Assembly: GCA_009103225.1 (NCBI GenBank)
Contig: RHPI01000810.1
Location: 1,405,962-1,469,961 of the forward strand
Source of the DNA: Chlorokybus atmophyticus
Lineage: Eukaryota > Plantae > Mesostigma and Chlorokybus algae
DNA: 64,000 nt
Reading direction: 5' to 3'
The translations under genes were made by a program, and so were the position numbers. Every line of letters begins with the position of its first letter. Position 1 is the first letter of the stretch. The notes beneath the pieces were generated by a model. The model did not search any database. It saw nothing but the letters and a program-made list of their open reading frames with translations, and was not told the DNA's origin. Positions 1-64,000 of this stretch are shown piece after piece.

Positions 1-584
1 CGCTCAATATTAACATGGGCATTTGTATCACAAGTTTCTTAATTCGTGTGCTGTTTGCTGCCAATGCAATGATAGCAACATGCCACAAGCTATTGCCATC
101 GCATTCATGTGCATCCATATGGTAGCATAACAATAGTAATGCATGTTCAAGCCTTTAAATGTAAGATCATCTTTGACCATTTATCAATGACCTAACAAAT
201 TCTATTAGTATATACGTTAATTAAATTTGAACATAGCAATAAAGTATATTGCATTTATCACTTAACATTGCGCAGATTTCCTTGATGTTGGTCTTGATGC
301 ATTGTACATGCAACACATGACGGTGCACGTTCACAAGCTAAATGTTGCACAGTGTAACAGAGTCGCTGTCACCGTAGTGGATAGTTTTGCAAGCATGACA
401 ATTCTCAGAGCCTGTTAGGAGATAGGTATCATGCTGTAAGATGATGACTCGTCACGCTTTGCTGCATAGCGAGTCACCACGCGTGACGCCAGATGATATG
501 ATTATCCAACAAAACATTAAACTTGGCGTATTAGCGAAGGCGTCCTTGTCGTTGCCGGCGTCGTTGCCGGCGTCCTTGAGGCCC

Positions 585-3500
585 ATGGCGGCATTGTCCT
601 CCTCCTGGTTGATTTTGTTTCCACCCCTAACGCTGCTATCTTCGTCGCCTCCGCCTGCCGCCGCCTCCCCGCAGCTGCATGCCCGCCGGCGCAGCAGCCT
701 GGGTTGCAGCTGCAGCTTCACCTGCAGCCCAGCAGGCGGCGGCGGCGGCGGCGGCGGTGTCGTGGGCGAGGGCCTGGAGCGAGGCGTTCAATTTGATGGA
801 GGCATCGGAGTGCATGGACGACGGCGATCAGGCGTTCGTGCTCGTGCTGGCCGTAGAGACAGGGACTGGGAGAGCGACAGGGATAGAGATAGGGATAGAG
901 ATAGGGAGAGGGATAGGGTTAGAGACAGGGACAGGGATAGGGATAAGGATAGGCTCAGGGACATGGAGCAGGAAGAGGAGGCGGTTGAGGACGATCCCTG
1001 GGGGGCGTTCCTGGCTTATTTAGGGTTGAGGCAGCCTCCAAGGTATGGCTACACATTAGCCGCATTGATATGTCATACTTACACCGTAGCTTGCTGTTGA
1101 TTACACGCCTTCTTCTTGCTTTCTTTTCCGAAACCCCAATTGCATTGCAGCTGCGCTTTGCTGATGGCATTGCAGTTGCAGCATCTACACATGCTCACTG
1201 TTTTTCTGTTCTCCGTGTTAGCAGTATGAGCATGCATGCAAGTAAGAGGCACATCACTTTGTGTGTTACATATGCAGTACCAGACACTTACATACATACA
1301 TCTCACTCTGTCGCATATTGAGGAAGTAAGGAAAGTGCATTCGATGCATGCAATGCATTCAGTTGCAAAGCCAGTTTGGTCCAAGTTGTTACACCCGATC
1401 ACATGTGTTTGGGTTGCAGAGGAGCGAATAATAACCCGCAAGAGCGCGAGCGTGAGCGTGAGCGAGAGATGGGTTGGGGCACGCACGTGGACCCTGTCGA
1501 CGGCGTGGCTGAGTACGACGACCCGTATGCGGCGGCGGAGGAGCAGCGGCGCTTCTCGGCGGATCACATGGACCATGAGGATGAGAACGATTGGGAGGAT
1601 TGGATTGACCGATCGTACTTCACGCGAGGTGTGTGTTTGTGATGCGTGTGTGTGCATGTGTGTGCGTGCGAGCAGTTTTGGTTGTGCTGTTTTGCTACTG
1701 GAAGTGGCAGCATGTGCAGCAGCTAGACTTGAAGCTTAAGTGAAGGGTTGCGATGCTTGCGAATGGGGTCCGTATGTATGGTGTAGTGTGATGCACGCTG
1801 AGTGCAATTTTTGGCAGAGCGCGCGTGTGCGTGTGCGTGTGCATGGCCCATGCGCGTGCACCTGCGCGTCCCTGTGCGAGTGCGGGTGTTATGTATTTTG
1901 AATCAAACATACCACTTGCAGCTGGAGTGAGTCTTGCAGTGCAGTGTCAAGTGTTCATCTGCACTTTCCTGAGCTTTGTGTCACTGGTGACGCTCCATAT
2001 TGTCCAGTGGCTATTAAGCACTCAGTCAAAGCACTTGTGTCGGTTTGGGAATGTTGCCATTATACCAGTGGTCTTGTTGGGAAGTTGGCTTTGGCCTCTT
2101 GACCGGATTGCAATCTGAACAAAAGTCAAACAAAGTAAGCGTTGATAGCGCGCGTACGAACATTCTGTCTTGCAGTTGTGAGTGTCACCAAATGGTCACA
2201 TTTGCTAGCAAAAACTGTTGCCAATAGGTGTAGACATGATACGCACATACGCACCTGTGTGTGAATGTTGCAAGAAGCACTGTCAACAGATAGTTTATTG
2301 GCAGGAAGGAGCCGCGCCGGTTTGTGGGACGAGGAACAGTCTGAGCTGAGTGACTGGCTCGACGGCGTGCCTCTGCGCCGCCGCACGTACCGCCGCCCCA
2401 CTCCCCTCGAGGAGCTACGACGCATCGTGGAAGACGACCCGGAGGACCCCAACGAGTACGAGCCCCTCATCGACCGCGCCGTACGGTTCTTCTCCAGAGA
2501 GTCGGTAAGGTGGTGCACTGGCCAACACAAAACAACAAGTTGAAGAGTATATATATGCGCGCGCGCACGCGCGTTACATTTCAATGTTTGGCTGATGCAT
2601 TGCATGCAATCGCAGGTCAAGTTCATGATGGTGGTGGTTCTTGTTCCGTTTGTGTCTGGGTGGACGGCACACGCGTACCTATTCGAACCACTGACTACCA
2701 AGTATGTGTGTGTTGGTACAAACGTGTGTGTCGATGTGCGTGTGGTGCAAACGGGTGTGCAATGCTGGCAGGTTGGACGAAATGGCCCCGAGAGCGTTTG
2801 CTCTGCGCGACAATCAGAAGGTGCGGTTTGCTGGCATGGTGAAGCAGGAGGAGTTCCGGCTCAAGTTTGAGGCCATGGTTGGCAAGACTCCACCGCTGTC
2901 TGATGAAGAACTCCTTAGCTACATGCGCGAAACGGCGTATGTGCATGACATCATGCTTGACACCACCAATATTGGCATTAGCGGCATCACGCCCACTGTT
3001 TGGGTGCATGTTGGCAGGCGCACCCGTACACGTGTGTCTGTGTGCATGCATGCGTGTGTGCATGCATGTATGCGTGCCCGCGTGTGTGTGACGCTTCATG
3101 CTGTTGTTGTGCAGTTTGGAGTTGGCGCATCACGGCAGGGAGTCCAACCGGGAAGGCTTCTCAAACCTGATGTCCGATGCGGTGGCATTCTGCGCGTTCT
3201 TAGGCGTGTTGGTGCAGAACCAGCGCAAGGTGCAGCTGCTCGCGCGCTCCATCGGCATATGGGCCTCGCGCCTTAGTGACACTGCCAAGGCCATATGCAT
3301 CATCCTGTTCTCTGATATCCTGCTCGGGTGAGATATATCTTCTACTACTCCTATTGAGTGCGGTGACATTTGCATGGCATGTTTGGTGAAGTTGATGTGA
3401 ACATTGGCACACAGGTATCACTCCGATGCTGGTTGGAAGGCCATGTTGGATGGAATCATTGAGAGGTATGGTGCGGAAGCGGACCAGCAGGCTATCACGA

Positions 3501-3714
3501 TCTTCATTGCGATTGTGCCGGTCTTCCTGGACTCAAGCTTCAAGTATTGGGTAAGTAGTTGTTGCAGTTGGGATTTGTGCACGTCAGATGCGTCAATGTG
3601 TGTGAATTGCAACGAGTGAACCTGTATACTTTTACCTACGCTCAGGTGTTCATGTACCTGAACAAGATATCTCCATCCACGACAGTGACCTTCCGCAGCA
3701 TGAACCGGCATTAG
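585..3714 (+). CDS. DLDG1: Nuclear-encoded CemA/Ycf10-family chloroplast envelope protein (DLDG1-type), about 8 exons
   Basis: Ser/Ala-rich transit-peptide-like start MAALSSSW (ATG 585) and GT donor at ~1043. Later exons read ...SRLSDTAKAICIILFSDILLG|YHSDAGWKAMLDGIIERYG...ITIFIAIVPVFLDSSFKYW|VFMYLNKISPSTTVTFRSMNRH* (TAG 3712-3714). This matches the CemA C-terminal TM region with the plant nuclear-paralog ending ...RH*. Confidence 0.85.
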
Positions 3715-4560
3715 TGATGGGTTTCAGGCAATAGTAATGCGTTTCAGGCATTGTGGTATCAATGACGGGTTGTACAGGCTATGCACGCGCTCTCCAGTTT
3801 GATGTTGCATCATGTTGCATGCAATTGAGCTGTCTAGCACGCTGTTTATGTTATGTCGCGCGTGATAGCGATACTGCAGTCACACAACCCAAGGCCTGCA
3901 ACAGCGATGCCACTTGCGCCAGAGTGAGTACCAGCATCAAGGAGAAAACCCAACCTTACCATGCGCTTGGTAGCTACGCAGGAGCATTCCCTGTCAACTT
4001 GCATGAAGTGAGCAAGTTGTGGTGTCAGGTACATGACTTTCACACCAGATGGCTATAAGTTCCTGTAACACGCCAACTGGCAAAACACACCAGAAACTCA
4101 AGCAAGCACCGCGCCCTGTACCCGCAACCATTCGGCAGATTGGGTGTAGTCATCATTGGGTGAGGGTTCCATCTGGTATGGCTGGCAGTTGCACTGATTT
4201 CAGTAAGGACAGTGGTCGCTGTGCTTGGCGTGGCAAAGCATGTCTTGCTCAATAACAAGGGCCTGGGCCAACGCACATGCATGCACATTATTGCATTAGC
4301 GATTTCTTGTAGTCTTATCTTAGACACTTATCTCGCTGCACAAAAACCAGCCAGTTGGAGCAGGGCACATGTAGTTGTAGGCAGCAGCGATGCGACAAGA
4401 ACAGGCGCATTCGTGTTACGTGGGAATCAATGGCAATGCACAAAATGTTTGCAAGATTCGCGAGGCTGGTGTGTTGGCAGCCTTGTTGGGGTACCTTCTG
4501 ATACACTATGTACAAGCAGACAGACAACCAACAGCATGGTGCGGGGACTGCATCCCAGTG

Positions 4561-6632
4561 TCAACTTCGTATTGTGTTGAACTGTTCCCTCAGTGCTTCC
4601 AGCTCCGCTTCTTCATCTCCTTGCGCTGCCACTGCAGCAGGCTCTGCAGGCTGAGCCCTTGCCGGCACCTGCAAAGTGCAAGTAATAGACATTACTACCA
4701 ATACATTTTCACCATGACCAACAGCGTGCGTGCATGCTTGTGCATTTCTGTGTACGCGTGCGCGTGTACGTGCGCGTGTATGTGTGGTGTGTGCGCAGAT
4801 GTGCTCGTTTGTGTCTGTGTGTGCGCTCTCCCATGCATATGCGCGGAAGTGTGTACACTACTTGTAGCATCAACTGTGTAATGACGCGTAAAGCGTAATG
4901 TGGTGCAAGTAATTGCTGAAACCTTTGACAAAAAGTGAGTTGTCCTTCTCTGACAGCCACACAATAAGGTGCACACATCTTGTTTTTAACAAACATCACC
5001 TTAGCAGCTGGCCGAGCAGGCAGCTGTTGCGCGACCTCTCCGGCAATCTCATCCAGCACGGCCTGCACCTCCGTCTCCGTCTCCTCCTCAGCATCCTCCG
5101 TGTCGAGGGCGGAGTCAACGGCGTCTTCCAGAAACTCTTCAATCACGCCCGCCTGATGGATGTATCACACATGTCACCATGTGCACACTAGAAGACACAC
5201 ACAACAACAGCGTGTTGGGGTAAAACAAACCTTGGTGAGCTCCTTTGCGAGCTCCTGCATCGTGGCGGCCATCTCGGGCATCTTCACCATGTTGTTCACG
5301 AGCTTCATCACCTCGGTGCTCTTCTGCAGATGGCCGGTCACCCGCACCATAGCTGCCAACACGCAACACAATGGGTTACTTGTGGCACACAACAACGAGG
5401 TTGTGAGGCAAACGAGCTGACACAACCATTGATACATTGTAAAGTCACTGGACTTATAAAAGAAATGTGTGCCCACGCACTGTTGGTATGCCAAGTATAC
5501 TGTCAAAGTGCAATTTTGCACATGTACACACTGATGGTATGCCTGTGTGAGTGCGTGCGCATGTGTGTGTGCGTGCGTGCGTGCCTGTGTGCTTAAGTGT
5601 AAGTGTGTGTGTGTGTGTTTGCTCACCAAGATTTTCTGCCAGGTGCATGGAGACGGAGTTGAGGTGCGCTTTGTTCTCGTACAAGCGGGCAACTGTGCGG
5701 TGTGAGCGCACGAGTTCACGTGCCAATGATCGTGCCGAGGCCAGATCATTGCGCTTCGCGCACTCCTTTATTGACTTCTTCACACCCTTCTCCTCCCTTT
5801 CAATCTCCCTCACCTGCACGAGTGACCATGCTTGGGCAATTTCTTCAGAGTATTGTACGCAAACACATGCATGTGCACACATGCACGCACTTACTAACAA
5901 ACACATCTGCGTGCGCACACACAACCACACGTGGGCGCTATTGTAGCCAGGTGCACCCATGCTGACCAGGACGCATTCTCTACTCTGCTTGCATAGGCGC
6001 ACAGGCGTGTGTGGTTGCATATGAGAGCATTTGCACACACAAACGAGCATGGTTGCAGTGCACTGATAACAAGTATGCAATGGACAGTCAGTGTTTTTAG
6101 CCACTTGCCTGTCGTTCAAGCGACCTCATCTCGGTTCGTATCTTGCGCTGCCATTCTCGCACCTGTTGAGTGACATATAATGAGCGCAAAGCTACAAAAG
6201 ATTCATCCTGCTCACGCACAACATTGAGCTTCTGGTAAGCCATCATTAACGAGTTTGCCCGCAGTACAGACACAACATGTGACAGTACCAAACAGAAGTC
6301 CACATGTGATTGCTGAAGCACAACATGTGACACACAACAGACAGAACAAGTATTGAAGTATGTAAACGTGATTGTGAACTTCTCCCTGTGCTGTTTAAAT
6401 ATACCAAAGGTACTTGCTCAAAACGATGAAGTGCTGGCACAGTAACGAGCACACGTACACATGTGTTACTGTGGCAGCACACACTGTCACACTTTTTTTC
6501 TCCCAAACTCAAACTCACACCTACATTCAACCGTACGCAAAAGACAACCAAAACAACAGTCCTGGCTACCTGTTCCTGTGGTGTTGGCTTCTTCTTGAAC
6601 ACTCCCAAAACACTGTTCGCCGCCTGCTGCAT
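4561..6632 (-). CDS. VPS24: ESCRT-III subunit VPS24/CHMP3 (Snf7 family), about 6 exons
   Basis: Spliced peptides MQQAANSVLGVFKKKPTPQEQ|VREWQRKIRTEMRSLERQ|VREIEREEKGVKKSIKECAKRNDLASARSLARELVRSHRTVARLYENKAHLNSVSMHL|GHLQKSTEVMKLVNNMVKMPEMAATMQELAKEL|AGVIEEFLEDAVDSALD...|...EAELEALREQFNTIRS*. Confidence 0.93.
4902..4978. repeat. 77-bp exact duplicate (copy 1, VPS24 intron)
   Basis: GGTGCAAGTAATTGCTGAAACC...GGTGCACACAT is identical to 10881-10957. Confidence 0.97.
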
Positions 6633-6954
6633 TGCAGGCAGCCCAACAAGAGAGATCTAATTCTCCCACAACCAAAGGCAAGACAGGGACTCTCTCTGTC
6701 CTTCTCTTCTCAGCCTGGCATGCTGCTGATGATGGCAGACACAGGCACAGCTGGCCAGGCCGGCGGTGGACAACCAGCTGGCCAGACCGACGAGGAGGAT
6801 GCTGAAGATCAAGAGGATGGCAAAGAGGAGAAGACGTAGGAGGAGAAAGAGCAGGAGATGGAGCAGGGGAACGCCGCCGCCCACAACGCACTGACTAAAA
6901 TTGAAGCTTGCTATATGCTAGTAGCGAAAGCGAAAGTTGCTAAGCTTAACGGCA

Positions 6955-6963
6955 TTAGGGTTT
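6955..6963 (+). promoter_or_regulatory. Telo-box upstream of the ZNF511-like gene, within the VPS24/ZNF511 divergent spacer
   Basis: Exact TTAGGGTTT 30 nt before ATG 6993. Confidence 0.45.
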
Positions 6964-6992
6964 GAAAATTTGATTTGCTGGCAAATGCTCAC

Positions 6993-8268
6993 ATGCTGGC
7001 GCATGACGGCGACGGGGCGGCGGCGGCGGCGGGGAAGGAGGAGGAGGACGGCGTGGAGGGGCATGAAGACGCAGGAGGAGGAGGAGGAGGAGCGCCGCTT
7101 ACGACGGCGGCGATGGAATGGACTTTCCCAGTTTACAGGCCTCTGCGGCGCAGGCTGAAGCCTGACCACACTCTGTTTGCTTATGGCAACATTGAGCGGG
7201 AGCTGTTAGCCAAACAGGTGTGAAATGTGTTTGGTTCAAGATGTGTGCTACTTGTTAGAGGCAGCTTGCTTGTTGATGGTTGTTTGGTTGTGCATGCAGA
7301 TTGCTCTGGCATTGACTCCTGAAGAAGAAGCTCAGCTGCTGCGAGATGAAGACACAGCATCCACATCAAACACCAGGCACGGTTACATGTGTTCATCCTA
7401 TACTGCCTTGTTTGTGTTGGCAGTTGTTTATCTGCGCTCTCAATCAGCATTCATCAGCAATTCATGTGGTCGATTGTGTGTTGGAAGTAATCTTTTGTTG
7501 TGTTTGTTGTATGTAGTGGTTTTATGGTGTGTCCCATGGCGGGATGCAAGAAGCCGTTTCGCAGCACAGCCGCGTTTGAGCAACATTATGACACGCAGCA
7601 TCGCGCCGCCTGCAGCGTGTGCCGGCGTGTGTTCCCCACGCAGAGGATTCTTTCCATCCATATGTCTGAGCGCCATGACTCGTACTTTGCTGCCATGGCT
7701 GCTCGCGGCATGAAAGTGGTAAGTGAACATGTTGTAGGATGTGTGCATAAGTTTGCACACGCACGCGCATTCATGTAGCTGTGCAATTTGGGTTAAACAG
7801 TACTGTCATGCATACATCACCAACTTGTGCACGTGTGCGCAGTTTGAGTGTCTCGTGGAATCTTGCGGCAAGAAGTTTGAAGACGACGAGGCCCGATGTT
7901 CACACATGGTGATGAAGCACAACTTCCCAAAGGGTTACCGTTTTTCCGCTCCTCGCCGGCTGTCCAAGAAGCAGCGACAGAAGTCCGGCCAAACTAACAA
8001 ACCCAAACCCATGCAATTCACGCAACCCACGCAAAGTGTGTCCATGGATGTGGACTCGCTGTCCAACGCTATGTCAAAGTTGAGTACAGTCACCGCTGAG
8101 ACGGCAAAGCTGCCAGACAACATTAGCTTCGGGAGGCGTGGACGAGGCGGCGCCTCAAGCGGCCTGATGATGCTTCCTCGCAAGGTAATGCAGTCGCGTG
8201 GTCGTGGTCATAGTGATATCGTACAGAGTGACAGGACGCAAAGTTCAACTGATGTAAGTATGTTGTAA
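6993..8268 (+). CDS. ZNF511: C2H2 zinc finger protein, ZNF511-like
   Basis: N-terminal RPLRRRLKPDHTLFAYGNIERE, then CPMAGCKKPF...HYDTQH, CSVCRRVFPTQRILSIHMSERHDSYF, FECLVESCGKKF...HMVMKHNFPKGYRF and C-terminal PDNISFGRRGRG. The start ATG and the exact 3' end are uncertain. Confidence 0.8.
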
Positions 8269-8970
8269 AGATGAGTGCGCTGCATCCAGCAAGCAGTGTG
8301 TGTTTGTGTGCTGTTAAGAGCCTTGGTTGCCGCAGCTGCTATGATGTAAGTGCCGCGAGTGTTTAACACAGCACATAAGCACATAGCACTTTGAGAGATG
8401 TGTATCCGTATAAGTGGGTGCGCGTTTTTGGGACAAGTCAGTATTGCCTACGTGATGAAGATGCGCGCGTGCGTGCGCGTGCGCGTGCGGGTGCGCGTGT
8501 GCGTGTTGTTGCGTGTGCGTGCTGCTTTCTGGTTGTTTGGTAGACACACGGATATCGGCAAAGACATGGAGGTGACACATGTATAGGGACCAAGTAAACA
8601 CGCGCATATATAGCCACCCTATACATGCGTGTGGCTACTAGGTCATGTGGCACATTGTAAAAGCCCCTGTGGTCATCGCCCAGCGTGCATACAGCGGATG
8701 TGAAGTTGCTGGTTGTCTTCATGCTCCATGCTTTGCCACAATGACGTGGCATGCTACACGCCATGCATGTAGGATGTATGCAGCAGCAAGCACACCTCAT
8801 CAAGGGCTTACATTTACACAGATCAGTTGTTAGCTATTCACATATGCTGTATCCGATACCATCGTGGCAACACAACACAACATTTGACAATCTGCCCCAC
8901 GACACAAACCACTACCAGTGATATCCAGCGCTATACACAACTGTGGTGAGCCGCCACTCTCCCCGCACGT

Positions 8971-11900
8971 TCAAGGGATATGCTCGAGTCCCATTCGTTG
9001 CTGGTGATGGCGCCTGATAAACACAAAGCCAACCGCAGCAGCGATCGCAACACACACTGACAGGATGACAATCACAGCCACAAGGCCAGGTGAAAGGCCT
9101 CCCCCTCCACTCTTGCTGCTCTTGCACTCCACCGCAACCTCCGAGCACATGCCCACAAGGCTCTTGGCATTGTCGTTGACACTCGCGCAGGTGAAGTGAT
9201 TGCCCAATAGACTTACATCCCATGTGCCGTTGCTGATATTATCCACAATGGTCTGTGTCTGCAGAGACAACAGTCAACGCAATGGCGTGTACATACTGTC
9301 TAAAGAGAGATATGATGATGATCCTCACCTGCAGCCATGAAGGCAATGCTCCGGACAGGCGATTGTTCTGTGCATGAAAAGTGTTTAGAAGCTCGCCTAT
9401 TGGATCCGACCCTTGAATCAATCCCAAGTTTCCTGCGATTGGTACGTTGCAAGTGTTGCGTCATCAACTAGTGTACGGGTAGCCAGAGTTCTTTGCAATG
9501 AGCTTTTACCCCAAACTACATCAAAACTTACGCCAATCATCTGGAATTGCACCGCAGAAGTCATTGTCACTGATGTCCAATACATATATGTTCCTACATC
9601 ACACATCCACCAATCAAAGCAGTGATTTCAGGCTAACATTACACGCAGTTGTCTCATTGTGACGTTGTAAGGTTCATTCTCAAGTGTTGTGTGTGTGTGC
9701 TTACGAGGTATTGGTGTCGAGCGCAGGTAGTGCGCCCGCCAGCTTGTTGGCGTGTACATCAAGCTGGCGCAGTTCTGGCAGAGCCAGCAGTGTGTCCGAT
9801 AGGCCTCCTGTGAGGGAGTTGTTGCCCAACATGACTGTCTCAAGCAAGGGCGGCCAGGAGCCTGGCAACTCCCCTGACAGCTGGCAACTATCCATGGCAA
9901 GCACCTGAAAAGGCAACACACATGTGTTGTTCACTGCTGATGGTGCTGATGATGCCAACATTGCCAACACACGACACACGCCGACGCATGGTCATACAGC
10001 CATCTACCTGCAGGTTGCTGAGCTCTGATATGCTGCTTGGCAACTCAGCCTTCAATGGCGTTCCGGACATGTCAAGTATTGCCAACGATGAAGTGGATGG
10101 AAAAGACGTTGGTATTGGCCCCGAAAACCTGAAATAGTACGCTCAAACACTGAGAGTGAGCGTGCGTGCCCGCGCGCGCGCGTGTGCGCGTGTGTGTGTG
10201 TGTTTGTGTGCGTGCATGCGTATATATACTTGTTGCATTGGCAACATCAACCCTCCACACTCACAAGTTGTTTCCAAGGTACAGCTCGTACAAGGACGGC
10301 ATTGCGAAGAGGCATTGTGGCAGCACACCAGACAGCTGCGCATAAGGAAGTAGTAGTCAACAACAAGTTACTGTGATGTTGGTGGAGTTATGCAACAATA
10401 GAGCGTACCGCGTTGTTGCTGATGTTGAGAAATGTAAGGTTGGCAGCGGACGCCAGCTGGCACGACACCTCCCCCGATAGTTGGTTGCCATCCAAGTGAA
10501 TGCTCTACACAAAGTGGGTTCAAGTTCAAGAAAAGAAGTGGCAGGAGACATTATGACCATCAGTGACTGCTGCACACACGTGCTTGTGTGTGTGCGTGCA
10601 TCAGTGTCGTGATGCACCTATACACATACACACATTTGAGTGTGTCCACCTGATAGTGCATTCTCCTTTACCTGCAAGGTAGGGTGGTTAGCGATGGCGG
10701 TTGCAGCGTAGTCGTCCAAAGTCCCCGTGATGCCGTTGTCGCTGAGCTTCAGGTCACGCAACTCGACAAAGTTGGCGAGCTCCGCGTACGGGAAGTCGCA
10801 CTCGAGGCCCCAACCAGAAAGACCCCTGCGATGCATGTGATGTTGAGTTGTGGTGTGGTGTGTGGGTGTGGGTGTGGGTGGGTGCAAGTAATTGCTGAAA
10901 CCTTTGACAAAAAGTGAGTTGTCCTTCTCTGACAGCCACACAATAAGGTGCACACATNNNNNNNNNNNNNNNNNNNNNNNNNNNNNNNNNNNNNNNNNNN
11001 NNNNNNNNNNNNNNNNNNNNNNNNNNNNNNNNNNNNNNNNNNNNNNNNNNNNNNNNNNNNNNNNNNNNNNNNNNNNNNNNNNNNNNNNNNNNNNNNNNNN
11101 NNNNNNNNNNNNNNNNNNNNNNNNNNNNNNNNNNNNNNNNNNNNNNNNNNNNNNNNNNNNNNNNNNNNNNNNNNNNNNNNNNNNNNNNNNNNNNNNNNNN
11201 NNNNNNNNNNNNNNNNNNNNNNNNNNNNNNNNNNNNNNNNNNNNNNNNNNNNNNNNNNNNNNNNNNNNNNNNNNNNNNGGGTGGGTGGGTGGGGGGGGAC
11301 GGCGCGGGGGCGCGCGTGTGTGTGCGCGCGTGTGTGAGATGGGTGATGTACATGACGATGATGTTTCCCTGTTCGTCGCACTGCGTCCCGCTCCCGCTGT
11401 AGCAGAACAGCGCGAACGGGAGGTTGTTCGTGCGGCCCCTGCAGCCGCTCGACTTGCAACACGCGCCGAACATACGCCTCAGCGCAGGCGCCTCCGACGC
11501 TGACACCGCCAGCACCTGCCGTTGCGTTGACTTCAATAACCTTAAGCTTCGAGATGCAGGAGGTACTTCGCACATGGATGCACACATGCATGGAGGTGCT
11601 TGTTGAACACGCGTGCATGCTCTGTCGGTGCATGTGTGCGCATGCGCATATGCGTGCAATGTGTACGCGTGCGTATATGCGCGTGGGTGTGCTCGCGTGC
11701 ACGTGCATCGCGCACATGTATGAGTGCTCGCGCGCTTGTGCGTGTGTGCTTGTGTGAAGGACATAGCCTCAATGCCATTGCCATACAGGAGTGCTAGTTA
11801 AACAGATGAAGTGTCTCTTGCCTTTGCATCGAGCGTGTACGCGAGCGTGTAGCTGCATTCCTCAGTGTCGCCTGCGGACACGCGTACGGCGTAGGTTCCC

Positions 11901-12561
11901 GGCCCGGAATTGGGGGCGTTGCGCGCGAACCACACCACGTCATCGCCCTCCGCGTTATCGTCCTCCGTCGCCCACTCGGGCTGCTCAGCCCCAACAATAA
12001 GAGCCTCCTCCACGGCCTGCAGGACACAATAAACAACTTCTTGTGTGTGGTGACTGTATCACCTCTGTTCTGGCAAGATACATGCATCACCCTTTGGCAT
12101 CATTGATACTGCACGCATGCCGTGCATTGTACCATTCTGCTATGCTTTTTGTACCATGTCATGACACACAGGTAACAACACGATTGGCATGCTATCACCT
12201 ACATGAGGCATAGCTTTTACATACATGTTGAGCATACATACATCCTCCTAACAGCAAGTATTGTAGCACGCAAAGCCTTCAACGCTGAGCATTGTCGCAG
12301 AAAGAGTGATGAACGAGTTGTTTTCATGCTTGCCTGGTGGGTGGCGAAGGCAAGGGCGCAGTCACTGGTGATTTGTGTCAGCCGCACGGTGATGTCCACC
12401 TGTATGTTGTTGGGGTTAAAGTTGATGTGTAGGTGTCAGTCAACAACGTTGCCATCACCTCTTCATCACCGACAACACGCTGCTGACCTGCTCCTGGGTT
12501 GTTGTAAAGTTGTAGAAGGCCACCTCGCCTCCTTGCAGGGAAGTCAACTCCGTCGGAACTC
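8971..12561 (-). CDS. Plant-type LRR receptor-like protein (extracellular LRRs, single TM, short tail, no kinase); 5' end probably in or beyond the N gap
   Basis: Exons give an LRRNT-like cap (SEAPALRRMFGACC...QCDEQGNIIVM|GLSGWGLECDFPY) and LRRs (LRDLKLSDNGITGTL; HLDGNQLSGEV; LAMDSCQLSGELP; VMLGNNSLTGGL; LDVHANKLAGALP; AQNNRLSGALPSW). These are followed by TM GLVAVIVILSVCVAIAAAVGFVFI and RRHHQQRMGLEHIP* (stop 8971-8973). Confidence 0.8.
10881..10957. repeat. 77-bp exact duplicate (copy 2, abutting N gap)
   Basis: Identical to 4902-4978 and ends exactly where the gap starts. Confidence 0.97.
10958..11278. other. Assembly gap (N run, 321 nt) inside an LRR gene intron
   Basis: Run of N in the sequence. 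Confidence 0.99.
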
Positions 12562-12667
12562 CTTATGAGGACGATGTTGTGGGATGCACGCAAACAGCAT
12601 GAAGAACACATTGACAGCACAGAGACGTGTGTGTGCGTGTGCGTGTGCGTGTGAGAGGGGGGGGGGG

Positions 12668-12912
12668 NNNNNNNNNNNNNNNNNNNNNNNNNNNNNNNNN
12701 NNNNNNNNNNNNNNNNNNNNNNNNNNNNNNNNNNNNNNNNNNNNNNNNNNNNNNNNNNNNNNNNNNNNNNNNNNNNNNNNNNNNNNNNNNNNNNNNNNNN
12801 NNNNNNNNNNNNNNNNNNNNNNNNNNNNNNNNNNNNNNNNNNNNNNNNNNNNNNNNNNNNNNNNNNNNNNNNNNNNNNNNNNNNNNNNNNNNNNNNNNNN
12901 NNNNNNNNNNNN
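12668..12912. other. Assembly gap (N run) flanked by poly-G on both sides
   Basis: Run of N with G homopolymers immediately left and right. Confidence 0.99.
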
Positions 12913-13311
12913 GGGGGGGGGGGGGGGACTACCATGATACAACTATAGCATGCTGAAGATTGCTACAGCGGCAGCTTCAGACACGCGCTCTAACTCAGAC
13001 GACTGCTACACGCAGATGCATGCTCAGCGTCGCAGCGTGACAACAGCATGCAAGAGAAAAGTCTTGATGTGGGGTGTAGGTTTTGGGGGTACGGGTGGGG
13101 GTCAGTGCGCGTGCACAAGCGTGTGTTTATGTTTATCACAACACGTACTGTCAATGCGCAGTGGGAAGCAGCTTTCTGCAAGTACTGATCACACACCGAA
13201 CTAGTGCAGAGTCGATTTTAAGTACGAGTCGTATTATACAACTTTTTCATCGCACGTGACTGACAGGCAGGTTGCATCGCGGTCGTTCATTGTTAACATC
13301 ACACGGCCAGA

Positions 13312-13619
13312 ATGCGTTTCCGGCCGCCTAAGCGGCGGCCACTGCTGGCCACGTCGGCGGTGATGTGTGGGTCTGGCGTGCTGACTCACGCACCTGCTGT
13401 GAGAGTGGTGATGTCATCAGGCGGCCATGTCGAGGCGGCGGAGGCGGAGGACATGGAGAAGGTGAGGAGCAGCAAGGCTGTGGCAGCGAAGGCGGCGAAC
13501 ATTGCCGACCTTGCCATTGATGACCAAAACACCAACAACGACAACGACCACAACAGCAGCAGCAGCAGCGGCAGTTACAAGGTCACTAGCATTGTACCTG
13601 GCAGGCCACGCCTTCAAGG
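13312..13619 (+). CDS. Possible first exon of a hypothetical protein
   Basis: GC-rich ORF MRFRPPKRRP...AEAEDMEKVRSSKAVAAKAANIADLAIDDQNTNNDND ending at a possible GT donor. It is divergent from the LRR gene. No family motif recognised and downstream exons unresolved. Confidence 0.3.
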
Positions 13620-15617
13620 TGTAAGTTGATGTGACAGCAGCAGTCCACAGCAGCATTCCTCATCCACTATCGCTAATACCCACGCGTACTGTCCCATCAT
13701 CATGACGGCACATTGTGGCGTTTGGGTTGCGTGGCATGATGTAAAACGCATCTCTATGTACATACACATGCACCTGGTCTGCCTGCGTAAAGGTAATCAC
13801 TGCTCGAGCAGTTTGCGCCGTTACATGCCATGCAAGGTGTATGGGTCTGATGCTGATAGTACTGGTGGTGCCCAAAAGGAGTCTTGAAGAGACTTAGTTG
13901 AATCTGTCGCAAAGGGCGCCAGTGTTGCTGACTGTGGCACTCTCACATGCAGTGTCAGTGACACAGTGTCAGCAACACTGAGTGTCTGTATGATGCATGT
14001 CGCTTCTTGCATGTTGCTGCTGCCTCGACTCTCACGTCTGTATCAGTGGAAGCTGTGCAGGTTTCCGCTCCGGTGCGTAGCACAGTCGCTAGGCCTACAC
14101 TGTGCTCTGAGTTTAACTATCTTCGCCGGAGAGGTAATTGCGTTATCAACGCCATGCGGAAATACCTTTGTGACCAACCGGACTGGCAGTTCGACCTTCG
14201 GCGCTTGCATGCATGCATGCATGCAAGTGGGTTGTGATAGAAATGAGGTATTGCATGCCTTAACTACACCAACATGAATGCAATGTCTTGTATGGTCATA
14301 ATGGCAAAGAATAAATAGTAAGGAATAAGGAAAAGCATTTCAGCGAAATCAAAGCATCAATGTAAGACAATGCCTTACGTGGGTTTCAAAATAGATCTTG
14401 CATGATATACCTGGCTGTAACCAACATGTTGATTGCCGCTGTTGATTGCTTGCTGCCCGCCTCGTACACCGCCTCAACCCCTCCACACCCACGTACTTAG
14501 CTAGCGCACGCAGTTGCAGCACTAAGTTGCCCCTGCCTTTGATTAAGCAAGGCCCTTAATTTTGTGCTGCTCCTCTGCGTGGCTTGCTTGGTGTTGGCTT
14601 GGCTTGGTATGCTACACTGCATGCTTCAGCATCTGAACTACTGGAAATCATATACCCTTGTATATATGTAAATGCAATAACCATGATAACATTGAATTTA
14701 ATGCTATGCTAGCAGGGATATTGTGTATGTGTCACTCACGTTTACGATGACTTCAATGTGAGTGCTATTCGTAACAAGCTTTCCGATCCGGGTGGTAGCA
14801 TAATCATGGTAGCATATAGTATGAGGTAACATGCAACCGTGCAAACTTAGGTTAATAAAAGTATTTTGTAAAATTAAGTTTCCACGGTTGCATGTTAGCT
14901 TATACTATATTATATTAAGTTATCTTACGCAAAAATTGGATGTATAATCTGTTTATGCATATCACAATATGCATAAATTGCCATTTGATGTGAACATAAA
15001 GGAATGCATGGTAAATTTTCACAATTTTGACAAACAACCATTCGGTTGGTCTTTCATGCTGGCTGTCAACAAACATGGCACATTGCCTTGCAGCCTCGAC
15101 TTGAAACACACAATGCTACTCTACACTACATGGTAGCACCCTAGGAAATAGCTCACCCCAACAAGCTACTGAGTGGCTGGTTGGGCTAAGAATCTTAGCC
15201 CAAGAGATAGCACAACAAGCTACTAGCTCTCCTCATGTGACCCCTATTGGGAATACTTGGCATCATGCCTGCAGGAAGGCCTTGATGACAGATGCTGTTT
15301 TTTGCGCGGGAACGAGTCATCAATCCCTTCCTTCACACATTTCAAAATCCCCTGCTAGCCACGTCTGCCACCGCTAGAGGTGAAGGAGCCGACCAGGACC
15401 AGGGCGAGAAGGAGAAGGAGAAGGAGAAGGAGAAGGTGAAGGAGCAAGAGGCGGCAGGCATCCCCACCTTTCCGGACCGCCTACCTCGCTGAGGACAGGG
15501 GCGGCCGAGGACAACAAGGCGAGGGCGACAAGGAGGAGGGGGCGGAGCTCAACGAGGGTGTGGACGGGGCGGCGGAAGGGCGGCGGCGGCGTCTGAGACG
15601 TTGTCGTCGTTGTCGTC

Positions 15618-18021
15618 ATGGGTATCAAGGGTCTGACGAAGTTGATCGGCGACCATGCGCCGGCGGCGGTGAAGGAGGTGAAGTTCGAGTCGTACTTTGG
15701 GCGGAGGGTCGCCGTGGACGCCTCCATGTGCATATACCAGTTCCTCATGGTTGTGGGTGAGTTCAACACTAACCAACAGTACTTCTTGTTTTTACAGTCG
15801 AGTTGTGAGCTTGGTGGCTTGTCATGCGTGCATGCCTGCACCTGATCTGCAGTTGCATTTGTTGTTTCTACGTTTGCATTGGTTGAACAAGTAGGCTTGT
15901 GTGTTGTATTGCGCGTTGTGTCATGTTGCGCAGTGTATGGCTTGGTAGCTTGTCATGCATGCATGCTTGCAATTCATATGCTACTGACATTACTTTCACA
16001 AATTGACGTGTGTGTTGTGTTGTGTTGTGTTGTTGTTATGCATGCATACAAGTTTGCAGTGTACTCCGTGCAGCATGTTGCGTAATGCAGTCGGCACTGT
16101 GAGTAGATTTGGTTTTCGGTACGGTGATTAGCACAATCGACTGAGCAGTATTACCGGACACACAACCATCGCTTATCTCTGTTGGGCTTTCTTCTACTTA
16201 CTGCTTGTTTGCTTGCTGCAACCTTTGCCCTTCTATGGAAAGCTTCCTATTCAATCAATCGACTAACAGCACAAGACCGCACGCACACGCAGACACATAC
16301 ACATACACACGCTCTCTTGCACGCGCACCCCCCCCACCCCCACCCCCGCCCCCACACGTCCACACACCAACACACATCTCTCCCCCCAGGTCGTCAAGGC
16401 GAGCAGTTGTTATCTGACGCCGACGGCCGCGTGACTTCCCACCTTCAGGGCATGTTGACCCGCACGACCCGTCTCCTCGAGGCGGGCATCAAGCCCGTGT
16501 ACGTGTTCGACGGCGCCGCGCCTGAACTGAAAAGGGGGGAGCTGGCGAAGAGGTTTGCGAGACGGGATGAGGCGGAGGCGGAGCTGAGTAAACAGAGGGA
16601 GAAGAGAGAGGAGGAGGGGAAGGAGGGGGAGGAGGTGTTGACGGAGGCGGAGGCGCAGGCACAGGTAGGGGAGTGTAACCTACTCTTGCCTCTACTCTCC
16701 TGTCTTGTTTGTGCGCGCGCGTGCTCGCGCGTGTAGGTGTAGGTATATGTGCGTGTGTTTGTGTGCGCGCGCACGTGTGTGTATGCGCGCACGGGTGTGT
16801 GCGCGGGTGCTGGCTTGCACGCCACAAACAAGCACACACATGCGTGCGAGTGGGCGCGCGTGCTTGCGTACCGGTGCTGATGCGTGCGGGTATGCGTGCA
16901 TGTGGTCATGCGCATGAAGTTGTGTGTTAGGTTGTTGGCATGTATCTGGGTGCGCTTGTGTACATTGATTTGCGTAACATGGACTCACCCACACAGGCGG
17001 AGAAGTACAGCAAGCGTACGGTTCGTGTGACTCGCGAGCAGAACGAAGAGTGCCAGAAGCTTCTGCGACTGATGGGTGTTCCCGTGGTGATCGCTCCCGG
17101 CGAGGCCGAGGCTCAGTGTTGCGAGCTCGCTCGTGCGGGTCGCGCGTACGCCGCCGTGTCCGAAGACATGGACTCCCTCACCTTTGGCACGCCACGCCTC
17201 GCGCGACAACTACTCACGCCCGCAGCGCAGAAGCTACCTGTGTTGGAGTTTGATGGTCCCGCCGTGCTCGAGGGACTCGCACTCACGCGGGAACAGTTTA
17301 TTGACTTGTGCATACTCATGGGGTGTGATTATTGCGGGACTATACGAGGGATTGGACCGGGACGAGCACTCGCACTCGTAAAGAAGCATGGTGATATTGA
17401 ACATATCCTCAGCGATGCTATTGACACTGCCAAGAATCCCGTACCCGACCCATTTCCATACAAAGAAGCCAGGGTAAGAGGTCTGTGTACATGTGTGTGC
17501 AATGCGCATGCGCGCGCACACACGCGCGCGCATGCGCATTGCACCATTTACAACACATGTTGTGTCAACCACCAACACGCATGGTCGTGCGTCCTCAAGC
17601 TTGTGGATGTTACTTTGTCTGCATCTTGAGACACACCTTGAAATCCTTGATCGAGTGGTATGCTGTCGTGTGCACGCAGGAGTTATTCAAGTCGCCAACC
17701 GTAATACCGGCGGACGAGGTGCCCGAGTTTCATTGGACGGCGCCGGACGAGGAGGGTTTGATCCAGTTCCTCGTGCACGAGAAGAACTTCAACAACGAGC
17801 GCGTAGTGAAGCAGATCGAGAAGATACGCACCGCCAAGAAGGCCGCCACGCAGGGCCGACTCGACTCCTTCTTCAAAGTGGACCCCAACAATAACAACAG
17901 CAACAAGCGCAAGGACGTGCCCGCAGGCGGGAACAACAACACGAGTAATAAGAAGGGGAAGCCTGCTGCTGCTGCTGGTAGAGGGCAGGGAGGCAAGCCC
18001 AGAGGGAGGCCGCGTAAATGA
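15618..18021 (+). CDS. FEN1: Flap endonuclease 1, 4 exons
   Basis: [15 protein letters not shown]...[10 protein letters not shown]; [27 protein letters not shown]; APGEAEAQC; [10 protein letters not shown]; [22 protein letters not shown]; PCNA PIP box QGRLDSFF; basic tail ending at TGA 18019-18021. Confidence 0.97.
17497..17544. repeat. Perfect 21-bp inverted repeat with 6-nt loop in a FEN1 intron
   Basis: GTGCAATGCGCATGCGCGCGC acacac GCGCGCGCATGCGCATTGCAC. Confidence 0.9.
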
Positions 18022-18730
18022 CTAGCCATCATGTTGGGTAGGCCGCTTAAGAGTGTACAGTTTGCTGCTGTTGTACAGCGTATACTATTGTAGCTTTGCC
18101 TTCTGATTTTGCTCAAGGCGTATGACAATATGCTTGTAGGATAGCTGGGTGGTGTCCCTATGCTGTTGGCTCGCTGGCATTGTGTGTTCAAGTGAAGGCA
18201 ACCAGAGAGTAGTCCTTGCAGACAATATGTTAACATGTAATGCACATACACGGTCCCTATGATTGAGGGCAGGGCCTTTGTTGGCTCCCATCTTCATGAG
18301 ATGTGATGCCGGAACACCCCGCGACCAAGGTGGACGCAGCGTGGTACAGCGGGTGTGGACGTGTGAGGTTGCAAGTGCGTGCGGAAGGGGGCAAACAGTA
18401 CCATAGGCTATGTTGCGGATGTGCGTACAAAAGGGGTATGCTGCTATGTCGGCAGGCAAAGTGCGTGTGTATGTATATAAAGGGTATGGTACGGTGGCAA
18501 CATGCATGATGTGCGGCCAATGTGAGGGACATGCATGACATATAACCTTCACCACTCACATAACAGTCACCAGAGGTCCCCCATGGGGTATGTGTGTGGG
18601 TGCGCATGGGTGCGAGCAAGTGACAGGCTCGGACTGCTGGCAGTGCGGCGCAGATCATGTGCGTGGGTGTGTATATTACATGCAATGCATGAAGTTATGA
18701 CGTGCACCACACCCCCAATTGCGCATATTC

Positions 18731-18780
18731 ACCACCGAGCTGTTCACCTACTTACTACTTACCTACCTTCACCAACCCAA
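18731..18780 (+). repeat. Copy of a dispersed ACCACCG(A/G)GCT-(CTAC)n-CTTCAC repeat family
   Basis: ACCACCGAGCTGTTCACCTACTTACTACTTACCTACCTTCACCAACC. Related copies on - at ~26930-26978, ~28360-28405 and ~54063-54121, and on + at 54422 and 54505. Confidence 0.7.
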
Positions 18781-20244
18781 CTGCTTAGACATATAGGCAT
18801 GCATGCACGTGTAATTACCTGCGCAACGGCGGTTATCGCCGTACAGGCAGCGGATACAATCACAGGCAGCGGCAGCAGTAACAGCGCCCCACTCCTTCTC
18901 CCTCCTCCCTCAGCCTCTCCTTTTCTCCTCCCCTCTCTCGCCCGTCTCTCTCCCCGCCAACAATGTCCCTGTTATCCTCTGTCTCCTGCTCTTCTCTGTG
19001 TCAATGGTAATAGGGAGTTGCTTTTCTGGCCCACTCGGTACGGGATAGGCCACTAGGTCAAGGGTTTGCAGACCCTCCATCTGGCAGACCCAGCCAGTGC
19101 CCCTCTGGCCATGCTCGCAGCATGGTGCACTCTTGCGCACTCGTGTTGCAGTGCTGATTGGCGTCCGCGGTGGGGTAGGGGGTTGTGTGCGGCGATGCCG
19201 CATGGGCAAGCTGCATTACAACAGCTTGCTCCCCATGCAGTATCAGCGTGTAGCGTGCAGCTCGGCATCAGTGGTGCTGTCGCTCGAGATTCTTTATCAC
19301 CATCATGTACAGCAGTAATGGTGGTGTGCAGTAGACGTACACATTATTCCTCGGCATCCTCTGTCGCAACGTTAATAGCAGCTTATTCAGTGCGTGGCCG
19401 TCGATGTGCATGTCCTTCAGCAAGTCCGTCATGGCTGCAATAAAGTGCGCTCTGTGTGCGCACGCTCACAAAGCGTGTGTACTGTGAGTCGACGACGCCT
19501 AGCTTCACCATGCTTGATGTATTAGAGGTCAGCAGCGCCGCTGTGATGTGTGGTACGCAGCGATGGGCCGGCAGGTCCCATTTACTGTACGGCTTGGTAC
19601 AATTGCCATCTAAGGTCTGGAACACCGACAGATCTGAGCATGGCAGTGAGTCTCCTGTTGCTGTCGTGACTCCGTGAGGATGTCACGCGGACACAGTCCA
19701 CCTCCTGGTACTTGCGCATCTATGTACAGCAACCAGGTTACAGTCTGGGACAGCAAGTACGACTCAATCTTCAATGTAGCAAAGTGAACCGCGCGCACAC
19801 TGCCCCAGCACCTGCATATGGCCTTGGATTGCTTGCATCCAACCCCTACACTTGAGTTACTGTTAAGCAGCGACTCGTATGTTTAATGTGTCGTATGAAG
19901 CCAACACATGATACGCATGCCAAAGCAAGGCTCGCAAGCAATAAAGGTGCTCTTCCAACAGTAGCAACATTCAACAGCTATTGTGACCTGGCTAATTAGC
20001 CACAACCCCTGACGCACGATTGTGCGCCATGTGCTGTACTAGCTATGCACTACTCTACAAAGCAGCCCTACCAAACCACAAACAGTGGTCTATGCTGCCC
20101 CATACCATGCCTAATCACTTCACTACCACACCACCGCACTGGTTGGCAACACCAGTGATACCACGTAACCAATGCACAAGCACAACAATCTATGTACAGG
20201 ATACCCATACCAGCCAGAAACAACTCTTCTTCTGCAAACAGCCG

Positions 20245-22019
20245 TCATATCCAATCCATCTCCTGCAGCTTCAACGGCAGATACACTTCCGACAGGTACT
20301 GGAACCCAAACGAACTCAACGCCTCTGCAACATACATGCACAACACGTCAGCACAGAACACAACCAAGACTCTGACTTGGGCACAGCATGCAGACGATGC
20401 ATTGCTGCACAAGTGAACACCATTGGACTTACGTATTTCGGCCTTTTCTTTGGAACGAACCATGAGATCGAGTTCTTTATGCCAGGCTGGGTTGCTGCTG
20501 ATGAACTCTTCTTGCAGAAGCTCGCGACCAGTCTTTATATCGGTGTCGGTCATCGGAAGGCGGCACTGCTCGGGGATGTGATAGCGGTTGAGGTCGGAAG
20601 GACGCACGCCAAGCCACTTTATATCCGGGGTGGTGAGGTTGGCAGAATCGTAAGACATGTTCTTGCTGCCACTCATGTACACGGATAGGATCTTGAGACC
20701 ATACGGGTCAGCATCCACAAGCCCGAGGACAGGAATGCGCAGCTGAAGCTTCAACCTTCTGAGAAACAAGCGGGTTGCCACATCTGGCTGGCCTTTTGCT
20801 GTGAGTATGATACATGGAAAGCGGTTGTAGAAACGGTCTTCGGCAAGGCGCATAAATGCTGCGTCCTTCTCCACTAGCAGTATGAATGTGGCATCAGAGC
20901 GGATGTTGTTCACTCTGTCGAGGTTGGGAGGGATGGCTTTTCCCCCGATGCCCATGCGAGTGCAATCGATGGTGTCACCGTCTTCATCAAATTGCAGCCG
21001 CCCGACAACAACACCCTTCTCGGATGCGACAACGCTGAGGGATGAACGTGTGCAGCCCAGCATGCAACTGACGTCTTCGAGAACGGCATCAGACTGCCCT
21101 TGCTCCACAAACAGCTTCACGTCGGTGTAGAATAAGTCGCGCTTGGTGACATGTATCCTCTTCAAAGACAGCTGGTGGATCTGTTTTGTTGTCACACACC
21201 AATGAGGTTTAGGGTGTGTACTGCTGAGCACAAGTGCAAAGGCTGTGTCAGCTAAACACACACGACACTCAAGCCATGTAAGCCAACGACTCACCTACCT
21301 TGACACAATCACATGTAATGCACACAATTGTTTGCCGTTAATGCTGCTAGAGTAGGCTGTAAGCATTGCTTGTCTGCTCGAGTATTTGCATGCAACCCAA
21401 TCAACACTAACCATACTACTGCAGCATGTACGCAGCTGTTGAGTCAGTTGATGAATTGCAACAACACTGATTGCTTGTACACATTGCCATAACGGACAGC
21501 TCCAAATAAGGTACGTTAATAATACAGCCATGCATGCCCAAGTGCATGCAACTGTATTGAGCTCCACGCATGCATGGCAACATGCAGGACGCGCACCAGT
21601 TGTAGGACGCGTGCGGTAATTGTGGCCTTGCGGACTGTGGAGGTGTTAGCAAAGGGCCGCACTGACTCCTTGTCCTTGAGCACAATGCGGTCCAGCTCCT
21701 TGACATAGAGCTGGTTACCGGCCGCCCTGGAAGGCACCCGCCAGGTGAGGCCCTCGCCTGCCACGATCTGGGCGGCGGCATCAGTGAGAGCGGCTTCTAT
21801 AAGCGCCACGACGTCGTCTGTGGACACCTCCTTGACTTCCCTGACGCCCTGCAGACCGAGGTCCGCCAGCGTCCTGGAGCCCTCCTTCACCGCCGCCGCC
21901 GCCATGCTGGCAGCCAGCTTCTGCACGCCCTTAAGCACCTCCCCGTCGCTCTTCAGCTTCTTCTTCATCCCCAGCGCAGCGGCGGCCCCCTCCCGCTCCC
22001 TGCCCCTGGCCGCCGCCAT
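20245..22019 (-). CDS. TOP6A: DNA topoisomerase VI subunit A (SPO11-3/RHL2 type), 3 exons
   Basis: [23 protein letters not shown]; catalytic Tyr in TKRDLFYTD; Toprim motifs LLVEKDAAF and [13 protein letters not shown]; [22 protein letters not shown]; C-terminal KAEI|[26 protein letters not shown]. Confidence 0.96.
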
Positions 22020-22280
22020 GCTGGACCACCGCCACCACCGCCGCCGCCGCTGCCGCGGCGCGGGAAACCGCACGCTTATGCAACCCATATCCATAGACGT
22101 AGCGTTTAGGTCAATTCTGTAATACATTCCAATCACTGATCCTGCCTTTTTTGGGGCAATGATGGGTAAAGTACACTGTACCATAACGGTTACCCTACGT
22201 GTGGTGGTGGTCGTTGTCGTTGGCGGCCGCGGCGGCGGCGGCGTGAGGGGAAGGAGCATCAGTGATTGTGGTATGGGCCG

Positions 22281-22919
22281 ATGGCTCAAGCGGTAGGCGG
22301 AGGGCCTGGCACGCTGCACGTGACGGTTGAGGCGGCTAAGGGGAAGGGGGCGGGTTGGCCTCAGGCAGGGGAGCCTGTGTTCTGCAGGGCTGAGGTGAGG
22401 TCTAAGGGTGGAGGCCCTGGTGACAAGCGCAGGACGGCCAGCAAGCCTGTGGAGCTGGTTAAAGCAGGGGAGAGTGGAGTGGGTTCACCTGGAGAGGGAG
22501 GGGCAGGGAGTATCACCACCAGCAGTACTACTTGCAAGCATGTCATCAGCTGGGGAGCAACTGGAGAGACTCTGACCTTCTCTCTGAGTTCAGATAGCGA
22601 TGAGCTCCGCCTTGTGCTCTGTGCCGAGGACGAGAGCCAGGGCCCACGCGGCCGCACCCTCGCCAATGGCGGCTTCTTTGTAAAGGACATCATGGGCCTC
22701 AAGGCTGTCGATCATGAGTGGTTCGACATGTTCGCGCCCAACGGCGCAGGTGGATCCATCCGCCTCACTCTCCGCTTCCTTCCCTCCACCGCCACCACTG
22801 CTCACGAGCCGCTCTTCCCCAATGACAACCCGCATGAACCGATCTCCCCCAAGTCCAACGCCAAGATTGCCACCCCCATTGATCAACCTGATCTTCAAGG
22901 CTGGCGGTTCGAGTTGTGA
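22281..22919 (+). CDS. Intronless C2-domain-like protein (212 aa)
   Basis: C2-like beta strands: GTLHVTVEAAK, VFCRAEV, ISWGATGETLTF, LRLVLCAED, LANGGFFVKDI, EWFDMFAPNGAGGSIRLTLRF. Confidence 0.65.
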   Translation: MAQAVGGGPGTLHVTVEAAKGKGAGWPQAGEPVFCRAEVRSKGGGPGDKRRTASKPVELVKAGESGVGSPGEGGAGSITTSSTTCKHVISWGATGETLTFSLSSDSDELRLVLCAEDESQGPRGRTLANGGFFVKDIMGLKAVDHEWFDMFAPNGAGGSIRLTLRFLPSTATTAHEPLFPNDNPHEPISPKSNAKIATPIDQPDLQGWRFEL

Positions 22920-23133
22920 CACAAGCTGAAGATTAGAGCCACTTAGTACCACCATTATTTATATCCATATTTTTTGTATACATGTTGCCCAAGTACAGTT
23001 GCAAAAAGGAAGTTTTGTAACCTGTCTTGATATAGCGAAGTGCACCCACCTGATGCCTTGATGTGGACTGCGGCTGCGAAACCGGCCTGAATGCAAGGTC
23101 GACTTTGCGCGTGCAACACCAGTTCACCTGATA

Positions 23134-24406
23134 CTAGATTGCACGGTAGTGTGCAACAGTATCCTCAACAATAGCGAATGACTCCTCTAGCTCGCTGCGA
23201 TCCATGCCATGCTGCGTGAACTGCGGACAATGAGTTGCAAGATGCAGGAGACAAGAACAGATGTTGACTGCTCAATTGATCAGTAACAACACGTGCATTG
23301 CCAACAGCATGCTGCTTTTCTACGTGCGCAAGGAGGATGCAACAGCAGTTTTGGGTTTTCTTTCAAAGCATACTAAATGAACACGAGTCCTCATACCTGA
23401 TGCACAAATGCATTGGCCTGCAGCATCGCATAAGCATTTGGTAGCATGCGACTGAGCAAGGCTGCCCCAGCTTGCGAGTTGCTGATCACGCCAGCAGCCA
23501 CCTCATTCTAATGAATACAAAATGTGAGCCGTCAACTTGGCACAATGTTAACAGCGTGTGCAATGTTACTCACCCCTGCGTAGGGTGCAAGGCACCGGAT
23601 GGACTGCATCGGGTCAACCGACCATGCCGCGTACAATGCTGGATCAGCAAACGCGGATACATCTGCAGCATCAGCGCCCCGGCCATGAAGTGCAATCACA
23701 TTTGCAACACACTTGTTGGGACCCGGCCAGTTCTGATGTTCACCCCTATTGGCATTGGCAACTGTTTGCCGCAGGCGATTTATGACCGCCGGCCACGTGG
23801 TCGGCAACGAAAAAGAACCTGAGACACAAAAGCAACCATGATTTGTCAAGGATTGCCATTACCAACTGTGTGTGCCATTGCACTCTTACCAGATGGACCC
23901 TTGGGACCTGGGAACACGTCGCTGGTAAGCAGCCTGTATGCCGGATGAGCACATGCATGGTGCAGGACATCAGTGAAGGCGTCTGGAGCAGCCATAACGC
24001 TGGCAAGCGAGTGAGCGCATACAACATTAAGCTCGGGCATGCCGGGCCGAGCGGCGCCTAACGCCTCCATCGCCACAGCCTGACACAATCAACCACAATG
24101 TGCCATGTACATGGAATCTACCTTCTGACTGTGCACTAGCATTGCACGATTGGGTATGAGCGTGACGATCTTTGTTCATTGGTCGATGTGGCCCACTGTA
24201 TGTGCATGTCTGTGAGTGCGTCACACCAACAACTTAAGCACATAATATGTCGAGTACTAGTAATGCACTGCATATTAGCTTCCAACCTTCTGCTTGCGCG
24301 AGTAAGCAATGCATGAAGCGTTGCAAACTCGTGCGCAAGTGCAAGTGCGAGTGAAGTACCAAATAGACAGTTTGCTGCTGCAGACGGTATACTGCTATTG
24401 CTTGTA

Positions 24407-24439
<33 letters not shown>

Positions 24440-25097
24440 CACTCAGTGTGCGTACACTTGAGCAAATGCACACCTGCAGTTTGTCGTTTGGGTGGAGGGA
24501 GATGGCAGCAGCGGTGCGCAGGTGATGAGAGATAGAAAGGAGAGCATTGTACGATTGCACTGCGACGTCGCTCCCACCCGCAGCATAGGGGGCGACACTG
24601 ACGCTAAAAGCTGGCAAGCTGAGGCTTTCAGCGACTGCCTCAGCTATGCGGCAGCCCAAACCTGAGCCTGTGCCCCCGGCGACACTGCCGATGACAGCGA
24701 CGCCGGCAGGGCAGTCTGCCCGCTCCACCTCCTTCCTGACGGCGTCCACCGCCGCCTCCGTGAGCGCCGGCTGGGCGTAGTAGCCCCTCGCCCAGCAATT
24801 GCCCGACCCGCCCTGGCCGGCCACGCCGCTACCGGCAGCGTAGCGCCACGTGTCGCGCCGTGAGCTCGCCCTCGCCGCCTCGGCCACAGCCTTGGGCTCC
24901 GCATCCACAAGCACAGCCCTGGCCACGGCTACACCGCCGCCCACCCCACCCTCCCGAAAGTATACACCTTCCTCCCCTCCACCACCTCCTCCACCTCCTC
25001 CTGCCCCATACAGCGCATCCAGTAGCGCCGGCCCAAGCTGGTTCCCGCACTGGCCAACCTGCACCGCCACCACCGCCGCCTCCGCCCCCGCCCCCAT
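23134..25097 (-). CDS. TUBD1: Delta-tubulin, about 5 exons
   Basis: VAVQVGQCGNQLG; VARAVLVDAEPKAV; GSGNCWARGY; RKEVERAD; SVAGGTGSGLG; VAVQSYNALLSISH; HPAYRLL; TWPAVINRLRQ; NKCVANVIALHG; ISNSQ...AFVHQ|...GMDRSELEESFAIVEDTVAHYRAI* (stop 23134-23136). The D-x-E-PKV motif, TW..L..LRQ and the short C-terminus fit delta better than alpha, beta, gamma or epsilon. Confidence 0.9.
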
Positions 25098-25171
25098 CAA
25101 CAACAACCACTGTGTACAGTGTACAGTGTTAAGGACAGGCATACCTACATGCCTGTGTAGGAGCGCAGCGC

Positions 25172-25708
25172 ATGGACGGCGACACTGGGCGGCGGCGGAG
25201 CAGCACGGAGGAGGGCAAAGACAAGGACCAGGATAAGGAGAAGAGGAAGGGGCAGCTCAATGACGAGGAGCTGGTAATTAGGTACAGGCCGCCGCTGCAG
25301 GCTTTGAGGGTGCCAGTGGTGGTGAAAGAGGACCACAAGAATGACCAGGAGGAGGAAGTGGTGCTGGTGTTCAGGAGCAACGAGGAGCGGGAGGCCAGCA
25401 GGCAGGTTTGCGTGAGAACGGTGAGGGAGCGCTGCCTGGCGGGGGCCAGGGCGGGCTGCTCCGTCTCCGCCATGCGGGCATGCGGCCGCCCCTGGCTCGC
25501 CCGACTCTTCGGCGGCGCTGTCACCCAGCAGGAGGCGATTGAGCGAGACGCATGCGAAGCTCAGGCGCTGGATGACTGCATGGAGGCTGCAATGCCAGAC
25601 TGCCAGTACGGTTTCAGCAAGCAGTGCTCTACTTGCATGGCATGCTTTCTCCTGGCTTTGCTGCATGCAATCAGCAGCATGCCTGCTTGCAAGCAGGCAT
25701 GCTGCTGA
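25172..25708 (+). CDS. Cys-rich protein of unknown function with twin C-x7-C-x7-C-x7-C motifs (3' end may be spliced)
   Basis: ORF 25172..25708 with Cys at aa 80, 88, 96, 104 and 128, 136, 144, 152. It resembles my recollection of an uncharacterised plant family (YRPP...GARxGC...C.PW); not verified by search. Confidence 0.7.
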   Translation: MDGDTGRRRSSTEEGKDKDQDKEKRKGQLNDEELVIRYRPPLQALRVPVVVKEDHKNDQEEEVVLVFRSNEEREASRQVCVRTVRERCLAGARAGCSVSAMRACGRPWLARLFGGAVTQQEAIERDACEAQALDDCMEAAMPDCQYGFSKQCSTCMACFLLALLHAISSMPACKQACC

Positions 25709-28700
25709 TTGCTATCATGCCTGAGAGCTAGTAAGCAGTATTCTCTACATGCCTCGCACGCTTTCATAGAGTAGTTGTTTGGTTCAGCCGTTAATCACTG
25801 CATGCTTCCTCCTGAGCACATGCTGCGTATACTCAGCAGCCATACATGCGCGTTGCCGTTGCGCAACTAGGTTACATACATACATACACGAGGACTGTGC
25901 TTGCAAGCTGGTCGAAGCATGCCTAGACACTTGTCAACTCTCCAAGCTGTCGCTGCTGGAGTAATCTGCTGCGATCACACACACTGCGCTCTTCAACCTC
26001 ACAACTTGGTCATTGCCCTTTAACGGTTTTCTTCACAATGTGATTTGGCACACAGACAGCACTTGCCCAAGAAGTCAAGTCTTAGCAGAATGATCAACTG
26101 CAAAGCACTGCTGCAGCAGCCTCCCTTGCACCAGGAGTTGCTTACAACTTTTGGTACAAGCAACTGTGTACCAAACGTCACAGCCTTTCTTTGGCACAAG
26201 CAAGGCTGTAAGTTGCTTTGGTGCTAGCAAGCAGCTTACAGCAACACTTATGATTGGCGCATTTGCGTGCATGTTGTTATGCTGCTCAATTTTCCGCCAA
26301 TGTTGCACACACAGAGCGCACGCAGAGGAGACATGTGCGCGGGTCTATGATCATGCAAAGTATCTTACACCTAGCGGGCGCCTCTCCCTGTGACTGAAGT
26401 GCACAGCCAACCCATTAGGTCAACGCAGCAGCAAGCCCACACACCAGGTCCACAAGAGCAAGCAACAGAGGTGCCAAGCGCTTGGTATGGGGGTCCAAAG
26501 CATAAGCTATTGTTGCAATAAACAGTGGTTGCAGAGTTGTCATGCAATGCTAGAAGGCTGTACGTATGCATTACAGGGTTGAGCCAGCCCTTGTGCATGA
26601 ACCTTAGATGATGGTTGTTGTCATCCATCAACTTGCATTGCATTGCCTATGCATGCAGGTGATAGAGGAGCAGTTGGAACAGTGTGCTGCCTGTAGCTTC
26701 GGTTGACTGAGACCAGGAGAGGATCCTAACTGGAATAGTCAACATGCATGCCTTCTATCGGGTGTTGCCAAACATATGCATGGGAGTCCTGTTGGGCTGC
26801 GTTTGAGCGCACTGGGTGGTGTCACGTTACTGGCTACAGGCTACTACACAGGTATCCTAATAGTGCCTGCAACTTGGGCGCTATGCATGTTGAGGTAGAG
26901 ACATGTACTGACTGCTATGGCTAACGGGGTGTGGGTAGAGCAGGTCGTGAAGTTAGCTAGTGACAGTAGCCCGGTGGTCTGCATGAACGGTGTTGACTAC
27001 ATGTAAACATGATGCTGGGTCCATTGCATGTGTCATGCATGTGCATACGTGTTGCGCATTTTCTGCACACCAGGTCGCAACCATCACCACCCCTTACCCA
27101 GCTTGTGGTGGTCGTGAATGTGATGGTACAGCTGCTGTGCATTACGGCTGCAGTATGCGACTGCATATGCATGTGGTGTCATGGAATGAATCAGCAAAGT
27201 GCGTTCACAGACGTAGTGTGTTGAGCACCTTGTGCGCTCAGGTGTGTGCTCATTGGTGTAGCTATTCAGTATATCCTCTCAAATGCACGAGAAGGACGCA
27301 TGCTCTCACCTGATGTGGCACTGCTACACGTGAGCGAGTGTCAAATGTGGAGCGGCAACGATCGTCATGTGTTACATTTTCACGATTTTATGCAAAACAC
27401 CCTTCTCTTGATCGTACACATGTTGTTCTCCCTACACTCTGCAGGTTGACCAACTTCTACCCTGCCTGCTGCCCCACCCTGCTTGCTGCTGAATCGGCTT
27501 GAGGGTCTAAAGTCTAGTTGAGTTGGTGTTGTAGTAGTAAGTGTAACTCTACCTTGCCCCCACTTAGTCTTGTGTTTGCTTGCTTGTTGGCTTGTGCACG
27601 GTTTCTATTCTATACTTCGGAGTTTGCTACATGCAACTCTTATGTGTTATGTTGTTGATCGCGTACGGGGCATTGCGTCACAGGATGCAGCATGTAATGA
27701 TGAGATTGTTATATTCTGTAATACCAAAGTCATAATGTGTATGAAAGTAAGCATTGCAATGTTGCAATGTATATCATTTCAAGTTGCACACTCTGATCAA
27801 ATAAAAGCAGCAGCAACATACAGGCATTAAACCAGGGGTATGGAGGCTACACCATTTGGACGTTGCATAGACACGGATGGGAACGGCACCCGTAACTAAT
27901 TAACGTGGTGCCACATACATAATAACCCTCCTTGATTTTTGCGAGCTATTTGTCATCCAACCTTTATGTGTTCAAATGATCACAATCAAAGTATTGATGT
28001 AATATCAATTGAGCCCTTAACATCCAATTAATATTACGACCCAAGGTATATGCAGTGGCCGTCACCCACAACTCGTTAAACTTAACAAACAGTAATGAAT
28101 GTACGGTCACAATCGTAGTTGATGACAAAATGACGTAGTGATGGTCCATTGATAATGTCACTGATTAAAAGTTCGCTTGGCTACACAGGTATTGATTGTG
28201 CTAGCATGCATAGTGTAACTAGTTGATTGCAGTTGCAATTGTTCTAGTTGCAATGGTGTTATGCTTCGTTACTTGCTGTTTGCTAAAGTTGGTTGCAATG
28301 TGCGTGGTACCGTATGTGCTTGGCCCTTCAAATATTACCATATGCATGCCTCACTGACGGGGGTAGGTAGTAGGTAAGTAGGTAGGTGATAGCGAGCTCG
28401 GTGGTTGTAACAATGGTAATTGTACAGGCTTTTCAATATCTATAGTGTACATTGCATGCTTCTGCTTGGTGGCATGTCAGCGCGATTTTTGTGTGACCTT
28501 GAATGCACGAAATGCCGGATGCATATCTTATACGCACATGCACTTTATAGACTGCTGCTGTACCCGCAGTCATGAAATCGTTGAGCGATCTTACTATGTG
28601 GCGCGCAAGATCACTACAACATCAGCAACGGTCGCCATAGCCGCTTCATTGGCACTGCACAACAGCACTCCCCTCCGCCCCAACTCCTACCACTGCTGCT

Positions 28701-29367
28701 GCTCAACCTATTGTCTGACTGACACCTGTGCGCACATGTCCGTTCCACATGTACATCTTTCCGCCCTTGTGCGACAACACCCTCCCGCCCATAACACCTG
28801 ATGATAACACTGCACGCACGCACTATTAATATAAAGTCGTACTGCCAAGCCTGGCTGTGTTGACTGGGCATTGTGACTGTGTTTTTGTGTGTGAGCTCAC
28901 TTGTGCATCCTGCTTGTGTGATTGGAAAACCTATGCATCTCAGATAGGTAACATCTCTGGCAAGCTGCCAGCGGCAGCATGCAGCTTGGCACGGCCGAGG
29001 TCAGCCGGTCTGACTTCTCAATTCAACCGCTCGGCTACTACAGTAGTGTAGATGATAGCAGTGCGCCGCCTTACAGTTGCCGGTCACAACTTGCGAACCG
29101 ACCAAACATACAAACAATTCACTCACCAACGGCTACTCAATGCAACATTCTGACCAAACTCGATTTATTGCAGCAGCTGAACTCAATACATTGTAATGCC
29201 AGTCAAGCGGCGACCATCACGTGATGCGTAACCGCTTTCTTGACGCAGCTCTTGTCGGCCGAAGTGCGTATAGACCTGCCAGGTGGCGGTGGCGGCGGCG
29301 GCAGCGGGCCGTGCCGCCGCCAGGGGGTCCGGGATGAGAGCGGGGTGAGGAGCGCGGTGTGACGGCG

Positions 29368-32300
29368 ATGGGACCGCCGCCGCGTGGCCGCACGCCGCCT
29401 GGCGCCAGGCGGCGTGGCGGTGGTGGAAGCAGGTGGGACGAGCACAGGGTCAGATCCTAATCAGGGTTTGACCTTTGCGCTTTTTCTGCTCCTCTCCTTG
29501 CCCGTTACATCCTGAACACACGCTAATATGTCGTGTCTTCACGAAACAAACATACTTACCTCAATAAAACTATCAACTCTTTTAGTTATAAATGCTTTCA
29601 CGACAGTTTCTTGACGAGTGCTGCGGTGGGTTGGTCATCCGCACACGACATGTTCTTTTGGGCAGAGTGGCACTCACGAAAATGGGAAAAACTTTTTCTG
29701 TTGTGATTGACTGAATGCAGTGCAGATGATGTCTAAATTTCAGTTGCAGTAGCTGCTAGTTGTAAGTCAGCGCACGCCCCTAACTGCAAGCATAGTAGTT
29801 TTCTTCTTATGGCACTCAAGTTAGAGGCTTTGTGCATGGAGTGCAGCAATTGCAAACGCAGTGCAGCAATTGCACACAACAGTCGACAACAGCAGCACTT
29901 ACTGAATTTGTTTGCACATGCAGTGCACCCACAAGAATACCGAGCAGAAGCCCCATACGCATCCGACTACCTTTTGATAATGAGGTAACGCACTTTACAC
30001 CTTGGATTACATGAGACACCCAACAACGTGTACTCACCCATCCTGACACACACATACAAACGTATGCGCACACCTTCACTGCAATCCAGCATGCATGCAC
30101 ACATCTCGCACGTGCTCTCGCAAATACGCAGACGCAAGCGCACACACAGGCGCGCACATGCGCGCGCCCATATGCACGCACACATGTGCGTATCCTTGCA
30201 CATTCGCAGACACGCGTGCGCGCACATGCACATACACAACAACAAAATTCTGCATGCATGCAGCCTCCCACACGCGACACGTCCACGCCACGACCCATGT
30301 CCTCCCCTTCATCCATACGCGTTCCGCGCTCTCTGGCGCCTGGCGAGGCAGCGGACGAAGAGGGTAAGAGATGTACACCAACTTACAAATGTTGGAAGAG
30401 GGTGTCAGGAGCTCATTCTGGTTGTTCGTGTTGTGTGTGTGTGTGTAGATATCAAGTTGGTATGCGAGATTATCAGACTGGCAGAACGCATGGCTGAGGC
30501 GGAAGCCTTGCCAAGACGCCGGCCAGCACAGGTCTTTTTTCTTTTTGTGTGGTCACATTGTGCTGGTGTGACTCACTCACAACGTACCAACTACACATAC
30601 ACTTACGTATGCAGGTCACCCTCTCAATTGTGTTGCGAGCATACGACAGTGTGTTGAAGTCACATGGGCTGGTAAGGAAGAATAAAGGCGTTAAGTGTAC
30701 TGATGTTCAAGCAGCATTGCAGCAGTTGTCAAAGTTTACTGATGGTGGTTTTGCTGTATCCTTGTTCTTGTGACGTTGATCAGGTGCCTGCAGAAGACAC
30801 GCGCTTCTATCGATATCTCCTCCGCCTTTGCATGGACCCTGAGCCTGATTGGTGGCGCAAGTTGAAGAACGCACGCAGCGTATGTGCAATTCCAACTTTG
30901 TTGCATGTACAAATGCTCGTCTTGTTGTGTTGAGGTCGTTCATGTGTGCTTATGTCTATGTGTGTAGAGTTCACGCTCTCGGCCGGGGACATCGTGTTCG
31001 GAAAGGCCGATATCAAACTGGCAGCAGCGCGGTGTGAATGCCAGCCTCGTGCTGCCGGTAACGTCGATATCGGTTGCACATGAGGGAGATGCCGGCAGCT
31101 GTGTCGATCTCGGGGGTCACGAGCAGGAGTATATGCAGTTCAAGTTGGTGGCCATGTTGTTCCGCAAGTGGCGAAGGTGGGGAAGTACATGTGTGCACAT
31201 GGCACGTGGGTGCGCGACCGTGCGTGCGTGCGTGCGTGCGTGCGCGTGCTCGTGCATGCTCCCATGCGTGTGTGTATGTGTGCATGCACATGCGTGTATT
31301 GGCGTGCGTGTGTGGATGTTCAAGACTACATGAAGACATACTCATCTGGTGGACTTGTGTGTCTACTTCTGCCTGCAGGCGGGCGCACGAGGCCGGTGCG
31401 TTCCGTGTCGCCGCTGCCCACTTTACCAACACGACGCTCTCGCATGCATTCCCGCGCTGGCGTCTCCACGCACGCACCCAACTCCTCCGCGCCCTCTTAC
31501 ACTGGGGCAGGTCAGACATCGTGTTGTCATGGTTTGGCCAAGAGCATATGCGTGTGTAGTGTGTATTTGACACAACATGCCCACAGTCGCACGCTCAAGT
31601 TGACCTTCCACACATGGCGAGTGTATACCAGAGTGGTAGTCACAGCACGAGTCAACGCATACCAATGGCGCGCGAAAGGGCTCGCCACGCGTGCGTGGGA
31701 CACGTGGCACGCGCGCATGCAACAACAAAAGGTACTGTTGTTGTTGTTGTTGTTGTTGTAAGCCAGCAACTCATAGCCTTTGCAATAGAGAGTGGCGAGT
31801 GACACGCGCAAGGCTTTAGCGCATTGGCAAGAGCGCGTCACGGCAGCCTCATTCCAACGTTGGCGCGGGTGCGCGCGGGGCTACTCGAAGCGCGTGTCCT
31901 CTGTCATGGTACACATACACACATTGACAACATACACACGCACAAGCACACCACGAGTTGCAAACTTCACATCGCACTGGTCTGCGTGTGATTGTGACAT
32001 TATCCCAGGCACACATGAGGCATGCACGGAAGAGAAGGTGGTTGAGAACGTGGAGGCGGACGGCTTCTGCACTGCGTGCTCGCAACTCGCGCGCTGAAGA
32101 AGTGGTAAGCATAGCATTGTACTGTTGTATAGTCTTTGGTCACGACTACAGTTGGTCACTATTGTGTCGTATTGTGTGCGCATCAGAGAAAGAGGCGCAC
32201 CAGACGGCTGCGCAAGCATTGCCTTCGGACATGGCGCGCATGGTGAGTGTATGTGTGACTTGTGTTTGTGACTTGTGTATGTAACTTACCCATCCAATGT

Positions 32301-35300
32301 TGTTGTCTCTGTGCTGCAGGTGCGTGCGACGCACGTGGCTAAATGACACGCTTGAGGCGTGCGAGCACGTCCGCTATCAGAACACCTTGCAATGCGCTAT
32401 GCACGGTACGTTTGAACACTGGCATGCATTGTTGTGTGCTGGTGTGTGTGTTTTGACGTTGTGTGTCCTTGGTCAGCGCAGGCTGGCAGCGCGTGACTCG
32501 CACTCGTATTGCAAACACAGAACGTGTACACGCCATGCGAGTGAGCAGCGCAATGCGCCTAGCCAAGTCTTTCCTTCAACACTGGCAGGCAAGCTGTTGT
32601 CATTGTTGTTGTTGTGGATTGTGCAAGTCACCTTTGCGTGCAAGCAACATGTTGGCTTACGTACCTTTCTTGTATCAGGCTTACCGAACTCGCATGGAAA
32701 GGCTGAAAGAAGTTGGATTTGTGGCGGCGAGGCGGCTGCGGTCGTTTGCGATGGCGAGGGCGTTCGCCACGTGGCGCACGTGGGTGGGATGCCGACAGGA
32801 CGCGCGGGTGCGGGCGCGTGAGTGCGCCCTCGCTGTCTTGAAAGGGTAAGACACATTGCGTGTGCGTGTGCATATCTTTGTGAAACAACTTTGCATGGAG
32901 GCATGTTGTGTTCACCCTCACACCTGCCTTTTATGTGCCTTGCGTGTGTTGTGGTTGGCAGCGTAAAGAGGCGGTGTTTCCTTGGGTGGAAGGACACGGT
33001 TGCAAGAAAACAGCAGCTGCGGGAGGTTGCGGTTGAAGTTGTCGGCCTCATGCATACGCATGCACGCCGACGGTAAGCACCCGGCCTAGACTCACACGCA
33101 ATTACTCTTGTTGTGTGGTGATCAATCAATCACGTGACACGCACAACATGCGACGTGACAGGTTCTTCGAGTGGTGGGTGCAGCGCACACAACACCGAAT
33201 CGCCATCCGCAATGTACGCAACACATTGTGTGCATGTGGTAGTGCCACTCGAGTCGCCAACAACAAATCTCACCTGTTGTCATGCTTGCTCTCAGATCCT
33301 TGCACAGTGGCGCTCGGAGCGTCTCCGCCTCCTTCTCTCCAACACATGCGAGGCTTGGAGCACCTTTGCACACACGCGCTCCCGCAGACAGGTACATATT
33401 GTTGTTACTTGGGTCAGTTTGTTTGCTTGTTGGAGTTACCAATGAGTGTTGCATGCTGTTGTACCTGCTGATGGGTTGTTCATGTCGTCTCGCAACAACA
33501 GGCACTGCTTGAGGGATTTGTCACTGCCAAGAATGCGCGAGTGTGCAAAGTTGTGATGGAGTCGATGTATCTGCACGCGACGGTGAGTAAGACAACACAT
33601 CAATGTCGGCGCGGTTGGCATGTTGCAGGGTCCTCACGATGTCATTAAACATCATTGTGTGTACTCGTGCAGGAGAGGCGGCGCAAGAAGAGGTTGATGC
33701 AGAGGGCGCTCAAGCTTTTGGTCCTGCTGAGCATGAGCAAAGCGTTCCGGCGATGGCAAGCACTCCAACTGCAAAGGTACAGCGTGTTGGACGGGTCACA
33801 ATCATCATGGGCGAGTGCATGCAAGTGTGCGCGTGGGTGCGTGTTTGTAGTGTGACGGCTTATTTGGTATCCAGGAATCGTCTTCGGTTGTTGTTCAACC
33901 AACTGAACGGCAAGACCTCCATTCGTACAGCTGCGGTCACGTTCTCCCGTTGGCGTGCCGGCGCGTGTGTCTGCACCCGCACGCGCGTTCAGAAGGCACG
34001 CGCCGATGCGCACCGACTGCGCAAGATCGGTCCCGTGTTGATGTCGATGTGGCGCGAGTACATGCGCGAGCGACAACGCGAAGGAGGGCTCGTGGCGAAA
34101 GGACTCGAGGCGTGGGGGAAGTATGCGGAGAGAAGGTGTTTCCAACGCTGGCGAGACTTCACACACCACTACAAGGTGCATGCTAGAGCTCGTTTTTGTG
34201 CATCTGCACACATACTCTTACACACGATCGTGTATGTTGTCGCAACAAATACCCCATGAAGCTCCATGCGTACACCCATACTTGTACATCTGTTCAACAA
34301 GCAGGCACAGGTCAACACACGTGCATAATGCATCCTGTTTGGACACATTGCGTTGGACATCGTGCACGAAACTCATGCTCCATTCCCACACTCATTGCAA
34401 AGCGATTCTTCTCATCTGTGTGCAGGTGGAAGGTGCCAAAGTCCGCCACGTCGCCGCGATGTGGCACCGGCGCTTTGCGGTCTCTGCGTTCGAGCGCTGG
34501 CGCGACTTCACCGCGGAGTCAACCGACGCCAAGGATCGCATGGCCGTCGTACTGCTGCGCATGCAGAATCGCACCGCTGTCAGAGCCTTCAACGAATGGG
34601 CCTGGTACACACACAACATCGTGTTGTGTGTGTGCGTGTGTGCATTCCTGCGCAGTTGTTTGTATGGGGTGGGGGAGATGCATGCGTGTGCGTATACATG
34701 CATGCATGTGCACGTGTGCGTGCGCGTGTGCATGTGCGTGTGCGTATGTGCGTGCGTTCATGTACGTGTGCATCTGCGTGCGCGTGCGTCTGCACGCTTA
34801 CGCACGTGCAAGTGCGAGTGTATAGTGTGTAGACAAACAAATTAAAGTAGAAAGTTCTCATCAGGTTTGTGGAGTACCGACTAGGCAAGCGGGCTCAGTA
34901 CGCGATGGTGGACGATCGTCGTCGCGCACGTGTGATGTCATCCTCCCTTCGCGGTTGGCATGCCGCCGTGGTGCGTATAGCCCGCTACCGTGGCGTGATT
35001 ACTGCTCTCGCGGCCACTCGCCGCCGCCACCTACTCTCGCTCCTGCTGCCGTTCTGGCGACGGCATGCGAGGTGGGATGGTGTTAAAAGAAGGGTAGTGC
35101 CGCTCGCAATGGCGATATTCGCGAGAAGCGCAGGGAGGAGAGCGCTCGAAGCCCTCCGCGAACACGCCATCAAATGGTGAGTCACTGCATGTGTTGTGCA
35201 TACACACGGTGTTGAAGGAGGCGCATCACATCAACAGACAATACCGCTTGATCAAGTACTTGCATGCCCAGCAGCTGGCATTGTGTGTTGGGGTTGGAAG

Positions 35301-38300
35301 GCTTGAATACAGGGGAGTTGGTGTATGTTGGGTTGTGCGCGCGCGCGCGTATGTGTGTGTGTGTGTGTGTGTGTGTGGTATCCGTAACGCTGTTGGTGTG
35401 TGCAGTCGGCTCAGACACCGTGCATGCCAGTTCTGGCTACAGCATTCCGTGCGTGGGATGTTGCGCCATTGGCGATCAAGCGCTCGGCGTAGTGTGCAGC
35501 TCAAGCTCGTTGTTGGCCGCTTGATGCAGAAGGTGTGTACCCGTCGTCAAGACAAAACATGTTCTGCTCTCATTGTTGACACACATTCACCCTGCATACC
35601 TGTGCCAGGTGGAAAGGAGAGAGAAGGCGAGTGCGTTGGCGTGTTGGCGTGTTGGTGCGGGCGTTGTGATGGAGAGGCGAGCAGTGATGTTGACAGCGTT
35701 GCGGCATTGGGCGATGGCGTGCCAACGTCGTTGCTTGAAACAATGGCGTGAGTACATCTCCTCTCAACGCAGCAAAGAGTCCCGCACCTTATCAGCACTC
35801 AAGTTGTGGAGCGCCCACTCGCAAAGGGCGTGTTTCAACACGTGGAAGGCGCATGTTGGATTGCGAAGAGTTGAAAGCCGCGCACTCGATGGACGGCGTG
35901 TCCACATTATGAGGCGAGCGTATCTATGTTGGAGCGAGTTTGTCCTTGCGAGGGCAACAAAGCATGCGGGGCTTGCGCGTGCACATCATCATCGAACCCA
36001 CGCTGTGTTACGCCGAGTGTTGTCAATGTGGCGGACCCGTGCAATGCGTCAAAATGCGTTGAGACAACGGCTCAGCATGCGTCTGGCGTTTGTGTCACGC
36101 CGGTGGCAAATGTCCACATATTTGGCTTGGAAGCACTTTGTCACGCTGCGTCGACACAAGAACGCGCAAGCCAACTGTGCGCGCGCAGCGTGGGCACGTC
36201 GCACGTGCGGGAGAGTTGTGAGAGCATGGCAAGCGCACACCAACGCATGTCGCCGGGCAATGAGACACAACAACAACAAGCGGCTCACGTTGTGCGTGCG
36301 TAGCTGGCAGCACTTCACTGCCGTGCGCAGATACAACAACGCGCTGCGCACGCGTGCATCAAAGTACCACTCACGCCAGTACATGCGGCACGCGATGCAC
36401 GCGTGGCGCCAACGCGTGTACCTCGCACGCCACATCAAGCGCTGCGTGCTCCGCATCATCAACGTCACGCTGGGGAGAGCGTTTGCGCGTTGGGTTTCCC
36501 ATGCGCGTGAGCGTAAGGCACTGCGTGACCACGCTTGCATTGTTGTCAGGCGCTGGAGCGCACTTCCGCTTGCTCAAGCGTTTCATACATGGCGAGACAA
36601 CATGCATGAGTAAGTTGTTGTTGTGTATCTAGTCTAGTGTCCCATGTGCACACGTCAATGTGCATAGTGTGTTACGCCACATCGCTAACTCTTGCATGTG
36701 TGATTGCAGTCGCATCACCGCCACGTACTTGGTGAGCAAGAGTCTTCACTGCTGGGTACACAACAACACGGTACACAGCAACACACACTCTCGGTCACGC
36801 ATATATGTGTACACGCCATTCGCGGTGTTACTCACATGCTCTGTTGCATGCAGCTCCCAGCGTTTCAGCAATGGCGTGCATACGCAACAGACCGTGCGCA
36901 CGCACGCCAAGTTGTCAGCCACGTCATCTGGCGTTGGCAGCACAAGTTGCTCACGGGTGTGATGCATGTGTGGCGTGCCCACGCGCGCGTGCGTGCGGAG
37001 CAGAAAGCACACCTTCGCGCCGTGATGATGCGTTGGGTCTTGATGGACCTCGCGCACGCGTTCGCAGCGTTGAAAGCCACGTGGCTTGCACGTAAGGCCG
37101 CACGCGCGTGTATTGGATGGATCGTCGCACCCGCACGAGCAGCAGCATTCCACACGTGGCGAGATGGCGTGCAAGAGTCCATGCGTGTGAGGCGAGTGGT
37201 GAAGTGTGCGGTGTATAGGTGGCAACACCCTAATGCTGCGGCTGCGTTCAACACGTGGCGTGTACGCGTCGATGAACAAGCTTACAATCGCTGCGTACTT
37301 GAACGCGCCGTACGCGAATGGATGGTATGAATGCACACAGGTTCCAACTTCTTACGCACATGCACACGCACGCGCACATTGACATACTTACAAATGCGTG
37401 CACCCACGCACACGTTTGTATGCGCACCCACATGAGCATGTATGTGCACGTGCGCATGCACAGACTGTACATGCGCACACACGCGCACGCACGTACGTGC
37501 ACGCCCTGACTTACCCAACAAACCCTGACTGGGTCCCCCTTCCACACAGTTTCCAGCCCGTGCCTCTGCCTTCTTCCGCTGGCGCCTGTCTGTCTCCCGC
37601 TCGCGTTCAGTGCGTGCGTGCGCCGCATCAGCTTTGCAACGCTGGCGTCAGATCACGCAGATCGTGGCCTTTGGAAGATGGAAGGAGCGCACGCAGGAGG
37701 CGAAACGAGTGAGGGAGACGGCGAGAGGATGCGTGGCGGCGTGGCAGAAGCCAGAAGTGGCCAAGGTGAGGGGAGCGTTGTTGTTTTTATCGTCTTTGTT
37801 GTTGTTGTTCTGTTGGTGTTGTTGTTCTGGTCATCATCGTTGTTGTCAGCCTGCACAATTACATCAGACACAACCACCACCACAATATTGCGGAGCATTG
37901 TCGTTGTATTTGTTGTTCTTGGGGTTTTGGTGTCTCAACTGTTTTCCCACAACAAATTCGCTTGTTCATTACCAGTCTAGCCTGAAGCTTGACTCTTGTC
38001 ACCACTTAGGCCCTGCGCACATGGCGTGCCTTCCCTCCCCTTCTCCACGCCCTCCGTCTCGCTCTCCACCGTTGGCGTGTTGGCCCTTCCCTCTCTTCCG
38101 CCTTCTCCCGCTGGTCCACTTTCACCACAGAGCGCGTGCGTGCCGTTACGTTGGCTGCGCGAGTTTTGTCGGCCTGGACCAACGCGCCCGCCGCGAGGGC
38201 GTACAGGACGTGGGCGACCAACGTGGAGTGGAGGAGGGAGAGGAGGGAGGTCGGGGCGAAGGTGGTGAGGAGGTGGAGGGCGGGGGAGGTGGCGAAGGCG

Positions 38301-41300
38301 TTCGATGGATGGCGAGAAGGAGCACGCGAGGTGAGGACAAACACACATCGTTGCTTATGGTTCAATGCACACGTGGTTTGTGAGGCTTGATGTTATGGTG
38401 GCTGCATAGTACCATGACCTTAAGCCCCACAGAAAGTACGTGCGTGTCACGTGTGGGGTCTGGGGCTTGCAGCCTAGCGCTATTCTGGGGAGTTCATGGT
38501 GCTTTATGCCCGGTAATCTATAACCCCACACAACCAACATGCGCGTGTGCGTGTGCATGTGCGGCTGTAACATGGTCCTGTGGTCAAGTCATCTGACTGG
38601 CACATCTGTGCACTGTGCAGCGCAAGCGTCAGCTGGCCTCAGCCCGTCGCGCCCTCTCCTCCTGGCACTCTCCTCTCCTGTCCCGCTCCTTCTCTCGTTG
38701 GCACCACATCACCACTTCATCCCACACTTCTCGTCTCCTCGTCTCCCATTCCCTTACACGCTGGCTCAACCTGCCCGCCGCGCGCGCCCTGACTGCGTGG
38801 GCAGATAATGTGATGGTGCGGAAGGAGGGTAGGAGGGTGGCTGTTAAGGTTGTGTCGAGGATGAAGCAGGGGATAGTGTGGAAAGCGTGGGGACAGTGGA
38901 GGGATGTGTGGATGGCGAAGCGAAACGATAGGAACAACGAGGAGGTGTGTGCACGCGCGCGCGTGTGTATGTGTGTTCGTGTGTGCGCATGGGTGTGCGT
39001 GTTTCTTTGATGCACGCTTCTGACATGTTGGTACATGGGCCTAAATCAGGTTGCTGCCGATTTTGCACGCCAGAGGCGTGTGCATCGGACGTTCCGAGCT
39101 TGGCATGAAGATGCGAGGTGTGAATGCAATAGACACACATGCATTCTAGCAACGTGGGTATGTCCTTTGCACATCACATACAACGACTGTGTGTTTGCAG
39201 GAGAGAGGCGAGAGAGCGGCGACTGAAGCGCAGGGTGTTGCTGATGCTGACCAAGGGTGCGATGGTGTGTGCGTGGCGGGCGTGGCGGGACCGCGTTGAC
39301 GCACGGCATGCGCGGTTCCTTGCCATCAAACGCCTCGTGCAGCGAGCCATGCATCCCGTACTGGCCGAAACCTTCCTTGCTTGGAGATATCCTTTACAAC
39401 ACCTATGGCTGATACATTAGCTATCGTGCACGCATGCACACATTATACACACATACACAACCACACACACACATGCACACTGCGCGTGGTTATGTGCAAG
39501 CGCACATGTGCATTCAGGTATACCAACATGCGCAACACGCACTGACAGGCACATTAACACACAAGCACGTGCTGGTGTTGGGTTCCTTGACTGCATCTCT
39601 GTCTCCACGGCTCGAGTCGATGCCGCAAGCAAGGTCAAGTTCGGCTTGGCACGCTATGATCAGCGTCTGCTGCGTTCATGCATCATCGCATTCCGTCTCA
39701 ACATCACCACCAACGAGGTGAGGCAACACCCAACACATATCCACACATCCGCGTACGCAGTCAATGTGGCATTCTTGCTGATGCTGTGTTGCCAGGTGGG
39801 AAGGTGCGCGATAAGGAGGATGAAGGCACCCCTTGTCACCAAGGCTTTCAACGCGTGGCGTGACAGAGTGGGCGTGTCGGTCCCTTTGCAATCCCGCGTG
39901 GCGCACTTGCGCGCCCGCGTGGACATCCGTCGCGCGATGAGGAGCGATGTTGCGTGGGCTTGTTTGCTAAACCATCCCGCTCGAGCGAGGAGAGTGGAAC
40001 AGTATCTCTTATGTGGCAAAGAGAGGGAGCTCGCGCTCGCATTTGATGCGTGGATGGAGCATAGAGAGCGCATGCAAGCCGTGAGAACGGTCGTTCAGGT
40101 GATAACAGACACAACGCTCCGATACGCGTGGCGCATGTGGCGCACACGGGTTGATAGCAAAGCAGCCATGAGGACATCCATTGAACAGGTACACATGCTA
40201 AGAGTATGCAGTTCTGATGTTGTTGAGGTCAATCACAAGCACGCAGGTGTGCGCACACACGCAAATACACACGTGCGCCCACATCTGCACGCGCACTCGC
40301 ACGCACACGTGCGCGCACACACACACTTTTCTCTCTGTTTGCGCGTGTGTAGATGAGCACCCTGCTGGCAGACCGCGACAACGCACACTTACTTGCAAGT
40401 GCCACACGTGCGCTATCACACTGGCGCGACCAACAGCTATCCACCGCGCTGCGGAGCTGGGTATCGTATACCCGCGCGCGTCTCCGCAAGCGTGCCAACA
40501 TGCTTGCGGCGTGCGACTTTCAAGACCGAATGCGCGCCCAACGCGCTATGCAGTGCTGGCAATGTGCCGTGGCGATCGTGCGATTGCGGCGGCAAGCACT
40601 CCTACACTATGTCCACACATTGCGCTGTAAGCACATATGTGTGGATGCGATATTACATGATGTGGGGGTACTGTTCTTGCTGTTTACGTGTGTGTTGCAA
40701 CAAGCTCAACACAAATCACTTGACCTCACCACACATGCCACCTCATGTATTGAACCCAACAGAACATGCTCACCAAGTCATTTCGCATTGTCTCACATGT
40801 TGTCTCATGCAGCACGCGCATTCGATGCGTGGCGAGAGGTGTGTGCGCTGCGTCAACAACAGCGTGCTCGCAAGCGCGTGGCAATCGCACATTTCAACGC
40901 AACGCTCTGCCGTTCACACTTCCTCACATGGTGCACGCTCACACCATCGCTGCGGTACCAACGCGAGCGTGTCGAACACGCCGTGCGCACGCACACGTCG
41001 CGCATGTGCAAGCGTGTCATGTTGGCGTGGCGTGACTACACACGCAAGCGTGTGGCGAAGAAGGAGAGCGTGTTGCGTGTGAAGAGAGGGGTTGAGGTTG
41101 GCATGTTGAGGCGGTGCTTCACGTCGTGGCGTGTGCGCGCACGTAACAGACGTGTTGGCGATCTTGCACTCGGGCGCACGAAGAAGAATAGGCAGTTGTG
41201 TGTGGTGTTCTGCGCGTGGCGCGCACGCACGCAGCACAAAGGCGTGGATTATCAGGTACGCAAGTAGAGCGCTATGTACATCAAACATGCAACCTTGCAA

Positions 41301-44300
41301 AGGTGTGCATGCTTTGCACATCTTATGCATAGTGCATTGATGCATAGTGTCTCAAAGGAGCAGAACAAACATCACTTGAGATTCCAGCAACTGGCAAATC
41401 GTATGCACACGCAAGGCAGCGCATGCATTACAGTACAGACCTATACGTGTGTGTGTGTATATATGATTGCGCGCGTGCTTGCGCGCACATGCACGTGGGT
41501 GTGCGTGTGTGCGTACTTGTGCAAGTGCGCACACATGCACAAGCATGCGTATGTGCACCTGGGCATGTGCGCGCATGTCTTTGTGTGTGTGGGTGGGTGC
41601 GTGTGGGTGCGGGTGCGTGTGCGTGTATGTGTGTGCGCGCGTGCGTTCAGGTAGTTGACAGCGCTCGTGCAGGGTCCGCTACTGCAGCAGCGTGTGCTGG
41701 CCGCCTGGCGCTCGCACACGCGTCACGCAGCTCGCCTCCAGCTTGTGTTCCGCGCGGCCGGCGACACGCTCACTCACAGCAGCGGAGGCGTCGCGTCCTC
41801 GACAAAGGCGTGCTTTTACACCTGGCGCGCGAACGTGAGGGCCGCGGCGCGCACCAAACGCACCGCACGACGCGCGATCGCGAGATGGGTGTGTGCGATG
41901 GAAGGGAGGGCGTTTGCTACGTGGCACGCCAAAGTGGACAAGGTGGGTGGTTCTTGATGTGCACGTGTGCGTGTTATGTACTCTTTTTGGCATGTGCCTG
42001 TGCGTGTTCGTGTTCTTGTTCTTGTTCGAGTGCGTGTGCGTGAGTGTACAGGCATGTGCGTGTGTGCGTGCGTCTGTATGTTCGTATGTGTCACCTTTGG
42101 CACGTGGTTCTGCACTGCTTGCACGACGAGTGTACTTACATGCACGCCTGTCATTACTTGTAGAAGCAAACATTGGCAGCAAGGCTCCACCTGTACAATT
42201 GCGAGCGCCGCGCCTCGCAACTCGCTCACGCCTTTGCCGCGCTCAACGCGTACCGCGCTGCTAGGGCGCGTGCACGCTCTCTCATGCACGCCATTGTGGT
42301 GCGGTGGTCGCAACCCAGCGAACACAAGGCCTTTACCCGATGGTAAGCACAAGATAAGAATATGCTCTGTTGATAGTGCAGTTCCATCAATGGAGACACA
42401 CACTCACTGTGCATGTGCGTGTGATGTGATATAGTTACAGGCACTTTTGTGGGGATGGTGACAGAGGTGATCGTGTGCACATACGCATGCTTGTGTATGT
42501 GTACGCACATCCGTGTGTGTGTGTGTGTGTGCATGTGCGCGCACACGCGCATGCGCATATTTACGCGCATGCATGCTCACGCACATACACGCGCACACAC
42601 ATGTGTGGATGTCATCTACCCACGTTACCCTTTGCTGCATGTGCAGGTATGAGTGGACATCAGAGCGCATCAATGCTCGCCGGCTTCTGCAAGCTTCTCT
42701 CCACTGCTGGCGCTTCGTGCGCGAGCACGAGGCGCTTCGCTGTTGGCGCGAGCGCGTTGTTGACGAGCGCCAACGCAAGGCTGTCACCGGGCGGGTTGCG
42801 GCCAACATGATGCACCCGCTGCTGGCTCGAGCGCTCAGAGGGCTCAAAGACCACGTCACGAAGCAGCGAGAAGCTCATGCGTTCGCACGTGCGAGCCTGC
42901 TCAGGTGGCAATCGATTGGCGTGGTGACGGCGTTCGACCATTGGTGTGAACACACTACTCGCAGCACTCGCATCAGGTAGATATTGTGCCCATCAACACA
43001 CACGCACACATACACACACAGGTGATATATGCAGGCTGACGCGCACTTGCACACGCATGTCCACACATGCGCGCAGACACAAACACAGAGCATCGTAGAC
43101 ATCAATGTACTGTTGCAGAGCTTAAGGTAACTGCTAGCGGAGCAAACTTGATGAGTGCATGCTTGTGTGCAGGCAAGTTGCGGAAGGTGGAGCCATGAGG
43201 CTGTTGTATCTTCCACTCTCTCGAGCCTGGAATGCGTGGGTGGCGACCGTGCGTGCCCAACGTGCGAGGGAGGAAGCCCTCCTCCACTACACGCTGCTGC
43301 GATGGCGGCGTGGGGTGCAGGGTTGCTTTGTTGCTTGGCGTGAGCGCGCACAGAAATCAGCAGAGATGAGAGGAGTGCTCGCACCATATGTTGGCACGTG
43401 GGCCCATGCAGACATCGCACCAGCCTGGCGACAGGTCTGTTTGATTTAGTTGTGTGTTTGCGCACAAGAGTGTCGCTACCTGTGGGTTGATGGCAAGGCA
43501 TACTGTAAGTGGCTGATAGTGGTGTTGGTCTGTTTAGTGGGTGTGGTGGACGCGTGCCATAACAGCTGCAAGGCGTGTGGCAATCGCATTCAAGCACTCC
43601 AATGAGCTCAAGGTAAGCAGCTATGACCGCTGCTCAAAGCTACTTACTTGTGTAGCAGTATATGTGTGGTTCTCCTATATAACCCAACATATCCATTCAA
43701 TGGCAGGCCTTCCATGCGTGGCGGAACTTCTGTCTTATGCGCAGTGCCGTGCGCACACTCGCACAGTACAGCAGCATAGTGCTCTCTCAGCGCTGGCAGC
43801 GGTGGCAGCTGCTGGTGCAGCTAAGGCGTGAACGGCGTGCCAACATTGCCATTGCCCGGGACACGCACCACTGCTCCCTTGCGCGCAAGAGCCTTCTCGT
43901 CTGGAAGGAATGGACTCAGCTGCTTCACAGGCTGCGCACGTACCTGCAAGGTGGTCTGCGCGCACGCCTTGCAAGCGCTTTCTCGGCCTGGCATGAGTAC
44001 ACGCTTTACCAGTAAGTATGTGTAAGATAGAGAGACAAACAATACTCGAGGCATTGCCGCACTGATTGAGCCTTTGTGTGTCTTTGCTTCTGGCAGGAAG
44101 CAATTGGTGCTGACGGGGAGTATGTTGGCTCTGCGTCGGCGAGTGCGCTTGCAATCAAGCACCATGAAGGATTGGAGGTTTCTTGCGCGCTCTGAGCGAC
44201 ACTGGCGACTTGGCGTACTCAGGAAGACTTGGGGGGTGAGTTGCTGGTGGTTGTGGCTACATTATTAGCGCTCCCTTCTGTGCATGCGTGCATGTGTGCG

Positions 44301-45988
44301 CTTGTGTGTGTGTGCGCTCATGTGCAGATGTGTTATGAATCAGGAGCTTGCGCTTTATGCCACGGCCAAGTCGTTGGCAAGGCAGAAGCAAGAGATGGCT
44401 CGGCGCATCATCGACTCGGGCCTGCAGTCCCGGGTGCTGCGGCACTGGAGCAGGTGCAAAGCCTCTGATGATGGTGCTGATGTGTTCACTCTGTGCGCGT
44501 TTGTCTGTCCAACCAACATGGCTAATGCCATTCGTATCATGAGCAGCACTACACGCGAGCTTGTGTATCGGCGAGAACAGTATCTGCATCGCAAGCGACT
44601 CATGCAGGACGCTCTAACACGCGGAGATGCAACGTGCGTGTTACTACCTCTGCTCAGTAGTTGTTGTATGTTGGTCTTCGCATTCCAGTGCATTGACTTT
44701 ATCATGTGCTCAGGGTGAAGCGCAGGAAGATGCAGCTTGTTACCTTTGCGTTCAGCGAATGGGCAAGAGTGGTCAAACTCTACAGCAAGATGCGCGCGTA
44801 CACGCAAAGGAGGGCTCTGAAGTTGGGCAAGCGCGCGTGGCAACAATGGAGGACTTACATTCATTGCCGCCGAGAGCTGGCTGTCAGGACCCAACATGCT
44901 GCCCAATACTCTGAGCACACGCTTCTGCGCCGCTCGTTGGCAGAGTGGAAACGCAATCTGGAACCGGTCATGAGCACAACGAGAGCCAAGCGCAGTTTGG
45001 CCGACGAGTTCGCCAACGCATTGGTCGCTGAACACGCATTCAAGGCGTGGAAAGACCATCATGAGAGGACTCAAACTCTCCTATTGGGACTTCATAAGGT
45101 GCGAGTGTGTTTGTCGTCATATCGCTATGAAGCTACATAAAAAGATGTTGTGTTCTGTCGTCTTTGCTTACTCTGGAGCTGTGCAGTGCTTTGAGAAAAT
45201 TCAGGTCACAGAGAACCGTTTACACATGCAGCACGCGATGCAAGAGTGGCGCGGTTTGTTGGCACGAAAGTAAGCAATACAACCATCATGACAAGCATGG
45301 CCAAGTGGTGCTGCAGCTGTGACCAAACGCACCATTCTTGCAGGGACTTGCATGAAAGGCAGCTTGAGAAGGCGAGGATCAGGCTCTCATACCTGCTCCT
45401 CCGCAACACGTTCACACACTGGCAAACATTCGTGTCAGCTGCGGCTGCGGTTGGGTCAGACAAGGGGTTTGGCAGGCAAGGTGAAAGGGAAGAGTTTTCT
45501 ACACCTGCAATGCATGTTGGAAGGGGAACAGCTTTATCGGCCCTGGCACCCTTGTCAGATGTACAGCGCTGGATGCACAACTCCCTGGATGCTTATGAGC
45601 AGGTATGTGTGAATCAACCGAGCGCCTGCTGGTAGTTGCTATCAACAACCTTGCCTGCTATGCGCTTGCATGCTTCAATTGCAATTAAAACACATACACT
45701 GCTCAATCCTTCATGATTACATCAGAGTGGCAATTTTGTGTGCAAGTTGAACAATACTTCACGACCGAGCCATTTGCATTAAACATCTCGCGCATGTGCG
45801 AAGTCCAACCTGCTGGTCACTCACAGGTGACACCCATCACGCCCATGGACGTGCAGACCCCAAGGAGCTTTATTGGTAGCGACTCGGGGCGTTCAGACCG
45901 CTCCACTCTGCTCAGTGACTGGTCCGGCATGCTCGGCAATCACGCTCGGCGCCTGCAAGCACTGCACGCCAGACGGGCCACACGCTAG
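29368..45988 (+). CDS. SFI1: Giant Sfi1-like (centrin-binding Trp repeat) protein, roughly 45-50 exons and ~3,000 aa by manual estimate
   Basis: Dozens of exons encode R/A-rich helical repeats ending in (A/C)F/L-x2-W, e.g. CLKQWREY...ACFNTWKAH (33-aa spacing), RAFATWRTW, KAFDGWRE, AAFNTWRVR, LAFDAWME. N-terminal exons read VTLSIVLRAYDSVLKSHGL|VPAEDTRFYRYLLRLCMDPEPDWWRKL and the last exon ends HARRATR* at 45988. The start ATG at 29368 is tentative. Confidence 0.78.
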
Positions 45989-46022
45989 ACAGAGACAAGT
46001 GCTGTGCATAGTAAGGGTTCAA

Positions 46023-49000
46023 CTAAGTAGTAGTTTTGTCTCTTGAGACTCGCCTAACAATCAAGTGACCAAACTGGCAGGCTCCAGGAGAGGAGCCTTC
46101 AAATATATACGGGGTGTGCCCTGTAGCACTGCAGTATGCCTGTTGAATCTCTTGTATGGCTGCATCACTTTCCGGCCCCACTCCGCCCAATGCACAAACT
46201 GTTCCGCCACTCCCACCACCGGTAATCTTTGCCCCGAACAAAGCATTTGGCTTCCTCTGCAGGAAGCAGTGTATCAGCGACCAACAGTTGATTGCATGTG
46301 CTTGTGCGTATATGTGTGTAGCCACGCTGCCAACACTGAACTGTGCAAATACTGTGTTTGGCAGACTCGCAATGTATGCATCTCCTGTTGCGTCCAATGT
46401 CTAGTCGAAGCAAGTTTGAGGTGCCTGGGTTTGCTTGCTAGTTTGTTGTCACACATTCTTTCTCCATCAGTGTGTACCTGCTGCATGTCTTCCACGAGTG
46501 CCACCAGCAGATCAGTGCCGGGAGACCCGAGGCCACACAGCGAGTAGCTTGCATGGGATTGATACATCAGCTCGCCTAGCACGGACAAGTCGCACTCGGG
46601 GGCTTTTAACAACTGCGCAAAGGTCTTAACACGGAAGTTCTCGTTGATCGGATGTGCCATGGGCGTGCGTACGGCGTAGTGTGTGCTGGGGTTGATGGTC
46701 GTGACGGTGTCCTCATGACTGCCATACTTGCTAATAAAATTGGAGCCCAGTATGTGATCGGGTATTGCTGGGGCATATGATAACTCCAACCGATGAGGGG
46801 GGACCTGCAAGCGTTGTGAATACACACGCTCATGGTGATGATGTTCCGACATTATTGGACACAGCAATATCAACTGTGGTCACATGCGTCAAGGGAACAG
46901 CGCCCTAGATCGTAGGAAACTCCCAAATATATGTACACACTATACTCCGCATTAAGTTGACACAAAACAACCTAGCAATAAGTGCACACAGCAGCCCCCG
47001 CCAAGATAACCCAATGGATTACCTGCACCAAGTGCTTCATGTTGGCTTCTACATCACTAGAGGCGATGCGTGCCGACACAGCGTCGCTGGCAGTGGCAGA
47101 GGTTGCGGCTCTTTGCTCGGCGGCAAGCGTAACAATCTTGCGTCCCATGAAAGCACCGATGCGCACTGACCCGTAGTCTGCACCTCCAACACTGTGCTTC
47201 AAACCTGCAAGGGTTCACGCAGAGGAACACTCTGTTGGTGGCATAATTGTTGCCACAATTGGTTGTAAGTAGAATCTCCTGAACTAACCAGAGTCCAAAC
47301 CCCAGAAGCGCATGTGCGGTGGAACGGATATGAGTCCTTGTATCTCTGCTGGTTGGCAGAGGAGTGCCAACAGTCGGTTCGCTTGACCACAAGCACTTGC
47401 CATCTGGTCCATTACGCCACATGGTGCTCCAACAACAAGGTTCTCCACCTGATAACAAGAATGCATGAGAAGATGCACGGTCAAGCACAGTTCATTCAAT
47501 CTCAAGCGTATGCTTTTGTATCGTGTGCTTGTATGGTATACTAAAAATAACCAGCAAACATGCACATGAAAGCGATATAGACCTAAGTAAGCCGACACCT
47601 TTTGACAAAGGATTGCCAGCTCCCTGGGTTCCAACTGTACGTGATGGGCCGCAGCGATTGCTGCCATGGAGGCAACCTCAACAGCAGCTGAAGACGAGAC
47701 ACCCTTCCCCTCGGGCACAAGAGAGTGCACAAGGATGCTCATGCCGTCATCAAAGCGTGTGCCCTTCTCTCTCATGAGCACAAGCACTGTGCAACACAAC
47801 AAACACCAGTATGTTGGTACACAGTAGATGATGTTGTCTTCCAAGGCAGATTGATAGTCAGTAGGTGCAATGTTTCAATGAGTACCAGCGCCCGCAATGT
47901 ATGCCGCCCAGCTGCGAGACTTGTCTTTGTGGAAGAACTCGCGTGCTGCTTCATATGAAATAGGAACCTGCTGGCCATCTGCCTGCGAATAGGGTGTGAG
48001 AGGATGACAACTTGATTCTTTTATATATGCATTCAGCACCCACCTCAGTGTATAAATCAGCCAGATCCATGTCAAAGGTCGCGGCGCGGAAGCCAGCCTC
48101 ACTGTTTAAAGAGACGATGCGCAGCACCTGCAGTTGAGTCGTTAGCTGCACAGCTGGAAGATAAAAGATAAACGGGACAGTATACACTATACAACTGCTA
48201 CCTGAGTGTTGTCTAGCTTGCCACTCTGCGCCAGCCTAGCCTCTGTGTGCTTCCACAAGCGCTGCCTGCCTGCTTGTCGCTGAAGCGCCACATGACATGC
48301 TTCCTTGATAGGCATCTATTGCCACCAACAGGTCATGTGGACGTTCAAGCCATTGTCGTAGCGCGTACTCATGGCATATAAACAAGCAGCACCTGCAGTA
48401 CAAGGCTGCCGGAATAGTCGGCAATGCCACCCATAACATCAAGCCGGCCAGGAGCACGTGTCACAATGATGTCCTCCTCGAACCTGAACAGCCCACACGC
48501 GGCACGCTCTTCGCTGGTAGCAGAATTAGAAAGCTCTGCTGGATCATCACCAATGCGCGACAGAGTTTGCAAAAAATCTTCGGTGTCTGCCAAGCCAAGC
48601 GTTGATCCGTCAACAACCTGTTAGGAAACAGGTGGCCAAGTCAGACTGGTTGCAGAGGGTGCATAGGTTGTCGTGCATTCCCATTACCAATACTATGATG
48701 CACTATACCTGAAAGGCGCCATGCAAACCGCCAGCCTGATGCTCCAATTCTGACTGAAAACACGGGGCAATAGTGAGCATACTTCTGTGCAGTCACATTT
48801 TGAGTGCACCAAAGCATGCAACCATAAGAAGGCTGCAAAAGATTGACTGCGTACCTGGGCTGCGGCTGAGCTGTCCAATGCGGTACTTGCAGAGTCAACC
48901 TCAAAGCTCTTTCGCCGCGCGTACCAGTCTGGAACATTAAGCTCATCTGTTCGTTGCAGGAGAAAGCCGAGCACTATGGCATCGCGCAGTCTTTTCTTCC

Positions 49001-51871
49001 CCCCACCCTGGACAAGCAGCATGCCAAGTTGTCTTACTGCACTAGCAGAGCTCGTTGCTTTGCACAAGTCAAGTAGCATGCCAACCTGAGGTGCTTGGAG
49101 GCGTCCAAGGGCAACATCAATCAGCGTTTTGGCCACAACCTGCGTAGTTACTTAGTGATGTGATGTGTGTGCAGTGTTTGTCATTTTGGCATATGTGTGT
49201 ACAGTTAAAGTCTAACTTACTTGACCGCCATCAACCGGCTCGCTATACATTGGTTTCAATTTCAGTGCACGATCGAGGTAGGGATGCCAGTTACCAGCAA
49301 AGAAGTCTCTTCTGCTCATCTCTACAGCGCAATTATGGGTCTGCCATTTGCTGATAATCAGTACATACAAACCTCTCTGTATAGCCATAAAGACTTGCTC
49401 GTGCTAACGTACCTCTAACAATTTTCTCAAGAATGGCTCCTCATTGAAAAAATCCCGTCGCACATACACCAATGGTGTCGAGTGCGCAAGTGCCTCGCTG
49501 GTTGTTCCATAGCCGATCTTGCCTGACAAGCACAGCACAAAATCTGTCATTCACTTGACCTAAGAGTGCGTACTTTACGAGAAATAAGAAGGCAGTAGTC
49601 AACCTAGAATGGCATCAGACGCTGCCACGAGATCCACCATGTACTCGTCGGCAGCTGGTCGCATGAAGTTAGGTGGCAGCTTTCCAATAGCGCCAACAAC
49701 ACAAACCTGAACATGGCATTGTCAGTGTCAAAAATATATTTGATTTTCAAATTAAGTAGTGCAATGCGTGCACATATAGCACTAAGGTGGTACCATGCAA
49801 ACCCAGCCGGGTGGAAGAAACTTCTCTTGCAGAACCCAGTCAGAATCCTATGGCACACGCATACACCCGCACACACACATGGCAGCTGGTGAGTGCTTGT
49901 CAATGCACAGGAGGAATTGCCCCAGCAACAACAATGAAATATGAAACATCTACACAGCGTGCAGCTTAAGCGGATTGTGCACCTGCCCGCCAAAGTGGAG
50001 AAGCAACAACTTCTGATTGAGTGCAACCCCAAGTGCCGCTCGCACCTGCAGAGGCAGTTGGCTGTCGTGGTGAACAGGACGGAGCGCATCACAAAGCTGG
50101 TACGCTATGCTTCGTTAAGCTTCGCATAGCGAAGCATAGCAGTAGCCTCACGCGCTTCAATGGTAAGTTTAATGGTAAGTACGCAAGGCTACCTCCTCTC
50201 TCGTACGACGTGCGTGGCGGACAACAAGTGGCATATCGATAATGTCTCTGAATGCCGGCACTGCAACACAATGCATCAAAGCGATAGCAAGATCACTTCC
50301 AATACTCGGTTTCGTGCAGACGAGGAGTGGGTGGCCTATCAGTAGTGAAACACTGCTTACTGGGGCAGAAGCCCGGCAGCCGGAGCAGCAGTGTTGCTCG
50401 TGAGTAGTCTTCAGCGATCTATGATTAGCATGTGAGAGACACGCTTATTGTAGCTCAAGCGGCATGGCTGATTATCAGCCACCAAACCCTACCTGGAAAA
50501 CAATAGACCTGTGCTGGTGGCCTTCAGTGGATACATATTCTGCATAAATGAAGTCCCAGCTGCATGCGTCACTCAACCACAGTTAGCAGAGAAGAATGTT
50601 GACTGCTACACGGCGGTGGTTAAGCTACCAACCTGAAGTTGGTGACACAAACTGCCGGGATGCCAATGTTTGTAGCCGCTGTGCAGACCATAGGCACTAT
50701 GTCACTAACCTGCATTGGACACCCGCTCTCAGCTGTTGCCTGTGTTGGGCTGCAACATGTTTGTGAGGTGATTGGAACCTGCATGTCATACCACAACTTG
50801 TGCGTTGATGCTCTTCAACCACGCCTCTTCTGTCGCGAGACTCTCAGCACGCGGCAGTACAGCCGTTTCGACATACTACGCAAACACTGGTTGTGAGAAG
50901 AAGCATCATGATGCCTATTGCCTCGGCTGTTGGTTGTGAGCAACACAGTGTTTGCTTGACTTCGGCAAAGTCAGGTGTGTTATGCATGGGTGCGACTTGG
51001 ACATGAATTAAACGGCTCATATGTACAACCACCAGTGGAGTCATCTTGACACACACCTTGGACAGTGACTTGCGCCGGTCAACGGTGAGCGCATCCTGCT
51101 GCACAGCTCCGCAGTCTAGAACAGCCTGCAGTGCAACACAAACTGGTTGTGCTTCTATTTGTTAACTTGACTGCTTGTTTCCCGCCTCAGCGCACAGCTG
51201 CTGCCTGTCCCTGTGCCTCTTTGTGCCAGTGTTGTCTCCCTATGTTGGTCCATGATAGATTGTTATGCATATCAGACTGTCATACAAACCAACTGGGTCC
51301 ACTCACCTTACGAATGTGCAACCGCTCGGACTGTATTTCTCTCGTGAACACATTCTCAGGTGCTCCAGTCACGACATGCACAGTGCAACCTGCCGCGATG
51401 AGATGCCGACAGACCTGCAGCGATCAACAGCAATTGGTGAAGCGACAGTGCTGAATCCGGCCCATTGCCCTAACAAGCCCGTCTGCTTAATTTCACAATG
51501 GTCAAGATGTGTAGCTTATGCCAGCTGGCATTGCAGCGCACCCAACAGGTCGGTGGTGTTGACAAGTGACGTGCATGCACGGCACCGGTGCAGCATGGAT
51601 GCGACGACTGTCACTTGTGCTGTTGGCTGGCAACAAGCTCCAATCACACTGTGATTGTGCTCAAATCAGCCTATCACACTTTGACATGATGGCAGACTTT
51701 CCACTACAACAAGCAACGCCGGAGCAATGCCATGCAACCGCTGCTGAGGCACACCTCAACGACCCTGGTGGCATGGCCAAGGCCGTGTCCAGTGACGTAG
51801 TAGGCAAGCACTGGAGCAGCAGACCCATCCTTCTGCTGCAACACCACTTGCTCGCCGCCCACGGCGGCCAT
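46023..51871 (-). CDS. ARA1: L-arabinokinase (N-terminal glycosyltransferase-like domain plus GHMP kinase domain)
   Basis: [18 protein letters not shown]|[21 protein letters not shown]; DALTVDR; [23 protein letters not shown]; WAAYIAG; [18 protein letters not shown]; [20 protein letters not shown]; RFWGLDSG; [15 protein letters not shown]; [23 protein letters not shown]; [16 protein letters not shown]; stop 46023-46025. Confidence 0.95.
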
Positions 51872-52183
51872 ACCGGCAGCGTCCTCACCGCTTGCCTGCA
51901 GACATGTCTTCAAGCACATGCTCAACACTGTACACCAAAACCGTCCGATGAACAGGTCACTTGATATCTAACGGCTGAAGCTGCTTTTGGGCCAACCGAG
52001 GACTAAAATCTCCTCTTGACGGACAATCCAACCATAGTCTGGTTACATTACTTGGCTCGAACTGCGCACTTAAGCATTGAGCTCGGTTGAAGTCTGCACA
52101 CGCAACCTGCCAAGCCGGTTAAGGCGACAGCAGTTCAATAAGTTTGCTGCAGCCGCCTCAGTCTGGTCTTTTTGGCGGAGGAA

Positions 52184-52192
52184 TTAGGGTTT
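52184..52192 (+). promoter_or_regulatory. Telo-box (TTAGGGTTT = reverse of AAACCCTAA) ~100 nt upstream of the RPS18 ATG
   Basis: Exact motif, with site II motif TGGGCC at 51988-51993. This pairing is known from plant ribosomal protein promoters. Confidence 0.6.
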
Positions 52193-52293
52193 GGTCGCCG
52201 CCGCCGCCGCCGCCGCTTCCGGGGCGAGGGAGGGCTCCGGAGGGGAGCTTCTTGTCGTTGACGTTGTCGTTGTCGTTGTCCGTGTCTTTCAAG

Positions 52294-53188
<895 letters not shown>

Positions 53189-54402
53189 GCTTTGCAGACT
53201 GGTAAGCGTCTCCTAACAGGCAGATAGCAGTGTGTTGTAACTCCGTTGTACTGCATGCAACAAGCCACTTGTGTGGGCAACATGTTCTGTGAGGTTGGTG
53301 TGTGGTGGAGGCTTAACCAATGTCACCACAAGTTGCTTGTTGCTGTGTGTTGGATATGTGTTGTTGTATCTTCATGTCTGGTTGATGTTCATTGAGCGGT
53401 GCTTTTAGGCGGCGGTACCTTCAAGGAGATTGGCTGGCTGCATCATCGGTGTTTGGCGTCGAGCTTGTACTGGCGTTGCTGATCTGGACTCTAACTGGGT
53501 TAATCTGAAAACAAGATGTTCTTTTGCGCGCAATGTTGTTTAACTCTACATGTGCCTGTCACACTTCTGCATTGCCTCAAGTGTGTATTCACTTGGGTTT
53601 GCATGGGTTCTGCGCTACGTCAAGCCGTATACATGCCATGGCGTCACTCCACGCTTGGTTATGAGATTCTGGCACCCACATTACTGCCAGCACCTGTGTG
53701 TTGCGATTGTTGAGGGCAGACTGGCAATGCCGTTGTTGGAAAACGGGTACTTGTCACAACACTGCGATCAGGTTTGCAACTCAATGCAGCACATTGGACA
53801 TCAAGCTAGTATGAGTGCCTGCAAGGTATCACACCTAGCAATATGTGAAGCCTGCAAAGCCAACAACACACCACGCGAACGGCCCTGTGGGCAGGTATTA
53901 TAATTGTGGTCAATGAATGGCTGAGTGCTTTGCGGTCACGCATAGAGTATGAGTCGTATTGCACAACGGGGGAGTTTGCTGGTCGTTGTGGTCATCAACG
54001 TGGTCCTACTCAAGACTGACTCTACTGGCGATGTGGCAGGCAATGCATGCTTGCAAACTGACAGGGTTGGGCAGTAGAGTAGTGAAGTAAGTAGTAGGTA
54101 GTGTGCATCTAGCCCGGTGGTATAGAGGTGAGTGTGGTTGTGGTTAAGTGTCTATGCATGTGTCGTGCATGTTGCATACATCACGTGCATATTCTGTACA
54201 CGTGCATATTCTGTACATGCATGTTAGGTTAGAGCTGAGGTAGAAGGAGCACATAGCCTGGCGGTGACAAAAATGGTGTTGGTGGTTGCTTGCTGTGGTT
54301 GTGGACAATGATGGTAAATTGCATGCATGTCATGTGCAAGCATGAGACAATAAACTGCCTATGCAACGCCATGCTAGCATGCGTAGCTGCCTACCCAATA
54401 CA

Positions 54403-54565
54403 CTATCCAGCACTTTTATCCACCACCGGGCTGTCAACCTATTACCTACCTACCTTCACTACTAGCCAACCCCGTTGGACAACTTCTATCCAGCACTTTT
54501 ATCCACCACCGGGCTGTCAACCTATTACCTACCTACCTTCACTACTAGCCAACCCCGTTGGACAA
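54403..54565. repeat. Tandem direct duplication, 83-bp period (80 bp identical)
   Basis: CTATCCAGCACTTTTATCCACCACCGGGCT...CCCCGTTGGACAA at 54403-54482 and 54486-54565. Confidence 0.97.
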
Positions 54566-55138
54566 GTCTTTACACGTGTTGTTCGTGCTGGCTGCTGTTA
54601 CTCCATACGGTGCTGGGTCGTAGCCTGAACATGTGCCCTTCTGCTCAGGTTGGCAGCTGAGATCTGCATCATCCCCTGCTCCTGCTCTTGCTCTTGCTTA
54701 CCCGCCCTGCATGCACATAGCAGCATACGCGTAGTGTACCTAGCCTTTGCCCCCGTTGGTAATTAATTGTATGCCTTGCTGCTTACTGGTGTGCTACTGT
54801 GCGTGTGCGTGTGCCGTGCATGCTTGTATTGTTGGAATGCCTATGTTGGCATCATTCATTTAGTTGGCAGCTACACTCTCATTCTGGTTACTCGCAGTTG
54901 AGTAACCAGTGGGCCAACCACCTTTGATTTTGCACTTGGCCCATGGATATTGCATTCGAAATGGAGTCAATGAATTGTGCAGTGCAGTTGGCTAGCCTCT
55001 CATTGCCAACAGTTCAGCGACTTGCAATCTGTTGTGTGCAATAGGAAAAGAAGCAAACAAGTGCATAACAGGTGCCAATGTGGCATGTACCTGCAGCTAG
55101 CAACAGCAACTGCCTTATCAGTGGCGTAGCCTACTGTC

Positions 55139-57720
55139 CTAAGCGCCAATATCAATAATGTCCACCGAAGGTGCGGGAGCTTCAGCAGAGTTAAAGTACT
55201 TGCTCCAGAAAATGGAGAAGGTAAGAGCGAGGAGGATGAGCCAGACAACAACAATGGTGGGGGGTTTGCGGCGTCGTCCGAACAGGCCCTTGAGGAATGG
55301 CCAGTAGTGGACCAGAACCCAGAGACTGAAGATTACTTTGCTGAGCAATTGTGCGTAGTTCACAAGGCCAGTAACCTGATTGACCTCCCGGGCCACGCCC
55401 GCAATCAACGCCAGCGCGTTGGCGAAGCAAATCAGCAGTGGCACGAACAGCAGCCATGACCATCGCACTTGGTAGAACTCATTCTCATCGTCATCAGACT
55501 TCTGTGTGATTGAGAACGCCACCTGCAAACAAAGATGGACATTTGCATCTTCAACACATGCCACATATACATCATTGGTACTGTCCAGGCTACAAAGTAC
55601 ACACCTGCAGCCCGAATATGTTCTTCAAGAGTCCCTGCCAGACAGCAGCAAAGTGCGCGGATGTGCCGGAGATGACCCAAAACTGCTCGTTGCGCCAAAA
55701 GTCGTCCAGAGTAATGCCAGACCACTGCGAATAACAGGGTCACCAATGGCTCATGCAAGTGAGACAAACCCATGCTCGAGTGCTGCCCAACCCACACACC
55801 TGGACTTCAAGGTAAGACGTGCCGATGATACCGAGGAACAGCGCACCGTAGTAGAGCACAGCCACGCCATTGATTTGCGCTACGATGAACTGGTTGGCGA
55901 GCAGACAGACAGCTGGGAGAAAACCGTCAAGAGTGAGCACAGGGAAAGCAACATGTGCTGTGGTTGTTGACATGTGTCAACTCACTTACCTGGTAGGCTG
56001 CAGTACACCACAAGGATGCAGGAAGTGAAGGGATATACCATGGTGGCCATGTAAGCCGTGCGCTGCACGCCCTTCAGCCCCGAGCCCCACGCAGCCCAGA
56101 ACGGGTTGTTGCCCGAGAAGAAGATCTCAATGGACCCTGTTGCCCACCTCAACACCTGAGCAGCATATACTGATTAAGTTGTGCACATTGTCTCTTCGAC
56201 ATCTCACCCTCAAGTGGAGCACTCTTTTACCTGTTGGAGTCTGTCCGTGAGGTTGATGGGCGCAGTGCCCTTAAAGGCAGGTATCTGAGGGGTGTGATAC
56301 ACGCTTCGCCAACCGAGGCAATGAAGCTGATAACCAGTGACAATGTCCTCTGTCACCGTGCCATAAACCCAACCCACACCTGCGCCCCATTCCGACATGG
56401 TGTCGTACTCGCACGACACCGACAACACAACCTGTGCACAAGAGCACATGTGTTAGCTAGTTTCACGCAGCCAAGAACATAGTCCGCTACAAAGCTGGAT
56501 GTGCGAAACACTGCATCCAACCAACCATGCCTGCAAGCATGCTGCATGTTGATATGTGTAAGCACTCCACGTACCTCGCTGAGGAGCTCCCGAGGCGGCA
56601 ACTCGCATAGTTTGGCTGTCAAGGTTGTCTCTGCGAATGCGCGTGAGGGTCCCAAGCTCTCTGCCAGAGGGTGCATCATACGTGCCTGCAGCTTTGGGTC
56701 CTGAAAGTAACACACACGTGTCAATAATACAGACTGATGTTGTAGTGTATGACAAGCTTGACATGCAAAATGGGCTTACAGGGTCAACTTTGGCGGTTTT
56801 GTTACGTTTCCCGCAGCAGCAGCAACAGCAGCAAAGAAGGTTGCCAAGGCAGCCTCTGTTGCCTGAGCCATGCTTGTTGCTCTTCTTCTTCTTGTGCTTG
56901 AGCTTGCCCTTGGAGCCCTGCAGCAACGCCTCCTTGGCACCTGGTGGAGGCCTTCCGTACAACGCCTGGCGCCTACAGGGAATAGTGGTTCAGGACGATG
57001 TTGTTACATTGCATGTGTCTGCTTGTGCGTGCGCATGCATTCATGTGTGCACGCATGCACGTGTCGGTGTCTATTCTTCCGTTTGCAAAGATATTGTAAA
57101 CAAGATGAGTACCTGAAGAAACAGCCTGTGCCAACGTATAGGGGACCCTGGGAGCCGTCCATGCCTCTCATGTTGGCGTCAAAGAACACCACATTGTTGT
57201 TGGCGTATCTGTCACCAAGCCCGTGTTAAGGAGCGTGTGCACGCAAAGCGCTTGCTCAGCTAACATGTACCAACATGCGTATGCACCCACTCACCTGTCA
57301 TGCGCATCGATGCCATCAAAGCGCTGCGGGAACTGCACGTATCCCGTGTTGGCGCCTTTGATGGGGTCGAGGAAGAAGCAGAGAGCCTCCTTAACAACGT
57401 TGGAGTTGTTGATGTAGTGGTCACAGTCGACGTTGAACATGAACTCGCCGTTGGTCAGAAGTGCGCTCGCACGCACCAGCGCGTTCATCGCACCCGCCTT
57501 CTTGTGGTGCTCTGCACCCGGACGCTTCTCACGTGACACGTACACCAGCCCCGGCACCGCACCCACACTTCGGTCACGCAGAGGTAAGAACACCTGCCGA
57601 CCACCAGCCCATGTTTGCATGTGATATGAACAAGAGGTTTTGCAGCAGAGTAGCTTAGGCGTGCGCTAGCCCTTTAGTGCTACGCTTTGATGAGGTATTC
57701 TTGCCAAGTGCTGAGCCTGT

Positions 57721-57768
<48 letters not shown>

Positions 57769-58834
57769 GTGCCCATAATCACATGCACAATTGCAAGCAC
57801 ACACCAGCACGCAGGGCAGTAGCCAACCTGTATGATGCCGTCATGGTCGCTGCGTTTCTGTCCTGGCCACGGGCTGCCATCCGGCATTGCCCAGCCGCCC
57901 TCGGGGGGTCCAGCACGAGCTTCGCGCACAAGTGCGCCCACACGCCCACAGAACTCGTCATACGCGCGCTTCATCCTCATCCTCTGCCTCACGAAGTCGG
58001 GACTGCCGTAGCCGCCACTAAACACAAAAGCGGCTCAGCAATTGAAGCTAGTCAGCAAGTGCACACGTACACGCACGCACGCGCACACGCACATGCATGT
58101 GTACAAGCATGCACACTTGTACGCCATCCTGCGTGTTGGATACCATGCACGCGTGCACGCTACCAGTGTTCCATGCACGCAATGCTAGCTGGCAGTTGCA
58201 AGGTGATTGGGACCACATTATGTCATTCTTCAAACACGCACTGTATTTCGCTTACGTGTAGTCCATGGGTTTGGAGAAGTACTGTGCCGGTGCGCGTGGT
58301 TCAATCTTGGCCTCGCGTGCAAATGGCACCCACACGCGCGCAAAGCACGCTGTTTCCGCCATGGTGTCGAACATGAGTTTGGATGCGCCGTCATCAGACA
58401 AATAGACGGCGAGCTTGTGTTGCGGGTAGTCGAGTGCGAGGATGGATAGGATGGTGTTGGCTGTGACGAGGGGTGGCTCGCGCGTGGCGTCTGCCGTCGT
58501 GATGTACGCGTCCACAGCGGGGAGAAGCAACTCGCCGCGCGTGTTGCTCACGGCGTACTTGGCCTCAAGGCGGTCAACATGAACGTGACGCTGAACAGGA
58601 GCCCACTTGGGAGTCTGGTCAAGAATCCATGACAGGAAGAACCACACCTGCATGCCACCACAGAACCATCAGCAGCAACGTGATACAGTTCAGTCCAAGC
58701 AAGTGCCAACTGCTGCACTGAGCTGGGTGAATCAGGCTCGACATGTAGCATCCATGCGCATGACATGGTGTAGATTGCTAATGCACATAGGTATGGAACA
58801 TGAAGGAGAATGCAGCATAATTGGTCGGTTAATC

Positions 58835-58876
<42 letters not shown>

Positions 58877-60820
58877 CTGTGGTCAACATGCGAGCACTGT
58901 TTGGTTGTGCCTCGCGTGTTGATGTTGGTGGTGGCATGTATGTGCGTACCTCACAGATGACGGACATGAGCCACAGGTATCTGGCGTCCGTATTGGGTGT
59001 GCGCAATCGGTACGATATGAATGCGGCAGTGGCAAAAAAGCGGAACACCACCATGAAGCGATACGGGTACACGTGGCCAGGGCTGAGGGGGACCTTGCGT
59101 GCGAGTCCAAGCTTGAGATGCTTGTAACCCTTCACTCCACCTTCGCCACCTTCTACGCCATCTCCAACATTGTCACCATCGGCATCCTCCCGCTTTGTCC
59201 ATAGCACGTTGCCGAACCCGTATGATGACGGCTCCGACATCAAGTCCGTGACCGCGTTGCCACCAACCTTGACCAACGCGTGGGGAGCCTCTTGCGGCTC
59301 CTCGTTGTACAATGTTGGCAACGGGTATGGCGGGGGAGGCGGCTCAACCTGCACAACGAGTGTTGAGCTTCATACACATGGGCGCACATTCAAACACAAG
59401 CGCGTACACACGCACACCATGCTGTGTGTTGTTGGGTGGGGATGTATGACACACATGCCCACCCGATACTCACGCGCATACAAGGTTGTGTGATGTTGGG
59501 TGGGTATGTGCGTACGTGTGTTCTGGTGTCTTGGAGGTAGGTGAGGGTGGGGTCGTTGGAATTGGAGTAGTGGTAGATCTCATCGGAGTACGTGTCGTCC
59601 TCCATGGCCTCGGCGTACGGGTTGTTCTCCAGGTACGTGTCTGGCCTGCGCGCGCCCCCGCCCACTTCGTATGGCTTCCCGCACGATGGACACGCCCTCG
59701 ACCCCTCCGTCATCACCCGATCAAAACACTCCTGTTGTTAGTGAGTGAGAGAGTGAGAGTGTGTGTGCGCACGTGCGCGCGCGTGCGTATGCGTGTTTGT
59801 ATCTGCGCGTGTGTTGTGTAAACATGGCAAGGAACCACCTATGAACCACTGTGTACCTTGCATATCCTGAATGCGCACTGGCAGGGCTCGAAGTCTTGTG
59901 CATCTCTTGGGTTGATAGGATCTGCAGGGCAAAATTTGGATAATGATGTCAAGCACTTCTTGACCGTGTCTGAATGGTTCAAGCCACGCACATTCTAATG
60001 CGCTCACCTGCGCAGACCATGCAGATAGGGAGGCCATGGTCCTGGATGTACTTAGGATTGCTGTTGTTGATGTTGTTATGGCTATTGTTGCTGATGATGA
60101 GGCTGCTGGTGTTGTTGGGCAGGCTGCTGACGCTGGCGCTCGTGCTGTCCACCAGCGCAGCCAGCACGTTCTGGCAACAATAATAACAACATAATGGTGA
60201 GTTTTTGTTTGATGCTGTGGTGGATGCAATTATACTTCAGCGCTTACATTTGGAGTGCGAGGAGGAGGAACGCTTACAATGCTGCGGGCGCTGTTAGTGC
60301 CACCATACTCCGATTGCAGATCATCCTACAGCAAGAAGTAATATGTAACGAGGATGTTGTGTGGTACTGTGTGATTCCCCCATCCACATGACACAGTTGA
60401 AAGCTTAAAACTGCTTCACCATTGCTGCTGGTACTGCTTGATGCGCGCACACACGAACGCACACGCACACGCACAGTGTGGGAGCTTCATTTAGGTTAGG
60501 ATGACGACGATAGCCAAACTTAGGCGACAACTCTTGCTGACAGGATCTCAACAGTGCATCTCAACTCATGCTTGCCAATGAAGCAAGCACAGCCAGCTTA
60601 CTTGCAGGTACGGGATGGTAGGCTTCGCCACAACAGCGTGGCCAGGGAACCCTGCAGCCCCTGCTGCTGCCGCCGCCGCTGCTTTGGGCGTCCTCCCAGT
60701 GTGCACCCGCGGCGGCGTCCTGGGCGTCCTGGGCGTCTTGGGCGGTAGGGGCGGCAGGGGCGCCACCGCCAGCGCCGCTGCCCTGGGAGTCGAGGAGGAG
60801 GAGGCGGGGCCGCCCTCCAT
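55139..60820 (-). CDS. CSLD: Cellulose synthase superfamily GT2 enzyme, CESA/CSLD-type
   Basis: RING-like finger CMVC...[12 protein letters not shown]...CPSC; WILDQTPKW; [18 protein letters not shown]; SDDG; P-CR ([13 protein letters not shown]); [25 protein letters not shown]; DCDHY; [10 protein letters not shown]; [12 protein letters not shown]; [14 protein letters not shown]; [13 protein letters not shown]; [16 protein letters not shown]. The D,D,D,QxxRW set is intact. Confidence 0.95.
57722..57766. repeat. (CA)22 microsatellite in a CESA/CSLD intron
   Basis: Direct read. Confidence 0.97.
58838..58867. repeat. (AT)15 microsatellite in a CESA/CSLD intron
   Basis: Direct read. Confidence 0.97.
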
Positions 60821-61461
60821 GCCTCCCACCAACAAGTCCGTCTCACAGGGTGCTCAACATCACACCGGTGCCACCATCAATCCAGCTCAAGATCTAGCGC
60901 TTGTTGCTTGAACCACAAGCTTCAAGCCTGCAATCTTCTGGCTACAAGATGCAAGAGACCCGAGCTTGAGAGCGCAAACCGCAAGCTTCCAGCTACCCTC
61001 AGGCTCTAAGCTCTCAGCTTCAAGCTCTCAGCTTCAAGCGCAAGGCTTCAGTCTCACAGTCAACTAAGCTTAGCTTCACACCAGCAAGCAAGCAGGCAAT
61101 GCGCCTGAGCAGACACAGCAGCAACCACATCCGCATTCACCAGCGCTAGTCAAGCGACTCCATCGCCAGCAATCTTGCTGCTTCGCAGTCAAGCTCAGAG
61201 CAGCTGAGCCAAGCCACTTGCTGCTGAAAGTTGAAGTCAGCCCCAGAAGAAGAATTTCTTAACGCTTGCGCTGTTACCTATGCCGAAGACGAGATGGTTT
61301 ATATCGAGCCTATTTTGGTGTTGAATTCGTCTCGCCGATTGCCCCGCACGTGAGTCAGTGATATCGCTCCGTTGAGGGCGATATCGCGTAGACTAGGGTT
61401 CTGCTGCTAATTGGAAAGGTTTGCTGGCAGCGGCGGCGGCGGTGTTGTCGGTGTCGTGGGC

Positions 61462-62985
61462 ATGGGCGGTTTGCAGAAGGCTCAGGCCGTGAGGCTGCTT
61501 GCGCAGAGGCACTTGTGTCGGCTTCAGTTGGCGCCGGCGTCCGCCGCGGATTGTGCTAAGGTGAAGGGAAGCGCCTCGCCGCCGCCTGTCGGCAGGACGC
61601 TGCGGGTGGCTGGCGCACCCGCCGCCTACGGCGAGCGCGGGCTCACGCGCGTGTTTGCGCAGTTTGGCCAAGTGGAGGGGCTTCACATCAAGCAAGAACG
61701 CGGGTGAGTAACTGCCAGCCAGCTCGGTAGCACGGTAATGTGTCTCAAAGCTAGCGTTTGTCACACATGCAGCGGCTTATGCTGTTTAGCCCTGTGCCCT
61801 GTTGGGACTGTTGCTTTCACCTGGCACGAAGCAAATCGACGTGCATGCTACATGCTGCTTTGATCCTGCGCATCAGACGAATTAGCAAGATTGCAAGTCG
61901 GTGAGGACATTGCAGCAGCACTTGGGATGGGTATTTGTACGGCACGTGAGCGATGTGGGGATTGTGCAAATGCCATTGCAGAAGAGTCCACATGCAGGCC
62001 CGTATGTGCATGTCAGTCACAGGCAGAGTACGGAATCTTGTTCAAGAACATTTCTGATTCTGTTTAAATCCTGCATGTGGGCACGAGCTTAGCAGCTGAG
62101 TGCAGGCGACATGCGCCCGCGCACACATGCACTCGACCCCGCTTAGTCATCCTACCTGAACGCTAATTTCTGTGCCTCTTCCAACATTGCAGAGAGCGCA
62201 TTGCGTACGTTGTCTTTGCAAACGACGCTGCGCTACAGGTCGCGCTGAGGGCCGCAATACCGCAAGTTGTAGATGTTCAGCCATCCATTTCTGGACAAGG
62301 AGTTGAGTTAGGGCAAGGAGAAGGGTTAAAAGGTGCAGGCGTGTGTCACATGCGCCTCCCTTGTATGCAAGCGTTGGCATTGTGGTCTTTGCTGATCTTG
62401 TCTCTTGTTTTGGTCATGACAGGTTGGGTGGCTGCGTTTCGTGCAAAGCGGCCACCACATGCAGTCTTACAGCAGCAAGTGGACGCCTTCATGACCGCAT
62501 ATGATGCGGCCGAGCAAAAGGTAATGCATGCTTTTCCCATTGTCATAGCACTTGTGAATGCTGTAACAAACTCAACAGTGTTTGCCGCCTCTGCAGGAGT
62601 CTGAGGAAAGGTTACGAAAAGCAATGTCCGTGGACGAAGAGGGGTGGACTCTGGTTGCGGGGAGGAAGGGGCGAAAGAAAAGCATGGACGGTTCTGGCAC
62701 AGTCGTTGGAGCTGTGTCTGCTACAGCCGCTGCACTGAAGAGCAACGACAAGAAGGAGAAGCGTCTGTTGGACTTCTACCGGTTCCAGCAACGAGAGGCG
62801 CGACGCAACGGTATGTTTATGTTTGATTATATTTGTTCCAGTGGTGTGTGACCTGTACATGCTTGAATTGTTGTGGACTTTACATGGTTTGTTGCGCAGA
62901 ATTGTTGACAATGCGGCAGAAGTTTGAAGAAGACAAGCGCAAGATTGCCAAGCTGAAGGCTGCACGCAAGTTCAAACCTTACTGA
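61462..62985 (+). CDS. RRP7: Ribosomal RNA-processing protein 7 (RRM plus RRP7 domain), 5 exons
   Basis: RRM-like LTRVFAQFGQVE and IAYVVF; LQQQVDAFMTAYD; DEEGWTLVAGRKGRKK; LLDFYRFQQREARRN|ELLTMRQKFEEDKRKIAKLKAARKFKPY* (TGA 62983-62985). Confidence 0.93.
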
Positions 62986-64000
62986 CATAAATCCTTTGAG
63001 GCTACATGTACAACAGCGTTGAGTGTATCGGCCTCGATATTGTCGGCTGCTGTGGCTGCTGGTGAAACAGCAAAGCGCATACAATGCAATGTTGCTTTGG
63101 GTCCGGCAGACTCTGCATAATGAGTCTCATGCATGCCACAATCCTTGCAGTTTATTTTATCTATTTATTATACTCTTCCAGGTTGAAAGACTGGTGTTGT
63201 TACGGGAATGCGAGAAGCATGTTGCGCTGTCATGTGCAGTGTGTTGCTGCCATATGCGTGTGCGGAGATGCGTACTCATTAAACCTAATATACAGTGCTC
63301 ACTATTTCGCATACATATACACACACGATCAAAGCCATCATGTCGATAATCTGAAAATTCTGAAGCCACTCCCTTCTACAGAAACATGAGTGCGTAGTCC
63401 TATCATGTGGACAGACTACAAGTAGGATCTGGCCATTGTGCAATGTCATCAACTTCAGTACGATGGATGGTAGCAAAACCCATAGCACTATGCAAGAACA
63501 TAGCAACCCACCACAATCCACCAACAATGCTGCAATATAAGGTAGGCTTGGGCGGGGCTGGCGAGGAGTAGGGCTAACGTCGCGGGGGATGCGTAGTGCG
63601 GCAAGCATCTGCTTCGTGGCCGCGAGATTAATCCCTTTCCTCGAGTCGGTTACGGCATAAAGTGTGGAGTTCACCTTTGGTGACCCTCGCCGCCACAAGC
63701 TGATAAGCCGTTCGTTATCTATCGGTGTAGTCCGGCGTTGGGCACTTCAAGGTAAAAAACCATTACCCGGAGATGGGTGGCAGATCAATCTTCAAATAAT
63801 TATTGTATTTTCTTTTGGGGGAGGGCAGGGGGACCAATGACAAATGCCATTACGCTTTTTGGCACGTGGAGCACCATAAAGACTCAACCATGTGCATGCA
63901 CGGCCATGCATTGTTGCCGTACACCATCCATGATAGAAGATGCGCAATCACTTACAAGCAATTCTGCATAGAATGGCACGTGCATGGTGGTGAGCTTGTG

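Follow-up and report, generated by a model that had tools for sequence, protein, structure and literature searches.

Centrin was discovered in the contractile flagellar roots of green algae. No Sfi1-type backbone for the centrin fibres of these organisms is named in the papers found by full-text searches, nor does a review (2018) on the basal bodies of Chlamydomonas name a scaffold for them. The locus described here raises the question of whether such a scaffold is encoded in the genome of Chlorokybus atmophyticus, in a window of 64 kb (the whole stretch of DNA that was analysed). An original prediction, made from the letters alone, placed a giant Sfi1-like gene of a streptophyte-type genome at positions 29368-45988. 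Our analysis indicates that this part of the + strand is one nuclear gene, probably coding for a giant, almost wholly α-helical Sfi1-repeat protein that could be the backbone of a centrin filament.

Gene structure and transcription

The analysis establishes the structure of a single gene with 49 exons and a coding sequence of 9,369 nt. The product has 3,122 amino acids, a mass of 367 kDa, a pI of 11.8 and an arginine content of 16.7%. The joined reading frame begins with the ATG at 29368 and is open for 3,122 codons, the sole stop being the terminal one at 45986-45988. The 45-50 short exons on one strand, the about 9.3 kb of coding sequence and the product of about 3,000 aa foreseen in the original prediction all agree with these values, and both its gene ends are the same as the ATG and the stop. 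The genome is indeed that of a streptophyte, as a public C. atmophyticus protein maps exactly to the window. This protein, Chrsp103S01046 (EukProt/JGI; P0001 in our searches; 2,352 aa), matches 40 exons between 29368 and 43195. Our own dynamic-programming gene finder predicted 55 exons and a product of 2,711 aa, with spurious tiny exons and an overrun of the true stop, and was replaced by the annotation and the RNA joints. The 34 exons at the 5' end (29368-40188) are based on the public annotation and on the repeat register across junctions, while spliced RNA contigs back the 15 exons at the 3' end.

29368-45988, + strand: whole coding span (exact mapping of P0001 over 29368-43195, RNA contigs for the exons of 40353-45988)
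29368-29432, 29924-29984, 30264-30363, 30449-30531, 30615-30671, 30784-30879, 30968-31176, + strand: exons 1-7 (Chrsp103S01046)
31379-31510, 31587-31731, 31789-31908, 32009-32104, 32187-32242, 32320-32405, 32482-32540, + strand: exons 8-14 (Chrsp103S01046)
32679-32845, 32962-33072, 33162-33213, 33296-33391, 33502-33582, 33673-33776, 33875-34175, + strand: exons 15-21 (Chrsp103S01046)
34426-34604, 34865-35176, 35406-35532, 35609-36609, 36710-36770, 36854-37324, 37550-37765, + strand: exons 22-28 (Chrsp103S01046)
38010-38330, 38621-38944, 39050-39117, 39201-39256, 39518-39717, 39796-40188, + strand: exons 29-34 (Chrsp103S01046)
35609-36609, + strand: longest exon (1,001 nt), with roughly ten repeats in a row (public mapping)
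39201-39717, + strand: exons with ambiguous boundaries (two candidate exon pairs)

The 34 exons agree residue by residue with the public protein and are joined at GT..AG junctions. Tryptophan residues lie exactly 12, 21 or 33 aa apart across 12 of 29 junctions. When words of the region 34000-43999 were sampled, a fraction of 0.53 was present in transcript run X1, which is about the exon fraction of that region. The annotated pair 39201-39256 and 39518-39717 yields a stretch of 111 aa without tryptophan; the alternative pair, 39201-39357 and 39664-39717, keeps both the frame and the tryptophan repeats.

40353-40626, + strand: exon (X1 and X2 contigs, GT..AG joint 40626|40813; public model partly in another frame)
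40813-41255, + strand: exon (X1 contig, joints 40626|40813 and 41255|41673)
41673-41942, + strand: exon (X1 and X2 contigs)
42164-42342, + strand: exon (X1 and X2 contigs)
42647-42976, + strand: exon (X1 joint 42976|43173, X2 contig to 42977; end at about 42890 in the public model)
43173-43434, + strand: exon (RNA contigs; site of the false end of the public model, 43195)
43538-43612, + strand: exon (X1 and X2 joints)
43707-44011, + strand: exon (X1 and X2)
44097-44235, + strand: exon (X1 and X2)
44344-44453, + strand: exon (X1 and X2)
44547-44633, + strand: exon (X1 and X2)
44714-45098, + strand: exon with the best Pfam Sfi1 match (RNA contigs; PF08457, 19.5 bits)
45187-45269, + strand: exon (X1 and X2)
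45344-45602, + strand: exon (X1 and X2)
45827-45988, + strand: last coding exon, Ser/Arg-rich non-repeat tail, stop at 45986-45988 (RNA contigs)

These 15 exons and their 14 GT..AG joints, from 40353 to the stop, are contained in an X1 contig of 6,779 nt and three X2 contigs (two studies), and transcription and splicing are in this way established for the 3' third of the gene. From 40353 the frame is open for 1,120 codons until the stop, beyond which the contigs continue as 3' UTR to 46260. The culture stage of both runs is not on record, so that zoospore-specific expression is not readable from the transcripts.

The end of the public model at 43195 could be taken as a sign that the locus consists of two or more separate genes. 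However, a single X1 contig spans the joint 42976|43173 and all later joints with the frame open to 45988, and the X2 contigs are concordant at every joint that they cover. The final exons of the public model, on the other hand, rely on splice sites that are absent from all contigs, and its last mapped residue is in another frame than the RNA-backed ORF. A division into separate genes is therefore very improbable, and with contigs unbroken over 40.3-46.0 kb the expectation of a single gene instead of several short ones was borne out. The public model, with its 2,352 aa, is truncated; the corrected product has about 3,122 aa.

Searches used single exon translations or P0001, the joined 3,122-aa model being used for frame checks and counts. 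Neither the ten exon translations nor P0001 contain a catalytic or other Pfam domain at or above the cut-off, in keeping with the absence of a catalytic domain noted originally. Rfam gave no match in the 64-kb window.

The Sfi1-type repeats

30850-45422, + strand: Sfi1-type repeat array, from the first tryptophan (aa 145) to the last repeat tryptophan (tryptophan ladder, position logos, statistics)

The array is made up of about 83-85 units that end in tryptophan. Most are 33 aa long, and they are often split as 21+12. Such units, with gaps of 12, 21 and 33 aa between tryptophans, are found in the stop-free segments of the + strand from about 31.1 to 45.5 kb. The + strand frames of 31.0-45.6 kb have 61 copies of the motif [FLMIV]xxW[KR] and the - strand has six, while base shuffles gave 9.5 ± 2.9 and the rest of the window has about 0.4 per 1000 aa. 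The assembled protein contains it 50 times (6.9 ± 2.6 in shuffles). The same protein has 59 pairs of tryptophans at a distance of 33 (6.2 ± 2.5 in shuffles), and the repeats of about 33 aa, often 21+12, that were predicted for it are thereby confirmed; the spacing is exactly 33 aa in 32 of 82 successive units. Relative to the tryptophan that ends a unit, one of [FLMIV] is found at -3 in 81% of the units (background 24%), K or R at +1 in 52% (21%), A at -16 in 39% (13%), and a hydrophobic residue at -7 and -8 in 61% and 52%, respectively (37%).

The position-specific logos conform to the Sfi1 consensus AX7LLX3F/LX2WK/R (Kilmartin, 2003; PMC2173958), and the spacing lies within the 23-36 aa of Sfi1 repeats, being 33 in human SFI1. 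The best exon (44706-45137) reached 19.5 bits against PF08457, compared to a gathering cut-off of 22 (E=4e-4), and PF08457 was found neither in P0001, nor in nine other exons, nor in three chlorophyte orthologues. All Pfam runs together (the ten exons, P0001, the three chlorophyte orthologues, and the Chromosphaera protein discussed below and other matches) returned two sub-threshold Sfi1 matches. The predicted Sfi1 identity is accordingly borne out as to consensus and the human 33-residue spacing, but not by Pfam, where it stays below the threshold. A profile of 28 repeat units compared with 177,635 PDB sequences had as its top match 2k2i_B, a peptide of human SFI1 in complex with centrin 2; the match is weak and by itself not significant (E=0.34), but runs end to end and in register at the terminal tryptophan. 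A phmmer search of PDB with the 326-aa exon gave no match. In the ESM Atlas a hypothetical protein of a chlorophyte was the top cluster for a repeat exon, at 0.92, and an Sfi1 cluster reached only 0.76; both are leads only.

AlphaFold2 predicts, at low confidence (pLDDT 47), about 90% helix with short breaks for 35633-36610 (326 aa), and proline makes up 32 of the 2,890 residues of the array (1.1%). An HMM with a fixed length of 33 aa, derived from the long exons and used as a strand control, recovered just 26 units on the + strand, because unit length varies and introns split units. Tandem repeats at the DNA level are limited to short TG/CG-rich microsatellites in introns. The lack of a 99-nt array implies that the repeats are old and diverged.

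The N-terminal domain and the green-algal giants

30354-30873, + strand: exons of the N-terminal four-helix domain, residues ~73-152 (phmmer, alignments, domain HMM, AlphaFold2)

The protein starts with a short low-complexity N-terminus. It is followed by a conserved domain of about 80 aa, not previously described, with the pattern ...VTLxxVLxAYxxVLxxHG...EDTxYYRxLLxLSLDPExDWWxKL. AlphaFold2 predicts four helices for it (pLDDT 80.7). A phmmer search with residues 1-150 gave 36-54 bits to eight giant proteins, each time at the N-terminus. The alignment of the domain (A3) has eleven invariant columns, and the domain HMM also retrieves two proteins outside its seed, P0033 and P0039. The domain was recovered solely in green-algal giants and two intronless ORFs. 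Foldseek of the model against PDB gave nothing at E<=0.001, the best Z in a VIA-align wide search was 5.5, which is noise level for helical bundles, and the ESM Atlas gave no named relative of the domain. A word search with the domain alone found only itself among 72 candidates and is uninformative as to absence.

Judged by this shared sequence, the Chlorokybus protein belongs to an orthologous group of green-algal giant Sfi1-repeat proteins, and the N-terminal domain connects it to unstudied giants of Chlamydomonas and Volvox. The members identified in this way, of about 2,400-3,960 aa, are from Chlamydomonas, Volvox, Pleodorina, Tetrabaena and Scenedesmus. C. reinhardtii CHLRE_09g404500v5 (Cre09.g404500) has 2,527 aa and V. 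carteri VOLCADRAFT_87353 3,358 aa, while V. africanus reaches up to 3,670 aa and the two P. starrii members have 3,831 and 3,962 aa. They share with the Chlorokybus protein the N-terminal domain, the 33-aa tryptophan period over the whole length and the size class; more than 2,000 aa of such repeats follow the domain in Chlorokybus. They differ in that the repeat regions are about 23-41% identical, over parts. Among the giants recovered, Chlorokybus is the sole streptophyte member identified; a giant Sfi1-repeat protein is present in the earliest-branching streptophyte lineage.

Full-text literature searches found no experimental paper on any green-algal giant, and their annotations are all automatic. 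The original prediction described the class as one not known to be characterised in the lineage. As stated this is not supported: the class extends beyond the streptophytes, and UniRef automatically names several giants "Sfi1 spindle body domain-containing" protein.

Possible functions and comparison with known systems

In the protein a low-complexity N-terminus, the four-helix domain, the about 83-85 repeats and the short non-repeat tail follow one another. Comparison with yeast Sfi1p, with human SFI1 and with the ciliate scaffolds suggests that each repeat should bind one centrin via the hydrophobic triad of tryptophan, -3 and -7. The protein would then form the backbone of a centrin-decorated filament of up to about 0.44 µm, situated at the centriole or the basal apparatus. 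The binding of centrin, the assembly into a filament, a contraction driven by Ca2+ and the identity of the fibre built are inferences.

It is quite possible, if still short of probable, that the filament is part of the flagellar apparatus, as a backbone of its contractile centrin fibres (connecting fibre, nucleus-basal body connector or rhizoplast-type root), and not of the centriole lumen; the original prediction proposed such a flagellar-root fibre for a streptophyte zoospore. Its size and about 83 repeats place the protein in the class of the ciliate fibre scaffolds, which include a Stentor Sfi1 family of 1,000-4,600 aa. Flagellate stages occur in the lineages of all identified green-algal members, and the missing name for a centrin-fibre scaffold in the 2018 review points the same way. 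Furthermore, Chlamydomonas has a separate gene already named SFI1, Cre04.g215800 (PMC12319295), which makes the giant group a distinct paralogue. The spacing of 33 aa, however, is that of the centriolar human SFI1, as opposed to 69 aa in the contractile ciliate proteins. [quoted passage not shown] This is unlikely, given that the helix of about 0.44 µm would be roughly as long as an entire centriole, that a gene named SFI1 exists separately in Chlamydomonas, and that the N-terminal domain is, among the sequences recovered, confined to the green-algal giants and the two ORFs. It is nevertheless a reading with which the consensus and period common to human SFI1 agree, and human SFI1-centrin is found at the distal centriole (PMC9627676).

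A helix that binds a partner other than centrin (another EF-hand protein or nucleic acid), its likeness to Sfi1 being convergent, would fit the lack of a significant match to curated Sfi1 profiles and the extreme basicity. But the agreement includes the centrin-binding triad, A at -16 and K/R at +1, and so goes beyond mere tryptophan periodicity, the SFI1-centrin peptide is the top PDB match, and a basic scaffold suits centrin, described from the start as an acidic protein (PMC2115177). Such a partner is therefore quite improbable. The giant protein is regarded as a good candidate for the backbone of algal centrin fibres. More tentatively, in those fibres, where centrin was first found, the N-terminal domain might serve as a module for anchoring or end-to-end joining, in a system as old as the last ancestor that chlorophytes share with streptophytes. 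The orthologue Cre09.g404500 makes the question of function directly testable in a genetic model. Should the family prove to occur together with flagella among streptophytes, it would also mark where the basal apparatus was lost during the evolution of land plants.

The ciliate scaffolds, among them a Paramecium Sfi1-like centrin-binding protein, Spirostomum GSBP1/2 (13,125 and 17,974 aa) and the Stentor Sfi1 family, resemble the Chlorokybus protein in being giant, helical and punctuated by tryptophan, with many W[K/R] sites, which in the ciliates bind centrin or spasmin (PMC9946354; bioRxiv 10.1101/2025.08.11.669701). The ciliate unit has 69 aa and a motif of the type KGAL...PKDAxxxW[R/K], whereas the unit of 33 aa in Chlorokybus follows the yeast/human-type consensus. 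A distance of 69 aa is not among the ten commonest between tryptophans in the Chlorokybus protein, and no sequence homology to the ciliate scaffolds was detected. An opisthokont protein, Nk52_evm25s1810 of the ichthyosporean Chromosphaera perkinsii (2,181 aa), has 70 pairs of tryptophans in a very regular 33-aa period and matches both Pfam Sfi1 and, by phmmer, a Chlorokybus exon, in each case weakly, but its sequence does not match the HMM of the green-algal N-terminal domain.

Yeast Sfi1p (946 aa) and human SFI1 (1,242 aa) are centrin-binding proteins of spindle poles and centrioles (PMC2173958). The Chlorokybus protein has the repeat consensus and the low proline content in common with both and may share the predicted continuous helix, and its repeat spacing is the dominant one of human SFI1. 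It differs from them in being 2.5-3 times longer, with about 83-85 repeats compared to about 21-23, in having a second tryptophan 12 residues before the terminal one in many units, and in carrying the N-terminal four-helix domain as an extra part, the termini not being conserved.

Transcript support and a corrected gene model

The plus strand between 29.4 and 46.0 kb contains no long ORF. What is found are many stop-free segments whose translations are Trp-ended at regular steps. Used as a HMMER query, the 326-aa exon 35633-36610 gave one strong match, P0001 (2,352 aa, E=2.5e-206), and 18 weak ones. P0001 is EukProt EP00898 Chlorokybus atmophyticus P005954, that is, the JGI Chlat1 protein Chrsp103S01046, and 2,348 of its 2,352 residues can be placed exactly on the window in 40 blocks, from an ATG at 29368 to position 43195, which identifies the genome as that of Chlorokybus.

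The 3' part was examined using two RNA runs from two studies, X1 (2021) and X2 (2013). Sampled words of 34000-43999 are present at 0.53 in X1 and 0.41 in X2, approximately the exon fraction of that stretch. When aligned to 40300-46299, one X1 contig of 6,779 nt and three contigs from X2 display 15 blocks and 14 GT..AG joints, with donors and acceptors verified at all 14, and the contigs thus come from spliced mRNA. From 40353 the frame runs open through 1,120 codons to a stop at 45986-45988. Within 40353-43198, five exons of the public model conflict with the RNA contigs. Its exon 40353-40626 is partly out of frame, and exon edges differ (41129 vs. 41255, 41733 vs. 41673, and ~42890 vs. 42976 in the public model and the RNA, respectively). 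Because of these departures it is frameshifted and ends at 43195, terminating about 770 codons too soon. A two-gene reading of the locus was also considered, and is rejected since the X1 contig spans the break point at 43195.

The 15 RNA-supported exons, together with the 34 annotated ones upstream, make up this feature:

29368-45988, plus strand: Sfi1-repeat gene, 49 exons, 9,369 nt, 3,122 aa, a single terminal stop.

The original prediction of one gene rather than several short ones, with about 45-50 exons, ~9.3 kb of coding sequence and ~3,000 aa, agrees well with this model, and the start and end it proposed coincide with the annotated ATG and with the last base of the stop codon. Median lengths are 132 nt for exons (range 52-1,001) and 101 nt for introns (57-491). 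Introns show a skewed phase distribution (27, 4, and 17 in phases 0, 1, and 2) and many microsatellite-like stretches of TG/CA and CG/TG.

The 34 upstream exons are as predicted in the public annotation, and are supported by the Trp register across junctions and by orthology. Trp residues flanking the annotated junctions are exactly 12, 21, or 33 aa apart in 12 of 29 cases, and exons 3-6, encoding the N-terminal domain, are validated via orthology. The annotated boundaries within 39201-39717 are doubtful judging from the translation: exons 39201-39256 and 39518-39717 give 111 aa without Trp, while the alternative exons 39201-39357 and 39664-39717 preserve both repeats and frame. The two versions are 15 aa apart.

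Downstream lies a convergent GHMP-kinase-type gene on the minus strand (PF00288 at 47287-47844), whose last coding ORF ends at 46023, 34 bp from the stop at 45988. Contigs of both runs continue from the Sfi1-repeat gene into this gene, and their loose end at 46260 reads as protein on the minus strand; either the two 3' UTRs overlap or they were merged in assembly. Other neighbours, of which the nuclease, the SPO11 homologue, and the ribosomal protein are ordinary, are:

16940-17626, plus strand: XPG/FEN1-type nuclease
20248-21294, minus strand: SPO11/topoisomerase VI-A homologue
24237-25142, minus strand, ~4 kb upstream of the Sfi1-repeat gene: divergent ORF with a clear Tubulin/FtsZ GTPase domain (PF00091, E=2e-30), which may be a centriolar tubulin (delta, epsilon, or zeta)
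52144-52647, plus strand: ribosomal protein S13/S18

The repeat array

In the three longest exons the distances between Trp residues are almost exclusively 12, 21, and 33 aa (21+12=33), so the predicted Trp-ended units of ~33 aa, often split 21+12, are borne out. The motif [FLMIV]xxW[KR] occurs 61 times in the plus frames of 31.0-45.6 kb and six times on the minus strand, compared to 9.5 ± 2.9 in base shuffles and a rate of ~0.4 per 1000 aa in the remainder of the window. The signal is strand-specific also for an iterated repeat HMM, which found 26 units on the plus strand and two weak ones on the minus strand. TRF did not find any 99-nt DNA array, its sole matches being TG/CG-rich intron microsatellites, which argues that the repeats are old and diverged. 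Rfam gave no family matches in the window.

The 3,122-aa protein has a mass of 367 kDa and a pI of 11.8, and contains 16.7% Arg, 13.4% Ala, and 4.5% Trp (140 residues), with Pro at ~1.1% within the array. Chaining Trp residues greedily with a minimum distance of 23 aa gives 83 members, with a spacing of exactly 33 in 32 cases.

Residue preferences relative to the unit-ending Trp (observed, background)
Position -16: A, 39%, 13%
Position -8: hydrophobic, 52%, 37%
Position -7: hydrophobic, 61%, 37%
Position -3: F/L/M/I/V, 81%, 24%
Position +1: K/R, 52%, 21%

These repeats match the published Sfi1 consensus, AX7LLX3F/LX2WK/R, and the 33-residue spacing of human SFI1 (PMC2173958). A profile of 28 in-exon units, searched against all PDB sequences, had as its top match 2k2i_B, "SFI1 peptide," with the terminal Trp in register, at an E of only 0.34. 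Pfam Sfi1 (PF08457) scored 19.5 bits in exon 44706-45137, under the cut-off of 22, and did not match the other exons searched or P0001. By consensus and spacing the repeats are filed as Sfi1-type, below the curated-profile threshold and with centrin binding putative; the predicted Sfi1-like class stands on consensus and spacing and falls short on the curated profile. AlphaFold2 models the long exon 35633-36610 as ~90% helix with a pLDDT of 47, which would be compatible with a helix requiring a partner and is no evidence on its own.

Relatives and the N-terminal domain

A word search with full-length P0001 found four giants: P0008 (3,440 aa), P0032 (3,251 aa), P0033 (3,611 aa), and P0034 from Pleodorina starrii (3,831 aa). 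Using P0034 as query, further relatives were obtained:

Volvox carteri: giant of 3,358 aa
V. africanus: giants of up to 3,670 aa
Chlamydomonas reinhardtii: CHLRE_09g404500v5, 2,527 aa
C. schloesseri, Tetrabaena, and Scenedesmus: also represented

Several of the green-algal giants are labelled "Sfi1 spindle body domain-containing protein" in UniRef, and the ladder of Trp distances, 33/66/99/132, is seen in every protein listed here. P0008, P0032, and P0033 were called as single uninterrupted ORFs (9.8-10.8 kb, 3,251-3,611 aa) with 33-aa Trp repeats:

L001, 2001-12836: P0033 ORF, on a 19-kb contig of NCBI assembly GCA_024449875.1
L002, 3001-13323, and L003, 1587-11342: P0008 and P0032 ORFs, on short contigs from metagenomes or run assemblies

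Residues ~73-152 of the Chlorokybus protein, at its non-repeat N-terminus, match the N-termini of green-algal giants at 36-54 bits, and their alignment has 11 invariant columns. An HMM of this domain also recovers P0033 and the Tetrabaena protein P0039, both outside the seed, and the domain is present in two of the three uninterrupted-ORF proteins. Neither Pfam nor the PDB sequences gave a match to it. AlphaFold2 predicts four helices (pLDDT 80.7, pTM 0.72), and a structural search gave nothing convincing. Judged by these matches, the conserved domain defines a green-algal orthogroup. Since giants are shared with chlorophytes, the Chlorokybus gene is, at the sequence level, a streptophyte member of this orthogroup and no one-off; the giant class is not peculiar to streptophytes. 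Neither land-plant nor other streptophyte members were among the matches of these searches, which lack the power to show absence.

A 2,181-aa protein from the ichthyosporean Chromosphaera perkinsii (P0015, Nk52_evm25s1810) has a weak Pfam Sfi1 match. Its 33-aa Trp ladder is even more regular (70 Trp pairs at 33), but the domain HMM did not find the green-algal N-terminal domain in it. Giant Sfi1-repeat proteins with a 33-residue period are thus not restricted to green algae or ciliates.

Possible roles and known centrin scaffolds

Sfi1p forms a long helix where each repeat holds one centrin (PMC2063913). By analogy, the Chlorokybus protein is probably a scaffold for centrin filaments, located at the centriole or basal apparatus. 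Its ~2,950 helical residues would span ~0.44 µm, and so basic a helix would be suited to the acidic centrin. Given such a scaffold, it might form the backbone of an extra-centriolar fibre, a suggestion we make tentatively. Three kinds of contractile centrin fibres are described for Chlamydomonas (PMC2289752), and a 2018 review of Chlamydomonas basal bodies names no scaffold for centrin fibres. A role for the scaffold in the centriole lumen seems rather unlikely. Human SFI1-centrin is located at the distal centriole (PMC9627676). Chlamydomonas has a separate gene named SFI1, Cre04.g215800 (PMC12319295). The transcripts derive from runs with the life stage off record and are silent on zoospore-specific use. 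In literature with most subscription journals outside its coverage, no papers were found on Cre09.g404500, on the Chlorokybus flagellar apparatus, or on a link between Sfi1 and the nucleus-basal body connectors, rhizoplasts, or striated fibres of algae.

The original observation is confirmed and its interpretation partly supported. The analysis provides a corrected gene model, defines the orthogroup through a conserved domain at the N-terminus, and points to a tractable orthologue in Chlamydomonas. In ciliates, Ca2+-contractile networks of centrin or spasmin have giant Sfi1-like proteins as their backbones (PMC9946354; bioRxiv 10.1101/2025.08.11.669701); these scaffolds have a period of 69 aa, while that of the Chlorokybus protein is 33 aa.
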